Shown: one piece after another, positions 1-64,000 of the stretch | Layout of the letters: every line of letters starts with the position of its first letter | Position numbering within the stretch: the first letter of the stretch is position 1 | NCBI GenBank assembly: GCA_004297205.1 | Contig: SCUL01000002.1 | Span: forward strand, 77,156-141,155 | Length of the DNA stretch: 64,000 nucleotides | Reading direction: 5' to 3' | Origin: Patescibacteria group bacterium | GTDB taxonomy: Bacteria > Patescibacteriota > Patescibacteriia > 2-12-FULL-57-11 | The notes under the pieces: model-generated | Databases searched by the model: none | What the model was told of the DNA's origin: nothing | What the model saw: the letters and a program-made list of their open reading frames with translations, nothing else | Made by a program: the position numbers and the translations under genes

Positions 1-1085
1 TTCCAGGCGTCGACGAGCGGCTGGATGGCGTGGATGTAGCGGAACCGTTCCTGCACGCGGCGCCGACCGGTTTCGCCCAATCGCATCGCCTCGGCCGGAT
101 CGCGCCACAGGCGGAGCATGGCCTGGGCGATGTCGTTGGGATCCCGACCATCCACGAGCAGGCCGGTCTTTCCGTCGAGCACGGCCTCCGCGACGCCGCC
201 GCCCGCGCCGGCGACGACCGTCTTGCCGAAACCGTTGGCTTCCAGGAAGACCGTCCCGAATCCTTCCGGATCCAAATCGCTCGACTGCGTCGGCAACACG
301 AAGAAGGCGCACTGCGCATAGAGCGTGCGCAACTCGTCGTCCGTGGCCGTGCGCACCTGCACCGCGCCCTCGAGACCGAGCCGCTTCCGGTCATCCACCA
401 CTTCGGCGCGTTCCGGCCCATCCCCGACCATCACGACGCGCACCTCCGGCGCCTCGCGCAACGCCTCCTTGGTCGCGCGCAGGAGCGTACGGAATCCCTT
501 GCGCGGCACCATGCGACCGACGGCCAGGATGAACCGTTCGGACGGTTCGGGGACCGTCGCGGCCGGCGTCGGATCAATCGCCGGACAGGGCGGAACGACG
601 ACGCCGCTCACGCCGGGAGCGAGGGCCATCGCGCGCGCCAGTGTGTATTCACTGTTGGCGACGATCAGCGCCGCGCCGCGCAGCACCCGTTGCGTCAGAC
701 CCTTCTTGCGCGACTGCGCCTCCGCCCGGGCCAGATCCAACCCGTGAACGCAGACGATGTACGGCCGGCGCGTGATGCGCGCGGCCATCCAGGCCGCGGT
801 CCCGTAGGGCAGCACATGGCTGACGAGAACGGCATCGACCGAACGCTCGGTCACGATGCGGACGATCCGTGGGACGAGCGGGATCCAGCGCGGCCAGAGC
901 AGACGATGAGCGAACGTGCCCGTGTGCACCGGAAACGGCGCCACGACCTGCGGCGCGAGATCGGCAGGAACCAAAAGTTCGACCGACGCGTACGTGCAAA
1001 ATGCTTCGAGCACGCCGGCCAGATAGTTGGCGACGCCGCCGCGGACCGGCGGATATTCATCGGTGATGGCGAGCAGGCGCTTCAT
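1..1085 (-). CDS. glycosyltransferase family 4 (GT-B fold); 3' end continues beyond window start
   Basis: Absent from the ORF track because it has no in-window stop. Reverse-strand translation reads MKRLLAITDEYPP...VHGLDLA...EANGFGKTVVAGAGGGVAEAVLDGKTGLLVDGRDP...RYIHAIQPLVDAW, the typical GT4 C-terminal region. ATG at 1083-1085 overlaps the flippase TGA (ATGA). A GGAGA Shine-Dalgarno sits upstream. Confidence 0.7.
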   Translation of the reverse strand, partial: MKRLLAITDEYPPVRGGVANYLAGVLEAFCTYASVELLVPADLAPQVVAPFPVHTGTFAHRLLWPRWIPLVPRIVRIVTERSVDAVLVSHVLPYGTAAWMAARITRRPYIVCVHGLDLARAEAQSRKKGLTQRVLRGAALIVANSEYTLARAMALAPGVSGVVVPPCPAIDPTPAATVPEPSERFILAVGRMVPRKGFRTLLRATKEALREAPEVRVVMVGDGPERAEVVDDRKRLGLEGAVQVRTATDDELRTLYAQCAFFVLPTQSSDLDPEGFGTVFLEANGFGKTVVAGAGGGVAEAVLDGKTGLLVDGRDPNDIAQAMLRLWRDPAEAMRLGETGRRRVQERFRYIHAIQPLVDAW

Positions 1086-2551
1086 AGCGTCTCCGGACCG
1101 CGACGGCGGATGGTGTTCAGGAAAACACGGACCTCCGCGGGCGTCAGGACGCGCGTAGCGAGCAGACACGCGCCGTACACGAGGAAGCCGAGCAGGACGC
1201 TCGCCGGCAATGGCAGGGAGGCGCGCGTCAGCCAGACGGCCGCGCTCATGACGGCCGCGGCAAGAAGAATCCGCCCGACCATGCCGGGCAGAGCACGCAG
1301 GGACTGCCCGAGATAGCCGGCGGTCGCCGTAAAGTCGAGCCCGAAGAGCAGCACGTTCGAGGCCATGAAGGCCAACGCCGCGCCGGTCACGCCGAAGCGC
1401 GGGATCAACGCGATGTTGACGCCGACGTTGACGGCCGTGGTGATGCCGCGGTGCACGGAGTTGCGCTTCTCCATGCCGATGGCGTTCAGGAGCGAGCCGG
1501 TCGGGTAGGCCAGAAAGACCACGGGCAGCGCCGCGCTCATGATCAGGAACGGCAAGCGGGCATCGCCGTATTGCGGCCAGATGGTGGCCAGAATCTGATC
1601 CGTGAGCAGGAACAGCCCGGCGGACATGGGCAGCACGAGCATGAGCAGGTACGCGAAGGAGCGCTCGAACAGCACCGCCAGCCGCTCACGGGCGTGTACC
1701 GCGTAGTTCGACATGGACGGGTAGATGGCCGTGGCAAAGGCGCCGGGAACGAGCGTTTGCAGCGCCGTCGTGACTTTGGCCGGCACGGCGTAAATGCCGA
1801 CGTGGTAGGTGCCGAGTTCGCGCGGCGTGGAAAGGAACAACAGCAACACCGAGTCGGCCACGTTGTAGACTTTCTGGAAAACGTTGGAAAAAGCGAAGGC
1901 GGGCATGAGACGCAGCAGGTGCCGCGCCCGTGCCGGGTTGAAATCCGGACGCACGATCTTGCCGAGATGCCTCGCCCCCATCGAGAACAGGAACAGCATG
2001 TTGACGCAGCTGGCCGCGGACAACGCCGCCATCAGCATCACGGGGTTGCCGGTGGCGACGAGCGCGGTCGTCCCCAGCACGAGCGTCGTCGTCTGGAAGA
2101 CGATCAGCGACCAGGCTTCGATCCAGACCATCTGTCGCGCCCGGAACAGCGCATAGAACACGCTGGAGACGGCGTCGAACAGCAGAATGAACGAGGCGGG
2201 CACGAGCAACTCCAGCACCAACGATTCGCCGCGCACCATCATCACGACCCACAGCACGATGCCGGTCAGCGCCACGAGCGGCAGCTTGATGGCCAGCGCG
2301 GTGCGCGCCAGCGGCACGGCTTCCTCCTCATGCTTGGCGGCTTCCCGTGTCAGGAGCGGGAGCAGGCCCAGGTCGGTGCCGACCGCGGCCAGCGAGACGA
2401 CGGACAGAACGCCGAGGTAGACGCCGAGCGTCTCCGGAGCCAGGCGGCTCGAAAGCAGCCAAAAGTAGCCGAAAGAGATGACTTTCTGACCGACGACGGC
2501 CCCCGTGTACCACACGGTGTTGCGGACGATGGACCCAGCGGAATGCGCCAT
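1082..2551 (-). CDS. polysaccharide biosynthesis protein / oligosaccharide flippase (Wzx-like, MOP superfamily)
   Basis: 489 aa with about 12 predicted TM helices. Composition matches Wzx/MurJ-like MOP flippases. Translationally coupled to the downstream GT4. Confidence 0.75.
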   Translation of the reverse strand: MAHSAGSIVRNTVWYTGAVVGQKVISFGYFWLLSSRLAPETLGVYLGVLSVVSLAAVGTDLGLLPLLTREAAKHEEEAVPLARTALAIKLPLVALTGIVLWVVMMVRGESLVLELLVPASFILLFDAVSSVFYALFRARQMVWIEAWSLIVFQTTTLVLGTTALVATGNPVMLMAALSAASCVNMLFLFSMGARHLGKIVRPDFNPARARHLLRLMPAFAFSNVFQKVYNVADSVLLLFLSTPRELGTYHVGIYAVPAKVTTALQTLVPGAFATAIYPSMSNYAVHARERLAVLFERSFAYLLMLVLPMSAGLFLLTDQILATIWPQYGDARLPFLIMSAALPVVFLAYPTGSLLNAIGMEKRNSVHRGITTAVNVGVNIALIPRFGVTGAALAFMASNVLLFGLDFTATAGYLGQSLRALPGMVGRILLAAAVMSAAVWLTRASLPLPASVLLGFLVYGACLLATRVLTPAEVRVFLNTIRRRGPETL

Positions 2552-2585
2552 GAATTCCCGCCTATTTTCGCAGATTCACGGGTCA

Positions 2586-2614
2586 TTGACAAACCGCCTG
2601 CTTTCACGTAGGAC
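2586..2614 (+). promoter_or_regulatory. putative sigma70-type promoter for the small lipoprotein gene (-35 TTGACA, 17-nt spacer, weak -10 TAGGAC)
   Basis: Perfect TTGACA at 2586-2591 and TAGGAC at 2609-2614. GGAGG SD at 2621-2627 precedes ATG 2630. Confidence 0.3.
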
Positions 2615-2629
2615 TGGCCCGAGGAGGCC

Positions 2630-2851
2630 ATGGCCAAAGTCACCTACTCGCTGACGATCGTCGCAGCCTGTGTCATGGGCGCAGCGTGCGCGCCGGTCTC
2701 GACGAACGCCGCCGGACTCGAGGCACGCGCGGGCGTTGCCCGACAAATCGACTTCCTGAAGAAGTCCGCCTACTGCACCAACTGCGGCGCGCCGCGGACC
2801 TTCCGCATCATCCTGCAGCCGGAGAAAGCTCCGGAGGCGCCGCAGACGTAA
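2630..2851 (+). CDS. small secreted protein / lipoprotein, hypothetical (73 aa)
   Basis: Strong GGAGG RBS. Signal peptide with a lipobox-like VMGAAC. High GC3 typical of genuine coding sequence here. A terminator follows. Confidence 0.5.
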   Translation: MAKVTYSLTIVAACVMGAACAPVSTNAAGLEARAGVARQIDFLKKSAYCTNCGAPRTFRIILQPEKAPEAPQT

Positions 2852-2852
2852 A

Positions 2853-2899
2853 CCCCGCCACCCTTCTTTGCAGAAGATGATGGCGGGGCTCTTTTTTTC
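2853..2899. terminator. rho-independent terminator, probably bidirectional (small lipoprotein on +, rpsI on -)
   Basis: CCCCGCCAC...GTGGCGGGG stem followed by CTCTTTTTTT on the + strand. An A-run lies upstream for the minus-strand transcript. Confidence 0.7.
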
Positions 2900-2907
2900 C
2901 GGACGGT

Positions 2908-3429
2908 TTAGCGCTTGCTGAACTGGGGGGCGCGGCGTGCGGACTTGAGTCCGTACTTCTTGCGCTCTTTGACGCGCGCGTCGCGGGTCAAATAGCCCAT
3001 CTTGCGCAACGTCGGGCGGTAGGCCTCGTTCATGGTGATCAGCGCGCGGGCGATGCCCAGGCGGACCGCTTCGGCCTGGCCGCGGATGCCGCCGCCCTTC
3101 ACCAGGACGGAGACGTCGATGGTGGCATCCTGGCCGACGGCTTTTTGGGCCGAGCTCACGATGTGGAGCAATTCCGGAACCGTGAAGTAGTCTCCGACGG
3201 CGCGGCCGTTGATCACGATCTTGCCCGTGCCGGGCATGACGCGAACCTGGGCGACCGCTTCCTTGCGGCGGCCGAGCGTCTTCAGCATCCCTTCGGTCTT
3301 CATGTCGATGACCGGGGGCGCTTCCTTCACGACCTTCTTCACGACCGGCTTTGCGGTGCGCACCAGCGTTTTCTTCGCGGCGGGCTTCTTGGCGGGAGTC
3401 TTTTTTTCCATATCCTTTCGTACCATCAA
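2908..3429 (-). CDS. rpsI: 30S ribosomal protein S9 with a Lys/Ala-rich N-terminal extension
   Basis: C-terminal ...GGGIRGQAEAVRLGIARAL...RDARVKERKKYGLKSARRAPQFSKR is the canonical S9. A basic extension of about 45 aa precedes it. Confidence 0.95.
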   Translation of the reverse strand: MMVRKDMEKKTPAKKPAAKKTLVRTAKPVVKKVVKEAPPVIDMKTEGMLKTLGRRKEAVAQVRVMPGTGKIVINGRAVGDYFTVPELLHIVSSAQKAVGQDATIDVSVLVKGGGIRGQAEAVRLGIARALITMNEAYRPTLRKMGYLTRDARVKERKKYGLKSARRAPQFSKR

Positions 3430-3460
3430 GTTTCGTTAAGAGAACCGAAAGGACAAGGCG

Positions 3461-3823
3461 TCAGGCGCTGATCTTCAACCGCTTCATGCGCGGCGCCCGC
3501 AGCCGGTTGTGGGGCAACATGTTCAAAACGGCTTTGCGCACGATTTCGGTCGGCTTCTTCTCCTTGAGGCGGCGGAACGGCGTCTCCTTGAGGCCGCCCT
3601 GGTAGCCGGTGTAGTGCTTGTAGACCTTCTTCTCTTCCTTCTTGCCGGTGACGACGATCTTGGCGGCGTTGACGATGACGATGCTGTCGCCGGCATCCAT
3701 GTGCGGGGCATAGCTCGGCTTGTGCTTGCCCATGAGAAGCGTGGCGACGCGCGTCGCCAGCCGGCCCAAAACCTGGCCGGACGCGTCGATGGTGTGCACG
3801 GTGCGGGTAATTTTCGGCTGCAT
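3461..3823 (-). CDS. rplM: 50S ribosomal protein L13
   Basis: TRTVHTIDASGQVLGRLATRVATLLMGKHKP...VVIVNAAKIVVTGKK is the L13 signature. Sits immediately upstream of rpsI. Confidence 0.95.
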   Translation of the reverse strand: MQPKITRTVHTIDASGQVLGRLATRVATLLMGKHKPSYAPHMDAGDSIVIVNAAKIVVTGKKEEKKVYKHYTGYQGGLKETPFRRLKEKKPTEIVRKAVLNMLPHNRLRAPRMKRLKISA

Positions 3824-3824
3824 A

Positions 3825-4175
3825 TTAAACGAATTCCAGAATCACCATCTCGGCGGCGTCGCCCTGGCGGCGGCCGATCTTGGTGATGCGCGTGTAGCCA
3901 CCGACGCGCGCGGCATAGCGCGGGCCCAGGACTTCCACGGCCTTTTTCACGGCACCCTCGGTATACAAGGTCTCCCCCAGCCGACGTGCCGAAACCGGCG
4001 TCTTGGCTTTGGCAAGCGTAATCATCCGCTCCACCAGCGGCTGCACGGCCTGGGCCTTGGCCTTGGTGGTGCGGACCTTCTCGTACAACACCACGCTCGT
4101 GGCCAAACCCCGGAGCAGCGCGGTGCGCGGGGCGAGCTCGCGGGAGAGAACTTTTCCAGTATTCCGGTGGCGCAT
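3825..4175 (-). CDS. rplQ: 50S ribosomal protein L17
   Basis: MRHRNTGKVLSRELAPRTALLRGLATSVVLYEKVRTT is the L17 N-terminus. Follows rpoA. Confidence 0.95.
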   Translation of the reverse strand: MRHRNTGKVLSRELAPRTALLRGLATSVVLYEKVRTTKAKAQAVQPLVERMITLAKAKTPVSARRLGETLYTEGAVKKAVEVLGPRYAARVGGYTRITKIGRRQGDAAEMVILEFV

Positions 4176-4183
4176 AATCAGGA

Positions 4184-5011
4184 TCAGGAGGCCTTCTTTT
4201 TGGCGGTCTTCTTCTTGGGTTTATCTTCGCCGTCTTCGGCCGGCGATTCCGCCTCGGCCGGTGCGGCCAGCATCAGCGTGTCGTCCGCGGCCACGTCGAC
4301 CGGAACCGCTGCGGCGCCGGAACCCTCGAGATCGTTGATGAGCGCGAAGTGGCGCAGCACGATCTTATTGGCTTCGAGCACGGCCTCCTTCGGCGTGATC
4401 GAACCGTCGGTCTCAATGGTCATGACGAGCTTGTCGAAGTTGGTGACGTCGCCGACGCGGACGTTCTCCACGGCGAAGCCGACGTTGCGGACCGGAGAAA
4501 ACAGGGCGTCCACCGCGATCGTGCCGAGCTCCATCTTTTCCTTGCTGCGCTCTTCCGTGGGGCGGTAACCGCGGCCGCGTTCGATGGTCACTTCCATTTC
4601 CAACACCGCCTTCTTGTCGGTCAACGTGGCGATGTGGAGGTCCGGGTTCACGATCTCGATGTCCGAGTTCTTCTCAAAATCGCCAGCCGTGACCTTCTTT
4701 TCGCCGGTCACGTTCAAGCTGAGCTTGACCGGTTCCTCGGAGTAGCACTTCAGGCGGACCTGCTTGAGGTTCAGCACGAGCTCGAGCACGTCTTCCTTGA
4801 CGTTCGGCATGCCGGAAAATTCGTGCTGCACGCCCTTGATGCGGACGGCCGTGATGGCGGCGCCCGGGAGCGACGTCAGAAGCACGCGGCGGAGCGCATT
4901 GCCCACCGTGGTGCCGTAGCCCTGCGTGCAGGGCTCGACGGTCAGCACCGCCTCGTGGGGCTGGGTGCCGTCGCGCAATTCGATTTTCGACGGGTAGAGG
5001 ATGTCCTCCAT
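4184..5011 (-). CDS. rpoA: DNA-directed RNA polymerase subunit alpha, N-terminal domain only (no alpha-CTD)
   Basis: MEDILYPSKIEL...GYGTTVGNALRRVLLTSLPGAAITAVRIKGVQHEF matches the alpha NTD, about 235 aa. After LINDLEGS comes only a 40-aa acidic/Ala/Lys tail, and no CTD-like sequence is recognisable. True start is the internal Met (ATG 5011); the track ORF is 5' extended. Confidence 0.9.
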   Translation of the reverse strand: MEDILYPSKIELRDGTQPHEAVLTVEPCTQGYGTTVGNALRRVLLTSLPGAAITAVRIKGVQHEFSGMPNVKEDVLELVLNLKQVRLKCYSEEPVKLSLNVTGEKKVTAGDFEKNSDIEIVNPDLHIATLTDKKAVLEMEVTIERGRGYRPTEERSKEKMELGTIAVDALFSPVRNVGFAVENVRVGDVTNFDKLVMTIETDGSITPKEAVLEANKIVLRHFALINDLEGSGAAAVPVDVAADDTLMLAAPAEAESPAEDGEDKPKKKTAKKKAS

Positions 5012-5015
5012 AGCA

Positions 5016-5627
5016 TTAGCGGCTATAGAATTCGACGATAACTTTGGGGTCGAACGGCTGGCGCAACTCCTCACCCGCCGGCTCGGCCACGACTTTCCCG
5101 GACAAGGCGCCGGCGTCGAGGGAGAGCCAGCTCGGGAGCTGGGTGTTCTTGAGCTGTTCCGCGGCGGCCGTGAAGAACGGCGAGGTGCGGCTCTTGGGAC
5201 GGACGCTGATGACGTCGCCCGGACGGACCTGGGCGCTCGCCACGTCGACGCGCTTGCCGTTCACGTCGAAGTGGCCGTGGGAGACCATCTGGCGCGCCTG
5301 GAAGCGGTTGACGCAGAAACCGAGGCGGAAGACGACGTTGTCGAGACGCATTTCGAGCATGCGCACGAGCATCTCGGCGGTGTTGCCGCGGATGCGGGTC
5401 GACTTCTTGAAATAGTTGTAAAACTGCGTCTCTTTGACGCCGTAAATCTGCTTGGCCATCTGCTTTTCGCGCAGCTGGATGCCGTAGGGCGTGAGCCGGA
5501 TGCGGCGGGTCGGCCCGTGGGCGCCCGGCGGGAAGCTCCGCTTCAGCGCGGCGCACTTCTTGCGGCCGCAGAGGGAGACGCCGGCGCGGCGGCAGGGTTT
5601 GCAGGTGGTGATGACGGTACGCGGCAT
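5016..5627 (-). CDS. rpsD: 30S ribosomal protein S4 (zinc-binding type)
   Basis: CKPCRRAG...CGRKKC zinc knuckle, then ...YGIQLREKQMAKQIYGVKETQFYNYFKK... is canonical S4. Confidence 0.95.
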   Translation of the reverse strand: MPRTVITTCKPCRRAGVSLCGRKKCAALKRSFPPGAHGPTRRIRLTPYGIQLREKQMAKQIYGVKETQFYNYFKKSTRIRGNTAEMLVRMLEMRLDNVVFRLGFCVNRFQARQMVSHGHFDVNGKRVDVASAQVRPGDVISVRPKSRTSPFFTAAAEQLKNTQLPSWLSLDAGALSGKVVAEPAGEELRQPFDPKVIVEFYSR

Positions 5628-5628
5628 A

Positions 5629-6111
5629 TCAGATGCGGCGCGCGCCCGGCGGGCGGCAGCCGTTATGCGGGATCGGCGTCACGTCCTTGATGGTGGTGAC
5701 GGTCAAACCGTTGGCGTTCAGGGCGCGGATGGCGCCTTCGCGGCCGGCACCGATGCCCTTCACGAACACCGCGACCTCGCGCAGACCGACGTCCTTCAAC
5801 TTGTCGCAGACGTCCTTCACGGTGATGGAGGCGGCGTACGGTGTGGCCTTCTTCGGACCGGTGAAACCCATCTTCCCGGAGGACGACCAACCGAGCACGT
5901 TGCCGTGTGGGTCGGTCAGCGTGATGATCGTGTTGTTGTAGGTCGCCTGGACGTAGACGCGGCCGATCGGAACCGTGCGCACCGCTTTCTTCTTGCGGGC
6001 GCGGACGACGCCTTTCTTTCCGCCGGAGGCGAATCCGCCTTTGGCGGAGGCGCCGCCCTCATCGGCCTTCGCGTCGGCGGCGGGTGGAGTGATCACATCA
6101 AGCTCTTCCAT
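5629..6111 (-). CDS. rpsK: 30S ribosomal protein S11 with N-terminal extension containing the in-frame 33-nt palindromic element
   Basis: ...VPIGRVYVQATYNNTIITLTDPHGNVLGWSSSGKMGFTGPKKATPYAA is the S11 core. The extension holds EGGASAKGGFASGGKKG, encoded by the GGCGAATCCGCC element at 6018-6050. Confidence 0.95.
   Translation of the reverse strand: MEELDVITPPAADAKADEGGASAKGGFASGGKKGVVRARKKKAVRTVPIGRVYVQATYNNTIITLTDPHGNVLGWSSSGKMGFTGPKKATPYAASITVKDVCDKLKDVGLREVAVFVKGIGAGREGAIRALNANGLTVTTIKDVTPIPHNGCRPPGARRI
6018..6050. repeat. copy of the 33-nt GGCGGATCCGCC-core palindromic element inside the rpsK N-terminal extension
   Basis: CGCCGGAGGCGAATCCGCCTTTGGCGGAG is 32/33 identical to the mnmA copy. 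Confidence 0.75.
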
Positions 6112-6118
6112 AGATCCA

Positions 6119-6514
6119 TTAGGTCTTCATGCCGGCTTTGATGCGGCCGCTGCCCATCGTCTTGCGGACATTGCCGCGGACGGTGCGGGAGTTCGTCTTG
6201 GTGCGCTGGCCGCGCAACGGCAGGCGCTTGATGTGGCGGGTGCCGCGGTAGCTGCCGATTTCCTTGAGACGCTTGATGTTGGACATCACCTCGCGGCGCA
6301 GTTCGCCCTCCACGCGGTACTGTTTCTCGATGTGGTCGCGCAGCTTGTTGATCTCGTCCTCGGTCAGGGTCTGGACGCGCTTATTGCCGTCGATGCCGAC
6401 TTTCGCCAAGACGTCCTTGGCGCGCGTGGCGCCGACGCCATAGACATACTGCAGCGCGATGATGACGCGCTTGTTCTGGGGAAGAGTGACACCGGCGATG
6501 CGGGCGAGAGCCAT
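6119..6514 (-). CDS. rpsM: 30S ribosomal protein S13
   Basis: MALARIAGVTLPQNKRVIIALQYVYGVGATRAKDVL is the S13 N-terminus. Confidence 0.95.
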   Translation of the reverse strand: MALARIAGVTLPQNKRVIIALQYVYGVGATRAKDVLAKVGIDGNKRVQTLTEDEINKLRDHIEKQYRVEGELRREVMSNIKRLKEIGSYRGTRHIKRLPLRGQRTKTNSRTVRGNVRKTMGSGRIKAGMKT

Positions 6515-6530
6515 ATCAGGAAAAAGCGGC

Positions 6531-6644
6531 TTAGCCCTGCCGCTGTTTATGCTTGGCGATTTTGCAAATCACCACCAGCTTGCGGTTGCGGCGGATGACT
6601 TTGCAGTCGCGGCAGATTGGTTTGACCGACGAACGGACTTTCAT
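6531..6644 (-). CDS. rpmJ: 50S ribosomal protein L36 (38 aa)
   Basis: Below the ORF-track size cutoff. Reverse translation gives [37 protein letters not shown], canonical L36, between rpsM and infA. Confidence 0.85.
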
Positions 6645-6661
6645 GCGATAAAAAAATGGAC

Positions 6662-6892
6662 CTAAAACCTATATACGACCCGCCCTTTGGTGAGGTCGTA
6701 CGGCGTGAGTTCGACTTTGACCTGGTCGCCGGGCAGCAGGCGGATGCGGTTCATGCGCATCTTCCCCGACAGGTGACCAATGATGGTATGACCGTTTTCG
6801 AGAGTGATCTTGAAGGCGGCCGCCGGAAGCAGCTCCGTGACGGTGCCTTTCACCTCGATGAAGTCCTTAGACGGACTTTGCGCTTCACCCAT
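6662..6892 (-). CDS. infA: translation initiation factor IF-1
   Basis: [63 protein letters not shown] is the S1-like IF-1. Uses a TAG stop, which shows TAG is a genuine stop in this genome. Confidence 0.95.
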
Positions 6893-6956
6893 GTGCGGGA
6901 GAATCTAACACGACAGAAATGCTTGGGCAAGACGCCCAGGCCTCGAAACTGGGCAA

Positions 6957-6985
6957 ACTATACCTGGATGCCAAAAACCCGTCAA
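6957..6985 (-). promoter_or_regulatory. sigma70-type promoter upstream of infA (minus strand: TTGACG-17 nt-TATAGT)
   Basis: The reverse complement of 6957-6985 reads TTGACGggtttttggcatccaggTATAGT. A 6-bp hairpin (GCCCAG...CUGGGC) lies in the roughly 55-nt leader. Confidence 0.5.
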
Positions 6986-7028
6986 TAGAGCGGGTGGGGA
7001 CGGAAATCGGGGGCTGCATTGAGCGATT

Positions 7029-8834
7029 TTAGGCCTTCGGACCGGTCACGGCGGCCTTGATGCGACGGATCCCCGCGGCCACGGCTTCTTCCTTTTGGAT
7101 CTTAAAGCCGCCCAAATCCCCGGTGTGGGTGACGTGCGGGCCCCCGCAGATTTCCACGGAGAAGTAGCCCTTGTCCGGCGAACCGGCCCGGTAGACTTTG
7201 ATCTTGCCGCCCAGCTGGGCGTACTTGTCGTCAAAGTAGCCGATGGCACCCGCGGCCTTGGCCTCCTCCGTGGTCATCTCGTCGTAGTTCATGGGCAGGT
7301 CGTCGGCGATGGCCTGGTTGACCTGGCGTTCGACCTCCGCGAGCTGCTCGGCCGTGACCTTCTCGGGGTTGGTGAAATCGAAGCGCAGCCGCTCGCGCGT
7401 GATGTTGCTCCCCTTCTGCATGACGTGGTCGCCGAGCACGTTCTTCAGGGCGCGGTGCAGCAGGTGCGTGGCGGTGTGCAAACGGACGACTTCTTCCGAG
7501 TGATCGGCCAAACCGCCGGCAAATTTCTGTTCGCTGCCGGCGCGCGACAAGTCCTGGTGCTTCTTGAACTCCGCCTGGAAGCTTTCGCGGTCGACGCCCT
7601 GGCCGCGCTCTCGGGCCAACTCTTCCGTCAACTCAAGAGGAAACCCGTAGGTCGTATATAGAACGAAGGCGTCCTCGCCGGTGATGGCGCCGTTCTTGGC
7701 AAAGAGCTTCTCAAACTCCTTGAGGCCGTGCTCCAGGGTGCGGCGGAACTTCTGCTCTTCCTTCAGCAGCTCCGTGGCCACGCGCTCCCGATTCCGGCCG
7801 ACGTCGGGGTAGGCGTCCTGATACATCCGTACGACCTCGTCGGCCAGCGGCACGCAGAATTCTCCCTGAATGCCGAGCTGGCGGCCGAAACGGACCGCCC
7901 GGCGGATCAGACGACGCAGCACATAGCCCTGGTCGACGTTGGACGGAGTGACGCCGCGGTCGTCGCCGAGGATCATGACCGCTGCTTTGACATGGTCAGC
8001 GACGATGCGCATGGCGCGGGTTGTAGCCTCATCAGCACCGTAGTTTTTTCCGGACAGCGTTTCGAGCACGGCGAACAACGGCAGGAACAGATCCGTCTCG
8101 AACACCGTCTTCTTGCCGCTCAAGACGGCCACGGTGCGCTCCAAGCCCAGCCCCGTGTCCACGTTCTTCTTGGCGAGCGGCACGAGCGTCCCTTCCGGCG
8201 TCTTGGCGAACTGCATGAAGACGTCGTTCCAGATTTCCACCCAGCGCTCGTCTTTGGGATCGAACGTTTCGGGCGCGGGCGCGTCGCCCGTCCAGTAGAA
8301 CATTTCCGTGTCCGGACCCTGCGGCCCCGGGTGCTTGCCGCCGGCCGGCCACCAGTTGTCGTCCTTGCCGAGGTAGGCGATGCGCGTCTCGGGCACGCCG
8401 AGCGATTTCCAGATGGCGGCGGACTCCTCGTCGCGCGGCGCGTCGGGATCACCCGCGAACACAGTCACGGCGAGCTTTGCCGGCTTGATATTCAGCCACT
8501 TTTTGCCGGTCAAAAATTCCCAGCTCCAGCGGATGGCGTCGTCCTTGAAGTAGTCGCCCAAGGACCAGTTGCCGAGCATTTCGAAGAACGTCAGGTGGCG
8601 GTTGTCCCCCACTTCCTCAATGTCGCCGGTGCGGATGCACTTCTGCACGTCGGCGAGACGGGTGCCGCCGGGGTGCGGTTCGCCCAACAGAAACGGGACG
8701 AGCGGGTGCATGCCCGCCGTCGTAAACAGCACCGAGGGGTCGTTCTCGGGGACGAGCGAGGCGCTCGGGATGATGGTGTGTCCGCGCTCCTGGTAGAAAC
8801 GCAGGAACAAGGCACGCAGTTCGGAACCGGTCAT
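7029..8834 (-). CDS. alaS: alanine--tRNA ligase, short form (601 aa; catalytic, tRNA-recognition and editing domains, no C-Ala/DHHA1 domain)
   Basis: Class II motifs are present (FTTAGM...; FEMLGNWSLGDYFK; ...GLGLERTVAVLSG), as is the editing HxxxH motif (HTATHLLHRAL). The protein ends about 270 aa short of E. coli-type AlaRS. Confidence 0.9.
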   Translation of the reverse strand: MTGSELRALFLRFYQERGHTIIPSASLVPENDPSVLFTTAGMHPLVPFLLGEPHPGGTRLADVQKCIRTGDIEEVGDNRHLTFFEMLGNWSLGDYFKDDAIRWSWEFLTGKKWLNIKPAKLAVTVFAGDPDAPRDEESAAIWKSLGVPETRIAYLGKDDNWWPAGGKHPGPQGPDTEMFYWTGDAPAPETFDPKDERWVEIWNDVFMQFAKTPEGTLVPLAKKNVDTGLGLERTVAVLSGKKTVFETDLFLPLFAVLETLSGKNYGADEATTRAMRIVADHVKAAVMILGDDRGVTPSNVDQGYVLRRLIRRAVRFGRQLGIQGEFCVPLADEVVRMYQDAYPDVGRNRERVATELLKEEQKFRRTLEHGLKEFEKLFAKNGAITGEDAFVLYTTYGFPLELTEELARERGQGVDRESFQAEFKKHQDLSRAGSEQKFAGGLADHSEEVVRLHTATHLLHRALKNVLGDHVMQKGSNITRERLRFDFTNPEKVTAEQLAEVERQVNQAIADDLPMNYDEMTTEEAKAAGAIGYFDDKYAQLGGKIKVYRAGSPDKGYFSVEICGGPHVTHTGDLGGFKIQKEEAVAAGIRRIKAAVTGPKA

Positions 8835-8860
8835 AGCCGCCGCATCCTAGCAACAGCGGC

Positions 8861-9433
8861 TTAGCGGCACAAACCGCTCATGTCGCCCATGCAGCGCCAG
8901 GTTTTCTCGGACCCTTCGACGCGGATCTGCACCTCGTCGGTGGTCGACAATGCAATCGTCTTCACGATCATTTCCTTGATGCGCGGATCGTCGCAGGTGC
9001 CGGCCGAAATCGGCTGCGGCGAGATGTCGACGACCGTTTTGCCGTCCTCCTCCGTCACCGTGGCGCGGACCTCCTGCGCGCCGAACGGCGTGTAGAGGCC
9101 GAGCCTTTCGGCGTCGGCGTGGCGCACGGCGAACATCGTGTTCAGGTTCGTCTCAAGTGCCGGACGGTCGGAACGCGACACGATGACGCGCTGCAACATG
9201 AGCCGGTCTTCGCAGCCGAAGGTCGTGGCCACGGGAGAACGGTCGTAGGCCGTGGTATCGCTCATGGCCGTCAGCACGTAAGCCGCTTCGGCCGTGGTGG
9301 ACGGCGTCGGCCTGGACGGCGCGGACGGACCGCAACCTGCACCGATCAGCGTGAGACCGACGACGAGTGCGAGAAGTTTATTGCCAGACATAGTTTTGGA
9401 AAGCCCAATGAGCAAGTGACTTCGTTTCATCAA
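8861..9433 (-). CDS. lipoprotein, hypothetical
   Basis: Signal peptide with lipobox LTLIGAGC. No recognisable catalytic motif. Start may be the internal MSGNK Met. Confidence 0.6.
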   Translation of the reverse strand: MMKRSHLLIGLSKTMSGNKLLALVVGLTLIGAGCGPSAPSRPTPSTTAEAAYVLTAMSDTTAYDRSPVATTFGCEDRLMLQRVIVSRSDRPALETNLNTMFAVRHADAERLGLYTPFGAQEVRATVTEEDGKTVVDISPQPISAGTCDDPRIKEMIVKTIALSTTDEVQIRVEGSEKTWRCMGDMSGLCR

Positions 9434-10244
9434 AAGATTTGGCGCGGCTGTCCGCGCCGAGCGTCACCACGATCACCTCGCGGCCGTTCAACCGCGCCCG
9501 GACGGCAAGATTATACATCGACTCCTCCAGATAACCGGTTTTTCCGCCGGTGATATAGATGTCCGGGTCCACCACGAGCAGGCGGTTGGTGTTCTTGACC
9601 TCTTTGGCGACCGACGTGGGCGCGTAGGCCGTGAAGGTGTATTTCCCCGTGGTGGTGTAGCGGCGGATGTTGGGGTTGGCGAAGGCGTAGCGCGCCAGCC
9701 GGGCCAGGTCTCGCGCCGAGGAAACATTGCGCGCGTCCATGCCGGACGGGTCGTGGAAGACGGTATCCTTCATGCCGAGCGTGGCGGCGCGGATGTTCAT
9801 CTCGCGCAGAAAGACCTGGGGCGTCAGCCCCGAGGTGCGCATCAGGAGCATCGCCGTGTTATTGGTCGAGGCGATCATGGTGCTGGCAAAGGCGTCGCGC
9901 CACGTGAAGCGTGCACCCGCGTTCAGGCGCAGCCGCCCCCCGCCCACTTCGTCGGCCGAGGCGAGCGTGACCGCCCGGCTCCAGACGGGCTTCTGTTCGA
10001 GCGCGATGACCGCGGTCATCAGCTTGGTCAGCGAGGCGATGACGCGCGGATCGTCGGCGCGATGCTCGAAGAGCGCCTCGCCCGTGGCAGCGTCGATGAC
10101 GATGGCCGATTTCACGGTCAGCGTCTCCCGCAGGTACTTGGCGTACCCCGTTTTGAGGGCCGGCGCCGCGGGCGCGGCGGCCGCGACCTGCGGGAGAAGC
10201 ACGGAGATCCCAGCCAAAATGACTGCAGCGGTGCGATACCTCAT
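9378..10244 (-). CDS. D-alanyl-D-alanine carboxypeptidase (serine-type, S11 / PBP5-like, low molecular weight PBP)
   Basis: Signal peptide. SxxK (ASLTK), SxN (STNN) and KTG (GGKTGY) active-site triad motifs are present. True start is ATG 10244 (MRYRTAAVILAG); the track ORF is 5' extended. Confidence 0.85.
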   Translation of the reverse strand: MRYRTAAVILAGISVLLPQVAAAAPAAPALKTGYAKYLRETLTVKSAIVIDAATGEALFEHRADDPRVIASLTKLMTAVIALEQKPVWSRAVTLASADEVGGGRLRLNAGARFTWRDAFASTMIASTNNTAMLLMRTSGLTPQVFLREMNIRAATLGMKDTVFHDPSGMDARNVSSARDLARLARYAFANPNIRRYTTTGKYTFTAYAPTSVAKEVKNTNRLLVVDPDIYITGGKTGYLEESMYNLAVRARLNGREVIVVTLGADSRAKSFDETKSLAHWAFQNYVWQ

Positions 10245-10307
10245 GGCAAAACAATAACAAATACCCCCGCCTGTGGAAAGATCCGGTTGACCGCACCGGG
10301 GGGCGGC

Positions 10308-10676
10308 ATGGTACGGAAAATAGGTATGAAGGTCGTGCAAGATATCGTGCGCGCCAACGGATATGGCCTGGCCATCGCGGAGGGCGCGGGTATTGCCTGG
10401 CCGCTGCCGGACGCGTTGCGGTTCTGGGTCATCAAAAAGCAGCGACGCACGCCCCTGTTCGGCATGATCCGCCGCCGCACGCTGCATTGGAAGGTCGCCC
10501 ACCTGACCGAAGACAAGGGGCGTTGGAAAATGACGGTTTACGGACGGATGTTCCTGCCGGAAATGAAGCAGCTGGCGGGCAGCATCCGCCGCGACTCCGA
10601 GATGCACTGCATCGTCTTCCTCGGTGCCGAGCTGCCGCACCCGGTGACGCTGCGTCCCGATTTTACGACCGGCTGA
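10308..10676 (+). CDS. hypothetical protein (122 aa), divergent from the carboxypeptidase gene
   Basis: Part of track ORF 9753..10676 downstream of the region antisense to dacA. High GC3. No homology recognised. It could instead be non-coding. Confidence 0.3.
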   Translation: MVRKIGMKVVQDIVRANGYGLAIAEGAGIAWPLPDALRFWVIKKQRRTPLFGMIRRRTLHWKVAHLTEDKGRWKMTVYGRMFLPEMKQLAGSIRRDSEMHCIVFLGAELPHPVTLRPDFTTG

Positions 10677-10690
10677 CGACCGGCTTCAGC

Positions 10691-11080
10691 TCAAAAAGAA
10701 GCCACGCGTTCCCAGGAAAGAATCGTGATCGGGTTGGTGCTGGAGAGCTCGACCCGCAGACGGTAGAGGCGGGCGTTCACTTCCACCTCGGTCGTAAAAA
10801 CGGTATTGGAACCGCTCAGTTCTTTGGGCCGGATCGTACACGACAGTCCGTCGATGATGATGGTCTCGTTGCCGGCGTACTGCGCATCCTCGCTCAACCG
10901 GAGCAACGCCTGCTCCGCGCAGCCCTCCGCCAGGTATTTTGCGGCGATGTGGTCGTCCAGCCCGACCGACGTGGAAAGCTGTTGGAGCAGCACGCGGGTC
11001 GCGGAAATCGCGACCAACATCAATACGGTGCCGATGATGGTGACGCTGATGATCAAGCTGAAACCGGGTCGGTTATTCAT
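10691..11080 (-). CDS. pilin-like / pseudopilin protein (non-canonical prepilin N-terminus GFSLIISV, no Glu at +5)
   Basis: MNNRPGFSLIISVTIIGTVLMLVAIS hydrophobic N-terminus resembling type IV pilin class III signals. Start ATG 11080 overlaps the upstream pseudopilin stop. Confidence 0.55.
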   Translation of the reverse strand: MNNRPGFSLIISVTIIGTVLMLVAISATRVLLQQLSTSVGLDDHIAAKYLAEGCAEQALLRLSEDAQYAGNETIIIDGLSCTIRPKELSGSNTVFTTEVEVNARLYRLRVELSSTNPITILSWERVASF

Positions 11081-11555
11081 GGCGAAGCGTATACGTGAAC
11101 GCCGAGTCGATGCGGGGCGTTGCGCCGGACGCCGTGTCCGTTTCATACGTGACGGCGATCCGCACCGACGGCGGCGTGGCCGTCAACCGCGTCACCGTGA
11201 AGGCGGAGACGCGGACGGCATCGCTGGTGAGCGCGACCGGCGCCTGCAGACCGAGCGTCATGGTCATGACGCCGTCGGTCACTTGGAACGTGACGGGGTC
11301 GTCCGATGGGGTCGGCGAGTTGATGACGAGCTGCGTCGAGGTGGCGGACGCAGGGGTGATCACCGCCCCCGCCTGCCCCAGCCGTTCCACGATGGTGAGT
11401 TCCGCAAGCTGCTGGTTCGACACCAACTGCTGCTCGCCGGTGATGAGCGAGCGGGTGTTGAGTCCGGACAGCAGAATCGTCGTCAGCACCGCCATGCCGG
11501 AAACCAGCAGGGCGGTGTAGATGACGGTTTCGATGAGCGTGAAGCCGTGTCGCAC
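11073..11555 (-). CDS. prepilin-type N-terminal cleavage/methylation domain protein (minor pilin/pseudopilin)
   Basis: MRHGFTLIETVIYTALLVSG matches the canonical G/FTLIE prepilin peptidase site. Confidence 0.75.
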   Translation of the reverse strand: MRHGFTLIETVIYTALLVSGMAVLTTILLSGLNTRSLITGEQQLVSNQQLAELTIVERLGQAGAVITPASATSTQLVINSPTPSDDPVTFQVTDGVMTMTLGLQAPVALTSDAVRVSAFTVTRLTATPPSVRIAVTYETDTASGATPRIDSAFTYTLRHE

Positions 11556-11565
11556 ACGACGGGGG

Positions 11566-13011
11566 TTACGGAGTCGAGGTGAGGATGCGCAAGGCGTCGT
11601 TGCTCCGGACGGACACGTAGATGTTGTTGTCCGCGAAGTCGACGCCCGTCGCCATCTGCGGGAAGTTCAGGGATGCGTACTCCGTGATGTTGAGCAGATC
11701 GGAAATGTTGAGGATCTGGAATTCCTTGTTGCTGTTGGTGGTACCGGCAAAGATCAGGTTGTTCACGACGCACAGGATGTCGTTTACGTTCCCCTGCGTG
11801 TTGTATTCGTCGACGATCGTCATGTCCGTCGGGTTCGTCGAGTCGAGGACGATGATTTTGCCGTCCACGTTTCCCGTGAAAATCGTATTCGGGTCCTGGA
11901 AGGCGATGCTGATGTCGGCAAGTCCGTCATGGAGGTCGAAACTCCCCACCAAGGAAGGATTCGCCGGGTCGGTCATGTCGATGGTGGTGATGTCCTGGGA
12001 AGCGGACTCGCTGACGGCGTAGAGGTTGGTGGCGCTGACGGCGAAGTCGTTGATGTCGCCGCTGATGCCGTAGCTGGCCTCCACCACGGGACTCGCGGGA
12101 TTCGACACAGAATAGATGACGATTTCGCTGGAGGATCCCTCGGCGCGGCCGACCGCGACCCACCCGTCCGACGCCAGCACCGACAGGGCGTTGGCGCTTC
12201 CCGACATGTTGACCGAACCGATGCTCGCCGTTGAGGTGGGCGTCGTCACGTCGAAGACGATCAGCTCCTTGCCGTCGTTGGGTGAAGCGGCGTACAGCGT
12301 GTTGCCGGACAACGACAGGGAGTTGATGCCGCCGGAGCCGATGTCGACGCTCGTGACCAATGTCGGTGCCGCGGGATTCGACACGTCGAAGACGAAGAGG
12401 TCGGGCTTGGACGCGCTGGCCGCGACGCCGCTCACGAAGGCGTACGGCAGCTTGACGGCGATGTCCGTTCCTTGGTTTCCGGAACCGATGTCCGCCGAAC
12501 CGAGTACGACCGGATTGGACCAATCTCCCGTGGCGGAAAACGTCGAGCGGCAGTTGCTGGCAAGCGGCAGGGGTAGGCCCTGCCAGTGGGTGAGGCGGGA
12601 GGTTGCGGAGGCGACCGCGTTGCCGCCCCCCGCCGACGTCCATTGCACCGTCACGACCACCTCCCGGGCGTCGTCGCCGACGGCAATCACGACCACGGAA
12701 CGATGGTAGATGCCGTCCTGGACGTCCTCCGATCCGCTGAACGACCAAACGTTCCCGTTCAGAACCAACCCATGGGTACCGACGGCAAGGGCGTCCCAGT
12801 CGGTATTGCGGATCTGCCGCGCCGCCTCCTGGCCCTCCTGCGCCAGGTTCTGAGCGGCCTGTCGCTGGCGGCTGAGCGCATCCTGGGACAGGGCCGTGCC
12901 GAACAACGTGAACGCCGCCATCGTCAGGAGGACGAACAGCGCGAGCGCGATCATGACTTCGACGCTACTCTGTCCCCTTCTCCCACTCGACCACGCCATA
13001 GGGTGAAACAT
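11566..13011 (-). CDS. prepilin-type N-terminal domain protein fused to a large LVIVD-repeat beta-propeller domain
   Basis: N-terminus ...RRGQSSVEVMIALALFVLLTMAAF has G at -1 and E at +5. The C-terminal 400 aa carry repeated ...YAVS/..DITTIDMTDPANPSLVGSFDL.. units typical of LVIVD (PF08309) propellers. Likely start is Met at about 12999. Confidence 0.7.
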   Translation of the reverse strand: MFHPMAWSSGRRGQSSVEVMIALALFVLLTMAAFTLFGTALSQDALSRQRQAAQNLAQEGQEAARQIRNTDWDALAVGTHGLVLNGNVWSFSGSEDVQDGIYHRSVVVIAVGDDAREVVVTVQWTSAGGGNAVASATSRLTHWQGLPLPLASNCRSTFSATGDWSNPVVLGSADIGSGNQGTDIAVKLPYAFVSGVAASASKPDLFVFDVSNPAAPTLVTSVDIGSGGINSLSLSGNTLYAASPNDGKELIVFDVTTPTSTASIGSVNMSGSANALSVLASDGWVAVGRAEGSSSEIVIYSVSNPASPVVEASYGISGDINDFAVSATNLYAVSESASQDITTIDMTDPANPSLVGSFDLHDGLADISIAFQDPNTIFTGNVDGKIIVLDSTNPTDMTIVDEYNTQGNVNDILCVVNNLIFAGTTNSNKEFQILNISDLLNITEYASLNFPQMATGVDFADNNIYVSVRSNDALRILTSTP

Positions 13012-13414
13012 GGATGAAGTACGATTGATCGCCGTCTTTAAGCGTGAACGTTCCGTCCATGACCGGCCGGAGCGATCCCGAAGGAAAGACGATTTCCGTG
13101 AGGCCGGAGAGGGTAACGGGGCCCGGCAGATCGGTGGTCACGTCCTTGCTCGGGACGCGCGTCGCGTAGGTCGTGCCCGCGAAACGCACGACGTGATCCG
13201 TGAACACCGCGACCCCGTGCGCCTGATCGTCGGTTTGCGTGAAGGCGTCCGATCGCGCTTGGGCGATCTCCGCCGCAACGGTCTCCGCGGCGGCGGCCAA
13301 CCGTTGCGTGCTCAGGAAGGCGAAGGACAACGTGGCGCCGAGTCCCGCGAGCATGAGCATGAGCGCGAGCACGACGGTCGTTTCGATGAGGGTGAAGCCG
13401 CGCATGCCCGTCAA
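12965..13414 (-). CDS. prepilin-type N-terminal cleavage/methylation domain protein (pseudopilin, GspH/FimT-like size)
   Basis: MTGMRGFTLIETTVVLALMLMLAGLG is the canonical class III signal. Confidence 0.75.
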   Translation of the reverse strand: MTGMRGFTLIETTVVLALMLMLAGLGATLSFAFLSTQRLAAAAETVAAEIAQARSDAFTQTDDQAHGVAVFTDHVVRFAGTTYATRVPSKDVTTDLPGPVTLSGLTEIVFPSGSLRPVMDGTFTLKDGDQSYFIHVSPYGVVEWEKGTE

Positions 13415-14517
13415 CGCACCGTGTTTATTCCCTGCGTCAGCTGGTAGATCGGCGTGATGATGGAGATGGCGATGAACCCGACCAAGACGCCGATCAGCAC
13501 CATGAGCAACGGTTCGAGGATCGTGGTGAGATTTTTGGTGGCGTCATCGACCTCCCGTTCCATGACGGTGGACAGGTACTGGAAACACTCGTCGAGCCGC
13601 CCGGTTTCCTCGCCCACGCTGATCATCTGGCTGACGAATGGCGGGAAGAGACGGGGATTTTTGAGCATCTGCTCCGAAACGTTCCTCCCCTCCTGCACCG
13701 TCTCCCCGATCATGCTGAGTTCGTGCTGGTAGACGCGGTTGTTGATGGCGACGCTGGCGATTGAAAACCCCTCGACGATCGGAATGCCGGATTTCAGCAG
13801 CGTCGAGATGACGGCGGAAAGCTGGGTGATCTCCGTCTTGATGATGACCTGTCCGAGAATCGGCGCGCGAAGGAGGATCGCGTCGATGACGTAATGGAAG
13901 CGCGGCAGCCGCAGCAACAGGACGAAGGCGATGACGAAGACGATGGAACCCGCCAGAACGTAGACGCCGTAGGAAATCAGGAACCGCGACAGGTCCAAAA
14001 CGAGCTGGGTCGTCCATGGCAACTTCACGTTCAGGGAAATGAAGAGCGGCTGCAGCTGCGGGAGCAGGACGAAGAGCATGTACACGGCGATCGCCACCGT
14101 TCCCGCGATGACGATCACCGGATACAGCATGGCGCTGCGAATCTTGGACTGCAGATCGTGCGACTTTTCCAAATAGGCGCTGATGTGAAGGAAACTTTCG
14201 GTCATCGTCCCGGATTCTTCGCCGACGGACACGAGTTGCGTCAAAAGGTTGTTGAACAGGCGGGGCATCTTCTTCATGCTCGAGGATAGGAACTGGCCGG
14301 AAGAAACGTCGCTGAGCATGATGTGCAGCACCTGGTGCATCGTCTTCGACCGCACTTGGTTGTGCATGGCCAGCAGGCTCCGTTCGAGGGGCACGCCGGA
14401 TTCCGTCATGATGCCGAGGTATTTGAAAAGCGTGATCCGCTCCTTCGAAGAAATCCAGGCGAACTTCGGGAGACGGGTCGACCATGGCTGCCGTTCCTCT
14501 TTTTTGTCGCGGGCCAT
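13411..14517 (-). CDS. pilC: type IV pilus assembly platform protein PilC / GspF family
   Basis: Two GspF-type repeats with 3 TM segments, ...PLERSLLAMH...GEESG... and ...GEETGRLDE... motifs. Overlaps the pilB stop region. Confidence 0.9.
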   Translation of the reverse strand: MARDKKEERQPWSTRLPKFAWISSKERITLFKYLGIMTESGVPLERSLLAMHNQVRSKTMHQVLHIMLSDVSSGQFLSSSMKKMPRLFNNLLTQLVSVGEESGTMTESFLHISAYLEKSHDLQSKIRSAMLYPVIVIAGTVAIAVYMLFVLLPQLQPLFISLNVKLPWTTQLVLDLSRFLISYGVYVLAGSIVFVIAFVLLLRLPRFHYVIDAILLRAPILGQVIIKTEITQLSAVISTLLKSGIPIVEGFSIASVAINNRVYQHELSMIGETVQEGRNVSEQMLKNPRLFPPFVSQMISVGEETGRLDECFQYLSTVMEREVDDATKNLTTILEPLLMVLIGVLVGFIAISIITPIYQLTQGINTVR

Positions 14518-14521
14518 ACGG

Positions 14522-15829
14522 CTACTCCTGGATGACGCGCAAGACCTCCGCGATGGACGTCATGCCGTCCGCGGCTTTCCTGACCCCGTCCATGACCATG
14601 GTCGTCATGCCGCCCAGAACGGCCGCCTTGCGGATGGCGTCGGCGTTCTCGCGCTGCATGATCATGTGCCGGATTTGCTCGGTGATCTCCATCACCTCAT
14701 AGATGCCTATGCGGCCGGAGTACCCCGTGTTGTTGCATTCCTTGCAGCCGACGGGTTCCGCAAACAGGGTGTTTTTCGTCAGCATGTCCGCGGGAAGGAC
14801 GTCCTTGAGGCTGTTGCGTTCCACGGCGGTCAGGACCCGTTTCGTGGCGCAGGCCGTGCACAGTTTCCGGACCAGACGCTGACCGATGGCCACGTTGACG
14901 GTGGAGGCGATCAGGAAGGGTTCGATGCCCATGTCCAGCAGGCGCGGCAGCGTGACGGCGGCGTCGTTGGTATGCAGGGTCGAGAGCAGCAAGTGTCCGG
15001 TCATGGCCGCGTTGACGGCGATGCCGGCGGTCTCCTGGTCGCGGATCTCCCCCACCATGATGATGTTCGGATCCTGACGGACGATAGAGCGCAGCCCCTG
15101 CGCGAACGTCAGGTTGGTGCGGACGTTCACGGGAATCTGCGTGACGCCGGCCATGGCGTACTCGATGGGGTCCTCGATGGTGATGATCGAGCGCTGCCGC
15201 GTGTTCAGCACCTGCAGGATGGAGTACAGGGTGGTTGTCTTTCCGGAACCCGTCGGTCCGGTGGCCAGGATCATCCCATAGGACTTGTGGAGGCTGCTTT
15301 CCACCGTCCGCAAATCCTTCTCCGACATCCCCAGTTCGTGCAACGCGAGGGACTTGGCCTGACCGACCAACAGACGCATGACGATGTTCTCCCCGTGGTA
15401 GGTCGGCGTAATGGAGACGCGGACGTCCACCGGCATGTCGTCGAACACCATGCGGAAGCGGCCGTCCTGGGCCTCAAGGTGCGCGTCCGTGCGCAGCTCC
15501 GAAAGGACCTTCACGCGCGTAATGAGCATGGCATGGACGGCCTTCGGCAGCATCAGGACGTCGTGCAGAATGCCGTCAATGCGGTAGCGGATGACGATGA
15601 ACGCTTCCTCCGGCTCCACGTGGACGTCCGAGGCCCGCGAGGAATACGCGTACCGGACGATGCCGTCCGCGAGATCCTTGATCGTCGTGTTTTCCAGTTT
15701 CTGGATGCCGCGGAGCGCTAAAATCTGCTGGGAGTCCTGAACGGATTTCCGCAATTGCACTTCGATGGTTCCCTTTTCTTTTGTCTCGGCCGCCCGGGGT
15801 TTCATTTGCGGCATGTGCATGACATTCAT
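14522..15829 (-). CDS. pilB: type IV pilus assembly ATPase PilB / GspE family (short, no N1 domain)
   Basis: Walker A GPTGSGKTTT, Asp box, Walker B IIMVGEIRD and His box, plus the tetracysteine CTAC...CKEC motif of GspE/PilB. Confidence 0.9.
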   Translation of the reverse strand: MNVMHMPQMKPRAAETKEKGTIEVQLRKSVQDSQQILALRGIQKLENTTIKDLADGIVRYAYSSRASDVHVEPEEAFIVIRYRIDGILHDVLMLPKAVHAMLITRVKVLSELRTDAHLEAQDGRFRMVFDDMPVDVRVSITPTYHGENIVMRLLVGQAKSLALHELGMSEKDLRTVESSLHKSYGMILATGPTGSGKTTTLYSILQVLNTRQRSIITIEDPIEYAMAGVTQIPVNVRTNLTFAQGLRSIVRQDPNIIMVGEIRDQETAGIAVNAAMTGHLLLSTLHTNDAAVTLPRLLDMGIEPFLIASTVNVAIGQRLVRKLCTACATKRVLTAVERNSLKDVLPADMLTKNTLFAEPVGCKECNNTGYSGRIGIYEVMEITEQIRHMIMQRENADAIRKAAVLGGMTTMVMDGVRKAADGMTSIAEVLRVIQE

Positions 15830-15844
15830 ACACAGTATACGCGA

Positions 15845-15895
15845 TTGACGGTGGAAAAAATAGTTGTGTCATGTGGAAAAACATGATAGGTTATC
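15845..15895 (+). promoter_or_regulatory. AT-rich divergent promoter region between pilB and pilA (TTGACG -35-like at 15845-15850; -10 uncertain)
   Basis: The only AT-rich stretch in 20 kb (ggaaaaaatagttgtgtcatgtggaaaaacatgataggttatctgttgataag). I cannot assign a clean -10. Confidence 0.3.
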
Positions 15896-15920
15896 TGTTG
15901 ATAAGTCTTTTTTCCCAGGT

Positions 15921-16376
15921 ATGAGCATTCTCAAACGCCGGCGAGGTTTCACGCTGCTCGAAATCCTCATCGTGATGGCGCTTATCGCCATTTTGATAGG
16001 TATCGTCGTCGTCGCACTCAATCCCGCCCGCCAATTCGCTTCCGCGCGCAATTCGACGCGGTACGCGCACCTCAACACCGTCATGAGCGCCATCAGCTCC
16101 AACATGGCGGAGAACCGCGGGACGTTCACCTGCGCCAGCGGCGCCATCCCGGCGACGTCGACCCTCATGGCCTCCACGGGCGGCTACAACATCGCCCCGT
16201 GCCTTGTGACGAACTTCATCTCGTCCATGCCGGTCGATCCGTCCGACCCGGCCGCGATTTGGACGTCGACCAGCACCTACGCCTCCGGCTACGCCATTTC
16301 ACGCGGAGCTGACGGCCGCATCACGCTCGACGCCCCTTCGGCCGAGCTCGGCTCCTCGATCAGCCTGACGCGCTAA
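15921..16376 (+). CDS. pilA: type IV major pilin (PilA-like, class III signal)
   Basis: MSILKRRRGFTLLEILIVMALIAILIGIVVVALNP matches the textbook G/FTLLE site. Cys pair in the C-terminal half. AGGT RBS. A strong terminator follows. Confidence 0.85.
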   Translation: MSILKRRRGFTLLEILIVMALIAILIGIVVVALNPARQFASARNSTRYAHLNTVMSAISSNMAENRGTFTCASGAIPATSTLMASTGGYNIAPCLVTNFISSMPVDPSDPAAIWTSTSTYASGYAISRGADGRITLDAPSAELGSSISLTR

Positions 16377-16388
16377 CGAGCGACGCAA

Positions 16389-16418
16389 AACACCCCCGGT
16401 CGGGGGTGTTTTGTTTTT
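16389..16418. terminator. rho-independent terminator after pilA (also positioned for convergent mnmA)
   Basis: ACACCCCCGgtcGGGGGTGT stem plus TTTTGTTTTT. An A-run lies on the other side. Confidence 0.8.
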
Positions 16419-16434
16419 ACGGAACCGATCGTCC

Positions 16435-17556
16435 TCAGCCACCGATGACTCCCCCGCCCAGGCAGACGTCGCCGTCATAAAAGACGGCGGCCTGGCCGGA
16501 CGTGATGGCGCGCACCGGCGTCGAGAAGCGGACGCGCAACATGTCTCCCACCGCTGTGACTTCGGCGGCCACGATCTCCTGACGATGGCGGATGCGCACG
16601 CCAAGGCGTGCCGGCAGTGCCGGCGTCGCGGCAATCCAACGCGCGCCGCCGACCTGCATCTGATCGGAAAACAAGTCCTGCTCGTTCCGGGAGACGACCA
16701 CGCGACGTGACGCGGGGTCCGTCGCGACGACGTACCACGGCTCGCCGCCGCCTCCGCCGGAGGCGGATCCGCCTTTGGCGGAGATGCCGAGCCCGTGCCG
16801 CTGGCCGACGGTGAAGCGGTGGACGCCGCCGTGCCGCCCGAGCACCGCACTGTCCACGGAGACGATCTCGCCGGGCGCGTCGGGAATGCGCTGGCGCAGA
16901 AAATCCGGCAGCGCCACTTTGCCGACGAAGCAGATGCCCATCGACTCTTCCTTCTCGGCCGTCGGCAGACCACGGCGACGCGCTTCATCCCGGACCTGCG
17001 GCTTGGTGAGATGACCGATCGGAAACAGCGTCTGCGCCAGGAGCTTCTGCGGCAGACGGCACAAAAAATAGGTCTGATCTTTTTCCGCATCGGCAGCCTG
17101 AAGCAGCAGGCTCTCCCCTTCCGCACCTGCCCTGGAAGGGTGCCGCACCTGCGCGTAGTGTCCGGTGGCGATCCAGGCACACCCCTGGCGCTTCGCTTCC
17201 GCGGCCAGCGCCGGAAACTTCACGAATTCATTGCAACGCACGTCCGGATTCGGGGTGCGGCCGGCGGCATATTCGGCATACAGCGGCTCCACGACCGCGG
17301 CGCGGTAGACCTCTTCGGCATCGACCGTAACGAGCGGGATGCCGAGTTTGGCGGCCACGGCCAGCGCGTCACGCCGTTCGCTGCGCCAGGCGCAGGCGCC
17401 GCTCTCGTCCTTGGTGTCCGACCAGTTCTTCAAAAAACAACCGACCACGTCATTGCCCTGCTCGAGGAGCAACGCCGCTGCCAACGACGAATCCACCCCG
17501 CCGGACATGCCGACGAGGACGCGCCGTTCGCTGATGGGTCGCGTGGCCGTTTCCAT
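16435..17556 (-). CDS. mnmA: tRNA-specific 2-thiouridylase MnmA, with an in-frame Gly/Ser-rich insertion encoded by the 33-nt palindromic element
   Basis: PP-loop VLVGMSGGVDSS and catalytic Cys residues. The insertion ...[21 protein letters not shown]... is at 16751-16783. Start ATG 17556 (METATRPISERRVLVG). Confidence 0.9.
   Translation of the reverse strand: METATRPISERRVLVGMSGGVDSSLAAALLLEQGNDVVGCFLKNWSDTKDESGACAWRSERRDALAVAAKLGIPLVTVDAEEVYRAAVVEPLYAEYAAGRTPNPDVRCNEFVKFPALAAEAKRQGCAWIATGHYAQVRHPSRAGAEGESLLLQAADAEKDQTYFLCRLPQKLLAQTLFPIGHLTKPQVRDEARRRGLPTAEKEESMGICFVGKVALPDFLRQRIPDAPGEIVSVDSAVLGRHGGVHRFTVGQRHGLGISAKGGSASGGGGGEPWYVVATDPASRRVVVSRNEQDLFSDQMQVGGARWIAATPALPARLGVRIRHRQEIVAAEVTAVGDMLRVRFSTPVRAITSGQAAVFYDGDVCLGGGVIGG
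16751..16783. repeat. 33-nt GC-rich near-palindromic element CCTCCGCCGGAGGCGGATCCGCCTTTGGCGGAG, in-frame inside mnmA
   Basis: Near-identical copies lie at 6018-6050 (rpsK, one mismatch) and 39034-39065 (secA, inverted orientation). Confidence 0.8.
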
Positions 17557-17596
17557 GTGTTTCAAAAAAGAGAGGGCAGCGCACACGATGCGGCCC

Positions 17597-18088
17597 TCAC
17601 GAATCGCGGAGATGCTCGAACAGCTCTCGATACCGCCGGAGCAGCGCCACAAGCGTGTACCTGCTGTCCCCGGTCAGCTCCTCGACGGCCCACGGGGGAC
17701 AGATGATCTCGGCGTCGCCGGCATCCTCGAGGAGGCCGAACACCAAACCGCAGTCCGGCTGGACGATCCGCTCGATGATCCACTCGCGTCCCCGCCCTTC
17801 GCGCTTGTCGGTGCGGATACGGCTGGTGACGATGCGGAACACCTTCGGCTGGTCCTCGATGGCCTTCTTGACCACCTCGCCGGGCATCTTCATGTAGTGG
17901 ATCAGCTCGTCCTTTTCGAAGACCCGCACCGCGCCCTGTTCGGGACCCATCGGTCCTTCGAGGTACTCGGCCACGGTATCATTCGGGAACAGCGCGCAGA
18001 CCCGCCGTTCGCCCGCTCCTCCCTGCGTCATCTCGACCAGCCCCGGGAGGACGCGGAACACCCGGAACTTCTGGTGGTCGTCGTTCAT
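17597..18088 (-). CDS. hypothetical protein (164 aa)
   Basis: Start at the internal Met (MNDDHQKF...) preceded by a GGAGGAGGGAAG RBS. No family recognised. Confidence 0.5.
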   Translation of the reverse strand: MNDDHQKFRVFRVLPGLVEMTQGGAGERRVCALFPNDTVAEYLEGPMGPEQGAVRVFEKDELIHYMKMPGEVVKKAIEDQPKVFRIVTSRIRTDKREGRGREWIIERIVQPDCGLVFGLLEDAGDAEIICPPWAVEELTGDSRYTLVALLRRYRELFEHLRDS

Positions 18089-18141
18089 GTTGCTTCCCTC
18101 CTCCAGGGAAGAAGCAACCCTAACACCAAAAAACCGCCGCG

Positions 18142-18813
18142 TCAACCCTCCAGACGCGCTGTCACCCAGTCAGCAACCTGTTCCAGAAACGCGGGATACG
18201 TTTCAAACATCCGCGTGCCGTGCCCGGCGTCGGCGAACTGTTTAACGTCCGTTTTTGCCAACGAACGTTCCATCAACTTCTCGACGCTCGGACCGGAAAT
18301 CTCGTCGTCGGCGCTGCTGGCCAAAAAAACATGGCGGTCGCGCGTCAGGGACTGGATGAGCGGCATGGTGGCGACGTCGCGGTAATTCAAACCGGGCGAA
18401 AGCAGCACCGCACCCGGAACGTCGGCGTGCGCGGCCGCGTATTGCAAGGCAAGGTTGGCGCCGATGGAAGCGCCGACCAGCACGAGGTCGACGGTTCTGA
18501 CGCCGTGCGTCTTTTCAAGGAACGCGACCGCCGCTTCGACGTCTTTGATCTTGGCCTGATGCTCTGGATGCGCGAACGTCGTGTAGTCGAGCGTCCGACC
18601 GTCGGTTGTTTCGGTGCTTTTGCCGTGTCCACGGAAGTCGATGGCCAGGGACGAGACGCCGCGCACGGCGAGCGCTTCCATGAGCGGCGCGTAGGACTCC
18701 TTGGTTGCGGGCATCATGTGCAACAGCAGCGCCCAGCGTTTGCCGTCCCCCGCTTCGCGGACCGTGCCGACGATGCGGACGCCGTCGTCGGTGACGAACG
18801 TCACAGTGGTCAT
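18142..18813 (-). CDS. alpha/beta hydrolase (dienelactone hydrolase / esterase-like)
   Basis: Nucleophile elbow GASIGA (GxSxG) and HGxxxxxD-type catalytic residues near the C-terminus. About 220 aa. Confidence 0.75.
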   Translation of the reverse strand: MTTVTFVTDDGVRIVGTVREAGDGKRWALLLHMMPATKESYAPLMEALAVRGVSSLAIDFRGHGKSTETTDGRTLDYTTFAHPEHQAKIKDVEAAVAFLEKTHGVRTVDLVLVGASIGANLALQYAAAHADVPGAVLLSPGLNYRDVATMPLIQSLTRDRHVFLASSADDEISGPSVEKLMERSLAKTDVKQFADAGHGTRMFETYPAFLEQVADWVTARLEG

Positions 18814-20930
18814 GGCGATGCGGGTTGCGGCAGATCCTCGGCCGGCGTGGACGTGGCGCCGGTCAGCCGCTCGATGCGGGCCTGCAGTTCACGGTTGCCG
18901 GGCGCGAGCGCCGCGGCGGCCTCGTACCAACGCACCGCGTCGGCGGTGCTGCCGCGCTGCTCGAGGAGCTGGGCCAGCAGGAGGTAGGCGGACGGGTCGC
19001 CGCCGGCGGCGGAGGCGCTGGCCGCGATCTCTTCGGCCACGCGGACCGCCTCATCAATGCGGCCGGTCCGGGCCAGCAGCCCGGCGAGGCGGGCGCGGGC
19101 GATGAGCAGTGCCGGCGCGATGCGCACGGCGTCGCGATAGGCGGCTTCGGCGGCCGCGGTGTCCCCGCTCAGGTCGGCGAAGTCCCCGGCCGCGACGGCA
19201 AACGTCGGGTTGCTCGGTTCACGCACGCGGGCGGCGGCGATCCAACCGCTGAGTTCCGAAACGTCCGCGCCCGCGGCCGTCAGCTGCATGCCGACCGTGA
19301 TCGCCGCTTCCAAGGTGGCCGCGCTTTGCGTGCCGCTGACCGCGGCGCGGGTCCGTGCCAGCGCCGTTTCCAGCGTGGTCTTCAGGCCCGCTTCATCCGT
19401 CGCGCCGTCCGCGCGGAAGAGCGCCTGCAACGCGCCGATCGCCTGCCACTCCGGCGCCGCGTTCCAGCGCAGAAGGGCGGCATAGGCCTCATCCTGCGCG
19501 GCCGGATCGGTGGCCCGCAGCAAGCGTCCCGCGGCGTTCTGGGCTGCCGCCAACCAGACGGCAGCGGCCAGGAGGAGCACGGTCAGGGCCAGCAGGCCCG
19601 CCGTCAGCCAGCCGGCCAGGAGCGCCTGTCGGCCGCCGGTCTTGGCGGCGGATTCCGTGTCTCGCGCGACCAGCCAGCCGGCCAGGAGCGCCAGGGTCAG
19701 CAGGGCAGCTTGGGGCAGCAGAAGGATGCCTGCGGCAAAGGTCGCGGCTGCGGCGGCGGCAAAGACGCCGGCGGCCAGTGCCGCGCCGTCCGCATCCGGC
19801 GTGACGCGGCGGGCGAAGACGCGGCGGATGCCTTTGACCTGGGGCGGCGCGCCGATCAGTTTCCACCCGGCGGCAAACGACGCGCCGAGCGAGACGGCCA
19901 GCGCCAGCGTCCCGACCGGACCGAGTTCATACAGGAACTGCAACAGCGTCGAGGCCGGAACCGGAATGCGCACGTTCCAGAGCGCGGTCGTGTTCAACAA
20001 CTCGGGGCGGACGCGGGCGAAGGCCTCGGCGAAACCGCCGGGTCCGACGCCGGCGAAGGTCGCTGGCTCCTGCGTCCAGAGGCGCGCCAGGGCCGCGGCG
20101 GTTTCCGACTGACGGACGTTGATCTCCACCGGGAGATCGGCGACAAGCGGCGGTGGCAGGCGGACGAAGGACAGCACCAGGGCCGCGGCCGCCGCGACGA
20201 AAGCGGCCTGGGTGGTCGGCCGGTGGACCTGGTCGAAGCGCCGCACGACGTGGATGAGCAGCACGACCAGACCGACGAACAGGGCCGCCCAAGCGGCCGC
20301 GCGATCGGCGCGGACAAGCACGGCCAGATGCAGCAGGACGGCGACGAGCGCCACGGCGCGGGCCGGCACGGCGCGTCCGGCGGCCAGGGCGTACCCGAAG
20401 GCAAGCGGCATCGCGATGACGGAGAGCAGCGCCACGGCGGTCGGTGCCGCTGCAGCGAAGGCCGCGGGCACCGGCACGGCCGGCAGGAACGTCTTCAGCA
20501 GGAACAACGCTTGATGCGCCGTCAGGAGGCCAAGCACGACGGCCGGCAGCACGCTCCGTGCCCGGCCGGTGACGGCGGCGGCGACGAGGAAAGCGCCCGC
20601 AACGGCCAGCAGCAGCGTCGCGGAACCGGTCCACAGCGCCGCACTCCCCCAAAAGGCGCGGCCGGGATTTCCGCCCGCCGCGAGCGACACGAGCACGGCC
20701 AGGACGAAGACGCCGAGTCCGACCAGAAAGACGCGGTCCGGCCGCGGACGCAGCAGGGCCTCGCGCCCCGCGGTGCAGGCGGCAAGGACCAGCGCCAAAA
20801 CGAGCGCGGCGCGGGCGTCGCCGACCGGATCGGCCGCACCGGGCAGATACGCAAAAAGGGCCGCGGCAACGGCCAAAGCAACAAAGACGGCGGGCAGCGC
20901 TGCCCGCAGATCGGCAGGGGCGGTTTTCAT
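18810..20930 (-). CDS. polytopic membrane protein, O-antigen ligase-like (Wzy_C-type) with C-terminal TPR repeats
   Basis: About 12 TM helices. Loop motif ...STLLQFLYELGPVG... resembles the Wzy_C/O-antigen ligase signature. The last 200 aa are TPR-like Ala-rich repeats (AYRDAVRIAP..., AVRWYEAAAALAP...). Confidence 0.55.
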   Translation of the reverse strand: MKTAPADLRAALPAVFVALAVAAALFAYLPGAADPVGDARAALVLALVLAACTAGREALLRPRPDRVFLVGLGVFVLAVLVSLAAGGNPGRAFWGSAALWTGSATLLLAVAGAFLVAAAVTGRARSVLPAVVLGLLTAHQALFLLKTFLPAVPVPAAFAAAAPTAVALLSVIAMPLAFGYALAAGRAVPARAVALVAVLLHLAVLVRADRAAAWAALFVGLVVLLIHVVRRFDQVHRPTTQAAFVAAAAALVLSFVRLPPPLVADLPVEINVRQSETAAALARLWTQEPATFAGVGPGGFAEAFARVRPELLNTTALWNVRIPVPASTLLQFLYELGPVGTLALAVSLGASFAAGWKLIGAPPQVKGIRRVFARRVTPDADGAALAAGVFAAAAAATFAAGILLLPQAALLTLALLAGWLVARDTESAAKTGGRQALLAGWLTAGLLALTVLLLAAAVWLAAAQNAAGRLLRATDPAAQDEAYAALLRWNAAPEWQAIGALQALFRADGATDEAGLKTTLETALARTRAAVSGTQSAATLEAAITVGMQLTAAGADVSELSGWIAAARVREPSNPTFAVAAGDFADLSGDTAAAEAAYRDAVRIAPALLIARARLAGLLARTGRIDEAVRVAEEIAASASAAGGDPSAYLLLAQLLEQRGSTADAVRWYEAAAALAPGNRELQARIERLTGATSTPAEDLPQPASP

Positions 20931-20932
20931 GC

Positions 20933-21382
20933 TTACGGTGATGAACGGAACAAACGCTCCACCTCGTCCACCCAGCGGACGGCGTCAGGATCCTGTCCCT
21001 CGACGCGGCTCGGAACGGGCGGAGCGGCGGTACCAATGGCTGCCGGAATGGCGGCGGCAGGCACCGGGGAGGCAAAAATCCGGTCGAAGACGGCCACCAG
21101 TCCGCGGTCGGCGGAAGAACGGACTTCTTCGGCGCCGAGCGCCAAACGGCCCCAGCCGATCACCAGCACGTCTTCGGCGCGCAGCGTGACCTCGTCCCAC
21201 GAGGCCATGCCGCGACGCATCGAGTCCGAGAGCGCGGCCAGCGGATGGAAATCCGCGACGGCAGTTGCGAGGCGGTACGGCGCGGCCGCGAGATCCGTCC
21301 GCAGGTCGGAAAAATCCCGCGCCTGCACCGAGGCGGGCGCGAGCGTCAGACAGAACAGGAGGATGGCGACCAGGCGCTTCAT
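20933..21382 (-). CDS. secreted hypothetical protein (signal peptide)
   Basis: MKRLVAILLFCLTLAPASVQA signal peptide. No homology recognised. Confidence 0.5.
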   Translation of the reverse strand: MKRLVAILLFCLTLAPASVQARDFSDLRTDLAAAPYRLATAVADFHPLAALSDSMRRGMASWDEVTLRAEDVLVIGWGRLALGAEEVRSSADRGLVAVFDRIFASPVPAAAIPAAIGTAAPPVPSRVEGQDPDAVRWVDEVERLFRSSP

Positions 21383-23184
21383 GGCTGCTGCGGGTCATCG
21401 AACGAGACGACTTCGCCCGGCGCGGGGCGGCCTCCCGCTTTCTGGAACGGCACCGGTGTGGCGGCGGGGATTGCGGACAGGGGGACGTTCTTGGCCGGTT
21501 CCGGCGGCGCGGACTCGACGGGAATTGCCGCCGCTTGCTTGCGCTCCTCTTTTACGATTTTGAAACAGTCGTCGCAGAAGTACGGCCGGCTCGGATCCGG
21601 CTGGAAGGTCAGCTGCATGGTTTTGCCGCAGCGCGCGCAGACCGCGTCATAGGCCTGCTTGCCCGGCTTCGGCGCGGCGGGCTTCGCGGCCGGTTTGGCG
21701 GCGGCAGCCGGGGCGGAGGCGGCCTTTGCGGGAGGCGGAGGCGCCACAGGCGTCGTGGGACGCGGCGCGGCAGGGCGGGGCGCCGGGGCGCGCAACGCGG
21801 GCGCGGCGGCTGCGACCACGAACCGCGGCGCCGCGGGCCGGGGCGCGGCGGCAGCCGGAGCCGCGGCCGATACGGTCGGTGCCGCGCCGAGGAATCCGGC
21901 CCAACGCAGGATCTTTTCCTCGACCACGGCGCGCGGCTGGGCGTAGCGCTCGCGGGACACCTTGATGACGCGCTCCGTGCTGCCGGTGCGCGCATTGATC
22001 GGCGGCAGCGTGTTGGCGGAAAAAATCTCCGAGGCCACGCCGTCGATCATCAATTTGATGTAGACCTCGAACTTCGTCAGGTTGGTCAAATCCTCCGGAA
22101 TGAAGCGCGGCGCGACTTCCTGCTCCAGGAAAAGGGCGTCCGCGGCGCCGACGCGGAAGAAAATCATCGTGCCGACGTTGCCGAAGACGGCCGGACGCAC
22201 GTAGTCCTCGTCGAGCTGTTCGATGTACTGGTGGGCGACGATCAGGTTGAGCCGGTATTTGCGGGCCTCGGACAGAATATTGGCGAAGCTGGCCGTGGCG
22301 AAATTCTGGAATTCGTCGACGTACAGGTAAAAATCGCGGCGCTCCTCCTCGGCCATGTCGACGCGCTCCATGACGGCGAGCTGCAGCTGGGTGATGAGCA
22401 TGCCGCCCAACAGGCGCGAGGAGTCTTCGCCGATGCGTCCCTTGGCCAGGTTTATGATCAGGATCTTTCCCTCGTCCATGATCTCCCGCATGTTGATCGT
22501 GGACTTCACTTGGGCGACGATGTTGCGGATGATGGTGGCCGCCAAAAACTGACCGACCTTGTTCTGGATCGGGGCGATGGCCTCGTTGCGGAAGCGGTCC
22601 TCCCAACGCGCGTATTCATCGACCCAGAAGGCCTTCACCACCGGATCCTTCAGTACGGAGACGACGCGCTTGCGGAATTCCTTGTCGACCAGGATGCGGT
22701 TGATGCCGAGCAGCGTGGAATCGGGATATTCCAGGAGCGACAGGATGCACTGGTTGAGGATGTGCTCCATGCGCGCGCTCCAGACGTCCGGCCAGATCTT
22801 CTTGAAGACGCCCATCAGCCCCTGCGCCACGAGCGGCCGGTTGGCTTCGTCCACGGCCTCGAGCAGGTTGAAGCCGATCGGATATTCGATGTCCGCGGGG
22901 TTGAAGTAGACGACGTCGTTGATGCGCTCCGGCGGGATGAAGTCGAGCAGGCGCTCCGCCGTGTCGCCGTGCGGGTCGACATAGGCCACGCCGTGGCCGG
23001 CGTTGATGTCGTTCAGGATCATGTTTTCGAGGAGCGTCGTCTTGCCCATGCCGGTTTTGCCGAGCACGTAGACGTGCCGGCGCCGGTCGTCCGTCTTGAT
23101 GCCGAACTTGCGCCGCGCGTTGCGGTAGTTGGTCTCGGCGAAGAGGTTGATCTCGCTCTCGTGGTCGTGCGGGTAGGACGCCAT
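21379..23184 (-). CDS. P-loop ATPase of the VirD4/TraG/TrwB coupling-protein or HerA/FtsK-like family, with Pro/Ala-rich linker and C-terminal CxxC...CxxC zinc ribbon
   Basis: Walker A VLGKTGMGKTT. ...YVDPHGD...VVYFNPAD...IGFNLLE resembles T4CP nucleotide-binding-domain motifs. Walker B FYLYVDEFQNF. C-terminal CARCGKT...FCDDCF. No TM segment in this protein. Confidence 0.65.
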   Translation of the reverse strand: MASYPHDHESEINLFAETNYRNARRKFGIKTDDRRRHVYVLGKTGMGKTTLLENMILNDINAGHGVAYVDPHGDTAERLLDFIPPERINDVVYFNPADIEYPIGFNLLEAVDEANRPLVAQGLMGVFKKIWPDVWSARMEHILNQCILSLLEYPDSTLLGINRILVDKEFRKRVVSVLKDPVVKAFWVDEYARWEDRFRNEAIAPIQNKVGQFLAATIIRNIVAQVKSTINMREIMDEGKILIINLAKGRIGEDSSRLLGGMLITQLQLAVMERVDMAEEERRDFYLYVDEFQNFATASFANILSEARKYRLNLIVAHQYIEQLDEDYVRPAVFGNVGTMIFFRVGAADALFLEQEVAPRFIPEDLTNLTKFEVYIKLMIDGVASEIFSANTLPPINARTGSTERVIKVSRERYAQPRAVVEEKILRWAGFLGAAPTVSAAAPAAAAPRPAAPRFVVAAAAPALRAPAPRPAAPRPTTPVAPPPPAKAASAPAAAAKPAAKPAAPKPGKQAYDAVCARCGKTMQLTFQPDPSRPYFCDDCFKIVKEERKQAAAIPVESAPPEPAKNVPLSAIPAATPVPFQKAGGRPAPGEVVSFDDPQQP

Positions 23185-23187
23185 AGT

Positions 23188-24669
23188 CTACGCGCCGGGC
23201 AGGTTCGCCGGGGGCTCCCCCGTCGCGGCGGTCGGGGCCTGCTTGGGGGTGAATACCGGCGGCCGCTCGACCGGCAGGCGGATCGGCGGTTCGGCGCGCT
23301 TGGATTCGGCCTTCTTCAGGGACGGCGTCTTCACCAGGAGCGACGGGAAGTGCCAGATCGAAGCGAGCTCCTCGGTGGACAGGATGTAGTGCTGGGCGCC
23401 GCGCCAGTTGGAACGGTACTTGTACGCCAGGAAGATCGACTTGATGCGCTCGTTCGTCGTCTTGTAGAACGTGCCGGACAGGTAGAAAAAGATCGGGTTG
23501 AGCTGCCAGAAATAGTCGTACTTCGTGGTGACGGAGCCCGCGAACCCGAGCTTGTTCATGTTCAGCGTCGTGAACTGCTGCAGCGCGCCGCGCACGAAGG
23601 AGATGATCGTGCCGGTGCGGAACTTCTTCTTCGGCGCGATGTAGATGAAACGAATCTTGGTGTGCAGGCCGATCTTGGACAGCTTCTGTTCGACGCGTTC
23701 CACGACGAACCGTTCGCCCGGCGAGAGGTAGAGCATCTGGGAACGCACGTCGTCCTTCTTCTGCACCGGCTTGGCGGACTCGCCGCCGACCAGTCCTTGC
23801 ACGCCCAAGTCGAGCGCGTGCAGCGGCAGGTCCATGGCTTTGTCGAGCATCGTCGCTTTGGGCGTGACCTTGGTGCCGATCAGTTTCTTGACCAGCTTCT
23901 CGCCCTTCTCCTGCCAGTCCTGCTTGGTCGTGGTCACGAGCATCTGCAGCCACACCTGCTCGCCCGGCTGCAGCATGGCCAACGACTCCAACAGTCCGGC
24001 CATGGGATCCTTGAACTCGCCGGAGACCGGGTCGGTGAAATCCGCATGGGTCTTGAGCGGGTAGTATTCCGGCTTGCTCAGCACGAACTCCGAACCGAAC
24101 AGGCCCCACTCCTTGTTCGGCCACGGCCACTTCTGGGGCGCGTTCAGCACGTAGTCCTCGACCTCGGTGATTTCCGCTTCCGGGTACTGCGCGTAGACGA
24201 TGGCTTCCACGAGGTCGCGGTATTTGGACCAGACGCGGATCAGGAACTGGACGTAGCCTTCGATGGAGACGATTTCGAAACTGAACACCGGGTGCATTTT
24301 GCCTTCCCAGTACTTTTCCTTGCGCGTGTGGGTCGAGTGCGCGCCCAAGAGGTGCGCGAAGATGTTTTCGACGGCCTTCGGCGTCTGTTCCGTGGACTTC
24401 GGCACGTCGATGGCCAGCAGCACCGGGTTCACGCTCTGCATGAACTTGAACTGCCGCTCGTTGATCCAGATCCACCAGAACCCGCGCAACATGACGATGA
24501 GCATGGGGATCCAGCCGCCGGCACGGAAAAGCTCCCACATGATGATCAAGGGGTGCTGCGCTCCGAGCCAATCCATCCAGACGAGAATGGCGGCAACGTC
24601 GATGGTGATCGACGGCATAGGCGCACATAGTATAACACATGGAAAACAAAGAGGGGCATGGTCTGCCAT
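23188..24669 (-). CDS. membrane protein (2 N-terminal TM helices plus about 400-aa soluble domain), co-operonic partner of the VirD4/HerA-like ATPase
   Basis: 3-nt gap to the ATPase gene. Lower local GC. Trp/Tyr/Lys-rich. Probable start is Met at about 24621 (MPSITID...). No family recognised. Confidence 0.55.
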   Translation of the reverse strand: MADHAPLCFPCVILCAPMPSITIDVAAILVWMDWLGAQHPLIIMWELFRAGGWIPMLIVMLRGFWWIWINERQFKFMQSVNPVLLAIDVPKSTEQTPKAVENIFAHLLGAHSTHTRKEKYWEGKMHPVFSFEIVSIEGYVQFLIRVWSKYRDLVEAIVYAQYPEAEITEVEDYVLNAPQKWPWPNKEWGLFGSEFVLSKPEYYPLKTHADFTDPVSGEFKDPMAGLLESLAMLQPGEQVWLQMLVTTTKQDWQEKGEKLVKKLIGTKVTPKATMLDKAMDLPLHALDLGVQGLVGGESAKPVQKKDDVRSQMLYLSPGERFVVERVEQKLSKIGLHTKIRFIYIAPKKKFRTGTIISFVRGALQQFTTLNMNKLGFAGSVTTKYDYFWQLNPIFFYLSGTFYKTTNERIKSIFLAYKYRSNWRGAQHYILSTEELASIWHFPSLLVKTPSLKKAESKRAEPPIRLPVERPPVFTPKQAPTAATGEPPANLPGA

Positions 24670-24691
24670 GCCCCTCCCCGTGTGGATACTG

Positions 24692-25588
24692 TTACCGCCG
24701 GGACGACAGCTTCTGCCAGGTGACGAGGAGCGGCGAAGCGATGAAAATCGAGGAATACGTGCCCGCCACGATGCCGATGAGCAGTGCCAGGATGAAGTTC
24801 CGGGTCGAGACGCCGCCGAACAGATAAACGGCCAGGAGCACCAGGAAGACGGTCAGCGAGGTATTGAGGGAGCGGACGAAGGTTTCGCGGACCGACTCGG
24901 CCACCACGTCCTCGAACGGCTGGCCGGCGCGGCGGCGGAGATTCTCCCGGATGCGGTCGAACACCACGATGGTGTCGTGGACCGAGAAGCCGAGCACGGT
25001 CAGCACCGCCGTCACGAACAGCACGTCGATTTCCACGCCAGCGAAATGACCGAGGGCGGCGAACACGCCGGTCGGGATGATCACGTCGTGGAGCAGGGCG
25101 ATGATGGCGACGATCCCGTACTTCCAGGAAGAGACCGGCTTGGAGACGGAGCGGAAGGCGAAAGCAATGTAGGCGACGATGGCCGCGAGCACGAGGAGCA
25201 TGCCGCGGATGGAGCGGGAGCGCAGCTCCGAGCCCACCGACGGACCGACCGTCTCGTAGGACTGCTGGGTCACGGAAGCGTCGTCGCCGGCACCGAGCGC
25301 GGTCAACACCTTCTGGCGGCTGGCGTCGTCCGTGGCCTGGAGGCGCAGGATGGCTTCATTGTCCCCTACCGGCTGGACGTGGACGGTGCCGACCCCGGCC
25401 TCCGTGGCGCGCCGTTCGATCTCCTGCACCGCCGGACGCGCCGCGAAGCGGACCTGCAGGAGCGCGCCGCCGGTGAAGTCGATGCCGAGTTTGAGCCCCC
25501 ACAGCGCGATGGCGCCGATCGAAGCCGCGACCATCACGGCGGACAGCGCGTACCAGATCTTGCGGGTGGCGATGACGTTGAACTTCAT
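24692..25588 (-). CDS. secF: protein translocase subunit SecF
   Basis: MKFNVIATRKIWYALSAVMV..., 6 TM helices, and the conserved FTGG motif region. Start ATG 25588. Confidence 0.9.
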   Translation of the reverse strand: MKFNVIATRKIWYALSAVMVAASIGAIALWGLKLGIDFTGGALLQVRFAARPAVQEIERRATEAGVGTVHVQPVGDNEAILRLQATDDASRQKVLTALGAGDDASVTQQSYETVGPSVGSELRSRSIRGMLLVLAAIVAYIAFAFRSVSKPVSSWKYGIVAIIALLHDVIIPTGVFAALGHFAGVEIDVLFVTAVLTVLGFSVHDTIVVFDRIRENLRRRAGQPFEDVVAESVRETFVRSLNTSLTVFLVLLAVYLFGGVSTRNFILALLIGIVAGTYSSIFIASPLLVTWQKLSSRR

Positions 25589-25598
25589 AGGGGGTGCG

Positions 25599-27350
25599 TC
25601 AGGAACGCTTGGCAACACCGAAGATCCACAAGTGCTTTTCCATCCAGCGGCCGGCCAGCGCCCGCAGGAAGGTACGGGTCACGATGATGGCCGTGAACAT
25701 GGACACCAGGATGCCGATGGCCAGCGTGACGGCGAAACCTTTGACGAGCGAGGTGCCCAGCCAGGCCAGGATGGCGCAGGTGATGAGCGAGGAGGCGTTG
25801 GAGTCGCGGATCGACAGCCAAGCGCGGCGGAAGCCTTCATCCATGGCGTCGCGGATGGCCTTCCCGCTCCGCAATTCCTCCTTCATGCGTTCGAAAATCA
25901 GGATGTTGGCGTCCACGGCCATGCCCAGCGACAAGATGAACCCGGCGATGCCGGCCAGGGTCAGCGTCACGCCGATCATCTTGAACACCGCCAAGGTCAG
26001 CGCGGCGTAGACGACGAGCGCCACCGTGGCCACGACGCCCAGGAAGCGGTAGATGACGAACATGAACAGCGCCACGACGGCGAAGCCGAGCAGCCCGGCC
26101 ATCAGCGACTTGGCGAGCGACTCCGCGCCGAGCGACGCGCCGACCGTCTGCTGGTTGACCAGCGTGATCGGCACCGGCAGGGCGCCGGCGTTCAGGTTGC
26201 GCACCATCTGCTTGGCTTCCGGAATGGTGTACCGGCCGGTGATGACGGCTTCGCCCACCAGGATTTCCTGCTGGACCACCGGATCCGACAGCAGCACGCC
26301 GTCCAGGAAGATGGCGACCGGTTTGCCGACGTTCCGTTTGGTGATTTCGCCGAACAGCTTCGTCCCCTCGTCGTTGAACTGAAGGCCGATCTGGACGACG
26401 CCGGTCTGTTGGTCGAACAGGACGTTGGCGCGGCGCAGATGGGCGCCGGTGAGTCCGCTGTTTTTCCACTGTTCAGGTGGCACGATGTCTGTCTCCGCCA
26501 GCTTCTTGAACAGGATGTGGCTGGCGCGGTACTCGGGTACGGTGGAAGTGGCCGTGGTGCCGTCGGACAGCTCGAGCTCCGGACCGGCCGCTTCGCGCTC
26601 CCCGGTCTTTTTGATGATGTGGTAGCCGAAGGCGGTCGCCACCGGCGTCTTGCTGATCTCGTCCACCTTCAACGCGGCCACGGCGGTTTCGAATTCGGGC
26701 ACGGTGGTGCCGGCGGTGAACCAGTCGAGGTCGCCGCCGTTGTCCTTGCTGCCCGGGTCGTCGGACAGTTCCTTGGCCAGCGCGGCAAAGTCGGCGCCGG
26801 GCTCCCGCACGCGCTTCAAGGCGTCCTGCGCTTTCTTCTTGGCTTCGGCGTCGCTGTCGGCAAGCTGTTTCTTTTCCTCGGCGGTCAGCGGGCGGGCCGG
26901 TTCCGTGCTGACTTCCTTGAACTCCAACAGCGGCGTTTCGCCGATCTGGCGGATGGCCTCATTCACGTCCAGGATGCCGGCCAGGTCCACGATCAGGCGG
27001 TACTTGTCGCCGACGATCGCGGTCTGCACCAACGGTTCGGACACGCCAAAGGCGTTGACGCGCCGCTCGATCACCTCGCGCAGACCATTGAGCTGTTCGC
27101 GGCGGTCGGCTTCCGGCACGCTCTGCATGTCGGCCTCGTAGACGAGGTGGGAGCCGCCTTGAAGGTCGAGACCGAGCCGGAAGGCCTTGGTCGGGAACTC
27201 CGGCAACGGACCGCGGATGCGGTTCCAGACGGAGGGATCCACGAACAGGCCGGCCAGCGCGCCGACAACGAGGAGCAAAAGCGCGACCCAGCGCAGGCGG
27301 GCCGCCGGGGCGCGGAACAGCATGCCGAGGGGGTTGGAGGGAGTGGCCAT
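25599..27350 (-). CDS. secD: protein translocase subunit SecD with an inserted parvulin-type (PpiC) peptidyl-prolyl isomerase domain in the periplasmic P1 region
   Basis: SecD TM and P1 motifs are present (...[28 protein letters not shown]...[13 protein letters not shown]...). An inserted segment of about 100 aa reads ...[63 protein letters not shown], the parvulin signature. Start ATG 27350. Confidence 0.85.
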
Positions 27351-27589
27351 AACGGGCGGAATGGTACCCGAGCCGAACCGGGAGGCGCAAGGGTCGTCCC
27401 GGCCGTCCCCTTGCCTTCCTCCGGGGTCTGTGGGCATGCTGGACCCAAGACCCCCACCGCGTGCGGCGTTGCACCCCCCTCTTGGCAACGCCGACGTCGC
27501 GGTGGCGGTCCCCCCTTAGCGGGACGTTGGTCGCTCGGACGTCCTTTACCCGTGTGTATCGTCCGCCCCCCCAGACGATGCCGGGCGCT

Positions 27590-27646
27590 GCGACCACCGC
27601 CAGTTCCAGGGTTCTCTCTTCCTCTGGTCCAGGCGGTCTTTTTTTC
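27590..27646 (+). terminator. candidate rho-independent terminator inside the 365-nt secD/lipoprotein divergent intergenic region
   Basis: An imperfect long hairpin (ACCGCCAG...CCTCTGGTCCAGGCGGT) is followed by CTTTTTTT. There is no upstream + strand CDS, which suggests an ncRNA end. Confidence 0.35.
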
Positions 27647-27715
27647 CTGCTTTCCATGCTTGGCAAAGTATCATGCGTATCGATACCATTCACGTGTAAC
27701 GCATGACGTAATCTT

Positions 27716-28219
27716 ATGAAAAAATATCTGCCGATCTTGGCCGCGGTCCTGTTGCTCGGTGCGGGCTGCGCGTCTCCCGCAACTCCGTCCACGAACGCGC
27801 CGCGGGCGGCAGCCGATCCGGAGCCGCGGTGCGATGCCCTCTTGACCCTCGCTGAAGCGCAGCAGGTTTCCGGTCTTGCCTATGCCGTGCGTGATGCGAA
27901 AGCAACGACGATGGGCACAACCGTCGTGACCACCTGCACTTTTTACACCAACGAACGGACCACGGGCATCAAGCCCTTTACCATCCTGACGCGCTCCGCC
28001 GCATCGACTGTGGAAGTCAATGAAATCTTCGAAGCGAGCAAAACCGCCACCTATACCGATGGACAGCCGATCTCCGGCCTCGGCGACCAGGCGCTGTGGT
28101 CTCCGTCTTTCGGCCAGCTGTCGGTTCTGCGAGGTCAAACGTGGTTGATTGTGACTGCAACCAATAACCGGGTTCTTGCAACGAAGATCGCCGAGGCCCT
28201 CGCCCCGAAGCTCAAGTAA
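27716..28219 (+). CDS. lipoprotein, hypothetical (167 aa)
   Basis: MKKYLPILAAVLLLGAGC signal peptide with a canonical lipobox. TTGGCA-18-TACCAT promoter-like sequence at about 27659-27690. Confidence 0.7.
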   Translation: MKKYLPILAAVLLLGAGCASPATPSTNAPRAAADPEPRCDALLTLAEAQQVSGLAYAVRDAKATTMGTTVVTTCTFYTNERTTGIKPFTILTRSAASTVEVNEIFEASKTATYTDGQPISGLGDQALWSPSFGQLSVLRGQTWLIVTATNNRVLATKIAEALAPKLK

Positions 28220-28844
28220 GCGGCACGTCTCCCGCGACTTCTCCAAAAAAATCCTGGTGACGTGACTCGACGTGAGCCGCAAGTTCTTCGAGGTAGGCGA
28301 GCAGTTCTGGTTGACCGGCCATCTTGCTGCGCTTCAGGGCAAGCACCTCCTCGAACGCCAGTCCGTGTTTCTTCCAGATGCGACCGCCGTCCGCGGTCGT
28401 CGCAAGCATCGGTTCCAACTTGTCGAGCGCGTAAATGAAGCGGCTTTCCGGATCCTCGCGGCGCTCGTAGGCGGCAATGGCGTCGTGGAGGTCGGGAAAT
28501 TCTGAAAACTCCCTGCGCAGCCGTTCCGCCGCTGCGTGTTCACTCGCCGATTTCTCGGCCCGGGCCTTGGCGTCCTTCGTGTAGGCGAAAACGTCGCCGG
28601 CGTAAACCTCAACAAGGTCATGAATAAGCGCGTACCGCAACACCTTGTCCTGATCCAGCGGCAGCTTCAATGTCGAGACCGTATACCACGCCAACATGGC
28701 CAGTGAATAGCTGTGCTCGACGTCGTTTTCCAAACGCTCCTCGCCGATGATGAAAATCTCGCGGATCACGCGCCGGTAGGCGGTGAGCATCGCATAGAAT
28801 CGCTGGAGCTCGGGGAGGCCGGCCATACGTTCAGGATGTGACAT
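28212..28844 (-). CDS. HD-domain phosphohydrolase (YfbR-like 5'-deoxynucleotidase family)
   Basis: H...HD motif (...VEHSYSLAMLAWY...ALIHDLVEVYAGD...). The track ORF is 5' extended across the PPC gene. Start is Met at 28844, or 28826. Confidence 0.7.
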   Translation of the reverse strand: MSHPERMAGLPELQRFYAMLTAYRRVIREIFIIGEERLENDVEHSYSLAMLAWYTVSTLKLPLDQDKVLRYALIHDLVEVYAGDVFAYTKDAKARAEKSASEHAAAERLRREFSEFPDLHDAIAAYERREDPESRFIYALDKLEPMLATTADGGRIWKKHGLAFEEVLALKRSKMAGQPELLAYLEELAAHVESRHQDFFGEVAGDVPLT

Positions 28845-29235
28845 GGAATTCGGGAAAACCCGTTGCCTCGTCATGAATCCGACGATACACGACGTCGTCG
28901 AAGATGCCGAACACAACCTCGGCCGTGGTATCCACAACGCAGCCGTCCTTGAGGTGGCCGCCGATAACGGCACCGTCCTTGTCCGAAAGGCTGACGTGGA
29001 TGTGACAGCCGTCCGCGGCGATCGTTCCGGTTCCGGAAACGATTTCGAGCGGTCCCGCGATCGTACGGACGATTTGCGCGTCCGGCGTGGCGCCGGCCAT
29101 CCGCAAAACCGCCGTGCGCACCCCGCCGACCAGGGACAACAACACGCCCGCGCCGATCCTTCGTTCACGGGCGATGCGTTCGATCTCTTCCTTCAGCAGT
29201 TGTCCCGGCCGGAGCCGGAAGGAAATCTGTTTCAT
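28831..29235 (-). CDS. PPC domain protein (DUF296; PCC/AT-hook-associated fold)
   Basis: 134 aa with G-rich beta-strand pattern ...GAGVLLSLVGGVRTAVLR...GPLEIVSGTGTIA...HIHVSL... Its ATG overlaps the TGA of upstream DUF1653 (ATGA). Confidence 0.7.
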   Translation of the reverse strand: MKQISFRLRPGQLLKEEIERIARERRIGAGVLLSLVGGVRTAVLRMAGATPDAQIVRTIAGPLEIVSGTGTIAADGCHIHVSLSDKDGAVIGGHLKDGCVVDTTAEVVFGIFDDVVYRRIHDEATGFPEFHVTS

Positions 29236-29498
29236 ACCTCACGCACCCAGGCGAACCGCGGGCCTTTGTACTCCCCCACTTCGACGTGCTCGAGGAACAT
29301 GCCGAGCGGTCGGATCCAATACAGACCCGGATCGATCAACGACTAGTACACCACGAACTCCTGCGCCGGGTCCTCGCTGCTGCGCCCGACGAACCGCGCA
29401 TGATACACGCCGCCTTTGTAGTGGCGGTAGATGCCGGGGCGGAACCGTTGCGCGGCGTCGGAGAGCGGCGGGAGATCGGGGGACATGCCGATGCTCAT
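29232..29498 (-). pseudogene. DUF1653 family gene interrupted by an in-frame TAG (amber) at 29343-29345
   Basis: Frame from ATG 29498 reads MSIGMSPDLPPLSDAAQRFRPGIYRHYKGGVYHARFVGRSSEDPAQEFVVY*SLIDPGLYWIRPLGMFLEHVEVGEYKGPRFAWVREV*. Both halves match DUF1653 (YRHYKGG.Y ... Y..RPL.MFLE). Both ends are coupled to neighbours by ATGA overlaps. Confidence 0.6.
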
Positions 29499-30493
29499 CT
29501 CAGTGCATTAATCCTATCCCTGCTCATTTCTATCTGTTTTTCTCTTTCTTTCTCGTTTCTTTCCCAGATAGCAGACAATGTTTCCTTCACGTGACCGATG
29601 TTTTGACGCTGCACGACGTTACTGATCACGGAACCGGACGGATATTCAACAAAAACCGTCAAGGTATTGAACACCACCTGCCCGGATCTTGGGGTGAACA
29701 ATTGTTTATGAAGCTCGGGCGAACGCATGTGTACTCGTTCCTCAACCGACCGAAACGCGGCTTTCAGGTCTTCCTGATTCCCTAAAATGTCGAGGTGTTT
29801 CACGGCTTTGCCCGTCAATGCCGTCCCTGAAACCATCGGCAGAATACGGCGTTCAAGCGCCCAGTCAATTACCTCACCGGCATCATCGGCGTTGTCTTTG
29901 TACACCATGATGGAAACACCCATTCTCGTGAATCCGTTTTTATCCGGTTTGTTGAATCCGGCATCGATCATGGCACGTATCGCCTCATCTCTTTTTTCCG
30001 CATATTTCTTAACACCGGAGATTCTGTTCTCTTTTTCGGGGTCAAAACTATTCACTTTCACGACGAAGGAAACGGGATACTCCCTTAATTTTTCAATTGC
30101 GGTCGCATTCAATAGAGCGCCGTTCGTAAATACCGTGACATGCAGATCCAGCTCTCTGGCTTTTTCGAGAAGCGGCCAAATCTCTTTATTTGAAAAGGGC
30201 TCGCCGTGGCCCGCCAACAACAGATTCGTAATCCCGAGATTCTTTGCTTCCTCCAACAATTCAACGCTTTTTGCGACATCAACCGATTGTTGCGTCTTTT
30301 CTCTGTACGCATCGGTAAAACAATACACGCAGTTCAAATTACACTTCTCTCGTGGAAAGGAAATACTCAGCTGCAGGGGCCTATCGCGTTCCCAGGCTCG
30401 TTCAATGTCCTCGATGTCAAAATCAATTCCTTTCAGCTTGATGGGCTCGGGTTTCTCTACCTCCGGACTCGGAAAATATTCTCCAGATCTCAT
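29495..30493 (-). CDS. radical SAM protein (CxxxCxxC; function unknown)
   Basis: CNLNCVYCF cluster and GHGEPF glycine-rich SAM motif. 332 aa. No SPASM or twitch Cys cluster seen. Local GC is clearly lower than surrounding genes. Confidence 0.75.
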   Translation of the reverse strand: MRSGEYFPSPEVEKPEPIKLKGIDFDIEDIERAWERDRPLQLSISFPREKCNLNCVYCFTDAYREKTQQSVDVAKSVELLEEAKNLGITNLLLAGHGEPFSNKEIWPLLEKARELDLHVTVFTNGALLNATAIEKLREYPVSFVVKVNSFDPEKENRISGVKKYAEKRDEAIRAMIDAGFNKPDKNGFTRMGVSIMVYKDNADDAGEVIDWALERRILPMVSGTALTGKAVKHLDILGNQEDLKAAFRSVEERVHMRSPELHKQLFTPRSGQVVFNTLTVFVEYPSGSVISNVVQRQNIGHVKETLSAIWERNEKEREKQIEMSRDRINALR

Positions 30494-30518
30494 ATGCCAT
30501 CATCTTACACTACGAGTT

Positions 30519-31445
30519 TCATACCGGAATCTTTACCTTGGCAAGCTGCGACTCACGGATCGACAGGCCGAGGAACAACGCGAGCAGCAGGACGGTGTTG
30601 AGCGGCGCGACCCAGAAGCCGAACTCGCGTCCGAAACTTTCCAGCACCATCAGGCCGCCAAGCATGCCGATGGAATACATGGCGCCGTTCTTGAGATAGG
30701 CGAACTTGGAAATGACATCGATGCCGCGCACCGTCACCTCGCGGACGACGAGCGCGCCGATGCCGTTGCCGATCAGGATGAGCACCACGGACAGCGTGAA
30801 GGCGAAGGCGCCGATCACGCCGTCGATGGAGAACGACGCGTCGAGCACTTCGAGGTACAGCAGTTTGCTCCAGGCGCTCAGATGCGCGGTGTGCAGTTTC
30901 TTCTCCGTCTCCTCGGCGTTGCGCCGGAAACCGTCGGTCACGAAGAAGGCCGTGGCGCCGATGGAGGCGGACAGCGCCAGGATGGGATTCTCGCGCACCG
31001 CCAGGGCGATGACCTTGGTGATGAAAATCGAGGCGAAGGCGTAGAACCAGACGCTCTGGCGGTGGATGAAGTGCTCGACAAAGAAGGCGTACTTCTTCTC
31101 CTCCATGAACAGCCAGCCGAGAAAAACGAAGACGAGGTAGACGCCGCCGGCCAGCAGCAACAACGGCTTGGAATGCTCAAGCGCCGCACTGACCTTGTCC
31201 GGTTCCGTGAACACCAGACGCATCAGCTCCGGCAGCGGGATGTTGGTATTGGCAAGCCAGACAATGAGGAACGGCAGCACGCCGCGCACCACGAACACGG
31301 CCAAGAGCAGCCCCCAGAACAGGAAAAACTTCCGGTACTTCTCCGGCAGGGTCTTCAGGACGTGGGCGTTGACGATGGCGTTGTCGACCGAGCTGATGAC
31401 CTCGAAGACGACCAGCCCGAAGATGACGACGAGGGATTGCAGCAT
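30519..31445 (-). CDS. DUF475 family integral membrane protein
   Basis: MLQSLVVIFGLVVFEVISSVDNAIV... N-terminus and ...SFSIDGVIGAFAFT... are typical of DUF475. About 8 TM helices. Confidence 0.65.
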   Translation of the reverse strand: MLQSLVVIFGLVVFEVISSVDNAIVNAHVLKTLPEKYRKFFLFWGLLLAVFVVRGVLPFLIVWLANTNIPLPELMRLVFTEPDKVSAALEHSKPLLLLAGGVYLVFVFLGWLFMEEKKYAFFVEHFIHRQSVWFYAFASIFITKVIALAVRENPILALSASIGATAFFVTDGFRRNAEETEKKLHTAHLSAWSKLLYLEVLDASFSIDGVIGAFAFTLSVVLILIGNGIGALVVREVTVRGIDVISKFAYLKNGAMYSIGMLGGLMVLESFGREFGFWVAPLNTVLLLALFLGLSIRESQLAKVKIPV

Positions 31446-31446
31446 A

Positions 31447-32022
31447 TCAGCCTTGTGCCTTCAGGATCTCGTCGAGCAGCACCGGCAGCTCGGTCACGCC
31501 ATCGTCCCCTGAGAAATGCCCCATCTCTTCGAGGATGATCGTTTTGGCACCGAGCTTATTACGCATCGCGACTTCGTTCTCCAACGGCACGTAGCGGTCG
31601 TTGTCGGAAAAAATCGCCTCGATCCGGCCTGCGGCGCGTTTTGCACGCTCGGTGTCGAGCGGCGTCCGCAACCACTCCGCGGCGATCGGCCGTTCTTCAT
31701 CGCTGTCCGCATTCGTCAGGTGGTTGAGGAACCCCGCCACGAGATAGGCGCCGCCGACGCGTTGATCGTCCGAAAGGTCGGCGAGGTACCGCAAGATTGC
31801 CTGACAGCCCATGCTGTGCCCGACCAAGATTGTCTCCTCGTCCGCCGTGCCGACAACGGTCGCAAGAAACGGCACCCAGGTGCCGATGCGCGGCGTGTCG
31901 GTCTCCGGCATCTCCGGTGCTTCCACGGCGAACCCGCGGGATTCGAGTTCCCGCTTCAACCACGGGAACCAGCCATGCTCAGGTGTTCCGCTCCAGCCGT
32001 GGATCAGGAAAGCGCGTTTCAT
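31447..32022 (-). CDS. alpha/beta hydrolase, RBBP9/YdeN-like serine hydrolase family
   Basis: About 190 aa, MKRAFLIHGWSGTPEHGWFPWL... with a GHSMG nucleophile motif, matching the family. Confidence 0.75.
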   Translation of the reverse strand: MKRAFLIHGWSGTPEHGWFPWLKRELESRGFAVEAPEMPETDTPRIGTWVPFLATVVGTADEETILVGHSMGCQAILRYLADLSDDQRVGGAYLVAGFLNHLTNADSDEERPIAAEWLRTPLDTERAKRAAGRIEAIFSDNDRYVPLENEVAMRNKLGAKTIILEEMGHFSGDDGVTELPVLLDEILKAQG

Positions 32023-32052
32023 ATGGCTTTCAGAATGACAGAAACGCGGAAA

Positions 32053-32081
32053 GAAAAAAAGACGCGTGCCTCCTGCACGCG
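32053..32081 (-). terminator. rho-independent terminator ending the SET/ASCH/HD operon
   Basis: On the minus strand: CGCGTGCAGGAGGCACGCG hairpin followed by TCTTTTTTTCTTT. Confidence 0.55.
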
Positions 32082-32124
32082 CGACGCCCGCCCGGCGACG
32101 GTCAGCGGCGCTGCGGAGCGCCCC

Positions 32125-32355
32125 TCACCTCTGGCGCAGGCGGTGCGACGTCTGCAGCTTCACGGAGCGTTTCGTCGACGGCGGAAGCCGCACCCGTTTC
32201 TCCGGTAGGTCGGTCTCGCACCGCGTGACCCGCTCGCGTGCCAGCTTCTTGCGCGCCCGCTGCGCCGCCAACGAACCGACGACGAAATCACGAACGTTCA
32301 TCTTCACCTCTTCTCTAAAACTAGCACACGGACGCGTGCCGTCAACACGATGCAA
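32125..32355 (-). CDS. small basic hypothetical protein (possible; may instead be 3' UTR)
   Basis: 76-aa ORF (plausible start MNVRDF...) between the SET gene and the terminator. No RBS or homology. Confidence 0.25.
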   Translation of the reverse strand: MHRVDGTRPCASFREEVKMNVRDFVVGSLAAQRARKKLARERVTRCETDLPEKRVRLPPSTKRSVKLQTSHRLRQR

Positions 32356-32378
32356 TACGGCGACGCCTGCCAGCCCCG

Positions 32379-32756
32379 TCAGGGCCTCCCCTGTTCGAAC
32401 TCTCCATAATCTTGCAGGAGCTCCTCTCCGGCCTCGATGTCTCTGACGGCGACAAGCCGATACTCGGGCGCACCGGCGTCAACCGTGATGTTCCCGACGT
32501 CCGCATGGTTGCAGAAGCGGATGTCATCGAACGCTAGATGCCAGGTGCCATCGTTGAAGTATCCGTAATGACGGATCTGTTTCTGGGAAAAAACATCCAG
32601 CTTCTGGAAATCGGCATCGGAAATATCAACGTCCAAATTCGAACTCATTTTGTACACCAACGAACCCTTGGCGACGCGTTGATCGGCAAAAAGACCGATG
32701 CCGTGTACGGGACTTTTCTCCAGTCGTGTTTTGACGAAAAGCATATGAGAGATCAC
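32379..32756 (-). CDS. SET domain protein (putative protein-lysine methyltransferase), 125 aa
   Basis: GIGLFA...KGSLV N-terminal SET motif. ...RFCNHADVGNITV... (the NHSCxPN equivalent). ...VAVRDIEAGEELLQDYGE... is post-SET-like. ATG overlaps the ASCH TGA. Confidence 0.65.
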   Translation of the reverse strand: MISHMLFVKTRLEKSPVHGIGLFADQRVAKGSLVYKMSSNLDVDISDADFQKLDVFSQKQIRHYGYFNDGTWHLAFDDIRFCNHADVGNITVDAGAPEYRLVAVRDIEAGEELLQDYGEFEQGRP

Positions 32757-33082
32757 GGCCCCCGCAACTCGAAGGTGATCATCTTCACGGGCGTGTCCAA
32801 CGTCACCCGGTCGCCGTAATACTTCTTGTATGCCTCGAACATCTTTTTGCTGCTTTCAAACCGCTCATGCCCGACAAAATCCGCATCCGTGATCCCGCCG
32901 AGGCGCTTCTCCTTGATGGCCGTGATACGCGCCGACGCAAACTCTTCTCCGGTGGACTTATTCACAAGCGAAAGCTCATCGCCGACACGGAGATCCTTGT
33001 CATCAAACATCCGCCAGGTGGATTTCTTCTCACCAGACAGCACCAACGGCACGAGATGGTCGAACAACTTGAGGGTCTTCAT
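32753..33082 (-). CDS. ASCH domain protein (PUA-like fold), 109 aa
   Basis: MKTLKLFDHLVPLVLSGEKKSTWR... is the typical ASCH N-terminus. ATG 33082 overlaps the HD gene TGA (ATGA). Confidence 0.7.
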   Translation of the reverse strand: MKTLKLFDHLVPLVLSGEKKSTWRMFDDKDLRVGDELSLVNKSTGEEFASARITAIKEKRLGGITDADFVGHERFESSKKMFEAYKKYYGDRVTLDTPVKMITFELRGP

Positions 33083-33699
33083 TCTTTTTTCCAGGCGCGC
33101 GTTTCCTGCGCGCGGTCGACGAACCATTGGTCGGAGGCGTCGAACCACCAGGCATCCGGGTGCGTGGCGAGCATCCGCTCCCCCAGTTTCCTGCCGGCGT
33201 CGGTCTTCAGCCGTTTCACGGCAATGGCGATCCACTCGGTGGCTTTGATGTTCCCTTTCACCTCCTCGGCGCGCAGTGTGGCGATCCACTCCAGGTTGTC
33301 GGCATCCTTGACGATCTTCGCTTCCAGGGTCTCCTTGGCCTGTTCTTCCGTGTACAGGTCGGCGATCTCCTTCCCAAAGGGAACGCTCGCCGCAATGTCG
33401 GCGACGGCGTGCCCTTCGGCAAGGCGACCGTACCGCTGATGGATGTAGTTCAGGTCCGACGTCCTGCCTTCGCCCAAGTCATGCACGAGCGCCATGAGCA
33501 CGACCTTGTTCTTGTCGACGCGCGGCTCGAGGTGGCACAGCGCGTAGGCGATGAGCGCCGTGTGGAAGAGGTGCTCGGCCACCGACTGGCTGCCGCTGCC
33601 CAAAAACCACAACCCCGAGCGCGGCGTCTTGCTGTGGATGCTCGTTTCGTACACGAAGTTCGTGATCTGATCAAGCGGGTCTTTTTTTGCGTCAGGCAT
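33079..33699 (-). CDS. HD-domain phosphohydrolase (YfbR-like 5'-nucleotidase family)
   Basis: ...AEHLFHTALIAYAL...LMALVHDLGEGRTSD... carries the H..HD..D motifs. 206 aa. Confidence 0.75.
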   Translation of the reverse strand: MPDAKKDPLDQITNFVYETSIHSKTPRSGLWFLGSGSQSVAEHLFHTALIAYALCHLEPRVDKNKVVLMALVHDLGEGRTSDLNYIHQRYGRLAEGHAVADIAASVPFGKEIADLYTEEQAKETLEAKIVKDADNLEWIATLRAEEVKGNIKATEWIAIAVKRLKTDAGRKLGERMLATHPDAWWFDASDQWFVDRAQETRAWKKE

Positions 33700-33736
33700 A
33701 AATCATTTGTCATTCTGAGGGGCAGCGAAGAATCCT

Positions 33737-34411
33737 TCAAGCTGGATCCTGGAAGTGCTGCTGCCTCTTTCCCATATCGAGCGCCCAGATCTCTTTTTGC
33801 TCGCGGTAAATCACGTACAACAAACCGACGAATGCCGCGCCCAGCGTATACGGCAGGGCGAACACGAGGTTCGTTTTTCCAAAGGCGATCAGCAGCGTAT
33901 TGATCAGGATGAACAGCAGGCGGACTTCGGTCGGACCGATGCCGAGATGCGAGATGCGGAATTTGTTCGTCGCGGCCATCACCAAATAGGCGTTGACCAT
34001 GTAGCCGGCAAAGAGCGCGAACACGAAAAAGAAGACCCACTTGGATTTGTCGGGCAACAGGATCATGTACCCCACCATCAACGCGGCCAGAAAAAAGTAA
34101 TCGAGCAGGTGGTCCATGTAGTAGCCCCAGCGGACGAGTCCGGTCTTGCGCAGGCGGCCGACCGCGCCGTCCAAAGAGTCGGTCAGCCACTGCAGGGCGA
34201 TCATCGCCGACATGCCCCACAGCCAGCGGATGTCGTCCACCGCCAAAAAGCTGAAAAGCACGAGCAGTCCGCAAATCGGGATGGTCGCGAGCGTCAGGTG
34301 GTACGTTTCGACGGGCTTGGGAACTTTCGTCACCGCCCATTCCACAAAACGCCGCTCCAATGGATGCAGCAGCGACGCGCCTACTTTCTTATCTCCGGAA
34401 AAAGTTTCCAT
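33737..34411 (-). CDS. CDP-alcohol phosphatidyltransferase family protein
   Basis: D-G-x2-A-R-x8-G-x3-D-x3-D motif (DSLDGAVGRLRKTGLVRWGYYMDHLLD). 5-6 TM helices. Confidence 0.8.
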   Translation of the reverse strand: METFSGDKKVGASLLHPLERRFVEWAVTKVPKPVETYHLTLATIPICGLLVLFSFLAVDDIRWLWGMSAMIALQWLTDSLDGAVGRLRKTGLVRWGYYMDHLLDYFFLAALMVGYMILLPDKSKWVFFFVFALFAGYMVNAYLVMAATNKFRISHLGIGPTEVRLLFILINTLLIAFGKTNLVFALPYTLGAAFVGLLYVIYREQKEIWALDMGKRQQHFQDPA

Positions 34412-34417
34412 TGGTCG

Positions 34418-34804
34418 TTACGACAACCCCTTCTCCCGGTATTCCTTCTTGATCTGCCAATACATGCTCTCCGTGCCCGGCTCCTCCGTCCGGTTGCGCA
34501 TCAGCTCCGCCGGATACTTCTTGGCCACGTGCGCCAGCTTTTCACGAACGATCTGTTCGGTGTCGAGATTCAGCAGCACGGACATCTCCAATGCGTAGAT
34601 CAGCACGTCAGCAAGCTCTTTTTTGATCTGCTGCACCTTCTCCGGATTCTTGCGCACGTCTTCGAGCGACAGGTTTTCCCACTGGAACAATTCCAACAAC
34701 TCCGCGCCTTCGATCATGATCGACTTGGCGATATCAACCGGACGCAGGGTGTCCCAACGTCGGTCCTTGAGGTGTTGATAAACGTCTTTCTCGAGGTCCT
34801 TCAT
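34418..34804 (-). CDS. MazG-like nucleotide pyrophosphohydrolase (all-alpha NTP-PPase)
   Basis: EExxE-type metal motifs (EGAELLELF; ELADVLIYALE). 128 aa. Confidence 0.75.
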   Translation of the reverse strand: MKDLEKDVYQHLKDRRWDTLRPVDIAKSIMIEGAELLELFQWENLSLEDVRKNPEKVQQIKKELADVLIYALEMSVLLNLDTEQIVREKLAHVAKKYPAELMRNRTEEPGTESMYWQIKKEYREKGLS

Positions 34805-34962
34805 ACGGGATTCAGGGTGCCACCACGGGGTCTTGACAGCAAGCTGGTTCTATGACAGGCGCAGGCCGGGTGATTCAATACACCTGCTCGCGGGAGGGTT
34901 GGCATCCTTCCGGCTCCCATCGGGGCTACCATACCCTCTTTGGGCGACCGAGCGTACCCGCC

Positions 34963-35029
34963 ACCCGTCGGATTCAGACGCTGTGTTCACGCATTGCGTC
35001 TGATGCAGCTCCGACGGGTTCTTTTATTT
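34963..35029 (+). terminator. nested-hairpin rho-independent terminator on the + strand (also abutting the stop of the convergent 35024 gene)
   Basis: Outer stem ACCCGTCGG...CCGACGGGT and inner stem TCAGACGC...GCGTCTGA, followed by TCTTTTATTTCC. There is no + strand CDS upstream. Confidence 0.45.
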
Positions 35030-35605
35030 CCGCAGCTCGCGGTCGAATGCAAGAAAGTCCTTAAGGATTTCCGCGGTGGGTTTCTCCGCATCGAGGACTT
35101 TGGACTTCAAACCGTACCCCGTGGCGCAGCGGTTGAACTCGGCTTCGTACTTTGCGATGTAGTCGTCGAGGATGGCGCGGCGCTCCTCCGGCGTGGCTCC
35201 GTCCGGAAACAGCGCACGGTCGCGCTTGTGCTGGTCGGCTTCGATGCGGCGCAGCACGGTGTCCGTCGAAATACGCAGCAGCAAGATGGCGTCGAATCCG
35301 GCGATGCCGCTTCCGGCGATGGGAAAGACGTCACCGCGGACGATGTTGAGGTAATGGCCGTCGAATACAACGTCACCCGGGCGAGAGGTGATGTTCGTCA
35401 GCATTTCCTGAAACTTCCGGTCCGCATCGTCATTGTGGCTCAGTTTACGCAACGCGTCGTAATCACCGGGGATACCGAGGTAGTCCATGAAGGCGTGCGA
35501 CCCCTTGATGATTTCGAAACCAGGTGCCGCTTCTTTGATCGCATGCAGTAACGTCGTCTTCCCCGCCCCGTTGATGCCGCCGAGGTAGTACTTCATCATT
35601 GTCAT
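35024..35605 (-). CDS. P-loop NTPase / nucleotide-kinase-like protein
   Basis: Walker A GGINGAGKTT and lid-like R-rich segment. 193 aa. ATG overlaps the ppa stop. Confidence 0.6.
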   Translation of the reverse strand: MTMMKYYLGGINGAGKTTLLHAIKEAAPGFEIIKGSHAFMDYLGIPGDYDALRKLSHNDDADRKFQEMLTNITSRPGDVVFDGHYLNIVRGDVFPIAGSGIAGFDAILLLRISTDTVLRRIEADQHKRDRALFPDGATPEERRAILDDYIAKYEAEFNRCATGYGLKSKVLDAEKPTAEILKDFLAFDRELRK

Positions 35606-36060
35606 TCCCGCGGAGGCGGGGATCCAGAAATATCTGTGGACTGCTGCACGAGAGCAACTGCTTCATCCTTGCCGAAGAATTGACCAACCACGAGCTTTTT
35701 CCCTGGCAGGTGATCAAAAACGTGTGCAATGAAATTGCGAAGCTCGGTCTGAACACGCTCGTCAACAATGGGAGATTCTCCAGGAAGCGTTGCGAGTATC
35801 TTTGGATCGTTCTCACCCGTGTCGTCCATCTCGAACATGCCGATCGGTTCGACATCGATTGTCTCCCCGCTCTTGAGCGGCTTCGCCGTCAACACGAAGC
35901 AGTCGAGATTGTCTCCGTCGCCGCTCGTGGTGCCGATCACGAAGCCGTAGGCGTAGGGATAGGCCCGTGAGACCTCGACACTCTTACGGAACTCCAACGT
36001 CTTCTCATTGAAGATGTTCTTAGTCCGCGATCCGCGCTCGTTTTCGATGAAAACCTTCAT
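35602..36060 (-). CDS. ppa: inorganic pyrophosphatase (family I, short)
   Basis: ...YPYAYGFVIGTTSGDGDNLDCFVL... matches the YPxNYGFIPxT...DGDPLDVLV signature. Confidence 0.75.
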   Translation of the reverse strand: MKVFIENERGSRTKNIFNEKTLEFRKSVEVSRAYPYAYGFVIGTTSGDGDNLDCFVLTAKPLKSGETIDVEPIGMFEMDDTGENDPKILATLPGESPIVDERVQTELRNFIAHVFDHLPGKKLVVGQFFGKDEAVALVQQSTDISGSPPPRE

Positions 36061-36061
36061 G
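36032..36061. repeat. direct repeat copy A (covers the ppa start codon): CCGCGCTCGTTTTCGATGAAAACCTTCATG
   Basis: 28/30 identical to copy B at 37267-37296. Confidence 0.6.
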
Positions 36062-36503
36062 AAGGATCCTTCACTGCCGTTCGGGATGACAGGTAGGTGC
36101 GCACTCCTTCAAGAATGCCGCTGGTGAAATACTTCTCCAGATTCGAGGGGTCGACACGTAGCCACGCAGAACCTTCGTGTTCATGACTGAGCATCGGTTC
36201 ACCGCTTTCGTAATCACCGATGAAAAACACGTAGAGGATGGCGTCGCCATTTTTGGTCACATGGCGACCGATTGCCACAGGCGCAGGATGGAGACGATAC
36301 CGCACCTCACCGATCTCTTCCTGCACTTCGCGATTCAAGACGTCATGGAACGGCGCAGCGAGCTCATCGATATGGATGCGCCCGCCCGGAAAATCGTAGA
36401 AACCCGAATACTCACCGGTGTTTCTGGCAAGCAGGCCGAGCACCTCGTCGCCGCGGCGCAAGATGAGTTTCAACGAGACCCAATATTTTGCTTTCTCGGC
36501 CAT
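36057..36503 (-). CDS. Nudix hydrolase
   Basis: Nudix box GGRIHIDELAAPFHDVLNREVQEEIGE. True start ATG 36503 (MAEKAKYW...); the track ORF is 5' extended. Confidence 0.8.
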   Translation of the reverse strand: MAEKAKYWVSLKLILRRGDEVLGLLARNTGEYSGFYDFPGGRIHIDELAAPFHDVLNREVQEEIGEVRYRLHPAPVAIGRHVTKNGDAILYVFFIGDYESGEPMLSHEHEGSAWLRVDPSNLEKYFTSGILEGVRTYLSSRTAVKDPS

Positions 36504-36622
36504 AGATGTCAGGAATACTACCTGGAGGTGCGGGGAATTGCACCCCGGGCAGCCATCCTGGCAAGGAAAGCGCCGCGCCTGCCACCCCCAGGTTCCTTCA
36601 TCGTAGCCCTGAACCGGGACAT

Positions 36623-36651
36623 TGACCGGCCACACACTTTTCTGCTATTGT
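36623..36651 (+). promoter_or_regulatory. sigma70-like promoter (TTGACC-17-TATTGT) driving a short + strand transcript with no ORF
   Basis: -35 at 36623-36628 and -10 at 36646-36651 in an otherwise gene-free 225-nt gap. Confidence 0.35.
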
Positions 36652-36657
36652 CAAGAG

Positions 36658-36720
36658 GTCCTGGCAAGGATTGCACCGTACGCGAGCACAAACCGCCCTA
36701 CATGGGGGCGGTTTGTTTTT
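36658..36720 (+). ncRNA. candidate small RNA of about 60 nt (promoter plus intrinsic terminator, no ORF)
   Basis: The predicted TSS is about 6 nt downstream of the -10. The transcript ggtcctggcaaggattgcaccgtacgcgagcac ends in the AAACCGCCCtacatGGGGGCGGTTT-GTTTTT terminator. It contains motifs (TCCTGGCAAGGA, TTGCACC) that repeat 60-100 nt upstream. Confidence 0.3.
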
Positions 36721-36721
36721 G
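36688..36721 (+). terminator. rho-independent terminator
   Basis: AAACCGCCC-tacat-GGGGGCGGTTT followed by GTTTTTG. Confidence 0.6.
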
Positions 36722-36730
36722 AAGACAGAT

Positions 36731-37243
36731 TTAGGCCTCTATTGCCGTTTTTACACGTTCGACAACCTCGTCAGGTGAAAGGTCTTCCACGTCGATGATA
36801 GTTGCATGCGGTCGTTTTGCCTTCAGCTCATTCATCTCGTTCCAAAAACGTTCGCACTTCTCCGGCGTCAATAGACCATCTTCTCTGTATCCGCGATCAG
36901 CCGCGCGTTTCAAAACAACATCCTTGCTTGCCCAAAGAATGACTTCCGTCACATGCGCGTTCCGCTGCTTGGCGAGCGCGATCATGCGATCAAGTCGCGT
37001 CTCATCGAACATCATTTTTTCCACGATTACATCATGACCGGTCTGCATGTAGGCGTCGATCATCGCCAGCACGAGCAAAAAAGAAAACCGGTTACTTTCA
37101 TCTGCGTGTTCTCTGTATCCACTGATCTGTCTGCGAATGGCATCGATGTCAACAAGAAGCGAAAGCGGCATCGTCTGATGCAGAGCGGATGCCACGGTAC
37201 TCTTTCCTACGCCACAAGGCCCGTTGATGATCACGAGATTCAT
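36731..37243 (-). CDS. P-loop kinase-like protein (chloramphenicol-phosphotransferase / AAA_33-like fold)
   Basis: MNLVIINGPCGVGKSTVASAL Walker A at the extreme N-terminus. 170 aa. Lower GC (about 50%). Confidence 0.65.
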   Translation of the reverse strand: MNLVIINGPCGVGKSTVASALHQTMPLSLLVDIDAIRRQISGYREHADESNRFSFLLVLAMIDAYMQTGHDVIVEKMMFDETRLDRMIALAKQRNAHVTEVILWASKDVVLKRAADRGYREDGLLTPEKCERFWNEMNELKAKRPHATIIDVEDLSPDEVVERVKTAIEA

Positions 37244-37266
37244 ATAGCCCCAGCTTCTATCACGAC

Positions 37267-37296
37267 CCGCGTTCTTTTTCGATGAAAACCTTCATG
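37267..37296. repeat. direct repeat copy B: CCGCGTTCTTTTTCGATGAAAACCTTCATG, encoding a remnant MKVFIEKERGS* mini-ORF (37260..37295, minus)
   Basis: Duplicates the first 11 codons of ppa. Together with copy A it brackets the 1.2-kb Nudix / sRNA / P-loop kinase segment. Confidence 0.6.
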
Positions 37297-37324
37297 TCTT
37301 TCTGGACTCCCACGGGAATGACCG

Positions 37325-37951
37325 TTACCTGTTCGGCAAAGGAATGACTGTCGCACCGTTGCGATAGGCCTTCATGAACCGTTCCACGGGAACGCGGACG
37401 GAGGGTCGAGGAGGCAGTCCAGGGTCGTGGAGCAGAAGTTCGCCGCCATCGACGCCGTACAGGAGGACCGAGTGACCAATGCCTCTTTCCCTTTCATGCA
37501 GCACGCCAGAATCCACGAAGGCGATCACATAATGCGCTGCAAGAATATCTTTCCAATCGCTTGCGGAAGGATTCCGACGCTCCACCAGCTGCGCCTCGAC
37601 CATCCGCTGAGCGTCGCGCATTTCTTTTTCAAAACCCGGACTTGCATGCGCCTCCTGGTCGTCGACCCATGCCACATCACCGTGAAAGTAGCTCAGCAGG
37701 TAGGCACGTCCTTCACGGCAAAAGCGACCGTAATCGAAATCCGTCCAATAGCGCGTGCCGGGAAACAGCGTGTTCAATTCAATGATGCTCCGCGCAGGCC
37801 ACGTGTACAGGTCTTTCTGGAATCCCGTGATTGCGTCGGCCTCCGCCCAGGATATCGGGCGACCGATCGTTTCACCGAACATCCGAATGCAGGCCTGCAA
37901 ACAATGCAGGTCGTCCGACAGATTCCCGATGAAGATTGGTTCACGCGCCAT
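37325..37951 (-). CDS. hypothetical protein, possible papain-like (C39-like) cysteine peptidase fold
   Basis: Cys near the N-terminus (LHCLQAC), later GHSVLLYG and HDP, consistent with a Cys-His-Asp triad order. Weak assignment. Lower GC. Confidence 0.4.
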   Translation of the reverse strand: MAREPIFIGNLSDDLHCLQACIRMFGETIGRPISWAEADAITGFQKDLYTWPARSIIELNTLFPGTRYWTDFDYGRFCREGRAYLLSYFHGDVAWVDDQEAHASPGFEKEMRDAQRMVEAQLVERRNPSASDWKDILAAHYVIAFVDSGVLHERERGIGHSVLLYGVDGGELLLHDPGLPPRPSVRVPVERFMKAYRNGATVIPLPNR

Positions 37952-38006
37952 GGCACGTTTTCAGGTCAATCTGGATTCCCGCCTATTGGTGGGCAGGCAC
38001 TGGCAT

Positions 38007-38381
38007 TCAAAATGACCTTGTTGGGTCATAGTCCTGACCACCGACGACAATATCACCAAAACCCTTCTCTTTCGCCCACTTCACAATGCGTACACGACGC
38101 GGATCGTCCGGCTCTTCAAAGCCGTTTGTGAATGAAATGATTAGACCGCGGTAAGGATCGTACTTGTACCTGATTCCCTGCGACCCATCCCAAACCATCG
38201 GCGTAGCATGGCGCTGGGCGATTTCCGAGGTCATCATTTCGTAAGTCACCAAATCGTCACACACCCGAAATCCTTCTTGACGAAGAAATTCGACAATCGC
38301 CACAAGCCTATCGAAATCGGCGCGCTGCTTCTGCTCGCGTGCATCGATTGCTTCTGGATTCTGTCCAGACCGCTCAGACAT
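38007..38381 (-). CDS. hypothetical protein (124 aa)
   Basis: Start ATG 38381 (MSERSGQ...) lies 1 nt after the secA stop. No family recognised. Confidence 0.45.
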   Translation of the reverse strand: MSERSGQNPEAIDAREQKQRADFDRLVAIVEFLRQEGFRVCDDLVTYEMMTSEIAQRHATPMVWDGSQGIRYKYDPYRGLIISFTNGFEEPDDPRRVRIVKWAKEKGFGDIVVGGQDYDPTRSF

Positions 38382-38382
38382 A

Positions 38383-41181
<2,799 letters not shown>

Positions 41182-41254
41182 ACGGAACGGGGAAATCCTA
41201 CGGGAAAAAGCAAAACAAAACAAGGCCTCCCCCTGTGGCAGCATGGTTCTGAAA

Positions 41255-41578
41255 TCAGGCCAATCCCGTGTGCGTCTCGAGCCGCTCGATGCGTGATTCG
41301 TGCCTCTTCAGCCACTCTGTGGCGGCAAACCATTCCTCGTCAAGAAGCTTGAATTGACCAACGAGAAAATCAAGGGCGTTCATCATTTTCCTCTGATCCT
41401 CCTTGGTGAAGACATTCTCCTCAAGCCATTTCAATCGATCTTCATGGCCGTCAGCCAAATCATACAAACGACCCACCTGCCGACGAATTTCGGAGGTATC
41501 TTTTCGGATTTCACGAACGTCGACCTGAAGTTCGCTCACGTCGGTCCTGATTGTCTTTATCGTCTCCTCCTGATTCAT
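41255..41578 (-). CDS. small coiled-coil protein, paralog A (ends [12 protein letters not shown])
   Basis: 107 aa, [13 protein letters not shown]... Charged heptad pattern. Paralogous to 52400..52630 at both the protein and the nucleotide level. Confidence 0.5.
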
Positions 41579-41654
41579 ACACAACCATGATACGAACGAA
41601 CGCCGCCTTGCACCAGGCAGCGTCCGTGTCAAGTACCGCCCCCACCTCCCCCGA

Positions 41655-41675
41655 CCCCTCCTTGTCAAGGAGGGG
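41655..41675. repeat. perfect palindrome CCCCTCCTTG-t-CAAGGAGGGG (intergenic)
   Basis: Same family as the palindrome inside uvrC at 63332-63350 (C-run TTG n CAA G-run). Confidence 0.6.
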
Positions 41676-41759
41676 TGAGAATCCTGCTTGCAGATAAAAA
41701 AGGGACCGCGCAGCGTCAGCTGGCGGCCTTTGCCGACGAAACGGCCGATGTGACGCGGA

Positions 41760-42029
41760 TCAGGGCCGATCAGCGGAGAGCGCTCGTGAGACCCATGAAA
41801 AGCTGAGCCGGAGCACGACGATGAGAGGCAGGCAGACGAGCACCGCCGGCCACAGCAGGGCCACCACCCCCACAGCGACCACCCGCGTCGAACCTTCGCA
41901 CTCCCAACCGATCTGTTCGGGTGCGAATTCCTCCCAGAACCACGAGCCGATGGCACCCCCGACCGCCAAGTAAACGATCAACACCAATGGCCCGAAGTAT
42001 GCGAGTACCCCGATGATTGCGTAGTCCAT
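41760..42029 (-). CDS. small membrane protein (89 aa, 2-3 TM)
   Basis: Start MDYAIIGVLAYFG... with a GGAGG RBS. The track ORF is 5' extended. Confidence 0.45.
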   Translation of the reverse strand: MDYAIIGVLAYFGPLVLIVYLAVGGAIGSWFWEEFAPEQIGWECEGSTRVVAVGVVALLWPAVLVCLPLIVVLRLSFSWVSRALSADRP

Positions 42030-42092
42030 TCGATAAACCTCCTCTGATCGGCAGCGTATGCAAATCAATCCGGCGCGTCAAACAGGCATCCC

Positions 42093-42401
42093 TTACCGCG
42101 TCTCCTTGTATTGGATGACCTGCCGCTCCAGCGCGTCCTTCATGGCGTCGATGGCGGCGTACAGGTCTTCGTCCGTGGCTTCGGCGCGCAGCGTCTTGCC
42201 AGGAAGCTCGAGCATCACCTCGGCCCGGAAAATCTGCCCCTTGTTATGGTGGTTCGTCGTCTTCTCCACCTCGATCGAGGCGCGCTTCGGCTCCTGCACG
42301 GAAGACAGGAACTTCTCCATGTGCCGGATTTTCTCCTCGGCGTACTGGGCGATGGCCGGCGTCAGCTCGAAGCCGCCTGCTTTCATCTTAGCGATGTCCA
42401 T
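42093..42401 (-). CDS. hpf: ribosome hibernation promoting factor (RaiA/HPF family, short)
   Basis: ...ELTPAIAQYAEEKIRHMEKFL...AEVMLELPGKTLRAEATDEDLYAAIDAMKDALERQV matches the HPF/YfiA family. Confidence 0.9.
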   Translation of the reverse strand: MDIAKMKAGGFELTPAIAQYAEEKIRHMEKFLSSVQEPKRASIEVEKTTNHHNKGQIFRAEVMLELPGKTLRAEATDEDLYAAIDAMKDALERQVIQYKETR

Positions 42402-42431
42402 AGGCCTACGAAAATACGAATGTGCGCGAAA

Positions 42432-43415
42432 TTACGAATCGAAACCAATCAACTGGACCTCCTCCTCCAATTGTACCCCAAAACGGTTGCGGATCTTGGT
42501 CTTGATGAGCGAGACGAGCTGCATGACCTGATCGGCCGTGGCAGCGCCGCGGTTCAGGCAGAAGTTGCCGTGCTTGTCGGAAACCTCGGCGTCCCCGATC
42601 TTGGTGCCCTTCAGATCGGCTTGGTCGATCAGCCAGCCGGCCGGAATCGACTTGGCCTCCATGAACTCGGACGGAATGTCCGTTTCCTGGCGCAGCTTCC
42701 ACAAATCTTCCTTCCCGTTGAGCGTGACGTTCTTGAACATGCAGCCCGCGGAGCTCGCCCCCTGCGGCTGCTTTTCCTTGCGGGCGCGGATGATCTCATC
42801 AAGGCGCGACTTGCCGACCTTCTTGTCGCCGGGTCCGAGCGTCAACGTCACGTCGAGCACCACCGGCGCCGGATTCATGTGCTTGATGATGCTGTCGCGG
42901 TATTTGAACTTGCACTCGGCCCAGGTCATCAGCCGCTCGGCGTCGCTGCCCGGGTCGTAGATGCGGACCGTTTCCACGCTGTCCTTCATTTCGCCGCCGA
43001 AACAGCCGGCATTGCCGCGCACCGCGCCGCCGATCGTGCCCGGCAGGCCGATGGCCCACTCAAAGCCCGTCAGTCCGGCGTCGACCGTGGCCCGCGCCAA
43101 AAACGCGGAGAGCACGCCGGCATCCGCGGTGACGCGGTTGCCGTCCTGCCGCCAGCCGCGGAAGGCCGTCTGGATGACGAGCCCGCGGAAACCGGCGTCC
43201 GCGATGAGCACGTTGGAACCGCCGCCGATGATCACCCAGGGAATGTTCCGGCTGCGCGCAATGCGGATGGCATCAACCGCGTCCTGCGTCGTTTTCGCTT
43301 CCAGGTACGCGTCCGCAGGTCCGCCGATGCGGAAGTTCACGTGTTTGGCGAGCGGTTCGTCTTTCTTGAGCCGGTCGCCGAAGCGTTCGGCCAGTTCGGC
43401 GCGGGAGTCAGCCAT
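42432..43415 (-). CDS. murB: UDP-N-acetylenolpyruvoylglucosamine reductase
   Basis: FAD-binding ...FRIGGPADAYLEA...WVIIGGGSNVL..., then the MurB C-terminal domain. Start ATG 43415. Confidence 0.9.
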   Translation of the reverse strand: MADSRAELAERFGDRLKKDEPLAKHVNFRIGGPADAYLEAKTTQDAVDAIRIARSRNIPWVIIGGGSNVLIADAGFRGLVIQTAFRGWRQDGNRVTADAGVLSAFLARATVDAGLTGFEWAIGLPGTIGGAVRGNAGCFGGEMKDSVETVRIYDPGSDAERLMTWAECKFKYRDSIIKHMNPAPVVLDVTLTLGPGDKKVGKSRLDEIIRARKEKQPQGASSAGCMFKNVTLNGKEDLWKLRQETDIPSEFMEAKSIPAGWLIDQADLKGTKIGDAEVSDKHGNFCLNRGAATADQVMQLVSLIKTKIRNRFGVQLEEEVQLIGFDS

Positions 43416-43488
43416 ACGATCAGTCGTCAAAAGCGCCGCAATCCTACCACATCGGGCCGCCGCGGGCGAGGGCGGCACGCCGTCCGGT

Positions 43489-44898
43489 TCAGGTCCGCAC
43501 CAATTCGCGCGCCACGCGGTCGACGTTGCCCGCGCCCATCACGATGACCACGTCGCCCGGACGCAGGTGGCTGCGCAAGGTCTGCGCGCTGGCATCCACA
43601 TCGCCGCCGTAGAGCGCCTGGGCGCCTTCACGGTTGGCGGCGGCGGCAAGATCGGCGCTCGAGACCGTCTCCCCTTCTTCGCGGCCGGACACGGCGTAGA
43701 CGTCGGAAATCACGGCCACGTCGGGATGACGCAGGGCGGCGGCGAACTGGTCGAAGAGGCGCGCCGTGCGGGTGTGTTGGTGCGGCTGGAACAAAAGGAC
43801 GATGCGCCGCCCCGGATAAAACTCGCGAGCCGCCGCGATCGTGCCGGTGATGGCCGTGGGATGGTGGCCGTAGTCGGAAATGACGACCGGCCGGTCCGGC
43901 TCGCGCGCCGGCAGCACCCGCTGCGGAACCTTGCCGACGTACTCGAAGCGCCGCCAGATGCCGGGAAAACGGCCCAACGTGTCGGCGATGACGTCGAAGC
44001 GCACGCCGAGCGACAGACCCACGGCCGTGGCGCAGAGCGCGTTCATGACGTTGAAGCAGCCGGGGATGCGCAGAGTGATCTCGCCGAGCACTTTGCCGTG
44101 CCCCTCGGTATGGCGGACCTTGAACCGCTGCCGTCCCGCCTGGACCACGATGTCCTCGGCCACGAGCGAGGCGCTGCCGTTGAAGCCGTAGGTCACGGGC
44201 GGCACGGTCAGCTGCAGGTCGTCGCGCGAAATCGGATCGTCGGCATTCAGGATGACGATGCCCGATTCCGGCACATGCTCGATGAACTGTTGGAAGGCCT
44301 TGGTGATTTCGTCGATGCCGCTGTAAAAGTCGAAGTGATCGGCCTCGATGTTGGTGATCGCGGCCAGGTAGGGCGCGTACTGCAAAAACTTGGCCCGGTA
44401 TTCGTCGGCTTCGAGCACCAGCCATTCGGACGCGCCGACGCGCACGTTGCCCATGGGCAGCGACGGCACTTTGCTGCCGACGATGATGGTCGGATCCACG
44501 CCCGCGGCTTCCAGGATCAGGCCGACCATGGCCGTGGTCGTGCTTTTGCCGTTCGTCCCGGCAATGGCCACGGTTTTCATGCCGGCGGACAGGATGCCCA
44601 GAAATTCGCCGCCGGAGCGCTCCGGCACGTCGCGGCTCTTTGCCGCTTCACGGTCCGGATTCTCCGTGGGCACGGCTTCCGAGTAGATCAAAAGATCGGC
44701 CATGCGCGGCACGCCGGACTGGGCGTACGGCACGGCCACCGGAATGCCCAAGGCGATGAGCTCGTGGGTGATCTCGGAGTGCGCCGAATCGGAACCGGTC
44801 ACGGTCACGCCTTTCACTTTGAGGTACTTGGCGATGGCCGACATGCCGATGCCGCCGATGCCGACGCAATGCACCCGTTTGAGGGAACCAAGCTCCAT
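43489..44898 (-). CDS. murC: UDP-N-acetylmuramate--L-alanine ligase
   Basis: VHCVGIGGIGMSAIAKYL..., P-loop AIAGTNGKSTTT, and Mur ligase central and C-terminal domains. Confidence 0.9.
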   Translation of the reverse strand: MELGSLKRVHCVGIGGIGMSAIAKYLKVKGVTVTGSDSAHSEITHELIALGIPVAVPYAQSGVPRMADLLIYSEAVPTENPDREAAKSRDVPERSGGEFLGILSAGMKTVAIAGTNGKSTTTAMVGLILEAAGVDPTIIVGSKVPSLPMGNVRVGASEWLVLEADEYRAKFLQYAPYLAAITNIEADHFDFYSGIDEITKAFQQFIEHVPESGIVILNADDPISRDDLQLTVPPVTYGFNGSASLVAEDIVVQAGRQRFKVRHTEGHGKVLGEITLRIPGCFNVMNALCATAVGLSLGVRFDVIADTLGRFPGIWRRFEYVGKVPQRVLPAREPDRPVVISDYGHHPTAITGTIAAAREFYPGRRIVLLFQPHQHTRTARLFDQFAAALRHPDVAVISDVYAVSGREEGETVSSADLAAAANREGAQALYGGDVDASAQTLRSHLRPGDVVIVMGAGNVDRVARELVRT

Positions 44899-44973
44899 AT
44901 CGTGAGTATTCTACCGGGAATCGGAGGCAAAAAAAAGACGGCAGCCGAAGCCGCCGGGGCGCAGAGCGCCCGC

Positions 44974-45717
44974 CTACCGGGTCCAGTCGAACCCGATCTC
45001 CTCGTAGATGTTCTTGACCGCGCCCACCGGATCCTTGGCCTGCGTGATCTGCCGGCCCATGATGATGTTCGTGGCGCCGCTGGCGACGGCGTGTGCGGGC
45101 GTCCCGATGCGGTACTGATCGTGCGGGTCGGCGCCCGGGGAACGCACCCCCGGCGTTGCCGTATTCGGCTTCTGCGTCCACGAGACGATCTTCACCAAGT
45201 CGAGGTCCTGCGGCGAACAGATCAGGCACGGTCGCCGGGGATCCTTGAGCCCCTTGAAGGCCTTTTCCGTCAGCAGGAAGAAGCGGTGCTGCTGCTCGTT
45301 CGGGCGGCGGTCGAAGACGAGGCTGCAGTCGTCCTCCTCCATCGTCGTCAACACGCCGACCACGTAGATGTCGACCTCCTCCGGCGCCCCGTCGCAGGCG
45401 GCGCGGATGCCGGCGATGCCCGAAGCGGCCATCACCGTCATCATGTCCGCCCCAGCCTCGGCCAGGTACGCGGCCGTCTCCTTCATCACGTCCGGCGTGT
45501 TGTGGATCTTCGTGTCCGCGAAGATCCGGCCCCCGCCGGTCTCGGTCTTCATCCACCCGAGCATCTCGGGGCCGCATCCCTTGCGGAACAGCACCGAGCC
45601 CAGCTTCCAACCGCCGAGCTTCAGGTCGCGCAGGGCGTGGGCGAGACGCAAGATGTCGCTGCGCCCCATCTGGTCCGCCGCGATGATCAGCGGACTCCTT
45701 CGAATCGCAATGGTCAC
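44974..45717 (-). CDS. pyrF: orotidine 5'-phosphate decarboxylase
   Basis: ...LIIAADQ...FADTKIHNTPDVM... (the K.HDIPNT equivalent) ...ATNIIMGRQI... Start is GTG 45717, preceded by GGAGG. Confidence 0.8.
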   Translation of the reverse strand: MTIAIRRSPLIIAADQMGRSDILRLAHALRDLKLGGWKLGSVLFRKGCGPEMLGWMKTETGGGRIFADTKIHNTPDVMKETAAYLAEAGADMMTVMAASGIAGIRAACDGAPEEVDIYVVGVLTTMEEDDCSLVFDRRPNEQQHRFFLLTEKAFKGLKDPRRPCLICSPQDLDLVKIVSWTQKPNTATPGVRSPGADPHDQYRIGTPAHAVASGATNIIMGRQITQAKDPVGAVKNIYEEIGFDWTR

Positions 45718-45815
45718 GAGTACCTCCTCGCCGCCGAACCTACGCCCGTTGACGCGCCGGGTCAAGCGCCCCCTTCATCAATCACCGCGCCTGCGCTACA
45801 CTGCGCCGCGACCCT

Positions 45816-47114
45816 ATGTCCTTCCTTTCCGACGCGGATCCAGAAATCGCCCAAGACATCGAACAGGAAATCCAGCGCCAGCGGGACGGATTGGAGTTGA
45901 TCGCGTCCGAGAACATCGTGTCCCGGGCGGTCATCGAGGCGCTCGGCACCCCCCTGACCAACAAATACAGCGAAGGGTACTTTTCCAAACGCTACTACGG
46001 TGGCAACGAATTCATCGACCGGATCGAGGTGGCGGCCATCGAACGCGCCAAGAAGCTGTTCGGCGCCGAACACGCCAACGTCCAGCCGCATGCCGGCTCC
46101 CAGGCCAATCTGGCGGCCTACTTCGCGCTGGTCAAACCCGGCGACACCGTGCTGGCCATGAACCTGGCCCACGGCGGCCACCTCACGCACGGCTCGCCGG
46201 TCAACTTTTCCGGCCAGCTCTACCGCGTCGTTCCCTACGGCGTTTCCAAGGAGACGGAACGCATCGACATGGACGAGGTACGCGAGATCGCCATCCGTGA
46301 GAAGCCGAAAATGATCATCGCCGGTTTTTCCGCCTACCCGCGCCACCTCGACTTCGCCCGCTTCCGCGCCATCGCCGAGGAAGTCGGCGCCTATCTCCTC
46401 GTCGACATGGCCCACTTCGCGGGGCTGGTCGCCGCCAAGCTCCATCCCGACCCCATCCCCTACGCCGACGTGGTCACGACCACGACGCACAAGACACTCC
46501 GCGGTCCGCGCGGCGCCATGATCCTGTGCAAGACCGAAGATCGGCTGGCCGGCAACCGCACCGACAACAAGACCAAAGTGAAGACCTTGGCCCAGCGCAT
46601 CGACTCGGCCGTTTTCCCCGGCACCCAGGGCGGCCCGTTGGATCATGCGGTGGCCGCCAAAGCCGTGGCTTTCAAAGAAGCGATGCGCCCGGAGTTCGTG
46701 ACCTACCAGAAGCAGGTGCTGAAGAATGCGACCGTCCTGGCCGAAGCGCTCGCGGAACAGGGGCTGCGTATCATCTCCGGTGGGACGGACAACCACCTGG
46801 TCCTCGCCGACCTGACCCCGCTCGGCATCACCGGCAACGCCGCCGAGAAAGCGCTCGATGCGGTCTGCCTCTACGGCAACAAAAACATGATCCCGTTCGA
46901 CCCCCGCACGCCGTTCGATCCGTCCGGGCTGCGCCTGGGCACGCCCGCGCTCACCACCCGCGGCTGCGACGAGAAGGACGTGGCGGTCATCGCCGCGCTG
47001 ATCGGCCAGGTGCTGCGCGCGCCGGAAGACGCGAGTGTCCGCGAGCGCGTCCGCGCCAAGGTCAAAGAGATCGCCGACGCGCACCCGCTCTATCCCGGCT
47101 ACAGCGTCCTGTGA
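45816..47114 (+). CDS. glyA: serine hydroxymethyltransferase
   Basis: ...[28 protein letters not shown]...[17 protein letters not shown] matches the canonical SHMT PLP site. Confidence 0.95.
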
Positions 47115-47968
47115 CGATTTTGGACGGTAAAAAAATCGCCGCGGACATCCGCGCTCGGGTCAAAGCGGAGGTTGCGGCACTCGGCCGCCTGCCTGCCGGC
47201 AGGCATGGCACGCCGGGCCTGGGCGTCGTCCTGGTGGGCACCGATCCGGCCAGCCACACCTATGTCCGCCTCAAGGAGAAGGCCTGCGCCGAAGTCGGCA
47301 TCCGCTTCGAACGCACGCTGATTCCGGCCGCCGCCGCGCAGGACGACGTGTTGGCCGCGGTCCGCGCCTACAACGACCGCGCCGACATCGACGCCGTGCT
47401 CGTCCAGCTCCCCTTGCCCGACGGCATGGACGAAAACGCCGTCATCGCCGCCATGGACCCGGCCAAGGACGTCGACGGGTTCCATCCGGACAACCTGAAA
47501 CGCTTTTTGGCCGGCGAACCGATCGTCACGCCGGTCATCGTCAACGGCCTGTTGCAGCTCATTGCCGCCACCGGCATTCCCCTGCCCGGCGCGCGGGCGG
47601 CCGTCTTCGCCAATTCCACGATCTTCGCCGAACCGCTGCGCGTGGCGCTCGAGGCCCGCGGCATGCATGTCACGACGTCACTCGGAAAAAACCTGGCCGA
47701 CACCGCGCCGACCGTGGCCGGAGCCGACGTGGTCATCGTGGCCGTGGGGAAACCGGCCTACGTCCGCGCCAAGGATTGCAAAGACGGCGCCGTGCTCATC
47801 GACGTGGGAACGAACTGGCTGCCGGACGGCAGCTACGTCGGCGACGTGGATGCGGAAGGGGCCGAAGCCAAACCGGGCTGGCTGACGCCGGTGCCCGGCG
47901 GCGTCGGACCCGTGACCGTGGCCGCGCTCACGGAGAACGTCGTCGCGCTCAACCGCGCCCGGCACTGA
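47111..47968 (+). CDS. folD: bifunctional methylenetetrahydrofolate dehydrogenase / methenyl-THF cyclohydrolase
   Basis: GTG start overlaps the glyA TGA (GTGA). ...ILDGKKIA...[23 protein letters not shown]...[14 protein letters not shown] is the FolD signature. The track ORF 46526.. is a spurious 5' extension. Confidence 0.9.
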
Positions 47969-49112
47969 GGGCGATGTTCGTGACTTCGACCAGAACGGCC
48001 GCGCCAAAGGCCAGCATCACCAGGAAGGCCGCAAAGGGCGGCACGCGCATGATGCCTGCCGCGCGGACGCCCAGCTGCGTGCGGGCCGCGAGATAGGATG
48101 CCGCGATGAGCACGCCGCCGAGGCCGCCGACGACCCCGCCCGTGAAGCCGATGACCTGGATGAAACTCCGGGCGCCGAGCAGGAACATCAGGAGCGGCGG
48201 CAGCAGCGTCAAGGCCCAGGCCCACGGCTTGGGCAGTTTGTAATCCAGAAGAAAGACGTCGCGCAGATAGATCGACAACGGCAGGAACGAGGTCAGGATG
48301 CCGAGCAGCCCGAACACGGCGCCGATCGAGGCGATGCCCGGTCCGACGATGACGGCCAGGCCGGTCAGGCCCTCCTCCGTGGTCCGCAGACCGCCCGCGC
48401 CGGCGACGACCAGGCCGAACGCGGCCGTCAGTCCGACGGCGATGGATGTGCCGCGGACGACGGCCCAGGTCGCGGCGCGGTGGTCGGGTTTGAGGAGCTC
48501 GAACACCGTCGGCACGGCCGCGGCGCCGCCGAGCGCATACAGGACGACGCCGAACACCGCGAACATCCCGCGCGGCGCGAGCCACGTGAAGTTCTCCGGC
48601 CGTTCCGCGGGCAGGATGATGCCGAGCAGCACCAGGATGGCCAGGATCAGGAGGACGGTGAAAAACGTTTCGGCACGCGCCATGAACACCCGGCCGCGCA
48701 GGACGAGGGCCGTGAAAAACGCGAAAAAGAGAAGCGACACCCAGAACGGGTCAATGCTCGTGGTAAACGGGGCGAGCAGGGTGGCGCCGAAGCGTCCGGA
48801 GGCGATGGTGTAGGCCAGCAGCGTGCCATAGGCCGCCAGCGTGGTTGTGACGAAGGCCAGCCGCCGCGCCCAGGGGCCGAGATACGTGCCGGCCATTTTG
48901 ACGTCCCGCATCCGTTCCGTGGAGGCCGCCATGGTCTGCAGGAACATGACGTGCAGCGTCATCATGATGACGCCGGCGAATATCGTCACCGCCACCCCCC
49001 ACCACACGCCGCCGTGCACGTAGACGTACGGCACGCCAAAAAGGCCCACGCCGACGATGTAGCCGACCATGGTGCCGATGCCGATGAGCGCCGGGGAAAT
49101 CCTCCTGTGCAT
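47949..49112 (-). CDS. amino acid permease-like transporter (Trp/Tyr permease HAAAP-like; 11 TM)
   Basis: MHRRISPALIGIGTMVGYIVGVGLFGVPY... N-terminal G-rich motif and 11 predicted TM helices. True start ATG 49112. The remainder of track ORF 47949..50477 is antisense to dnaB. Confidence 0.5.
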   Translation of the reverse strand: MHRRISPALIGIGTMVGYIVGVGLFGVPYVYVHGGVWWGVAVTIFAGVIMMTLHVMFLQTMAASTERMRDVKMAGTYLGPWARRLAFVTTTLAAYGTLLAYTIASGRFGATLLAPFTTSIDPFWVSLLFFAFFTALVLRGRVFMARAETFFTVLLILAILVLLGIILPAERPENFTWLAPRGMFAVFGVVLYALGGAAAVPTVFELLKPDHRAATWAVVRGTSIAVGLTAAFGLVVAGAGGLRTTEEGLTGLAVIVGPGIASIGAVFGLLGILTSFLPLSIYLRDVFLLDYKLPKPWAWALTLLPPLLMFLLGARSFIQVIGFTGGVVGGLGGVLIAASYLAARTQLGVRAAGIMRVPPFAAFLVMLAFGAAVLVEVTNIALSAGRG

Positions 49113-49121
49113 GACGTGTGC

Positions 49122-49130
49122 ATTGTAGCA
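49122..49130 (-). promoter_or_regulatory. extended -10-like box TGCTACAAT placed 9 nt upstream of the permease ATG (possible leaderless or short-leader mRNA)
   Basis: The reverse complement of 49122-49130 is TGCTACAAT. No SD lies between it and the ATG. Confidence 0.3.
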
Positions 49131-49190
49131 AAAAACAGCCATCACGGGGCCCTCGACACGGCCAGTGCGGTTCCCTAAGATTGCCCTACT

Positions 49191-50654
49191 ATGGCTGGCT
49201 CGAAGGAATACATCCCGCCGCACAATATAGAGGCGGAGCAATCCCTCCTGGGTTCGCTTTTGATCGACCGCGACGCCATCATCAAAGTGGGCGATTTGGT
49301 GCAACCCGAGGACTTCTACACGGACGGCAACCGCCGGGTCTTCGAGGCCATGATGGAGCTGTTCCGCAAGCGCCAGCCGATCGACCTGCTGTCCTTGGCC
49401 AACCGGCTGGAGGAGCGCCAGGAGCTCGAAGGCGTGGGCGGACGCGCCGCGCTGGCGGAGCTGGCCAATGCCGTGCCCACGGCCTCGAACGTCGTCCATT
49501 ACGCCAACATCGTCCAAAAGAAAGCCACGCTGCGCCGCCTGATCCGCGCCTCGCAGGACATCACCGGACTCGGCTTCGACGAATCGGAAGAGGTCGAAGT
49601 GCTGCTCGACAAGGCCGAACAGAAACTCTTCAACGTCTCCCAGAAATACCTCAAGCAGTCGTTCGTGCCGATTACCGACGTGCTCGAAGCGGCCTTCGAG
49701 CGCATCGACGAGCTGCACCGCGATAAGGGGAAACTGCGCGGCGTGCCCAGCGGCTTCAAGGACATGGACAACCTGCTGGCCGGCTTGCAGCGTTCCGACC
49801 TGATCATTCTCGCCGCCCGTCCGTCCGTCGGAAAAACCTCGCTGGCGCTGGACATCGCCCGGCACGTGGCGGTGCGCGGCCGGACCGCGGTCGGCATCTT
49901 CTCGCTCGAAATGAGCAAGGAGCAGCTCGTCGACCGCCTGCTGTGCGCCGAAGCCGGCGTCGACCTGTGGCGCATGCGCACCGGCAAGCTGTCCGACAAC
50001 GACCAGCATTCCGACTTCTCCCGCATCGGCAGCGCCATGGGCGTGCTGTCCGAGGCGCCCATCTACATCGACGACCAACCCAACGCCAACATCATGGAGA
50101 TCCGCACCAAGGCGCGGCGCCTCCAGATGGAGCACGGGTTGGGCATGATCGTGCTCGACTACCTGCAGCTCATGGAATCGCACGGCGGCAGCAAGGGCGA
50201 CAACCGCGTCCAGGAAATCGCCGAGATCTCCCGCGGTCTCAAGGGCATCGCCCGCGAGCTCAATATCCCGGTCATTGCACTCTCCCAGCTGGCCCGCGCC
50301 GCCGAACTCTCCAAGCCGGCCATCCCCCGCCTGGCCCACCTGCGCGAGTCCGGATCCATCGAACAGGACGCCGACGTGGTACTCTTCATCTACCGCAAAG
50401 CCGCCGACCCCAACTACCGCCGCGACGAGCTGGCCCCGGAAGAACGGCACATCGCCGAAGTCCACGTCGCCAAACACCGCAACGGCCCGACCGGCATGGT
50501 CAAACTGTACTTCGACGAGGAACGCGCCTCGTTCAAGAGCCTGGACACGCGCACCACGGCGCTCCCGCCGCTGCCGCCGGCCGCGACCGGCCTCATGAAC
50601 GCGCCCCGGCCGATCGCCCCGCCGCCGGCCAAACCGCCCACAACCCCCTTCTAA
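49191..50654 (+). CDS. dnaB: replicative DNA helicase DnaB
   Basis: ...PPHNIEAEQSLLGSLLID..., Walker A ARPSVGKTSLAL, and the RecA-like C-terminal domain. C-terminal Pro-rich tail. Confidence 0.95.
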   Translation: MAGSKEYIPPHNIEAEQSLLGSLLIDRDAIIKVGDLVQPEDFYTDGNRRVFEAMMELFRKRQPIDLLSLANRLEERQELEGVGGRAALAELANAVPTASNVVHYANIVQKKATLRRLIRASQDITGLGFDESEEVEVLLDKAEQKLFNVSQKYLKQSFVPITDVLEAAFERIDELHRDKGKLRGVPSGFKDMDNLLAGLQRSDLIILAARPSVGKTSLALDIARHVAVRGRTAVGIFSLEMSKEQLVDRLLCAEAGVDLWRMRTGKLSDNDQHSDFSRIGSAMGVLSEAPIYIDDQPNANIMEIRTKARRLQMEHGLGMIVLDYLQLMESHGGSKGDNRVQEIAEISRGLKGIARELNIPVIALSQLARAAELSKPAIPRLAHLRESGSIEQDADVVLFIYRKAADPNYRRDELAPEERHIAEVHVAKHRNGPTGMVKLYFDEERASFKSLDTRTTALPPLPPAATGLMNAPRPIAPPPAKPPTTPF

Positions 50655-50662
50655 CCCTCGCT

Positions 50663-50944
50663 ATGTTTTCCAAACTCAAACAGTTCAAGCAGGCCAAGGA
50701 GCTCCACAGCAAGCTGTCCGGCGAACGCGCCGAAGGCAGCGGTAGCTGGGGCAAAGTGAAGATCGTCGTCAACGGCGCCATGGAGTTCGTGTCCGTGACC
50801 GTCGACCCGGAACTGATGAAGCCGGAAGAGAAGGACAAGCTCGAAGCGGCCATCAAGGAAGCCGGCACCAACGCCGTGCGCAACGCCCTCCAGATCATGG
50901 CCAAGAAGGCCCAGGAGATGGGCGCCGTCGCGCCGCAGCCGTAA
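50663..50944 (+). CDS. ybaB: nucleoid-associated protein YbaB/EbfC
   Basis: MFSKLKQFKQAKELHSKL...VKIVVNGAMEFVSVTVDPELM... Precedes recR as usual. Confidence 0.85.
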   Translation: MFSKLKQFKQAKELHSKLSGERAEGSGSWGKVKIVVNGAMEFVSVTVDPELMKPEEKDKLEAAIKEAGTNAVRNALQIMAKKAQEMGAVAPQP

Positions 50945-50946
50945 GA

Positions 50947-51549
50947 ATGCGTCCGTCGTTTCCTCCCGCGATTGAGAACCTCCTGCAGTCGCTGCGGCGG
51001 CTGCCCGGCGTCGGGCAGAAAACCGCCCTGCGCTACGCCTTTGCGTTGCTGCGCGCGCCGGCCGTGGACCGCGCCGCCTTTGCTCAGGCGCTGACCGATC
51101 TGAACCGCGGGCGGTTGGTCTGCTCCACCTGCTTCCACGTGGCCGGCAACGATCCCTGCATGTATTGTGCGGATCCGGAGCGCAGCAACCGCACCATCTG
51201 CGTGGTGGCCGAGCCGCAGGACTTGCTGGCCATCGAAGCCACCGGCGCCTACAAAGGCCGCTACCACGTGCTCGGCGGCGTCATCCGCCCGCTCGACGGC
51301 CTGCGACCGGAAGACCTGACCGTCACCCAGCTTGAGGAGCGCATCAAGAAGGGGAAGCCGGAAGAAGTGATTCTGGCGCTCGACCCGGACATGGACGGTG
51401 AAACCACGCTTCTCTATCTGCGCAAACGCCTGGCCGCACTCCCCGTCCGCCTCACCCGCTTGGCCCGCGGACTCCCAGTGGGCGGCGACCTGGAGTACGC
51501 CGATGAGACGACGCTCTCCGACGCACTCACCGGACGACGGGAGGCATAA
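50947..51549 (+). CDS. recR: recombination protein RecR
   Basis: ...LPGVGQKTALRYAF (HhH), C4 zinc finger CSTCFHVAGNDPCMYC, and Toprim domain. Confidence 0.95.
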   Translation: MRPSFPPAIENLLQSLRRLPGVGQKTALRYAFALLRAPAVDRAAFAQALTDLNRGRLVCSTCFHVAGNDPCMYCADPERSNRTICVVAEPQDLLAIEATGAYKGRYHVLGGVIRPLDGLRPEDLTVTQLEERIKKGKPEEVILALDPDMDGETTLLYLRKRLAALPVRLTRLARGLPVGGDLEYADETTLSDALTGRREA

Positions 51550-51550
51550 C

Positions 51551-51585
51551 AAAACCGGCCCTTCGCGGGGCCGGTTTTTGATTTC
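51551..51585. terminator. bidirectional rho-independent terminator between recR and the convergent hypothetical gene
   Basis: AAAACCGGCCC-ttcgc-GGGGCCGGTTTT with an A-run and a T-run on either side. Confidence 0.8.
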
Positions 51586-51931
51586 AGTGCAGCATCTCGG
51601 GGTACTCGGTCTCGGCGCGCTCACGCAGCATGTCCGCGAACGTGCGGTAGTCGTCGGCCTTCCAACCTTGCGTGAACATGATGCCGTGATACTGGCCGCT
51701 CTCCGGTTGGACGAGATGCTTGTTGAGGGCGGCGGCAACCTCGTCGAACTTGCGCGCCACGGAGACCATCAGGTTTTTGGCGGTCAGGCGGTCCGTGGCG
51801 TTTGCCTCCGCCCGCGCGTCGTTGACGTACAACTCCATCTTGGCGCGGAAGTCCTCGGGGGTCGGCCGGCCTGATTCCCACCGATCCTGCGTTTCCGCAT
51901 CTTGAGGGACGTGTTCCTGCATTTCCGGCAT
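51584..51931 (-). CDS. hypothetical protein (115 aa)
   Basis: No family recognised. Acidic. Confidence 0.45.
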   Translation of the reverse strand: MPEMQEHVPQDAETQDRWESGRPTPEDFRAKMELYVNDARAEANATDRLTAKNLMVSVARKFDEVAAALNKHLVQPESGQYHGIMFTQGWKADDYRTFADMLRERAETEYPEMLH

Positions 51932-51961
51932 AGCGGAGGATCATGAACAAACGCGGATACT

Positions 51962-51996
51962 CTAGCAAAACGCCGCCCTTTTGAGGAGCGGCGTTC
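51962..51996 (-). terminator. candidate terminator downstream of rplU
   Basis: On the minus strand: AACGCCGCTCCTCAAAAGGGCGGCGTT hairpin then TTGCT. Moderate U-tract. Confidence 0.4.
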
Positions 51997-51999
51997 GTA

Positions 52000-52314
52000 T
52001 CAGGCGATCTTTTCAATCTTGACCATGGTTTCCGGCTGGCGGTGGCCGACGCGCCGCTTGTAGCGGGTCTTCGGCTTGTACTTCACGACGGAGACTTTGT
52101 CGCCGACGCCGTGGGAGACGACGCGCGCCGTGACCTTGGCGCCGGTCAGGACCGGCTGGCCGATCTGGACGGCTTTGCCCTCGCCGTCGGCGACGAGCAG
52201 CACGTCCATATCAAGCACGTCACCCTCTTTGACGGGGACTTTTTCGATGCGGAGGGTCTGGCCCTCGGCCACTTTGTACTGTTTGCCGCCGGTGCGGACG
52301 ATGGCGAACGTCAT
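52000..52314 (-). CDS. rplU: 50S ribosomal protein L21
   Basis: MTFAIVRTGGKQYKVAEGQTLRIEK... is canonical L21. No rpmA (L27) gene follows it here. Confidence 0.9.
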   Translation of the reverse strand: MTFAIVRTGGKQYKVAEGQTLRIEKVPVKEGDVLDMDVLLVADGEGKAVQIGQPVLTGAKVTARVVSHGVGDKVSVVKYKPKTRYKRRVGHRQPETMVKIEKIA

Positions 52315-52399
52315 AGGTTTCGGTTCAGGATCGGTGCAATGATACAAGACCGCCGTGCGGCGGTCAAGGGGGCAAACTGGGGCCAAGCTGGGGGCTGTT

Positions 52400-52630
52400 T
52401 CAGACTAAACCCGTGTGCTTTTCGAGCCGGTCAACGCGGACCTCGATGCGGTCCGATCGGATATGCTGGGACAGCCGTTCTTGGTCCAGACGCTGGAGCA
52501 TGCCGGTATGGAGATCGAGCGTCGTCGTGACAAAATCTCGAAACTCATTGAACTCCTGCCGGAGCGGACGGAGATCCGAAACGATCTCCTTGATCTCGAC
52601 CAGTTCCCTGATGATTCTTTCCTCATTCAT
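52400..52630 (-). CDS. small coiled-coil protein, paralog B (ends RVDRLEKHTGLV)
   Basis: 76 aa, MNEERIIRELVEIKEIV... The 3' 60 nt are about 80% identical to the paralog at 41255. Confidence 0.5.
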   Translation of the reverse strand: MNEERIIRELVEIKEIVSDLRPLRQEFNEFRDFVTTTLDLHTGMLQRLDQERLSQHIRSDRIEVRVDRLEKHTGLV

Positions 52631-52680
52631 ACACACCAACAATACGTCTCTCCGCCGCCCGTCACAACAATCGTTCCCTG

Positions 52681-53130
52681 TCAAGACCGCATGATCTCCA
52701 CTGGATCGCCGATCTTGAGGCCGTGCTCCGCCGCGAATCCGGCCGGCAGTTCGATGACCGTGTCCGACTCCAAGCGCGGCAGGTAGGTCGGGAGGGGTTC
52801 CTCCGGCATGGCCGGCGGCGGCACGTTCGGCGCGATGTCCACGATCTTCCCGTCGCGCGCCCAGACGATGTCGATGGCGAAACGCATGTCCTTCATCCAG
52901 ATGGCGTGCTTTGCCGGCGACCGGAAGAGGAACGCCATGCCCGTGCCGTCCGGCAGGCTCTCGCGGTTGGAGAGGCCGCGGCGCTGCGTGGGAATGCTGG
53001 CGGCGATCTCGACCTGGACCACGGTCTCGCCGAAACGCGCCTCCCCCTTCCCATACCACTCCTGCGAAACGCGCAACCCGACGAAGGAGAGTGCAAAGGC
53101 CGCGGCCACGATGATCAGGACGTAACGCAT
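52681..53130 (-). CDS. DUF192 domain protein (COG1430), secreted
   Basis: Signal peptide plus ...GMAFLFRSPAKHAIWMKDMRFAIDIVWAR... typical of DUF192. Confidence 0.7.
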   Translation of the reverse strand: MRYVLIIVAAAFALSFVGLRVSQEWYGKGEARFGETVVQVEIAASIPTQRRGLSNRESLPDGTGMAFLFRSPAKHAIWMKDMRFAIDIVWARDGKIVDIAPNVPPPAMPEEPLPTYLPRLESDTVIELPAGFAAEHGLKIGDPVEIMRS

Positions 53131-53131
53131 G

Positions 53132-54223
53132 TCAGTGCTTATGCCGGACGCCGTGGTAGAGCGACGCGGCCATGGAAGCCATCAAGATGATCAGGACGAC
53201 GAAGGCCGCGGCCTTGGTGCGCGTCTGTGCGAACAGACCGATCAGCCCGAAGACGAGGGCGATGGCGTAGAGCGACAGCACGGCTGTGGGCACTGGCAAA
53301 CCGGCGTCCACCAAACGGAAATGCAGATGACGGCGGTCGCCGCGCGTCGGCGGCAGGCGTTGGGCCACGCGTTGCAGGATGACGCCGATCAGATCGAGCA
53401 GCGGAATGCCCAAGACGAGCAGCGTCGTGGCCACCTTGCTGCCGGAAATAACGGCCAGGATGCCGATGGCGTAACCGGCGAACAGTGAGCCGCCCTCGCC
53501 GAGGAAGACCTTCGCCGGCGACCAGTTCCAAGGAAGGAAACCCAGGAAGGCGCCGGCAATGACCAAGGCCAAAATCGCCGTTGCCGTCTGGCCGACCTCC
53601 GGCCGCAGCGCCACGAAGAACATGACGACGGCGGCGATGCCCGTGAGTCCGGTTACCAGGCCGTCGAGGCCGTCGAGGAACTTCGTCGTGTACATCAGCA
53701 GGAGCAGCCACAGCACGGTCAACGGATCCGCGGGAAACAGGATGCTGCCGAACGGCAGGGCGATGCGGGCCGCCTCAAAACTCAGGATGTCGCCGCCGAA
53801 CGGGCTGCGGACGTAGGGAATGTGGATGCCGCAGGCCACGGCGGTCAGCGCGGCCGCCACCGGGAAGAGGAACTGCACCGCCGGCTTCAGGTTGTAGCGG
53901 TCGTCGAGCCAGCCGCCGATCATCAGGATGGCGCCGCCCAGGATGAGCCCGATGATGGAGCGCGTGGGAATGGCCGGATTGAAGAGGACGCCGTTGAAGA
54001 CGCCCTGCTCCACGAACACGAGGAGCACGACGACGAGCGGCGCGAAAATGGCGATCCCGCCCAAGAGCGGCACGTCGCGTCCGTGCTTCTTGCGCTCCCC
54101 CGCCGGATGGTCCACGGCGCCGGTGCCGCGCGCCAGCGCCGCCACGGCCGGCGTCAGCAGCAGCGCGCCGAGAAAGGCCGCTGCCGAACCCGCCAGCAGG
54201 AACATGCCGAATGTCGCGTCCAT
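53132..54223 (-). CDS. glycosyltransferase family 4, WecA/TagO-like undecaprenyl-phosphate N-acetylhexosamine-1-phosphate transferase (MraY-related)
   Basis: ...AVDHPAGERKKHGRDVPLLGGIAIF... and FLDGLDGL motifs. 10-11 TM helices. Confidence 0.75.
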   Translation of the reverse strand: MDATFGMFLLAGSAAAFLGALLLTPAVAALARGTGAVDHPAGERKKHGRDVPLLGGIAIFAPLVVVLLVFVEQGVFNGVLFNPAIPTRSIIGLILGGAILMIGGWLDDRYNLKPAVQFLFPVAAALTAVACGIHIPYVRSPFGGDILSFEAARIALPFGSILFPADPLTVLWLLLLMYTTKFLDGLDGLVTGLTGIAAVVMFFVALRPEVGQTATAILALVIAGAFLGFLPWNWSPAKVFLGEGGSLFAGYAIGILAVISGSKVATTLLVLGIPLLDLIGVILQRVAQRLPPTRGDRRHLHFRLVDAGLPVPTAVLSLYAIALVFGLIGLFAQTRTKAAAFVVLIILMASMAASLYHGVRHKH

Positions 54224-54229
54224 ACAAGA

Positions 54230-56899
54230 CTAGACGGCCGGCGCCTTGTTCACGGTGATCTGTCCGCCGGCGCCGAACACCACCGTGTCGCGGCGGCTGA
54301 TCTTGTTGGACAGCAGGAATTCGGCCAGCGCGTCCTGGACCCGTTCCTGGATGACGCGGCGCAGCGGTCGGGCGCCGAAAACCGGATCGAACCCGGCGGC
54401 AGCCAGCTCGACGACCGCATCCTCCGAGACTTGCAGGGTGATGCCCTTTTCCGAGAGCTGTTTGGCGACGCCCACCAGCATGCGGCGCGCCACTTCGCGG
54501 ATTTCGTCCTCGGTCAGCGGGCGGAACAGGATGATGCCGTCGAAACGGTTCAGGAATTCCGGACGGAAATGCGGGCGCAGTTCCTTGTCCATGAGCTCCT
54601 GGCGCATGTCATCAAGCGTGCGGTTCTGGCGGATGCCGTCCTGGATGAACTGCGCGCCGGCGTTCGAGGTGGCAACCAGAACGACGTTCGTGAAATCCAC
54701 GGTGCGTCCGGCGGCGTCGGTCAGCCGGCCGTCGTCCATCACCTGCAGGAAGGCGTTGAGCACTTCCGGGCTGGCCTTTTCGAGTTCGTCCAGGAGCAGC
54801 AGCGCGAACGGCCGCGTGCGCACCGCTTCCGTCAGCAAGCCGCCCTGCCCGGAGCCCGGCACGCCCACGAGCCGGTACATGGCTTGGGCGTCCTGGTATT
54901 CCGACATGTCGAGCCGGACCATGGCCTCTTCGCTGCCGAAGTAGGTTTCGGCCACGGTCTTGGCAAGTTCGGTTTTTCCGACGCCGGTCGGCCCCAGGAA
55001 CAGGAAGTTGGCGATCGGCCGGTTGACGCTGCGCAGTTCGGCGCGGGCGCGGCGGATGGCGCGGGCCACGGCACTGACCGCTTCATCCTGGCCGACCATG
55101 CGGCGATGCATCTCTTCCTCCAGGTTCAGCAGCTTGGCACCCTCGTCCTGGGTCACGGCCGTCACCGGCACCTTGGCCTTTTCGGAAACGAGCGCGGCCA
55201 CGTCGTCGCCGGTCACCACGGCCTTCTCGCCGCGGCTGCCGCGCACGGCGTTGGCCACTTCCTTCAGCACTTCGATGGCTTTCTCCGGCAGGGCGCGCTC
55301 ATGCATGTAGCGCTCCGAGAGCACCACGGCTTTTTCCACGGCATCGTAGGAGAAATAGACTTTGTTCTGATGTTCGATGGCGCCGGCTTTGGCTTCCAAA
55401 ATGCGGATGGCCGAATTGGTGTCCGGCTCGTCCACCGGGACGCGCTCAAAGGTCTGACCGACGGCCGAGCGCTGCACGGCCGCGGCGTCGTCTTCCGGCG
55501 TGGTCGTGGCGATGGCCAACAGGCCGTACTTCTGCAGCCCGTCGGCCACGACGTCGGACAAATCGATGCTCCGCCCTCCGCCGGCCGAAATGCCGATCAA
55601 ACCGTGGATGTTGTGGATGGCGAGGACGACGTTGCCGGCGCGGCGTGCTTCGGCGAAGACGTTCTCCAGGCGCTCGGCCGCTTCGGACGGCGTGGCGCCG
55701 GCCACGACTTTGGGCACGGACAGCGCGATCAGCCGCTTGTCGGACAGGACCTGCGGCACGTCTTCTTCCACCATGCGCTGGGCGATGCCGAACAGCAGCG
55801 CCTCCTTGCCGGTACCGTGCGGGCCCACAAGCAGCACCGGCCGTCCGCCGCCTTCGAGCACGCGGAAGACGCGCGTCACCAAGTCGTCGCGCTCCACGAA
55901 CGGCGGCAGGTATCCGGCCAGCGCGAACGACGTGAGGTCGTCGGACAGCCGGTCGAGGTAGGGCGTGGCCAAGGACGTCATGGCCCGGTTGACCGGACCT
56001 TTGGGCCGGAAGCTGGCGCGCTTCCGGCCGGCGTGCCAGCGCTCGCGCAATTCGGTGGCCACGCGGATCCAGGCCGCGGCGTTCTCCACCTTTTCCGGCG
56101 GGCAGGCCAGATCGAGGAAAATCTCCTGGACGATCCCGGCCGGACGGACCAGGGCGAGCAGCACCTCCGTCGGGCGGACGCGGCTCTGCCGGGCGCGCGA
56201 GGCTTCGAGATAGGCATCGAACAGGGCGCGCACCGCTTCCGGGGAAAAGCGCAGCGGACCGTCGGCGCCGGCTTCGCCGCCCAGCGCCCGTTCGATGCGC
56301 TCCTTCATCGGTGCGCCGCCGATGCTGAGACGCGCCATCAACAAGCCGATGGACGGCGTGGAGACGAGTCCGCCGAGCAGATGGATCGGCGCGACGCGGC
56401 CATGGCCGAATTTGGCGGCCAGCTCAAAGGCGGTTTCGACGGCCTCCACGGCCTCGGCCGTGTAGGTGCGGGCCACGTCGTCCTTTTTGGCGGCGGCGGC
56501 GCGTTCCACTTCGGACCATTCCACTTCCTGCGGCGCGTCGGCCTCGCCCTCGCCGTACTTCTGACGACGGACGACGCCGAAGGCCTCGGACTCTTTGACG
56601 ATGCGATAGCCGAGATAGGCATCGGCCCACAAGGAGATCAGGAAGACGGTGGTGTACCAGCTCCCGGTCTTCAGCCAAAAGTCGGCGTTCAGGACGACCA
56701 GCGGGCCGCTGCTCAGCAGAAGCCAGCCGAAAAAGGCGGCGGCAACGACGCCGAACACGAGCAAGACGAAGTTCACGGCGCCGCGGACGGTCCGCTCGGC
56801 CCGGCGTTCCACGATGCTCAGACGGTCGATCGGCGTCCGCCACACCAGGTAGCGGTCGCCGACCTTGAGCGCGGCGCGGGAGAGTTCGGTGGACAGCAT
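54230..56899 (-). CDS. membrane-anchored Clp/Hsp100-type AAA+ ATPase (two nucleotide-binding domains; NBD1 Walker A and B degenerate)
   Basis: N-terminal TM helix. NBD1 has GPHGTGKEA instead of GxPGVGKT and VLAIHNIHGL instead of the hhhhDE Walker B. NBD2 is canonical: FLFLGPTGVGKTELAKT, LLLDELEKA, sensor ATSNAG. Start is Met 8 of the track ORF. Confidence 0.8.
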   Translation of the reverse strand: MLSTELSRAALKVGDRYLVWRTPIDRLSIVERRAERTVRGAVNFVLLVFGVVAAAFFGWLLLSSGPLVVLNADFWLKTGSWYTTVFLISLWADAYLGYRIVKESEAFGVVRRQKYGEGEADAPQEVEWSEVERAAAAKKDDVARTYTAEAVEAVETAFELAAKFGHGRVAPIHLLGGLVSTPSIGLLMARLSIGGAPMKERIERALGGEAGADGPLRFSPEAVRALFDAYLEASRARQSRVRPTEVLLALVRPAGIVQEIFLDLACPPEKVENAAAWIRVATELRERWHAGRKRASFRPKGPVNRAMTSLATPYLDRLSDDLTSFALAGYLPPFVERDDLVTRVFRVLEGGGRPVLLVGPHGTGKEALLFGIAQRMVEEDVPQVLSDKRLIALSVPKVVAGATPSEAAERLENVFAEARRAGNVVLAIHNIHGLIGISAGGGRSIDLSDVVADGLQKYGLLAIATTTPEDDAAAVQRSAVGQTFERVPVDEPDTNSAIRILEAKAGAIEHQNKVYFSYDAVEKAVVLSERYMHERALPEKAIEVLKEVANAVRGSRGEKAVVTGDDVAALVSEKAKVPVTAVTQDEGAKLLNLEEEMHRRMVGQDEAVSAVARAIRRARAELRSVNRPIANFLFLGPTGVGKTELAKTVAETYFGSEEAMVRLDMSEYQDAQAMYRLVGVPGSGQGGLLTEAVRTRPFALLLLDELEKASPEVLNAFLQVMDDGRLTDAAGRTVDFTNVVLVATSNAGAQFIQDGIRQNRTLDDMRQELMDKELRPHFRPEFLNRFDGIILFRPLTEDEIREVARRMLVGVAKQLSEKGITLQVSEDAVVELAAAGFDPVFGARPLRRVIQERVQDALAEFLLSNKISRRDTVVFGAGGQITVNKAPAV

Positions 56900-56900
56900 A

Positions 56901-57287
56901 TCAACGCGGCGGCGATGCAAGCGCGGCGAACTGGAACACCAGGAGCGCCACCAGCGCCGGCGGGAACGCCACCCACACCACCGCAGCCACCACGATCAGC
57001 ACCAGCGTGGCCAGATACCAGACGCCACGGACGATGATCTGGCCGAGACGCATGAAGAAGCTGATGATGCGGCCCCAGATGTCGGTCTGGCCGAACATCG
57101 GCACGAACAGGTTTTTGAGCCAGACGCCCAGCCCGATGGTGTGCCACTGGGCGCGTGCCTGCATCCCCAACCAGCCCAGGAACTTCAGGAAACCGGCCGT
57201 GTACCACCAGACTGGGAACGCCAAAGCGTCACCGACGAGGTCGAGGGCGACGAACCGCACGGCAGCCACGGCGGCATTCTGGGCCAT
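56901..57287 (-). CDS. small membrane protein (128 aa), immediately upstream of the Clp-type ATPase
   Basis: 3 predicted TM helices. Its stop abuts the ATPase start codon. Confidence 0.4.
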   Translation of the reverse strand: MAQNAAVAAVRFVALDLVGDALAFPVWWYTAGFLKFLGWLGMQARAQWHTIGLGVWLKNLFVPMFGQTDIWGRIISFFMRLGQIIVRGVWYLATLVLIVVAAVVWVAFPPALVALLVFQFAALASPPR

Positions 57288-57412
57288 ATGGAGAAAGTGT
57301 AACAGAAAAAAAGTGCTGCCGCGATGCCTGCTGCTGCAGGCGGGCGGCGCTGCACATGGGCATCGCGCCGCCCTTTTCGCCGTCTCGACGCAAAGCAGTT
57401 TGCGTCTCGTTC

Positions 57413-57443
57413 CGGCGAAAAAAAGAAGAGCGCGTCTGCGCTC
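57413..57443 (-). terminator. rho-independent terminator after the 57442..58035 gene
   Basis: On the minus strand: GAGCGCAGACGCGCTC hairpin followed by TTCTTTTTTTCGCC. Confidence 0.5.
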
Positions 57444-58035
57444 AGTTCGTCGCGGTGTCGGCTGCGCTGGTCACGACGACGTCGTCCTCGGCGAACAGCG
57501 GAATCACCTTGCCGCCCTCGACGCGCTGGCCGTACGGCGCTTCCGGGAACGGCCCATCCACGCGCTGCATGCCCAGACAGAGGTGCCAGCCGACCACGTC
57601 CTTGGCCCAGACGATGATGTTGCCATCCTCGTCCGTGCCGCGCACCGCGATCTGCAGGAAGCGGAAGGTCCGCGTCTTGTCTCCGTGCGTCGGGTGCCAA
57701 CCGTACTCGTCGCGCGCCCAGAAGAGCGGCTGCCCGTCCACGATACGGATCGACGCGGTGTTGATCTCCAGGTTCGCCCCCATCGACCACCGTCCCTGTC
57801 GCCCCGCGCAATAGAGAGACGCGCCGACGAGCAGCATCTCCCGACCCTCCAGCCGCACCAGGTGCACGGTCTCTCCCGGCACGCGGCTGACCGGCTCCAC
57901 CTCCGCGCCGATCGCCCGGAGCGCGCGGATCTCCGCACGCACCGCGCCCGGCAGCTTCCACCAGTCCCACACATCCAGGATCAGCAACGCCGCGCCGCCG
58001 ATCACCCGGATCCCGAACAGTACGAGTCGTCCCAC
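57442..58035 (-). CDS. membrane-anchored hypothetical protein (197 aa; N-terminal TM plus extracytoplasmic domain)
   Basis: GTG start at 58035, preceded by GGAGG and 4 nt. The rest of track ORF 57442..58401 overlaps tgt and is an artefact. Confidence 0.5.
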   Translation of the reverse strand: MGRLVLFGIRVIGGAALLILDVWDWWKLPGAVRAEIRALRAIGAEVEPVSRVPGETVHLVRLEGREMLLVGASLYCAGRQGRWSMGANLEINTASIRIVDGQPLFWARDEYGWHPTHGDKTRTFRFLQIAVRGTDEDGNIIVWAKDVVGWHLCLGMQRVDGPFPEAPYGQRVEGGKVIPLFAEDDVVVTSAADTATN

Positions 58036-58091
58036 GATACCTCCTGCGTTGGTGCCGCGAACGTACCGATTTTTTGACGGACTGTCAACCG

Positions 58092-59198
58092 TTACAGCGC
58101 GCCGCGTTGGATGTCGGCGCGGATCCGGCGCATCAGCTCCTGGTAAAAATACACGTTGTGGATCGTGGCCAGACGCGCAGCGAGCGGTTCGTCCACGGAA
58201 AAGAGATGGCGCACGTAGGCGCGGGAATGGTTTTTGCAGGTGAAACAGCCGCAGGTCGCATCGACCGGCGCGGCATCGGTGGTGAACTGTTCGTTGGTGA
58301 TGTGCAACAGTTCGTAAAAGTCGGGCGACTTTCCGAGCAGCGCGGCGTCCTTCCAGACGTAGAGCGTCCCGTGGCGGGCGTTGCGCGTCGGCAACACGCA
58401 ATCAAACATGTCGCAGCCGCGCTTCACGTATTCCACGATCTCATGCGGCTGGCCGGCGCCCATCCAATAGCGCGGCTTGTCCTGCGGCAGGATGCCGTTC
58501 ACGAGTTCGGTCAGGGCGTAACTCTCCGGGCGCGGCTCCCCCACCGACAGCCCGCCGTGGGCGTAGCCGTCAAAGCCGATCTTGATCAGCTCTTCGGCCG
58601 AGCGGCGGCGCAGGTTCGCAAACGTCGAACCCTGCACGATGCCGAACAATCTTCGTGTTCCCCGTTCGTGCTTGTCCCACCAGCTGCGCTGGCGCTTGGC
58701 CCAGCCGAGGGTGCGCTCCAGCGCCGCCGCGGCCTGTTGTTCCGTCACCGGAAAATCAACCAGGTCGTCCAAGATCATGGCGATGTCGGAACCGATGGCC
58801 TGCTGGACCTCCTGCGACTTTTCCGGGGTGAGCAGCTGCGGACTACCGTCGATGTGCGAACGGAAGACCACGCCGTCGTCGGAGACTTTGCGCATCGAGG
58901 CGAGCGACAGCACCTGATACCCGCCGGAGTCGGTCAGAATCGGTTTCTGCCAGCCCATCAGCCCGTGCGAGCCGCCCAGGGCGCGCAACGTCTCCACCCC
59001 CGGCCGCAGCATCAGGTGGTAAGTGTTGGAGAGGATGATCTGCGCACCCGCCGCCTCCAGATCCGGCACGTCGATCGTTTTGACCGCGCCCTTGGTGGCG
59101 ATCGTCATGAAACACGGCGTTTCCACAACGCCGTGGGCGAGCGTCAGCGTGCCGGTGCGCGCCGCGCTGTTCTTTGAAGACGTACCGACCGCGAACAT
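58092..59198 (-). CDS. tgt: queuine tRNA-ribosyltransferase
   Basis: ...GVVETPCFMTIATKGAVK..., catalytic Asp residues, and zinc site CGCFTCKNHSRAYVRHL. Confidence 0.9.
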   Translation of the reverse strand: MFAVGTSSKNSAARTGTLTLAHGVVETPCFMTIATKGAVKTIDVPDLEAAGAQIILSNTYHLMLRPGVETLRALGGSHGLMGWQKPILTDSGGYQVLSLASMRKVSDDGVVFRSHIDGSPQLLTPEKSQEVQQAIGSDIAMILDDLVDFPVTEQQAAAALERTLGWAKRQRSWWDKHERGTRRLFGIVQGSTFANLRRRSAEELIKIGFDGYAHGGLSVGEPRPESYALTELVNGILPQDKPRYWMGAGQPHEIVEYVKRGCDMFDCVLPTRNARHGTLYVWKDAALLGKSPDFYELLHITNEQFTTDAAPVDATCGCFTCKNHSRAYVRHLFSVDEPLAARLATIHNVYFYQELMRRIRADIQRGAL

Positions 59199-59229
59199 GG
59201 GGCGTGTATAGCACACGCCGCCGAAAACG

Positions 59230-59703
59230 TCACTTCTTCAGCTCCTGCAAATCCTTGAGCACTTCACCGGCGTGCCCGTCGGCTTTGACGTTCTCGTAGA
59301 CTTTGGCGATCTTGCCCTCCGGGGTGATCAGGAACGAGGTACGGCGGATGCCGTTGAACGTGCGGCCCATGAACTTTTTCTCGCCCCACACGCCGTAATC
59401 CTGGACGGTCTTCTTATCGACGTCCGCGAGCAGCGTGAAGGGCAATGCGTACTTGTCTGCGAACTTCTTGTGGCTGGCCACGGAATCGGTACTCACCCCG
59501 AGCACGGTCAGATCGAGCGAACGAAATTGCGTGAAGTTGTCGCGTACGCCGCAGGCTTCCTTGGTACAGCCCGGCGTGTCGTCCTTCGGATAGAAGTACA
59601 GCAGGACCCAGGAACCGGCGTGTTCCTGGAGCGTGTGCGTCTCGCCCTTCTGGTCCTGCAGGGAAAAGGCGGGTGCGGGCTGACCGACGGAGGGCAAGGG
59701 CAT
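59230..59703 (-). CDS. bcp: thiol peroxidase / peroxiredoxin (Bcp-type)
   Basis: ...VLLYFYPKDDTPGCTKEACG... is the peroxidatic Cys motif. Confidence 0.9.
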   Translation of the reverse strand: MPLPSVGQPAPAFSLQDQKGETHTLQEHAGSWVLLYFYPKDDTPGCTKEACGVRDNFTQFRSLDLTVLGVSTDSVASHKKFADKYALPFTLLADVDKKTVQDYGVWGEKKFMGRTFNGIRRTSFLITPEGKIAKVYENVKADGHAGEVLKDLQELKK

Positions 59704-59705
59704 GC

Positions 59706-60656
59706 TCAGGTGGTTACGCGACGATGGGTCATGCGGGCTGCGGCCACTTTAAAGAACGGCAACATCAGGTTCAAGACGAGCAGGATGACGACGAGCTTGG
59801 GGACGACGCGCTGTTCCGGAAAGAAGCGGTCGGCGATGTAGAGCGACAGCGTGAAGTTCATGTACACCATGCACAGCGCGATGGTGATGCGCTCCCCGAC
59901 CGAACGCCAGTACACCATCCGGTAGGACAACCAGATCAGGAACGCCAGCCAGAAAAACGTGACGACCAGGATCCCGACCGTGCGCCCATCCACGGCGAGC
60001 GCGATGCCGCCGCCCGTGCCCGAGGCGGTCGTCTTGCTGACGATGGAGGCGATCAGCACGCCGAACACGACGACGGACGCGGTGCGCCAGACCGCGTCGC
60101 CCTTGGCGACGATCTTGGGGGCGACGCGCTGGAACGCGTAGGCGATGGCGAACGGGAGGATGATGGCCTCGGCCAGCGAGCGCAGCATGCCGAGCGCGTC
60201 GATCGGCACGCTCTGACCGACGCTGAGCTGCATCACGAGCGGAATCGTGAACGGCGCAAGCAGCGAAGTCACCAGCACGATGATCAACGCCAGCGACGTC
60301 TTGCCGCCGAAGAAGTCGGCGATGAGCGCGATGGTCATGCCGGTGGGGCCGGAAAGCGCGATCAGGAAGGCCAGCGCCCAATCCGGCGCGATGGGCGCGA
60401 GGGGAAAGTAGACGGCAGCCGGCAGCGCCACAAGCATGAAACCGGCGGTCAGGATGTGCATCTTCCAATCCACCGCGTACTCCTTGATGTCCTTCATGTT
60501 CACCCGCAGCGCCGACAAGAAGAAGATGATCTGCAGGAGCAGGGTGTTCCAGGGATGGAAGAATGCAAAGACGCCGGGCGCCATGAGCCCGGCGACGAGT
60601 CCGATCAGAACGATGCTGATCTGGTTTTCAGAAAAAAGGGTGCGAAGGTCTTTCAT
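59706..60656 (-). CDS. transporter of the bile acid:sodium symporter (BASS / AbrB-like) superfamily
   Basis: 316 aa with 9-10 TM helices and an internally repeated topology. Assignment by composition and topology only. Confidence 0.5.
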   Translation of the reverse strand: MKDLRTLFSENQISIVLIGLVAGLMAPGVFAFFHPWNTLLLQIIFFLSALRVNMKDIKEYAVDWKMHILTAGFMLVALPAAVYFPLAPIAPDWALAFLIALSGPTGMTIALIADFFGGKTSLALIIVLVTSLLAPFTIPLVMQLSVGQSVPIDALGMLRSLAEAIILPFAIAYAFQRVAPKIVAKGDAVWRTASVVVFGVLIASIVSKTTASGTGGGIALAVDGRTVGILVVTFFWLAFLIWLSYRMVYWRSVGERITIALCMVYMNFTLSLYIADRFFPEQRVVPKLVVILLVLNLMLPFFKVAAARMTHRRVTT

Positions 60657-60659
60657 GGC

Positions 60660-61022
60660 TTAGCGCAAGGCGACTTCGCCGCCCGGCGCCACCAGATACT
60701 CTACCCGGTGCACCGGCACCATGCCGAGCGTGGCGATTTCCTCGGCCATGCCGGCCAGCGATTCCTTCTGGGCGAGTTCCACCTGCAACTTCTTGTTCCG
60801 TTCCTTCATGTCGGCCAAACGCGCCTCGGCCGCACGCAGCGCAAAACCCTGCGCAGCCACGACGTTGAGCTGGATCAGGTAGGCGACGCCGAGCGCGGCC
60901 ACGAGGGTGGCCAGCACATACGGCAGGAAACGCCCGACATGCGGAAAAACCGCGGCGCGGGCGTGCGAGGCCGCGGGCGGGGCGATGACGGACTTGTCGC
61001 ACGTTTGGAGGTAGCGGTTCAT
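60660..61022 (-). CDS. ftsL: cell division protein FtsL-like (TM plus coiled coil)
   Basis: Single TM (LPYVLATLVAALGVAYLIQL) then coiled coil. Sits directly after rsmH with an ATGA overlap, as in dcw clusters. Confidence 0.55.
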   Translation of the reverse strand: MNRYLQTCDKSVIAPPAASHARAAVFPHVGRFLPYVLATLVAALGVAYLIQLNVVAAQGFALRAAEARLADMKERNKKLQVELAQKESLAGMAEEIATLGMVPVHRVEYLVAPGGEVALR

Positions 61023-61906
61023 GAGATTTTTTCCGCGACGCGGAGCTTCGCGCTCCGGCTGCGGGGGTTTGTTTTGGTTTCGTTCGGCGTTGCAGTCAAA
61101 GGTTTCTTGGTGAGGATGGTGGCGCGGCCCTCCTGGGTCCAGCGCTGAAAGGCATGTTTGACGATGCGGTCTTCGAGGGAGTGGAAACTGATGACCGCGA
61201 GGCGTCCGCCGGGGGCGAGCAGCGTCAGGGCTGCCGCGAGTCCGCGGTCCAGGTTCTCCAGCTCGCCGTTCACGGCGATGCGCAGGGCCTGGAAGGTGCG
61301 GGTGGCGAAGTGGAGCTTGGCGCGGCGGTAGCCTGCAGGCACGGCCGAGCCGATGATCTCGACGAGCTGGGTCGTGGTCAGGATGCGTTGCTTCCGACGG
61401 CGCCGGACGATCGCTTTGGCGACGGCCAGGGCGTGCCGTTCCTCGCCGTACTCGCGCAGCAGCCGGGTCAGTTCGACCTCGGACATGCCGTTCACGAGTT
61501 CGGCCGCGGTCGTGTCCGCGTCCGGGGAAAACGTCATGCGCAACGGTTCGTCGCGCTTGAAGCTGAACCCCCTGCCGCTTTCCTCCAGCTGTTCGGAACG
61601 GATGCCGACGTCCAGCACGATGCCGGCCACGTCGCGGAAGCCGTGTGCGGCCGCGAGCTGCGCCATGTCGGCGTAGTTCCCGGCGGCGATGACCGTCCGC
61701 TTCTCGAACGGCTTGAGCCGTTCGGCGGCGGCGCGGCGGGCGTCCGGATCCAGGTCGATCCCGAGCAGCCGGCCGTCCGGAGCGGTCTGCTTCAGGATGG
61801 CGGCGGCGTGTCCCCCGTCTCCGAGCGTGCCGTCGATGGCATCGTCACCCGGATCGAGCGCCAAGCCGTCAAGCACCTCGGCGAGGAGCACGGGGAGATG
61901 CGCCAT
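61019..61906 (-). CDS. rsmH: 16S rRNA (cytosine1402-N4)-methyltransferase RsmH (MraW)
   Basis: MAHLPVLLAEVLDGLALDPGDDAIDGTLGDGGHA... SAM-binding motif. True start ATG 61906; the track ORF is 5' extended. Confidence 0.9.
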   Translation of the reverse strand: MAHLPVLLAEVLDGLALDPGDDAIDGTLGDGGHAAAILKQTAPDGRLLGIDLDPDARRAAAERLKPFEKRTVIAAGNYADMAQLAAAHGFRDVAGIVLDVGIRSEQLEESGRGFSFKRDEPLRMTFSPDADTTAAELVNGMSEVELTRLLREYGEERHALAVAKAIVRRRRKQRILTTTQLVEIIGSAVPAGYRRAKLHFATRTFQALRIAVNGELENLDRGLAAALTLLAPGGRLAVISFHSLEDRIVKHAFQRWTQEGRATILTKKPLTATPNETKTNPRSRSAKLRVAEKIS

Positions 61907-61907
61907 A

Positions 61908-62339
61908 TCAGACGCCCAGGTCTCCGAGCTTCTCGGCGATGTCGCCGGCGGCAGCTTCGGTGGACTTCCGGTACGTGGCCCAGGCAGCCGTGTCCCAGAC
62001 TTCCAATCGGTTGTAGAGCCCGGCAACCACGACCTCCTTGCCGAGACTTGCGTACGCACGCAGGTACTCGGGAACGAGGATGCGGCCTTGCTTGTCCGGC
62101 ACCACGTCCATGGCGCCGGACAAGAGCAAACGGGCAAACGCGCGGGTGTTGGCTTGGGAGGTCGGCAGCGCGGCCAGTTTCTTGGCGAGCGTTTCCCACT
62201 CGGCCTTTGGGTATAGAGAGAGACAAGCATCGATCCCTCTGGTGACCACCAGGCCTTTGGCAAGACGCGCACGGAACTTGACCGGCACTGCGAGCCGGCC
62301 CTTGTCGTCCATGGCGTGCTGATATTCGCCAATAAACAT
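61908..62339 (-). CDS. mraZ: transcriptional regulator MraZ
   Basis: MFIGEYQHAMDDKGRLAVPVKFRARL...GRILVPEYLR... contains two DxxxR MraZ motifs. GAGGA RBS. Confidence 0.9.
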   Translation of the reverse strand: MFIGEYQHAMDDKGRLAVPVKFRARLAKGLVVTRGIDACLSLYPKAEWETLAKKLAALPTSQANTRAFARLLLSGAMDVVPDKQGRILVPEYLRAYASLGKEVVVAGLYNRLEVWDTAAWATYRKSTEAAAGDIAEKLGDLGV

Positions 62340-62487
62340 AAGAGGCCGTCCTCGCATTCGACCTGTTCCCCATTTACACCCACTGACCCCCATTTTACAC
62401 CACAACTCCCCCACCTTCAACCCCGTTCCCCCACTCGGCTGTGGATAACAAAAGCGCCCCCCGGATAAGGGGCGCATGTTGGTTCAA

Positions 62488-63852
62488 TCAGGTACGTTTT
62501 CCCCGCAGCTTCCTGTGGTAGCCGATGGCAAAGCGATGGGCCTCGTCGCGCAGCCGCTGGAGGATGACCTTGTACTGCTCCACGACGCGGCCGAGCTCGA
62601 GCGCGTCCTTGGGATAGATCAGACGATCCTGCTTGCGATCGAAGCCCTTGGCGATACCGACGACCGGAATCGTCAGTTTTTTCTCGCGGAGGATCTCTTT
62701 GGCGATGTTCACCTGCCCCCAACCGCCGTCGATCATGATTAAATCTGGTAATGCCCATCCATCCTGTAGGGGCGCACCGATGTGTGCGCCCGGGCCGACA
62801 CGTCGGTCGGCCCCTACGGCTGTTGCCCGGGCGAAGCGGCGGCGCAGCACTTCGGCCAGCATGGCGTAGTCGTTCGCGCCTTTGACGGTTTTGATCTTGA
62901 ACTTGCGGTACTCCGACTTCTTCGGCTCGCCGTCCTCAAAGACGACCATCGAGCCGACGGCCGAGGTGCCGGAGATGTTGGAAATGTCGTAGCCCTCGAT
63001 GCGACCGAAGATGTTGATGGGCAGATCGTGCTGGCGCGGATGGCCGAACATGCCGCCTTCGTCGCGGGACAGCACGGCGATGTCATTGATGTGGCGCAGC
63101 GCGTAGAGCTGGCGCTTGGCCTTCTCGGCGTCCTCGTAGCGCTCTTCGGCCGCGGCCTTTTTCATGTCACGTTCCAATGCGCGCTCCACCCGTTCCGTCT
63201 TGCCTTCGAAAAACAGGATGAGCCGGCGGATGATCTTGGCGTAGTCGCGCTTCGAGATGGCGCCGACGCACACCCCAGGGCAGGCGCCGATGTGGTAGTC
63301 GAAGCACGGCCGGCCGCGGACCCCTCTTGGTCCCCCCTTGACAAGGGGGGAAGTTGGCGGGGGTTCGCACGTACTCCACGGAATGAACTTGCGCACCAGC
63401 TTCAGCGCCGCGCGCAACGCCGCCGGCTGCAGGTACGGACCGAACACCGCCTTGTACCGCCGTTTCCCTTCCCGCTCCAACTCATGTCCGCGTACGAACA
63501 GCGGCTTGGGATACGGATCGTTGCTGATTGCCAAATACAGGAAGGACTTGTCGTCCTTCTGCATGATGTTGTACTTCGGCAAGTGCTTCTTGATGAGATT
63601 GGCCTCGAGGATCAACGCCTCCAGGACGTTGCGCGTCGGTTGCACCTCGATCCGGTCGACTGCAGCAATCAGGTCGGCCACCTGGTAGCGGCTGATCTGT
63701 TCCTGGATGCGCCAATACGAAGTGACCCGCCGCTTGAGCGAGGTGGCTTTGCCGACGTAGATGACCCGCCCGCCGGCGTCCCTCATCAGGTAGACGCCGG
63801 GCTTTTCCGGCAGGCCGCCGGCCGGGAGTTGTACGCGATCGGGAATTGACAT
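62488..63852 (-). CDS. uvrC: excinuclease ABC subunit C, short form (GIY-YIG, UVR and RNase H-like domains; no C-terminal HhH2) with an in-frame palindromic insertion
   Basis: GIY-YIG (GVYLMRDAGGRVIYVGKA), Cys-rich region, UVR (ERYEDAEKAKRQLYAL), and RNase H-like domain (GYDISNISGTSAVGSMVVFEDGEPKKSEYRKFKIK). 454 aa. Confidence 0.85.
   Translation of the reverse strand: MSIPDRVQLPAGGLPEKPGVYLMRDAGGRVIYVGKATSLKRRVTSYWRIQEQISRYQVADLIAAVDRIEVQPTRNVLEALILEANLIKKHLPKYNIMQKDDKSFLYLAISNDPYPKPLFVRGHELEREGKRRYKAVFGPYLQPAALRAALKLVRKFIPWSTCEPPPTSPLVKGGPRGVRGRPCFDYHIGACPGVCVGAISKRDYAKIIRRLILFFEGKTERVERALERDMKKAAAEERYEDAEKAKRQLYALRHINDIAVLSRDEGGMFGHPRQHDLPINIFGRIEGYDISNISGTSAVGSMVVFEDGEPKKSEYRKFKIKTVKGANDYAMLAEVLRRRFARATAVGADRRVGPGAHIGAPLQDGWALPDLIMIDGGWGQVNIAKEILREKKLTIPVVGIAKGFDRKQDRLIYPKDALELGRVVEQYKVILQRLRDEAHRFAIGYHRKLRGKRT
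63332..63350. repeat. perfect palindrome CCCCCCTTG-a-CAAGGGGGG inside the uvrC Cys-rich region (encodes part of an 11-aa insertion ...PLVKGGPRGVRG...)
   Basis: Same family as the intergenic palindrome at 41655-41675. Confidence 0.6.
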
Positions 63853-63874
63853 GCCTCGCTTTTCATGATAGCAC
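63846..63874 (+). promoter_or_regulatory. putative promoter (TTGACA-17-TGnTAGCAC) for the partial gene at the window end
   Basis: TTGACA at 63846-63851 overlaps the uvrC start codon. GGAGG SD at 63881-63885. Confidence 0.35.
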
Positions 63875-63890
63875 GGGGGCGGAGGTCCGG

Positions 63891-64000
63891 ATGAACCTGT
63901 ACGACTACTGCCGCGCCTTGGCGCGGCACGCCGACCAGCGCGTCGGCGTGGCCGTCTGCAAAGACCTGGTCGAAGAGCACGCTCCCGTCCTCAACCGCGT
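63891..64000 (+). CDS. hypothetical protein, 5' end only (continues past window)
   Basis: GGAGGtccggATG. Reads MNLYDYCRALARHADQRVGVAVCKDLVEEHAPVLNR... with high GC3. Confidence 0.4.
   Translation, partial: MNLYDYCRALARHADQRVGVAVCKDLVEEHAPVLNR

Follow-up and report, generated by a model that had tools for sequence, protein, structure and literature searches.

The DNA between positions 10,691 and 16,418 holds a real type IV pilus operon, self-contained and seven genes long, from an ultrasmall member of the Patescibacteria (CPR), and the propeller borne by its 481-aa pilin is probably a tip adhesin. The DNA derives from a Patescibacteria MAG, and specifically from a Parcubacteria/Uhrbacteria-related cell. 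The 64-kb stretch that was analysed is referred to here as the window. The products of the locus are PilB and PilC, four minor pilins and the major pilin PilA, whose gene is transcribed divergently; all seven genes were assigned using Pfam and NCBIfam profiles. A preliminary description of this DNA had reported PilB, PilC and pilin genes, all of which were found where it had placed them. What is described below about the genes present, their signal motifs and predicted folds, the conservation of synteny and the mosaic pattern of divergence was observed directly. It is judged reasonably likely, overall, that these genes make up a complete and self-contained type IV filament operon whose propeller pilin is displayed at the tip as an adhesin by the mechanism proposed below. 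The features are as follows.

10,691–11,080, minus strand: minor pilin 4 (X), 129 aa, putative GspK/PilX-class tip subunit; signal MNNRPG/FSLIIS, no Glu5
11,073–11,555, minus strand: minor pilin 3 (W160), 160 aa; N_methyl match, signal G/FTLIETVIY
11,566–13,011, minus strand: modular minor pilin, 481 aa; LVIVD and Beta_propel Pfam matches
11,550–12,300, minus strand: putative hypervariable/exchanged cassette, blades 3–7 (approximately residues 237–481); low DNA identity to the closest relative, L005
12,965–13,414, minus strand: minor pilin 1 (H149), 149 aa, GspH/FimU-like candidate; N_methyl match, G/FTLIE
13,411–14,517, minus strand: pilC, platform protein, 368 aa; T2SSF match in two stretches, E=1e-49
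14,522–15,829, minus strand: pilB, extension ATPase, 435 aa; T2SSE match, E=8e-120
15,830–15,920, no strand: pilA/pilB divergent intergenic region, presumed promoters; 37% GC
15,921–16,376, plus strand: pilA, major pilin; N_methyl match, E=1e-8
16,385–16,418, plus strand: intrinsic terminator 3′ of pilA; hairpin and U-run

It is apparent that three of the components that define a type IV filament are present, namely a GspE/PilB-family ATPase, a GspF/PilC platform protein and pilins with class III signals. In PilB, which is of a short form, the N-terminal GSPII_E_N/MshEN region is missing, and its translation contains the Walker A motif GPTGSGKT and the tetracysteine motifs CTAC...CKEC. Its NCBIfam scores were 479 bits for GspE and 454 for PilB, far higher than those for ComGA (235) and PilT (165), with all four values under the equivalog cut-offs. 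PilC scored 269 bits with the GspF model and 238 with the PilC model, as against 130 with ComGB. Membership of the Com pilus class (T4dP) was rejected, given equivalog cut-offs of 300 bits for ComGA and 240 bits for ComGB and the lack of competence genes in the window.

The fact that GspE and GspF gave the best NCBIfam scores could indicate a type II secretion-like pseudopilus, which would export proteins, rather than a surface pilus. A weak but full-length match of PilA to GspG, and the weak N-terminal matches of the minor pilins to GspH, GspI and GspJ, point in the same direction. The scores in question, however, were far under the equivalog cut-offs, and secretin, GspC, GspL and GspM were not found in the window. 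Moreover, there is no outer membrane to be crossed in CPR cells, relatives have PilT linked to the module, and a bulky tip propeller suits display rather than a piston. A secretion pseudopilus is considered highly improbable.

The PilA precursor is 151 aa in length, with the signal MSILKRRRG/FTLLEILIV and two Cys residues in the C-terminal half, and IV_pilin_GFxxxE matched above its cut-off. The preliminary description had called this pilin divergent, which is accurate for its orientation but not for its sequence, since PilA is the best conserved pilin of the module (median identity of 49% in 59 loci). The region between pilA and pilB, which is presumed to function as a promoter region, has a G+C content of 37%, compared with a window mean of 63%. 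It contains the lowest 100-bp GC value of the window and is the only stretch below 45% GC between position 1 and 27.6 kb, which bears out the earlier statement that it is unique within 20 kb. A search of this region for a sigma-70 consensus gave no match. The strong terminator that had been proposed downstream of pilA was also verified: it has a perfect 13-bp stem and a 4-nt loop followed by a U-run, folds with −23 kcal/mol (z=−3.6 against shuffles) and is situated between the convergent pilA and mnmA genes. A generic terminator scan did not pick up this hairpin.

The minor pilins had been described as three canonical prepilins and one non-canonical protein, alongside PilA. Three canonical signals are present when PilA is counted (PilA and the 149-aa and 160-aa proteins), and there are two non-canonical ones, including that of the propeller protein. 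The start of H149 and the stop of pilC share 4 nt, and the G/FTLxE motif is kept in 76 sequences of the H149 family. In the W160 family, the motif GFTLIETLIY is conserved. Similarities to named minor pilins were weak and N-terminal (GspH, E=8e-8, for H149; GspI, E=5e-3, for W160; and GspJ, E=4e-3); in profile comparisons with PDB pilins, including that of W160, only α1 was aligned. The last gene, X, had been given as 151 aa; it is 129 aa in the NCBI annotation, the longest ORF running to 11,146. X has two invariant Cys residues, and Glu5 is absent in all 77 members of its family. Its model is closest to GspK, Streptococcus sanguinis PilA and GspI; it is thus a K-type member, being without Glu5 and having a GspK/PilX-like fold. 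Four minor pilin genes are therefore present in one operon with assembly genes, as is characteristic of HIJK-type sets, and the GspK-like, Glu5-less X would place the four-pilin set at the pilus tip. In known systems, a K subunit without Glu5 caps the tip, and the modular pilins PilB and PilC of S. sanguinis present adhesive modules there (PMC9934059, PMC8179133).

The 481-aa protein matched LVIVD (PF08309) with 34.6 bits (gathering cut-off 20.2), as the preliminary description had anticipated, and Beta_propel (PF09826) with 30.3 bits (cut-off 22.4). Seven strands of the type [LIV]x[VI][FYL]D[VI][ST]xP can be read in its sequence, and PF08309 is present in the precomputed Pfam annotation of most of its homologues. 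The AlphaFold2 model (pLDDT 93.3, pTM 0.76) comprises a 55-residue α1 helix (residues 15–69), a small β-sheet (77–140), a linker (approximately 141–152; pLDDT ~61) and a seven-bladed propeller (153–477). The propeller is thus about 325 aa in length, not the roughly 400 aa estimated previously. The pTM value fits two mobile modules, pilin and propeller, joined by a low-confidence linker. This arrangement of a class III signal module, a short linker and a non-pilin module corresponds to the definition of a modular type 4 pilin (Raynaud et al. 2021). A fold search with the propeller yielded only generic seven-bladed propellers, E. coli YncE being among the top structural matches, and none that pointed to a ligand. 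Propellers of the LVIVD type also occur in thousands of giant surface proteins that are not pilins.

That last observation bears on whether the 481-aa protein is a pilus subunit at all. It might instead be a membrane-anchored surface propeller with an uncleaved signal anchor, located near the pilins by co-regulation only. Its signal, G13/QSSVE18, is semi-canonical, and its N_methyl score of 13.7 bits is under the cut-off. Cleavage can only be considered predicted, because PilD substrates seldom have Gln at +1 and four members of the family have Ala at −1. Nevertheless, G−1 and E+5 are near-invariant across the family, several homologues pass the N_methyl cut-off in precomputed Pfam annotation, the model has the long α1 helix and β-sheet of a pilin, and the gene is invariably situated between minor pilin genes, with frames that overlap or are closely spaced. 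A simple surface anchor is very unlikely, and the protein is treated as a modular minor pilin in what follows. The earlier proposal that this pilin-propeller fusion is a candidate tip adhesin is supported by the AlphaFold2 model, the GspK-like partner pilin and the precedent of PilX2 (see below).

The pilus design is conserved across Parcubacteria. The seven-gene order is kept in at least 48 of 84 loci, all seven genes occur in 59 species, and the order H149–propeller pilin–W160–X directly 3′ of pilC was observed in more than 70 loci. The 149 immediate neighbours of the module, from approximately 40 species, were housekeeping genes, with no recurrent type IV pilus family and no secretin or PilMNOP. 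In five relatives, pilT directly adjoins the module; these proteins are 343–348 aa in length and contain the motif ANLIRENKVEQI.

Comparison with L005 revealed a marked difference within the propeller. DNA identity was 55–68% in 11,550–12,300 and 83–94% elsewhere in the locus, dS was 1.2–1.35 in blades 3–6 as compared with 0.3–0.5 in neighbouring genes, and protein identity in blades 4–6 was 35–55%. Blades 7, 1 and 2 and the closing strand VRSNDALRI are strongly conserved. These values indicate that low-identity blades 3–7 are a putative exchanged cassette, a mosaic for which this pair is the main evidence; when other closely related pairs are compared, divergence is not always fastest in the gene of the propeller pilin. 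A conserved structural scaffold would then consist of blades 7, 1 and 2 together with the closing strand at the C terminus, while blades 3–6, variable and swapped between lineages, would probably set ligand or host specificity.

The conserved part of the propeller can also be read in another way, that is, as evidence that this pilin serves chiefly as a primer or plug in assembly, as PilY1 does in its structural role in Myxococcus, and has been kept because filament initiation needs it. Its position in the operon is fixed in every complete locus, its median identity of 34% is near that of PilC (37%), and a priming role of PilY1 is cited in PMC11623550. An exchanged, variable set of blades would, however, be unexpected in a purely structural part, and the analogous PilX2 of TM7x is dispensable for filament extrusion. 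A mainly structural role is unlikely, as compared with that of an adhesin; the two roles are not mutually exclusive.

No PilM/N/O/P/Q, PilT or prepilin peptidase had been noted previously in this DNA, and Pfam scans of approximately 67 ORFs in the window agree, with no match to Peptidase_A24, PilT, PilM/N/O/P, Secretin or ComEC; nor were comEA or dprA found there. A tblastn search of the window with the PilT of a relative retrieved only PilB. In a separate search with a relative's PilT, the best 120 matches included no protein of the 855,898-bp contig, and a crude scan for GxGDxK gave no match in the window or in 84 related loci. The absences from Pfam scans refer to 64 kb of the 855,898-bp contig and have no bearing on the rest of the genome. 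A secretin would be dispensable, because there is no outer membrane in CPR cells. CPR bacteria have been documented with PilB/C/T/M/N/O/D and without PilQ, and PilD is widespread among them (PMC6744442). With a Patescibacteria MAG as the source and no secretin or full pilMNOPQ set in the window, the earlier suggestion of a compact, secretin-free pilus of the monoderm or episymbiont type is supported.

These data are also relevant to the possibility of a Com-like pilus for DNA uptake, a CPR counterpart of comGA-GG, in which the tip, and possibly the propeller, would catch DNA for import by ComEC, in transformation or nucleotide scavenging. E. coli YncE, a top structural match of the propeller, binds ssDNA. 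The gene composition is identical to that of the comG operon (PMC12153270), pilMNO is never linked to the module, 86% of CPR genomes have ComEC, and Saccharibacteria have been shown to be naturally competent. On the other hand, PilB and PilC score far higher with the GspE/PilB and GspF/PilC models than with those for ComGA and ComGB, for which the cut-offs are missed. PilT adjoins the module in five relatives, and Com pili are not known to have PilT. In addition, comEC, comEA and dprA are not in the window, type IV pilus essentiality is unrelated to competence in Southlakia, and a lineage-variable, recombining propeller face suits a variable ligand better than DNA. DNA uptake has a small chance of being the correct explanation.

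The favoured reading, an adhesive pilus, would operate as follows. PilB, as a hexameric extension ATPase, would drive the PilC platform to polymerize PilA. The four minor pilins, whose genes follow pilC and complete the operon, would prime assembly and end as a tip cap, analogous to the HIJK complexes of T2SS and T4aP and to S. sanguinis PilABC. X would enter first and sit at the apex. The 481-aa pilin would insert via its α1/pilin module, with the flexibly linked LVIVD propeller shown at the tip as a ligand-binding module, so that one chain would merge a diderm minor pilin with a separate PilY1 propeller protein. Genes for the prepilin peptidase, and for a retraction ATPase and PilMNO if there are any, would lie elsewhere in the genome. 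What we infer here from the observations above is the location at the tip, the order of assembly, the function as an adhesin and what kind of ligand is bound.

Parcubacteria/Paceibacteria are abundant in groundwater but have almost no cultured members, and how CPR bacteria other than Saccharibacteria find and hold their hosts is barely known. The locus establishes a compact pilus module of seven genes that is conserved in many candidate phyla of these bacteria, and a clean example of a predicted four-minor-pilin tip complex with its effector in cis and no recruitment of PilY1. The predicted tip propeller, with its conserved scaffold and variable, recombining face, is a concrete candidate host-recognition determinant; as a small soluble domain, it lends itself to expression and ligand screening, and its gene can serve as a marker in comparative and host-range studies. 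It may be proposed, tentatively and with considerable doubt, that a minimal type IV pilus free of PilMNO and secretin has been passed on vertically in all Parcubacteria, in which one of the four universal tip minor pilins took over the role of PilY1 by fusion to an LVIVD propeller, and blades 3–6 are a cassette swapped between lineages by recombination that sets host or ligand specificity. If true, this would be a pilus-borne counterpart of the swapping of phage receptor-binding proteins, and would make it possible to predict from sequence which hosts uncultivated CPR bacteria have.

The literature already contains CPR pili without a secretin, modular pilins and, in TM7x, a propeller pilin on which host binding depends, and the earlier interpretation of the locus is correct but not novel. 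The same domain architecture is catalogued in Dataset S1 of Raynaud et al. 2021 as IPR012902-IPR013211 (prepilin motif and LVIVD repeats), IPR013211 being LVIVD (PMC10210494). When the relevant rows are summed, approximately 30 of 1,219 modular pilins have 1–13 LVIVD motifs, including an example from Falkowbacteria. The architecture is only listed there, as a motif of unknown function, and neither its structure nor its operon context, its place in a tip complex or its evolution is dealt with.

The closest parallel in function is PilX2, a minor pilin of the T4P-2 of Nanosynbacter lyticus TM7x (Saccharibacteria), which has a heptabladed propeller, is required for binding to the host although filaments are still extruded without it, and is a proposed tip adhesin (PMC11623550), like the propeller pilin here. 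The PilX2 propeller, compared by description, consists of RCC1 repeats, whereas that found here is of the LVIVD type, with no RCC1 Pfam match. In TM7x, the loci include pilMNO and the pilins are in a separate locus, in contrast to the single operon without pilMNO conserved across Parcubacteria. The Com pilus of Firmicutes has the same seven-gene set, in which a single major pilin is accompanied by four minor pilins that form a tip complex, and neither operon includes PilMNO or a secretin (PMC12153270). In the present module, by contrast, the major pilin gene is last or divergent rather than third, one minor pilin carries a propeller, and PilT is linked in some relatives. In S. sanguinis PilABC, the effector modules are vWA (PilB) and lectin (PilC) rather than a propeller (PMC8179133, PMC9934059), and there are three minor pilins with PilMNO and PilT machinery, as compared with four minor pilins here. 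Diderm T4aP machinery was rejected as a class, as PilQ and PilMNOP were not found in the window or in the module flanks, and so was the PilY1/PilC tip adhesin family (IPR008707), which requires a PilY1-type C-terminal propeller in a non-pilin protein. In diderm T4aP and T2SS, the GspH-I-J-K or FimU-PilV-W-X tip complex is accompanied by PilY1, whereas here the predicted effector is carried in cis.

The pilus locus consists of seven genes between 10691 and 16418, in a window with a G+C content of 63%. The six genes on the minus strand are listed in their order of transcription, followed by the divergent pilA; a slash in a signal marks the presumed cleavage site.

14522-15829, minus strand: pilB, 435 aa; T2SSE, E=8e-120 (Pfam)
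13411-14517, minus strand: pilC, 368 aa; T2SSF, E=1e-49 (Pfam)
12965-13414, minus strand: prepilin H149, 149 aa; signal G/FTLIE
11566-13011, minus strand: propeller pilin, 481 aa
11073-11555, minus strand: prepilin W160, 160 aa; signal G/FTLIE
10691-11080, minus strand: pilin-like protein X, 129 aa; signal G/FSLIIS, without Glu5
15921-16376, plus strand: pilA, 151 aa; RRG/FTLLE; N_methyl E=1e-8

The 129-aa form of X is that of NCBI annotation EPO33_01695; the longest ORF extends to 11146. The reading frames of the locus overlap or are closely packed, as expected for an operon. In PilB there are a Walker A box and the tetracysteine motif CTAC...CKEC, the latter of a type typical of extension ATPases. 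The 92 bp between pilA and pilB have a G+C content of 37%, the minimum of the whole window, in agreement with the AT-rich promoter region of the preliminary description, and the strong terminator proposed there corresponds to a perfect 13-bp hairpin with a U-run after pilA (-23 kcal/mol, z=-3.6). A generic terminator scan missed this hairpin and a generic consensus scan of 10-17 kb found no sigma-70 site; these scans were not counted as evidence. Second to the pilA promoter region in AT-richness within the window is a low-GC cluster at 29470-30520 (39-41% per 100-bp window), around a radical-SAM gene (29495-30493).

Housekeeping genes surround the locus (a ribosomal protein/rpoA cluster, infA, alaS, a DD-carboxypeptidase gene, mnmA, secDF, secA, murB/C, dnaB and others, assigned with Pfam). 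Among the approximately 67 ORFs spanning the window, Pfam searches detected no Peptidase_A24, PilT, PilM/N/O/P, secretin or ComEC. When the PilT of a relative was compared with the window by tblastn, PilB was the sole match, and with that PilT as query no protein of the 855,898-bp source contig was among the best 120 of 7,973 matches. A crude scan of the window and the related loci for GxGDxK in hydrophobic ORFs, which has low sensitivity, found no prepilin peptidase. Because gene content, Pfam scans and the PilT tblastn search agree with it, the earlier observation of a secretin-less module with PilB, PilC, prepilins and a divergent pilA, in a window devoid of PilM/N/O/P/Q, PilT and prepilin peptidase, is confirmed, with small corrections.

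Several other genes of the window were recorded. SecD (25599-27515, minus strand) contains an inserted peptidyl-prolyl isomerase domain of PPIC type (Rotamase, residues ~215-304), which separates its N-terminal segment from the P1 head and would represent a foldase fused to a translocon accessory protein. At 21379-23187 (minus strand) lies a coupling ATPase resembling VirD4/TraG, which ends in a treble-clef zinc finger; it adjoins a 493-aa ORF without a Pfam match (23188-24669, minus strand), and the pair may be part of a monoderm-type T4SS, such as is reported for Patescibacteria (PMC12102498). The block at 18800-22000, of 70-75% G+C as against 63% for the window and with a strong positive AT skew, contains a 706-aa protein for which the Pfam matches are confined to C-terminal TPR repeats. 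The alanyl-tRNA synthetase (7029-8834, minus strand) has only 601 aa, comprising catalytic and SAD domains, and no further C-terminal domain was detected with Pfam. Two paralogous HD-domain (YfbR-like 5′-deoxynucleotidase) genes (28212-29192 and 33079-33702, both minus strand) occur in the vicinity of NUDIX and MazG-like genes and of genes for a pyrophosphatase and a nucleotide-kinase-like protein, with which they form a nucleotide-salvage neighbourhood.

The LVIVD propeller attributed to the 481-aa protein was recovered in profile searches as well as in a structure model. The LVIVD and Beta_propel matches (34.6 and 30.3 bits) exceed the respective Pfam gathering cut-offs of 20.2 and 22.4, and an AlphaFold2 model, built on a 67-sequence alignment, has a pLDDT of 93.3 and the following parts.

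Residues 15-69: alpha1 helix, 55 residues
Residues 77-140: small beta-sheet
Residues ~141-152: linker, of lower confidence
Residues 153-477: propeller, 29 strands forming seven four-stranded blades and a closing strand

PDB profile searches with the propeller pilin and the W and X families returned only weak WD40 or alpha1-helix matches. Among the 76 family members whose N-terminus is covered, Gly occupies position -1 in 72 and Ala in four, Gln occupies +1 in 67 and Glu occupies +5 in 74. Since G-1 and E+5 are near-constant, the propeller pilin retains the two residues of importance to a class III signal and to packing in the filament; the Gln at +1 is unusual. That the protein is instead a non-pilin membrane anchor is very improbable, given this conservation and the pilin fold of the model. 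Its closest homologue, at 9968-11437 of the nearest related locus (L005, JBBUJK010000041.1), reads RRA/QSSVE, with Ala for Gly at -1. Cys154, at the start of the propeller, and Cys414, in blade 6, are invariant in close homologues and present in only about one-third of the wider family, which points to a disulfide that staples the propeller in one clade. X also has two invariant cysteines.

The families of the other pilins differ in their N-termini: G/FTLxE for H149, G/FTLIETLIY for W160 and G/FTLIELL for PilA, with G/[YF]xxx[TIVLM], never Glu, for X. The only NCBIfam matches, all of them weak and N-terminal, are GspH for H149, GspI for W160, and both GspJ and ComGE for the propeller pilin. 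In the HIJK tip complex the K subunit, which is without Glu5, forms the cap; in Streptococcus sanguinis PilA, also without Glu5, nucleates the tip complex, and the modular PilB and PilC show adhesive modules (PMC9934059, PMC8179133). A four-minor-pilin scheme occurs in the Com pilus too (PMC12153270). The operon, with four minor pilins, of which one is K-like and lacks Glu5 and one bears the effector, fits this scheme.

The propeller pilin of the window is 100% identical to an NCBI protein. More than 130 full-length homologues of the propeller pilin were found (25-65% identity, ~450-520 aa), in Uhr-, Harrison-, Zambryski-, Jorgensen-, Wolfe-, Lipton-, Brenner-, Colwell- and Falkowbacteria and unnamed Patescibacteria; organism names attached to some TPA_asm MAG records, such as 'uncultured Gammaproteobacteria' or 'Saccharibacteria', were regarded as unreliable for taxonomy. 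An LVIVD-propeller profile gave 13,796 matches at E<=1e-30 among 1.84 billion cluster representatives. These span many one-propeller pilins (~470 aa), two-propeller pilins (~790-980 aa) and giant proteins of 3-7 kaa in which the propeller stretches number up to 20; the LVIVD propeller is thus an extracellular module in wide use among these organisms. The matches include giants of 3,000-6,900 aa, likewise with as many as 20 stretches, and pilin-headed proteins that bear two to nine propellers in ~790-2,000 aa, which shows that the combination of pilin and propeller has multi-propeller versions.

A 25-sequence alignment was used to find related loci (84, of which 82 are distinct), and when each of the seven proteins of the window was compared singly with these loci in phmmer, all the components were recovered. 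The commonest order, pilB-pilC-H-propeller-W-X-pilA on one strand, was seen in 48 loci and in truncated versions; in the window's own clade, pilA is divergent and upstream of pilB. A convergent PilT gene (343-348 aa, ANLIRENKVEQI motif) lies downstream of the module in five species and is absent at the window locus and L005. The two flanking genes per side (149 proteins, ~40 species) have housekeeping functions, and no family related to pili, peptidases or competence recurs among them. In view of these flanks, the seven genes form a unit complete in itself, which moves between different settings in the core genome, never with pilMNO or pilD alongside.

In 59 complete loci, median identities to the window proteins were 58% for PilB, 49% for PilA, 37% for PilC, 34% for the propeller pilin (full-length coverage), 31% for X, 30% for H149 and 29% for W160. 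Within the propeller pilin, conservation is highest in blades 7, 1 and 2 and in the strand VRSNDALRI, which closes the propeller at the C-terminus, and lowest in blades 5-6. Compared with L005, the propeller pilin is 65% identical and the other six proteins 79-92%; blades 4-6 are only 35-55% identical. The dS is 1.2-1.35 in blades 3-6, as against 0.3-0.5 in neighbouring genes and 0.43 in the protein's own pilin module. DNA identity, 83-94% over the locus and both flanks, drops sharply to 55-68% at ~11,550-12,300 and returns exactly at the end of the propeller gene. Elevated dS with such sharp boundaries indicates, chiefly for this one close pair, that the distal propeller was probably replaced via recombination with a divergent allele, beyond relaxed or positive selection. 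In one other close pair the propeller pilin is 81% identical and PilC 73%, which suggests exchange there too. Faster evolution of the propeller pilin than of the adjacent genes was rejected as a general rule, as in other close genome pairs its divergence matches that of the other minor pilins or is even lower. A tblastn search of the window for silent propeller cassettes, comparable to Neisseria pilS, returned only the gene itself.

A gene composition resembling ComG points to a Com-like DNA-uptake pilus, as does the frequency of competence genes in CPR. However, the ATPase and platform proteins match GspE/PilB and GspF/PilC models far better than ComGA/ComGB, PilT is linked to the module in relatives, and the variable propeller face argues for a variable ligand, so that this reading is unlikely. 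What the analysis shows is the gene content, with its motifs and predicted folds, and the synteny and mosaicism of the locus; the location at the tip, the processing, the ligand and the biological role are inferred. In the most likely mechanism, PilB and PilC would polymerise PilA; the four minor pilins would prime assembly and form a cap with X at its apex, in which the pilin module would anchor the propeller pilin and display the propeller, its variable blades binding a lineage-specific ligand. That the propeller serves only as a structural primer of assembly is quite improbable as the whole explanation, and such a function would be compatible with an adhesin role. No secretin would be needed, because CPR cells are without an outer membrane (PMC6744442); the same fact makes a T2SS-like pseudopilus extremely improbable.

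T4P without a secretin are established in CPR (PMC6744442), and modular pilins, too, form a recognised class. The IPR012902-IPR013211 architecture accounts for ~30 proteins when the rows of Dataset S1 of Raynaud et al. 2021 are summed; IPR013211, confirmed here as the LVIVD entry, is described there as a motif of unknown function. Full-text literature searches for LVIVD with pilin, and for Parcubacteria with pilin and propeller, returned no dedicated description of the family or operon. To this are added a confident predicted structure of the propeller pilin, a partner assigned as GspK-like, a Parcubacteria-wide seven-gene module without PilMNO and probable recombination in the distal blades. 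A propeller-bearing CPR pilin has already been studied by experiment, and is a direct precedent: the minor pilin PilX2 of Saccharibacteria TM7x combines a non-canonical signal with a propeller of seven RCC1 blades, and its deletion halved host binding and did not abolish the filament (PMC11623550).

Follow-up and report, generated by a model that had tools for sequence, protein, structure and literature searches.

A 30-nt double-hairpin DNA element in frame within housekeeping genes of uncultivated bacteria: a probable family of very small mobile elements

Rickettsia palindromic elements (RPEs) span about 100-150 bp, are found in one genus and comprise several unrelated families; they reportedly lie in frame within functional, often essential, genes. 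The SDRs of heterocystous cyanobacteria are said to be hairpin repeats of 21-27 nt whose pattern among close relatives is that of insertions, and they are reportedly associated with heptamer tandem repeats; we know of no transposase for SDRs and, to our knowledge, they have not been described as in-frame double hairpins of housekeeping genes across phyla. Some REPs are located inside ORFs, and both REPs and REPINs are mobilised by RAYT (HUH Y1) transposases (PMC3116915, PMC3733652, PMC6006769). The mitochondrial GC clusters (yeast GC42), the Allomyces double-hairpin elements and the repetitive hairpin elements of sponges are GC-rich sequences of 30-80 nt in AT-rich genomes (PMC4478555, PMC2800124); the Allomyces elements consist of two hairpins without a flanking duplication, and an RNA route has been proposed for them (PMC2800124).

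The original prediction for the 64-kb stretch of DNA analysed here (the window) placed a 33-nt element at three sites, in mnmA, rpsK and secA. A search for this 33-mer with up to 3 mismatches recovered exactly three sites in the window, at 16751-16783 (+ strand, 0 mismatches), 6017-6049 (+ strand, 3 mismatches) and 39033-39065 (- strand, 1 mismatch), and matches in 0 of 100 dinucleotide-preserving shuffles; the predicted coordinates were exact for mnmA and off by one for the other two. The unit common to the three sites is a 30-nt core (Table 1) with the consensus TCCGCC-NNN-GGCGGA-TCCGCC-NNN-GGCGGA, and the palindrome described for it, GGCGGATCCGCC, is indeed perfect. The rpsK copy, for which one mismatch had been reported, differs from the 33-mer at three positions, of which one (GGCGGA to GGCGAA) falls in the element proper and the other two are flanking changes of CC to TT. 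The secA copy is, as proposed, reversed: it is the reverse complement of the mnmA copy and opposite in orientation to the other two, the strand orientation of the element being set by the two 3-nt loops only. A covariance model derived from 148 copies found outside the window scored only these three copies, at 38-54 bits, with the next hit at 10 bits. All three host ORFs are on the minus strand and belong to the Pfam families S11, MnmA and SecA; the MnmA protein is identical to a database protein encoded on an 855,898-bp contig of a Patescibacteria MAG. The peptides encoded in frame are rich in Gly, Ser and Ala in either orientation, and those of S11, MnmA and SecA agree with the ones originally given.

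Table 1. Copies of the 30-nt element in the window and the genes that contain them
Feature	Coordinates	Strand	Sequence (+ strand)	Protein segment	Remarks	Covariance model score
Copy 1	6019..6048		TCCGCC GGA GGCGAA TCCGCC TTT GGCGGA	SAKGGFASGG, S11 residues 22-31	one stem mismatch	38-40 bits
Copy 2	16753..16782		TCCGCC GGA GGCGGA TCCGCC TTT GGCGGA	decapeptide, MnmA residues 259-268	perfect	50-52 bits
Copy 3	39034..39063		TCCGCC AAA GGCGGA TCCGCC TCC GGCGGA	decapeptide, SecA residues 707-716	perfect	50-54 bits
rpsK	5629..6111	-		160 aa; Pfam S11 domain, residues 50-159	ribosomal protein S11
mnmA	16435..17556	-		373 aa; Pfam MnmA	tRNA 2-thiouridine synthase
secA	38383..41181	-		932 aa from MSLLTKIF	ORF extendable to 41244

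The element is composed of two abutting 15-nt hairpins with no spacer between them; in each, a GC-rich stem of 6 bp carries a loop of 3 nt. Loop 1 is usually NRA and loop 2 TYN, so that the duplex has dyad symmetry, and frame 0 on either strand reads S-A-x-G-G-S-A-x-G-G. In the S+S elements each 15-nt half repeats the other in inverted orientation, which gives terminal inverted repeats, while the halves of S+P elements are not identical. A lox- or FRT-like site (13-14-bp arms, 8-bp spacer) was rejected because the S+P variants break the symmetry of the arms but keep each half-hairpin. Single 15-nt units are also present in the loci.

Altogether 240 tandem perfect 6-3-6 double hairpins were detected in 1.7 Mb, all of them members of this 30-nt family, compared with none in shuffled sequences. 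A general excess of hairpins in the window was considered and rejected: perfect single 6-3-6 hairpins number 36 versus 25 in shuffles, and the effect is specific to this sequence. Compensatory changes in the variants keep every hairpin perfect, although, given that the copies were ascertained by an exact pattern, this stem conservation is in part a matter of construction. In a metagenome scan whose pattern allowed any base at the 3' member of three stem pairs, 86% of the cells were paired, versus 64% in shuffles (0 of 500 reaching 86%) and 36-66% in slid controls; the pair types at the free positions include C-G, A-U and U-A. Some copies, that of rpsK among them, contain uncompensated single mismatches, which we read as decay; with respect to the gene, such mismatched copies are found in both strand orientations. 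A sense-strand RNA hairpin was rejected: single C to T changes that leave a G.U pair are found on the coding strand (S11 and one other locus) and on the non-coding strand (a third locus), so there is no strand rule. The proposed folding of the element as RNA yields stable structures, with -20 to -31 kcal/mol for 46-nt windows and z of about -4 in three of four folds, the rpsK copy being weaker (z = -1.25). No Rfam family reached its gathering score in the window, where the region 16700-16840 gave only miRNA and snoRNA noise (E 0.3-8), and none overlapped the non-ORF copies in 18 loci.

Comparison with orthologs bears out the view of a spreading repeat that is accommodated in permissive loops. 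Two MnmA orthologs (79-83% identity) lack exactly the 30 nt of copy 2, their empty site reading GGC RTC/GGC GGS GGY, where the slash, here and below, marks the point at which the element is inserted; altogether, none of the 18 aligned MnmA orthologs carries the insert. SecA contains exactly 10 extra residues relative to its homologs, an insert carried by none of the 13 aligned sequences. The peptide is thus missing from the orthologs of MnmA and SecA rather than shared with distant ones, and in AlphaFold models both inserts are located in low-pLDDT coil. The S11 insert belongs to an N-terminal extension outside the Pfam domain and is missing from relatives as well; since full-length representatives reach no more than 54% identity and a single partial match 61%, this absence is consistent with insertion but is not a clean empty-site comparison. 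In AtpD, where the insertion point follows the residues VDVRF and the empty site reads CGT TTC/GAC, three different filled alleles occupy one site, and about 103 of 120 sequences are without the element. At this shared site the element diverges far less than the neighbouring synonymous positions; the same-site alleles could descend from one old insertion followed by precise losses, instead of repeated insertion. Against the empty sites of MnmA, SecA and AtpD the insert amounts to exactly 30 nt or 10 residues, and the flanks of the mnmA copy (ATC/.../GGC) and of the AtpD copies (TTC/.../GAC or AAC) contain no target-site duplication. The flank consensus on both sides is T (59%) T (81%) T or C (82%), and the insertion point is a pyrimidine/purine step, T-T-Y/R-A-A in AT-rich genomes.

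Insertions of this kind, which the original prediction considered rare, turned out to be widespread across uncultivated bacterial phyla, with the 30-mer present at 120 or more genome loci, all in MAGs, versus about 0.01 matches expected by chance for 24 specified bases in 596 Gb. Among the matches listed, 64 are from CPR/Patescibacteria and the others from Omnitrophota, PVC, Ignavibacteria and further groups, with more than 12 phylum-level labels; some of the contigs involved extend to about 1.6 Mb, long-read contigs included, and they come from many laboratories and assemblers. Given that the same nucleotides recur in loci with GC contents from 30 to 70%, the sequence is not simply a common codon pattern.

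Most of the copies (104 of 126, about 80%) are located in ORFs of at least 100 aa, where the three frames are represented 81/10/13 (78% in frame 0; chi-square p=6e-21); a further set gave 48/14/16. The host proteins belong to at least 180 Pfam families (182 among the matches listed), mostly housekeeping, and have nothing in common, nor do the insertion sites: GyrA, PGK, L3, AspRS and helicases contain the element at different sites in different organisms. Three proteins of Ignavibacteria, only 40-55% identical, share its position. Identical loop pairs were found in 12 of 25 within-genome pairs of copies, versus 5.2% of between-genome pairs (permutation p<2e-4). Furthermore, an S+S copy is nested inside loop 2 of a P+S copy (locus L026), one DnaJ gene has three copies in its linker, heterodimers such as S+P1 recur with a constant order of partners, and in a Kiritimatiellae MAG the element is found at one end of a repeat of about 195 nt. 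Tandem arrays, mostly of period 7, adjoin 22 of 227 copies, compared with 3.9% of random positions. Interruption of a tRNA-Ser anticodon loop by the nested L026 copy was rejected, since its removal in silico restores no tRNA and leaves a tRNA-like fragment. Given that only three IMG/VR viral contigs contain the 30-mer and that it was not found among PLSDB plasmids, no vector is evident; the one hit among GenBank phages, to an archaeal virus (86% across 29 nt), is at the level of chance.

The 30-mers probably represent a family of very small, non-autonomous, hairpin-defined DNA elements, mobile or recently mobile, that have been filtered by selection into tolerated loops. A trans-acting activity that recognises structure would copy the element in the form of a folded single strand; the most likely candidate appears to be a single-strand transposase of the HUH/Y1 type (IS200/IS605 or RAYT), with a replication-fork process as the alternative. 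Given its length of 30 nt and the lack of stop codons, any insertion would keep the reading frame; selection would then retain mainly frame-0 insertions, which add a flexible Ser/Ala/Gly decapeptide, from either strand, to tolerant loops and linkers, and this would account for the survivors in mnmA, rpsK, secA and other essential genes. With its recurrence in hundreds of genes and many unrelated uncultivated phyla, the family appears to rank among the smallest and most widely distributed mobile elements of bacteria. A more far-reaching version, plausible but held only tentatively, is that in CPR/Patescibacteria, Omnitrophota, PVC, Ignavibacteria and other uncultivated phyla the family is moving at present via shared putative hairpin-recognising machinery, inserting at Y/R steps without target duplication and continually writing Ser/Ala/Gly (or Pro/Ala/Gly/Trp) decapeptides into essential proteins. 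The roughly 50 ORFs of the window, which covers 7.5% of the 856-kb contig, include no transposase, HUH protein (neither RAYT (Y1 HUH) nor TnpA (Y1_Tnp)), recombinase or reverse transcriptase, and the 8-kb loci revealed no autonomous parent whose ends match. As for the mobiliser, the dyad symmetry and zero spacer misfit the asymmetric ends of IS200/IS605. For a purely selfish element, the near-identity of the 30-mer from phylum to phylum is difficult to account for, unless the phyla have the moving machinery in common or pass DNA to one another.

A structure of precisely two 15-nt halves, inverted, directly joined and free of a target duplication, would also be produced if these genes had received and later lost a larger transposon or cassette that terminated in 15-nt hairpins and left its termini joined, with only in-frame scars surviving in essential genes. 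The lone 15-nt units and the Kiritimatiellae copy at the end of a longer repeat fit such a footprint, but we consider this origin improbable because separated half-element pairs around cargo were not found in 240 loci, S+P1-type heterodimers recur in the same partner order and copies within a genome have the loops of both halves in common; the nested copy and the DnaJ triplet, too, are explained more simply if the 30-mer itself moves. An RNA intermediate, whereby host transcripts containing the double hairpin are reverse-transcribed and the cDNA is patched into new sites, is modelled on the Allomyces mitochondrial elements (PMC2800124) and would be compatible with the absence of target duplication, the location of most copies in transcribed ORFs and the stability of the RNA fold. 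This route seems very unlikely, however, when set against the base-exact boundaries at the feet of the hairpins, which suggest structure-specific cleavage and not random cDNA ends, the dyad symmetry, which belongs to the duplex or to both strands, and the lack of a reverse transcriptase in the window.

Covariation in the stems, the low divergence of the element at the AtpD site compared with adjacent synonymous positions and the common position in the three Ignavibacteria proteins could alternatively reflect a host function, with purifying selection keeping the element in place either as a flexible linker peptide or as a double hairpin of the mRNA or DNA that might, for example, pause translation, direct RNase processing or bind a protein. 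Nearly all close orthologs nevertheless do without it in MnmA, SecA and AtpD, its hosts and sites are unrelated, copies with uncompensated mismatches are found in both orientations to the gene, no Rfam family matches, and exact-pattern ascertainment inflates the apparent conservation; a host function is accordingly an unlikely explanation. That there is no element at all, only convergent Gly/Ser/Ala codon usage, local template switching that gives rise to palindromes or an artefact of the assembly or library, is highly improbable and has effectively been refuted by the counts already: GGC, GGA, GCC and TCC are common codons in a genome of 64% GC, and every hit is metagenome-assembled, but shuffles of the window yield no match, the loci exceed the chance expectation by far, identical nucleotides occur in loci of 30-40% GC, loops vary while stems covary, the insertion is exact relative to orthologs, and the hits come from many laboratories and assemblers, with long-read contigs exceeding 1.6 Mb among them.

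If the 30-mers are mobile, as we consider probable, the size limit of a self-propagating bacterial DNA element would be lowered to two 15-nt hairpins, and, should the active-mobility version be true, no smaller mobile DNA would be known that bacterial phyla have in common, and the element would mark inter-phylum DNA traffic. Essential conserved proteins of bacteria with reduced genomes (SecA, S11, MnmA, AtpD, GyrA, DnaJ, aminoacyl-tRNA synthetases) would be routinely remodelled by selfish DNA. The near-identical sequence in otherwise dissimilar phyla raises the question of which machinery or DNA exchange links CPR, Omnitrophota, PVC and Ignavibacteria. In practical terms, the inserts are recognisable as 10-residue indels that can introduce errors into marker-protein alignments and phylogenies; in metagenomes, their presence or absence could be used as a marker at strain level.

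Among described repeats, REPs and REPINs share with the element a short GC-rich hairpin unit (20-40 nt in REPs, 15 nt here), the inverted doublet, dyad-symmetric flanks and loops, and a non-autonomous nature. However, REPs carry a GTAG or CGTC tag at one end, where the 30-nt element has a TTY flank and no such tag; they are mainly extragenic, whereas most copies of the element are intra-ORF; their families are specific to a species or genus; and REPINs have a spacer between the units that is lacking here. The terminal inverted repeats of the S+S elements are a feature of MITEs, but the target-site duplication of MITEs is absent from the mnmA and atpD flanks, and inspection of the 8-kb loci revealed no half-sites set apart by cargo. 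Hairpins at both ends and no target duplication are shared with IS200/IS605-derived elements, which do not require terminal inverted repeats. Those elements insert 3' of a specific tetra- or pentanucleotide and have left and right ends that differ; the 30-nt element has a TTY/ preference on both strands, symmetric ends and hairpins that abut the cleavage points without a spacer. The association with tandem arrays, mostly of period 7, may resemble that reported for SDRs, which are not known outside cyanobacteria and are apparently unrelated in sequence. Mitochondrial hairpin elements likewise combine conserved stems with variable loops and are occasionally located in coding or rRNA genes, but they are organellar, mostly intergenic, unrelated in sequence and without same-sequence sharing across distant lineages, and GC42 duplicates an AG target. 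PARCELs also consist of dyad-symmetric coding DNA with a patchy distribution in unrelated microbes that suggests horizontal spread, but they form tandem arrays of 25-residue amphipathic units in ORFs without known function, often encoding membrane proteins, unlike the solitary inserts of 10 residues that we describe for ribosomal proteins and enzymes.

In the literature the core string was matched by nothing but primers for BamHI cloning, and searches on palindromic in-frame repeats, CPR and hairpin repeats found no description of this 30-nt element. The original prediction likened it to RPEs, and this comparison holds insofar as both are palindromic repeats in frame in often essential genes, where they add a peptide and are read as tolerated selfish DNA; in-frame insertion at permissive sites is indeed the rule here, with 81 of 104 copies in frame 0. 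The element is distinct from RPEs: the insert is exactly 30 nt instead of 100-150 bp, consists of two minimal hairpins that encode the same type of peptide on both strands, and occurs in many phyla, not in Rickettsia. The element fits no described family that we found, and in function it resembles RPEs.

A search of the window with the 33-nt sequence of the original prediction recovered three matches, listed in the table together with other features of the window, and none in 100 dinucleotide-preserving shuffles. The three copies and the reversed orientation of the one in secA were borne out, whereas the single mismatch claimed for the rpsK copy was not, with three being found in the 33-mer. 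The sequence common to all three copies is 30 nt long (TCCGCC-NNN-GGCGGA-TCCGCC-NNN-GGCGGA) and consists of two abutting 15-nt units, each a 6-bp stem with a 3-nt loop; the loop pair is identical in all three. When the 64 kb were scored with a covariance model trained on 148 copies from elsewhere, these copies alone scored high (38-54 bits), the next-best match reaching 10 bits. In frame 0, both strands encode S-A-x-G-G-S-A-x-G-G, the Gly/Ser/Ala-rich peptide expected in either orientation, and RNA folding of 46-nt windows around the copies yields stable hairpins (-20 to -31 kcal/mol; z about -4 in three of four folds, -1.25 for the rpsK copy), the minimum-energy fold being a single long hairpin that spans the entire palindrome.

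Coordinates of the element copies and of other features in the window
Feature	Position	Context	Residues	33-mer match
Element copy	6019-6048	rpsK, gene on minus strand	S11 22-31	6017-6049, 3 mismatches
Element copy	16753-16782	mnmA, gene on minus strand	MnmA 259-268	16751-16783, 0 mismatches
Element copy	39034-39063	secA, gene on minus strand	SecA 707-716	39033-39065, 1 mismatch, opposite strand
Hairpin, 12-bp stem (caaaacaccccc GGTC gggggtgttttg)	16386-16413	between pilin-like gene and mnmA; A- and T-runs flanking
Segment of lower GC	28000-40000	GC 0.58 vs 0.63-0.68 elsewhere
Perfect palindromes of 16-18 nt	3742-3759, 10005-10020, 20890-20907, 44611-44626, 46057-46072, 47190-47205, 48956-48973	mostly GC-rich, mostly within ORFs

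The seven perfect palindromes compare with about 1.2 expected from codon shuffles. The segment of lower GC, which encodes two HD-domain phosphohydrolases, a NUDIX protein, an inorganic pyrophosphatase, an AAA_33 kinase and several large ORFs without Pfam matches, could represent acquired DNA or an island for nucleotide salvage; the 12-bp-stem hairpin in the table looks like a bidirectional intrinsic terminator.

The proposal that the copies are insertions at permissive positions was upheld by ortholog alignment for MnmA and SecA. The window's MnmA has an identical counterpart in the database, from a Patescibacteria MAG contig of 855,898 bp, and, in an alignment of 19 sequences, the 10-residue insert between GLGI and GGGEPWYV is present only in the window's protein. 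The empty site reads GGC GTC|GGC GGC GGT in an ortholog with 83% identity and GGC ATC|GGC GGG GGC in one with 79%, and the window has GGC ATC[30 nt]GGC GGC GGC; the mnmA copy is an exact 30-nt insertion without flank duplication. In each of the 13 SecA homologs aligned (51-59% identity), precisely the 10 residues after FHT are missing. In S11, the insert is part of a variable N-terminal extension rich in Lys/Glu, ahead of the Pfam domain (from residue 50 on), and the motif is found in none of the S11 representatives; because the closest full-length one is 54% identical, this case is consistent with insertion but not clean. AlphaFold models both the MnmA and the SecA inserts as coil: residues 263-270, within the MnmA insert and between two strands, are the sole internal stretch with pLDDT below 50 (mean 89.5), and in the SecA C-terminal fragment pLDDT drops below 50 at 182-185 and 187-194, covering the insert (fragment residues 180-189) between two helices. 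Two database relatives of MnmA (P0010 and P0003, the latter encoded at L122:225-1349; L-numbers denote loci of about 8 kb carrying or compared for the element) carry another in-frame insert, of 18 nt (RAQLGS), which is located 9 nt downstream of the insertion site in the window and contains a 6-3-6 hairpin (CCGAGC-GCA-GCTCGG); this loop could be a hot spot for small hairpin insertions in general.

The search of other genomes suggested in the original prediction, an exact scan with TCCGCCNNNGGCGRATCCGCCNNNGGCGGA of one genome per GTDB species, matched at least 120 loci, compared with about 0.01 matches expected by chance for 24 specified bases in 596 Gb; the counts from this and the metagenome scan (see below) are lower bounds. 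Among the matches listed, all 120 records are MAGs and, by the taxon labels in the record titles, 64 loci belong to CPR/Patescibacteria lineages, 10 to Omnitrophota, 11 to PVC (Kiritimatiellae, Lentisphaerae, Planctomycetes, Verrucomicrobiota), 5 to Ignavibacteria/Bacteroidota, 11 to 'Gammaproteobacteria', 8 to other phyla (Margulisbacteria, Firestonebacteria, Auribacterota, Chloroflexota, Desulfotomaculaceae, others) and 11 are unclassified. Several non-CPR matches are on very long contigs (Ignavibacteria, 1.63 and 1.65 Mb; Omnitrophota, 287 kb; Desulfotomaculaceae, 123 kb), and therefore mis-binning cannot account for the spread. The 24 stem bases are constant across loci of 30 to 70% GC, which rules out codon usage as the explanation and, with it, the low-complexity codon pattern named as the alternative in the original prediction. 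In IMG/VR the element is all but missing (3 contigs), and it was not found in PLSDB plasmids or, apart from one chance match, in GenBank phages; no Rfam family matches it, and the literature library that was searched contains no description of it. In the Kiritimatiellae MAG JAQUMN (L005:4587 and 6408, L051:7325), the element is at one end of a ~195-nt repeat that occurs three times (97-98% identical), and may also travel as part of a larger unit.

A mismatch-tolerant scan of the loci recovered diverged copies with changes in complementary pairs (e.g., TCAGCC..GGCTGA with CCAGCC..GGCTGG, or CTCGCC..GGCGAG with TGCGCC..GGCGCA). As a test, metagenomes were scanned with unit 1 and the inner 3 bp of unit 2 fixed, position 16 non-T, and positions 17, 18 and 28-30 unconstrained. 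Among the 128 matches listed, pair 16-30 is C-G in 106 and pair 17-29 in 109, and pair 18-28 is C-G in 61, A-T in 52 and T-A in 4; on distinct rows, 86% of the free stem cells are paired vs 63.8% in shuffles (none of 500 as high), with a covariation score of 0.442 vs 0.136 and 36-66% paired cells in slid controls. As second unit, CCAGCC..GGCTGG (P-A-x-G-W), CCCGCC..GGCGGG (P-A-x-G-G), CCTGCC..GGCAGG and CTCGCC..GGCGAG recur; in such heterodimers each 15-mer is palindromic and the whole 30-mer is not, and the replacement of S by P together with G by W makes sense only as complementary DNA changes. The 1.7 Mb of loci plus the window contain 240 tandem perfect 6-3-6 double hairpins (shuffles, none), 236 with a GCC/GGC inner core and 4 in which the core is varied with compensation, the loop rule (see below) mostly still being obeyed; because exact patterns served to find the copies outside the window, the conservation of the stems is in part built in, and only the three free stem pairs of the metagenome scan and the flanking 8-kb sequence are unbiased. 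Single uncompensated mismatches occur in some copies, including that in rpsK, and the strand compatible with wobble pairing is sometimes the coding one and sometimes not.

Altogether 104 of 126 copies lie inside an open frame of at least 100 codons (the longest open frame, a call that is weak at high-GC loci), and the suspected preference for in-frame positions is pronounced: 81, 10 and 13 are in frames 0, 1 and 2 (chi-square p=6e-21), and 48, 14 and 16 in a second, independently ascertained set. The insert peptides are presumably translated. The 125 host ORFs map to 182 Pfam families and include GyrA (3), Mur ligases (3), DEAD-box helicases, SecA, class II aminoacyl-tRNA synthetases, PGK, ATP synthase, Ddl and ribosomal protein L3. 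DnaJ is the commonest host overall (6 loci); that of L205:139-1281 has three S+P1 copies (SAxGGPAxGW; S, the TCCGCC..GGCGGA unit; P-type units begin with a Pro codon) within its Gly/Phe-rich (G/F) linker. Among asymmetric S+P1 elements read in frame 0 at the metagenome loci (L126-L245), the order SAxGG-PAxGW outnumbers PAxGW-SAxGG 25 to 4 (binomial p=1e-4); with S+P2 elements the two orders are equally frequent (9 vs 9). Homologous hosts in different organisms usually have different insertion sites (GyrA in three organisms, PGK, L3, AspRS, a RecG-like helicase, glycosyltransferases). One GyrA site has an S+S element in L088, is empty in L195, and in L196:4718-7303 contains a 36-nt quasi-palindromic insert of unrelated sequence (LPAARGAPAQAG, centre GAGCTC).

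Conservation beyond the 30 nt extends, symmetrically, over only 3 nt per side, with T (59%), T (81%) and T/C (82%) in the 5' flank and the complement 3' of the element; in the GC-rich window, all six flanks (three copies, both strands) have a pyrimidine before and a purine after the element. No target duplication was found in any case examined. The loops obey a rule valid on both strands and for non-ORF copies: NRA in the first (A at position 3 in 113 of 121), TYN in the second (T at position 1 in 114 of 121). Tandem repeats, mostly of period 7, adjoin 22 of 227 copies vs 3.9% of random positions. Period-7 tandem repeats often adjoin non-ORF copies (L016, L034, L036, L061, L062, L105, L191, L194, L235), and L163:1-250 is a period-13 array containing three copies, with insertion at the TT|AA repeat junction.

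At the AtpD site after VDVRF, three organisms have three different hairpin-perfect variants (TCCGCC/TCCGCC in L096, CCCGCC/TCCGCC in L183, CCCGCC/TCGGCC in L246), and the site is empty in an 89%-identical ortholog (L247) and in about 103 of the 120 closest homologs, which points to either a hot spot with repeated insertion or an old insertion with precise losses. Because the Phe codon TTY before the element is present in the empty-site homologs too, TT is part of the target and not of the element. In other lineages (about 13 of 120 homologs) this site has a 7-residue insert, DPSTxSGQ, the DNA of which in L248:3001-4392 combines a CTTCGAC direct duplication with a GGGCAGG-TGAG-CCTGCCC hairpin. 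The loop pair is shared by 12 of 25 within-genome pairs of copies vs 5.2% between genomes (permutation p<2e-4). In L026, an S+S copy is nested in loop 2 of a P+S copy, directly after TTG, in keeping with the target preference. This double copy (L026:7381-7483) lies within a tRNA-Ser-like 5' fragment, at the would-be anticodon, and a complete type II tRNA is located 270 nt downstream; interruption of a tRNA was rejected, as removal of the nested copy does not restore one.

These data show a family of precise, duplication-free, structure-constrained insertions that have propagated within genomes and are present in many phyla. Since the variants that occur as families are all hairpin-competent, what moves is probably a single strand in folded form, recognised by its shape. 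Enzymes known to work in this way without a target duplication are the HUH/Y1 transposases of IS200/IS605 and the RAYTs, which are thought to mobilise REP/REPINs (PMC6006769, PMC3116915). Because no such enzyme (HUH/Y1, RAYT) is encoded in the window and the element ends are symmetric, we offer this mechanism as a hypothesis. Insertions into genes would survive thanks to the 30-nt length, a sequence free of stops and a frame-0 peptide that is benign on either strand, and selection would explain the frame bias and the loop positions. That the copies are instead excision footprints appears improbable, and we give equally little credence to a hairpin or linker beneficial to the host; retro-insertion, which has been proposed for the Allomyces double-hairpin elements (PMC2800124), seems slightly less probable still.

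Compared with known systems, the element resembles Rickettsia RPEs in function, as originally suggested, but differs from them in size and lineage and is not a member of that family. Cyanobacterial small dispersed repeats, reportedly of similar size and likewise associated with heptamer tandem repeats, would resemble it in both respects. The element also resembles a REPIN cut down to two hairpins, spacerless and with a TTY tag; it shares the architecture of REP/REPINs but not their GTAG/CGTC tag and extragenic location (PMC3733652). With PARCELs, it has in common only the dyad-symmetric coding idea (PMC2996958), and its design is like that of mitochondrial GC clusters and double-hairpin elements (PMC4478555, PMC2800124).

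Follow-up and report, generated by a model that had tools for sequence, protein, structure and literature searches.

What is built by a soluble P-loop ATPase and the membrane protein encoded immediately upstream of it, and do the two form a single machine? The question is raised by a pair of genes in a stretch of 64,000 nt of a Patescibacteria contig (SCUL01000002.1, assembly GCA_004297205.1), here called the window, to which all coordinates refer. As the first-pass annotation had reported, two open reading frames lie in the same direction on the minus strand, at 21379-23184 (601 aa) and 23188-24669 (493 aa), with a gap of only 3 nt (TAG-ACT-ATG). Among the annotated neighbours of this module are secDF, genes for a TPR membrane protein and for a hydrolase, and mnmA; two small open reading frames beside it show no family match.

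Boundaries of the gene pair

Directly after the secF stop, RNA folding reveals a terminator-like hairpin with a 16-bp stem and a U-tract (24640..24681, minus strand; −33.3 kcal/mol, z −5.43, with 0 of 200 shuffles folding equally well), which parts secDF from the two-gene module. Because the first ATG of the partner frame (24669) falls within the stem of this hairpin, and because a database protein 100% identical to the partner (P0001) is 476 aa long, the upstream ATG is taken to be false and the gene most likely spans 23188-24618 rather than 23188-24669. A possible extended −10 element, TGnTATACT, can be read by eye at 24629..24637 (minus strand), where a consensus promoter scan makes no call; its end lies 10 nt upstream of the ATG at 24618, so that a near-leaderless transcript would result.

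The downstream gene encodes a TrwB/VirD4-type ATPase

The 601-aa product of the downstream gene (21379..23184, minus strand, as are all features below) is a TrwB/VirD4-family P-loop ATPase that has no membrane segment, its maximum 19-residue Kyte-Doolittle score being 1.23. Pfam matches above cut-off comprise TrwB_AAD_bind (1.5e-11, 44.3 bits, cut-off 20.5), TraG-D_C (3e-7, 30.7 bits, cut-off 22), DUF87 (9e-7, 29.7 bits, cut-off 23.2) and T4SS-DNA_transf (2e-5, 23.9 bits, cut-off 20.1), while FtsK_SpoIIIE stays below its cut-off (14.9 bits against 24) over a 23-residue P-loop stretch. TrwB is the closest relative in the PDB by sequence search and by profile comparison (hhalign probability 94.5%, E 8e-8, 257 columns) and also comes first in a Foldseek search (E 5e-11) with the AF2 model, which is of only moderate confidence (pLDDT 66). 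HerA structures rank below TrwB among the Foldseek matches, the NCBIfam HerA model gives no match, and matches to CedB and CedD are tiny and cover the P-loop only. Of the VirD4/TraG- or HerA-like affiliation first proposed, and of the profiles named for its verification, the coupling-protein part thus holds, as does a match to DUF87; HerA is a second-tier match, FtsK_SpoIIIE drops out, and the ATPase belongs with coupling proteins and not with a metabolic P-loop family. The HerA/FtsK-superfamily translocases (HerA-NurA, Ced/CedD and mad8 of MADS) share with it the ASCE P-loop superfamily.

The motor core (residues 1-430; 21895..23184) contains, by hhalign against TrwB and the AF2 model, a P-loop domain and, between its two Walker motifs, a putative helical insertion. 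Walker A is GKTGMGKT (residues 42-49; 23038..23061), with G42, K43, G45, G47, K48 and T49 invariant in the ATPase alignment A2, and Walker B is YLYVDE (residues 286-291; 22312..22329), with D290 and E291 invariant in the same alignment. The insertion is modelled as a helical block at residues 113-229 with a local pLDDT of 47-77; the hhalign alignment to TrwB extends across it, though with many gaps. Despite an identity of only ~16-17%, the homologous motor of TrwB (R388) and VirD4 agrees with that of the window in the surroundings of Walker A (GxTGxGKS/T, then VDPxGD), in having a Walker B and sensor region and, putatively, in a helical insertion at the corresponding place. However, these type IV coupling proteins (T4CPs) carry an N-terminal two-helix transmembrane domain, which the window ATPase lacks and for which the upstream gene would supply the anchor.

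Beyond the motor, the ATPase has an Ala/Pro-rich, low-complexity linker at about residues 431-510 (21655..21894), predicted to be disordered (AF2 pLDDT <50 across residues 424-507), and a CxxC-x17-CxxC treble-clef zinc ribbon (residues 509-542; 21559..21660), neither of which is a feature of TrwB or VirD4. The ribbon matches Pfam zf_Tbcl_2 (PF23477; E 2.2e-10, 40.5 bits against a cut-off of 27) and TIGR04272 (E 2.2e-10, 40.1 bits against 36), and its four cysteines (C516-x2-C519-x17-C537-x2-C540) are all invariant in alignment A2. It is detected in at least 43 of 71 ATPase orthologues, none being detected in about 40%. The first-pass description of this protein, which listed both Walker motifs, the missing transmembrane segment, the Pro/Ala-rich linker and the C-terminal ribbon, is borne out on these points.

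A DUF8128 membrane protein as partner

The upstream gene (23188..24618) encodes a 476-aa DUF8128 protein (PF26449), the putative membrane-anchored N-terminal half of a split coupling protein. By precomputed match, PF26449 is carried by P0001 and by nearly all of the 120 listed homologues, and the family amounts to 3209 50%-identity clusters at E<=1e-3. Two transmembrane segments had been ascribed to this protein; family-averaged hydropathy gives a single hydrophobic stretch (peak 1.7) at residues 24-52 (24463..24549), which includes GGWIPMLIVMLRGFWWIWI, and the AF2 model (pLDDT 80.3) has a long helix at residues 23-62. As the flanks of this stretch are net negative on the N side (−2.4) and net positive on the C side (+1.8), the sequence suggests a single-pass protein with its N terminus outside and its large domain in the cytoplasm.

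The globular domain (residues about 63-430; 23329..24432), predicted to be cytoplasmic, comprises ~400 aa, and its predicted fold matches the N-terminal domain of VirB4 (TrwK) and nothing else, a likeness at the level of fold only (hhalign of the DUF8128 profile against TrwK, E 0.15). As modelled, the partner is more than the missing transmembrane stub of a T4CP, since it joins a large VirB4-N-terminal-domain-like domain to one transmembrane helix. It ends in a conserved region (23191..23370) comprising EELASIWHFP, KAESKRAEPPIRLP and a terminal PPANLP motif, in which E416, E417, A419, H423, F424, P425, P444, P445, L448, P449, P470 and P474 are invariant or near-invariant columns.

Fused homologues join the two halves in the same order

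The proposal that the pair is a split coupling protein is supported by proteins that unite both halves in a single chain. In gp156 of the Bacillus phage G, the DUF8128 profile aligns with aa 15-168 (probability 96.4%, E 1e-9) and the ATPase profile with aa 373-782 (E 1e-36); phrog_5156 shows the same arrangement at profile positions 72-306 (E 2.7e-12) and 408-806 (E 1.4e-57). An 812-aa T4CP from an Embleya plasmid (OG928_RS01290) matches the ATPase with E 1e-48, and its N-terminal domain is collinear with DUF8128 over 330 columns (E 1.8e-4), including the transmembrane helix and the ELAxxxHxP motif. An 800-aa protein of the Clostridium botulinum plasmid pCLK (CLK_RS19280) likewise contains both halves in this order. 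Taken singly, the matches of the N-domain in Embleya and pCLK are weak (E 2e-3 to 2e-4). All these proteins share with the window pair its domains, their order and the ELAxxxHxP junction motif, and the Embleya proteins also share the single N-terminal transmembrane helix followed by a basic stretch. The counterpart of the DUF8128 tail is PELAALAHLP...VVPPARIP in alignments with the Embleya T4CPs and KELAQLMQLP in that with pCLK; from these alignments, the tail appears to be equivalent to the linker between the two domains of the fused homologues.

The fused proteins differ from the window pair in being single polypeptides of 800-825 aa, with ATPase domains ~25-35% identical to that of the window, and in residing on plasmids or a jumbo phage beside VirB4-like or VirB2-like genes. 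In Embleya (VirB4-like neighbour, E 5e-79) and phage G (gp155, E 3e-51), a VirB4 gene immediately precedes the fused gene, and a VirB2-like gene is nearby in pCLK. No characterisation of gp156, OG928_RS01290 or CLK_RS19280 was apparent in the literature searched.

[quoted passage not shown] The order of domains in VirB4 (TrwK), N-terminal domain then motor, is mirrored by the DUF8128-ATPase pair, and there is a precedent in TrsD and TrsE of pSK41/pGO1: trsD is encoded just upstream of the ATPase gene trsE in pSK41, and TrsD has been likened to the VirB4 N terminus (PMC12102498), which the fold of DUF8128 also resembles. However, the window motor is of T4CP and not of VirB4 type: hhalign is far better with TrwB than with TrwK/VirB4 (E 0.025), and VirB4 appears only around rank 42 in Foldseek. 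Between DUF8128 and TrsD, hhalign detects no similarity of sequence (E 0.33), a separate, bona fide VirB4 adjoins the fused relatives, and Patescibacteria T4SS clusters have a distinct VirB4 clade (PMC12102498). We regard a split VirB4 as very unlikely.

Conservation and genomic setting in Patescibacteria

The pair is adjacent, syntenic and vertically inherited within Patescibacteria, and under very strong purifying selection. The ATPase gene lies directly downstream of DUF8128 in 68 of 73 Patescibacteria species loci, and a housekeeping synteny from secDF to mnmA and alaS is conserved across 80 species loci. Median identity of the ATPase core reaches 67% (71 species loci), against 52% for SecD, 49% for SecF, 56% for AlaRS and 43% for MnmA, and is the higher in every paired comparison. 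T4CPs of the TrwB/VirD4 type, in contrast, evolve fast on mobile elements, among relaxase and T4SS genes. The VirB4, VirB6 and ComEC homologues that the first-pass annotation proposed to look for are absent from the 64-kb window by annotated genes and profile search, as is a relaxase, and no VirB4 or relaxase linkage is seen in the 6-kb flanks of the related loci inspected.

Such a setting is the opposite of the patchy, fast-evolving islands in which defence systems occur. An anti-phage function, suggested at first and here meaning a HerA- or MADS-mad8-type ATPase with a membrane sensor, draws on a PADLOC match of the ATPase to mad8 (E 2.9e-21) and on weak HerA matches. DUF8128 has no PADLOC match, however, and the genes annotated near the module include only the mad8-like ATPase of the eight-gene operon mad1-mad8, with no methyltransferase, NurA or other nuclease, or Sir2-type effector. 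With a single locus inherited vertically throughout the phylum, defence seems scarcely probable.

Lower GC had been taken as a hint of foreign origin, and would be accounted for if the pair were what is left of an integrative conjugative element gained by horizontal transfer. The dip is real relative to the Ala/Pro-rich neighbours (0.616-0.617 for both genes, 0.737 for a 706-aa TPR protein and 0.742 for the ATPase tail; window mean 0.634), and ATPase relatives do occur on 596 plasmid records. Yet, among about 30 genes of the window, the pair has some of the highest GC3 values (0.90 and 0.91) and is the best adapted in codon usage to the remainder of the window (0.81 and 0.82); because of these values, the lower GC is a matter of amino-acid composition, not of foreign DNA. 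The surroundings of the module yielded no integrase, relaxase, transposase or tRNA gene, and DUF8128 is absent from 72,556 plasmids and has one partial match among 2.9 million viral contigs. Native GC3, codon adaptation and phylum-wide synteny effectively refute an origin as a conjugative-element remnant, the least probable account of the locus.

A probable split coupling protein and its possible roles

We consider it rather probable, if by no means settled, that the gene pair encodes one machine, a monoderm-type T4CP split into two polypeptides that probably serves a T4SS in trans. The arrangement is that of class iii T4CPs (Llosa & Alkorta), which have no transmembrane domain and pair with a separately encoded membrane protein to reconstitute a VirD4-type complex, for example TraJ with TraI of pIP501 (PMC7431656). 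The likeness is one of arrangement, for DUF8128, with 476 aa and a VirB4-N-terminal-domain-like fold, is not a small membrane anchor, and the window pair is a core chromosomal rather than a plasmid-borne feature.

The most likely function, judging from the models, would be that of a membrane-tethered hexameric translocation motor. Six DUF8128 subunits would tether and cap a hexameric ATPase ring at the cytoplasmic face of the membrane, much as the N-terminal domain of VirB4 connects the motor domain of that protein with VirB3/VirB8. The tail, EELAxxWHFP...AEPPxxLP, would be the former inter-domain linker and may contact the conserved N terminus of the ATPase, whereas the Ala/Pro linker and zinc ribbon could form an accessory arm binding a substrate or partner. 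The ring would hydrolyse ATP to recruit or translocate a macromolecular substrate. The likeliest setting would be the chromosomal, relaxase-less T4SS of Patescibacteria. The Southlakia T4SS cluster has no recognisable coupling protein (PMC10633639), and with a cluster that lacks its own, the DUF8128-ATPase module would act in trans. A survey of 3,035 Patescibacteria genomes counted 5,713 VirD4-type homologues in 2,918 of them, and just 148 of these homologues lie close to virB4 (PMC12102498). Against a role in the T4SS, SEML1_0293, a T4CP homologue of Southlakia and at most a possible orthologue of the window ATPase, was scored as non-essential, whereas T4SS genes were essential.

The same split architecture may instead have been co-opted to do housekeeping work that is independent of a T4SS, such as uptake or processing of DNA or host RNA at the membrane, or FtsK-like chromosome handling, with the zinc ribbon as a nucleic-acid-binding arm. 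Of Patescibacteria genomes, 96% have T4CP homologues and 80% (2,417 genomes) have VirB4, the former almost never near virB4, which implies either that at least some act without a T4SS or that those assemblies are incomplete; exaptation was raised by the authors of that survey (PMC12102498). An accessory of secretion would not usually be expected to surpass AlaRS, SecD, SecF and MnmA in conservation, as the ATPase core does; the pair, set among syntenic housekeeping genes, is bounded by a terminator and a promoter-like element of its own, and Patescibacteria take up host RNA by a route yet to be settled (bioRxiv 10.64898/2026.06.21.733656). However, the fused relatives examined adjoin T4SS genes, nucleic-acid binding by the ATPase or its ribbon is conjectural, the ribbon goes undetected in a good part of the orthologues, and no channel partner for a stand-alone translocase has been identified. 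We view a housekeeping role as possible, but as less likely than service to a T4SS.

The ultra-small Patescibacteria thus keep the pair as a strongly conserved part of their chromosomes and, in the reading that we prefer, as a split coupling protein, whose motor may serve a chromosomal T4SS in trans or may have been taken over for another role.

The gene pair and its chromosomal setting

The window is ordinary core chromosome, encoding alaS, rpoA, a D-Ala-D-Ala carboxypeptidase, pilB/pilC, a pilin-like gene, mnmA, secD/secF, secA, murB/murC, glyA, dnaB, clp, recR, tgt and uvrC. A look for VirB4, VirB6 and ComEC homologues, as well as relaxase and integrase genes, found none within the 64 kb; ARAGORN found no tRNA or tmRNA gene there, and nothing in it scored at the gathering level of any Rfam family. 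A type IV pilus gene set (11566-15829, minus strand) begins about 5.5 kb 3′ of the module; it comprises pilB (T2SSE; 14522-15829), pilC (T2SSF; 13411-14517), a pilin-like ORF with an N-methylation motif (12965-13414) and a gene for a beta-propeller/LVIVD protein (11566-13011), all on the minus strand.

The two-gene module proposed by the first-pass annotation is evident in the ORF listing as two co-directional minus-strand ORFs, 21379-23184 (601 aa), encoding an ATPase, and 23188-24669 (493 aa), encoding its membrane partner DUF8128, separated by 3 nt. Directly 3′ of secF, a hairpin followed by a U-tract (24640-24681, minus strand) resembles an intrinsic terminator; it was overlooked by a consensus promoter/terminator scan, noticed by eye and confirmed by RNA folding (−33.3 kcal/mol, z −5.4). 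Because the first ATG of the 493-aa ORF, at 24669, sits inside the stem of this hairpin and the database protein identical to the window DUF8128 is 476 aa long, the DUF8128 gene most likely spans 23188-24618, with its start at 24618. This ATG is separated by 10 nt from the end of an upstream TGnTATACT element, a spacing that hints at a near-leaderless mRNA. On the other side of the pair, a 149-aa ORF with a signal-peptide-like N-terminus (20933-21382, minus strand) has an ATGA overlap with the ATPase stop codon, a hint that the two genes are translationally coupled; it has no family match, and tblastn detects no counterpart in related loci.

The local dip in GC content reported for the module exists, but only relative to its Ala/Pro-rich neighbours. 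Much of it is due to the high GC (0.737) of the adjoining gene (18810-20930, minus strand) for a 706-aa Ala-rich protein, which has many hydrophobic segments, C-terminal TPR repeats and weak similarity to PrsT, a PEP-CTERM TPR lipoprotein. The codon usage of the pair speaks against a foreign island: GC3 (0.90 and 0.91) is among the highest, and codon adaptation (0.81 and 0.82) the highest, of about 30 window genes. Lower GC (0.54-0.60) is seen at 29000-38400, a region of several small genes, including those for HD hydrolases, TerC, a probable pyrophosphatase, a probable NUDIX-type protein and P-loop kinases; should the window deviate in composition anywhere, it is here rather than in the flagged module.

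A TrwB-type motor without a membrane domain

The 601-aa ATPase contains Walker A (GKTGMGKT, residues 42-49) and Walker B (YLYVDE, residues 286-291) motifs and has no hydrophobic segment (maximum Kyte-Doolittle score of 1.23). An Ala/Pro-rich linker (about residues 431-510) leads to a zinc ribbon (C516xxC-x17-C537xxC), for which the Pfam zf_Tbcl_2 and TIGR04272 matches exceed cut-offs and which is seen in at least 43 of 71 ATPase orthologues. The Walker motifs, the lack of a transmembrane segment, the linker and the zinc ribbon had already been described from the sequence, and profile searches bear out the proposed kinship with coupling proteins: TrwB_AAD_bind (E 1.5e-11), TraG-D_C, DUF87 and T4SS-DNA_transf all exceed the Pfam threshold. 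The FtsK_SpoIIIE match falls below threshold, and an FtsK assignment was rejected.

Among solved structures, TrwB (E 4e-6) and DotL are closest in sequence. A profile of 27 ATPase sequences aligns with TrwB along 257 columns (E 8e-8, probability 94.5%) and only weakly with VirB4/TrwK (E 0.025). The AlphaFold2 model, with a pLDDT of 66 and a disordered tail, is of moderate quality. A Foldseek search puts TrwB in first place (E 5e-11 over about 400 columns), and HerA, Cag-beta, the VirB4 C-terminal domain, DndH, TdpA and DotL come next. The Pfam matches and the profile and fold matches to TrwB therefore identify the ATPase as a motor of the type IV coupling protein (T4CP) type that lacks the usual N-terminal membrane domain.

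DUF8128 is a membrane partner with a VirB4-like predicted fold

The partner protein has no match in Pfam, NCBIfam or PDB sequence searches; nearly all its listed homologues carry PF26449 (DUF8128), and its identity is taken solely from these precomputed labels and from structure. The first-pass annotation had described a membrane protein with two transmembrane segments and a large soluble domain. Hydropathy averaged over 42 homologues shows a single hydrophobic stretch (residues 24-52), with an acidic N-flank and a basic C-flank, which suggests one membrane pass and a large domain on the cytoplasmic side.

With an alignment of 42 homologues, AlphaFold2 gave a good model (pLDDT 80.3, pTM 0.75), whose top Foldseek matches are twelve chains of TrwK. 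As neither any other P-loop ATPase nor a structure containing only the VirB4 C-terminal domain was matched, and DUF8128 has no P-loop, the modelled likeness would be to the VirB4 N-terminal domain. Alignments of DUF8128 with TrwK and with TrsD by hhalign were not significant, so the link to VirB4 is one of fold alone.

The two proteins are halves of a coupling protein fused elsewhere

The idea of a split coupling protein is supported by proteins in which both halves are fused. A tblastn search of phage genomes matched DUF8128 to gp156 of Bacillus phage G, whose residues 15-168 align with the DUF8128 profile (probability 96.4%, E 1e-9) and residues 373-782 with the ATPase profile (E 1e-36). Independently, both window proteins match a single phage family, phrog_5156, as its two halves in collinear order: DUF8128 covers profile positions 72-306 (E 2.7e-12), and the ATPase covers 408-806 (E 1.4e-57). 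On plasmids, the ATPase core has 596 relatives. In linear plasmids of Embleya and Streptomyces, this relative is 812-819 aa long; it matches the ATPase in its C-terminal half (E 1e-48) and aligns collinearly with DUF8128 in its N-terminal 400 aa (330 columns, E 1.8e-4), from a single transmembrane helix and basic stretch to a junction motif (PELAALAHLP...VVPPARIP, compared with EELATLxHFP...AEPPxxLP in DUF8128). The Clostridium botulinum plasmid pCLK encodes an 800-aa protein with the same layout. The split lies in the linker between the two domains. Within Patescibacteria, no fusion occurs among the best 120 matches of a search with the homologue from L074, a Saccharibacteria-labelled MAG.

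[quoted passage not shown] The Embleya gene lies 3′ of PrgI/VirB3-like and VirB4-like (E 5e-79) genes and 5′ of a replication-relaxation family gene and an NlpC/P60 hydrolase gene; gp156 lies 3′ of the VirB4-like gp155 (E 3e-51), and the pCLK gene 3′ of a TrbC/VirB2-like gene. It is unlikely that the Patescibacteria pair represents a split VirB4, given that its motor is of the T4CP type and that fused relatives coexist with a separate VirB4.

Two of these loci merit comment. In the jumbo phage G (locus L087, 4270-8412), gp155 and gp156, the latter annotated 'MsbA-like', form a T4SS-type ATPase pair inside a phage genome. On the neurotoxin plasmid pCLK (locus L093, 8462-11262), the 800-aa protein, annotated 'ATP-binding protein' and with no NCBIfam match, is encoded directly 3′ of the TrbC/VirB2-like pilin gene and may be the coupling protein of these large plasmids.

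The pair is conserved across Patescibacteria

A profile search returned 3209 DUF8128 clusters at 50% identity, and at least 582 loci were found with one genome per species. The listed loci mostly carry Patescibacteria labels; the minority of other labels are probably wrong. Many pair-carrying species-representative MAGs (L008, L010, L011, L019, L020, L034, L051 and others) are titled 'uncultured Gammaproteobacteria bacterium', one of them a 931-kb chromosome, and this title is probably mistaken on MAGs with a Patescibacteria-specific gene pair.

The ATPase gene lies directly downstream of DUF8128 on the same strand in 68 of 73 evaluable loci and is absent within 6 kb in the other five. Usually secD-secF is upstream, and mnmA and alaS are often downstream. 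In one related locus (L001, 4971-7013), the upstream SecD contains inserted rotamase (PPIase) domains, an unusual fusion of a foldase with a Sec accessory component. Across the same genome pairs, median identity is 67% for the ATPase core, 52% for SecD, 49% for SecF, 56% for AlaRS, 43% for MnmA and 40% for DUF8128, and the ATPase core exceeds SecD, SecF, AlaRS and MnmA in every comparison. DUF8128 has no match among 72,556 plasmids and one partial match among 2.9 million viral contigs. Synteny, identity, codon usage and this near-absence from plasmids and viruses show a native module with vertical inheritance and strong constraint; the reading as a foreign island was rejected on codon usage and synteny.

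Proposed mechanism and function

Patescibacteria (CPR) account for a large part of bacterial diversity and live off host-cell resources. Their T4SS is essential in the sole genetically tractable member, whose cluster contains neither a coupling protein nor a relaxase.

Of the models considered, a membrane-tethered ring motor has the most support; its architecture is well supported, unlike the process that it serves. DUF8128 would act as membrane anchor and VirB4-N-terminal-domain-like adaptor at the membrane-proximal face, the TrwB-like subunit would perform ATP-driven recruitment or translocation, and the linker and zinc ribbon would form an accessory binding arm. This idea fits a recognised class of coupling proteins without a transmembrane domain that work with a separate membrane protein, exemplified by TraJ/TraI of pIP501 (PMC7431656), and the TrsD-TrsE arrangement of pSK41 offers a parallel. 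The module may serve the chromosomal T4SS in trans, a setting favoured because the fused relatives sit in T4SS neighbourhoods and because the T4SS gene cluster of Southlakia epibionticum lacks a coupling protein (PMC10633639).

Alternatively, the pair may have been exapted for a T4SS-independent role, a possibility raised in a 2025 survey that found thousands of orphan VirD4-like genes across Patescibacteria (PMC12102498). Of 3,035 Patescibacteria genomes, 2,918 encode T4CP homologues and 2,417 encode VirB4; only 148 of the T4CP homologues are close to virB4 (PMC12102498). The unusually high conservation of the motor also favours exaptation, as does the non-essential score of the Southlakia T4CP homologue SEML1_0293, whose orthology to this family is unproven. 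SEML1_0293 is a 921-aa protein with a TrwB domain at residues 402-719; its transposon reads were 5817, 2940 and 1372 over a time course in which its neighbours stayed flat (PMC10633639 supplement). This roughly four-fold fall is compatible with a fitness cost. SEML1_0293 and SEML1_0142 each have an N-terminal extension of roughly 400 aa, and that of SEML1_0293 might be DUF8128-like; the Tn-seq 'non-essential' call is not transferable to the DUF8128 family.

A defence system is an unlikely role: PADLOC matches the ATPase to mad8 (E 3e-21), but the genomic context is against it, and on that ground the reading was dropped.

Beyond service to a T4SS in trans, a bolder proposal, which we consider improbable, is that the pair acts as a motor, phylum-wide and near-essential, whose task is not DNA export: it would power or gate the acquisition of host macromolecules (RNA or DNA), either through the T4SS of Patescibacteria, which has no relaxase, or through another channel; if true, the pair would be an 'import-direction' or repurposed coupling protein. 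With its VirB4-like N-terminal domain and VirD4-like motor, the family could also have survived as an intermediate between VirB4 and canonical T4CPs.

A literature search found no publication on PF26449/DUF8128. Nor was any published description found of an obligate DUF8128 partner of the orphan VirD4-like ATPase, of its VirB4-N-terminal-domain-like fold, of DUF8128 forming the N-terminal domain in a class of fused monoderm T4CPs (on actinomycete and clostridial plasmids and in phage G) or of the degree of conservation. The orphan VirD4-like genes gain a conserved partner, and the partner a proposed fold similar to the VirB4 N-terminal domain. Their origin is traced to the splitting of a monoderm T4CP class that is fused beside VirB4 on plasmids and in a jumbo phage, and the motor is more strongly constrained than AlaRS or SecDF. 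A domain of unknown function and an orphan ATPase become one testable machine, put forward as the missing part that would energise host-material transfer or recruit for it; this bears directly on how Patescibacteria move macromolecules to or from their hosts.
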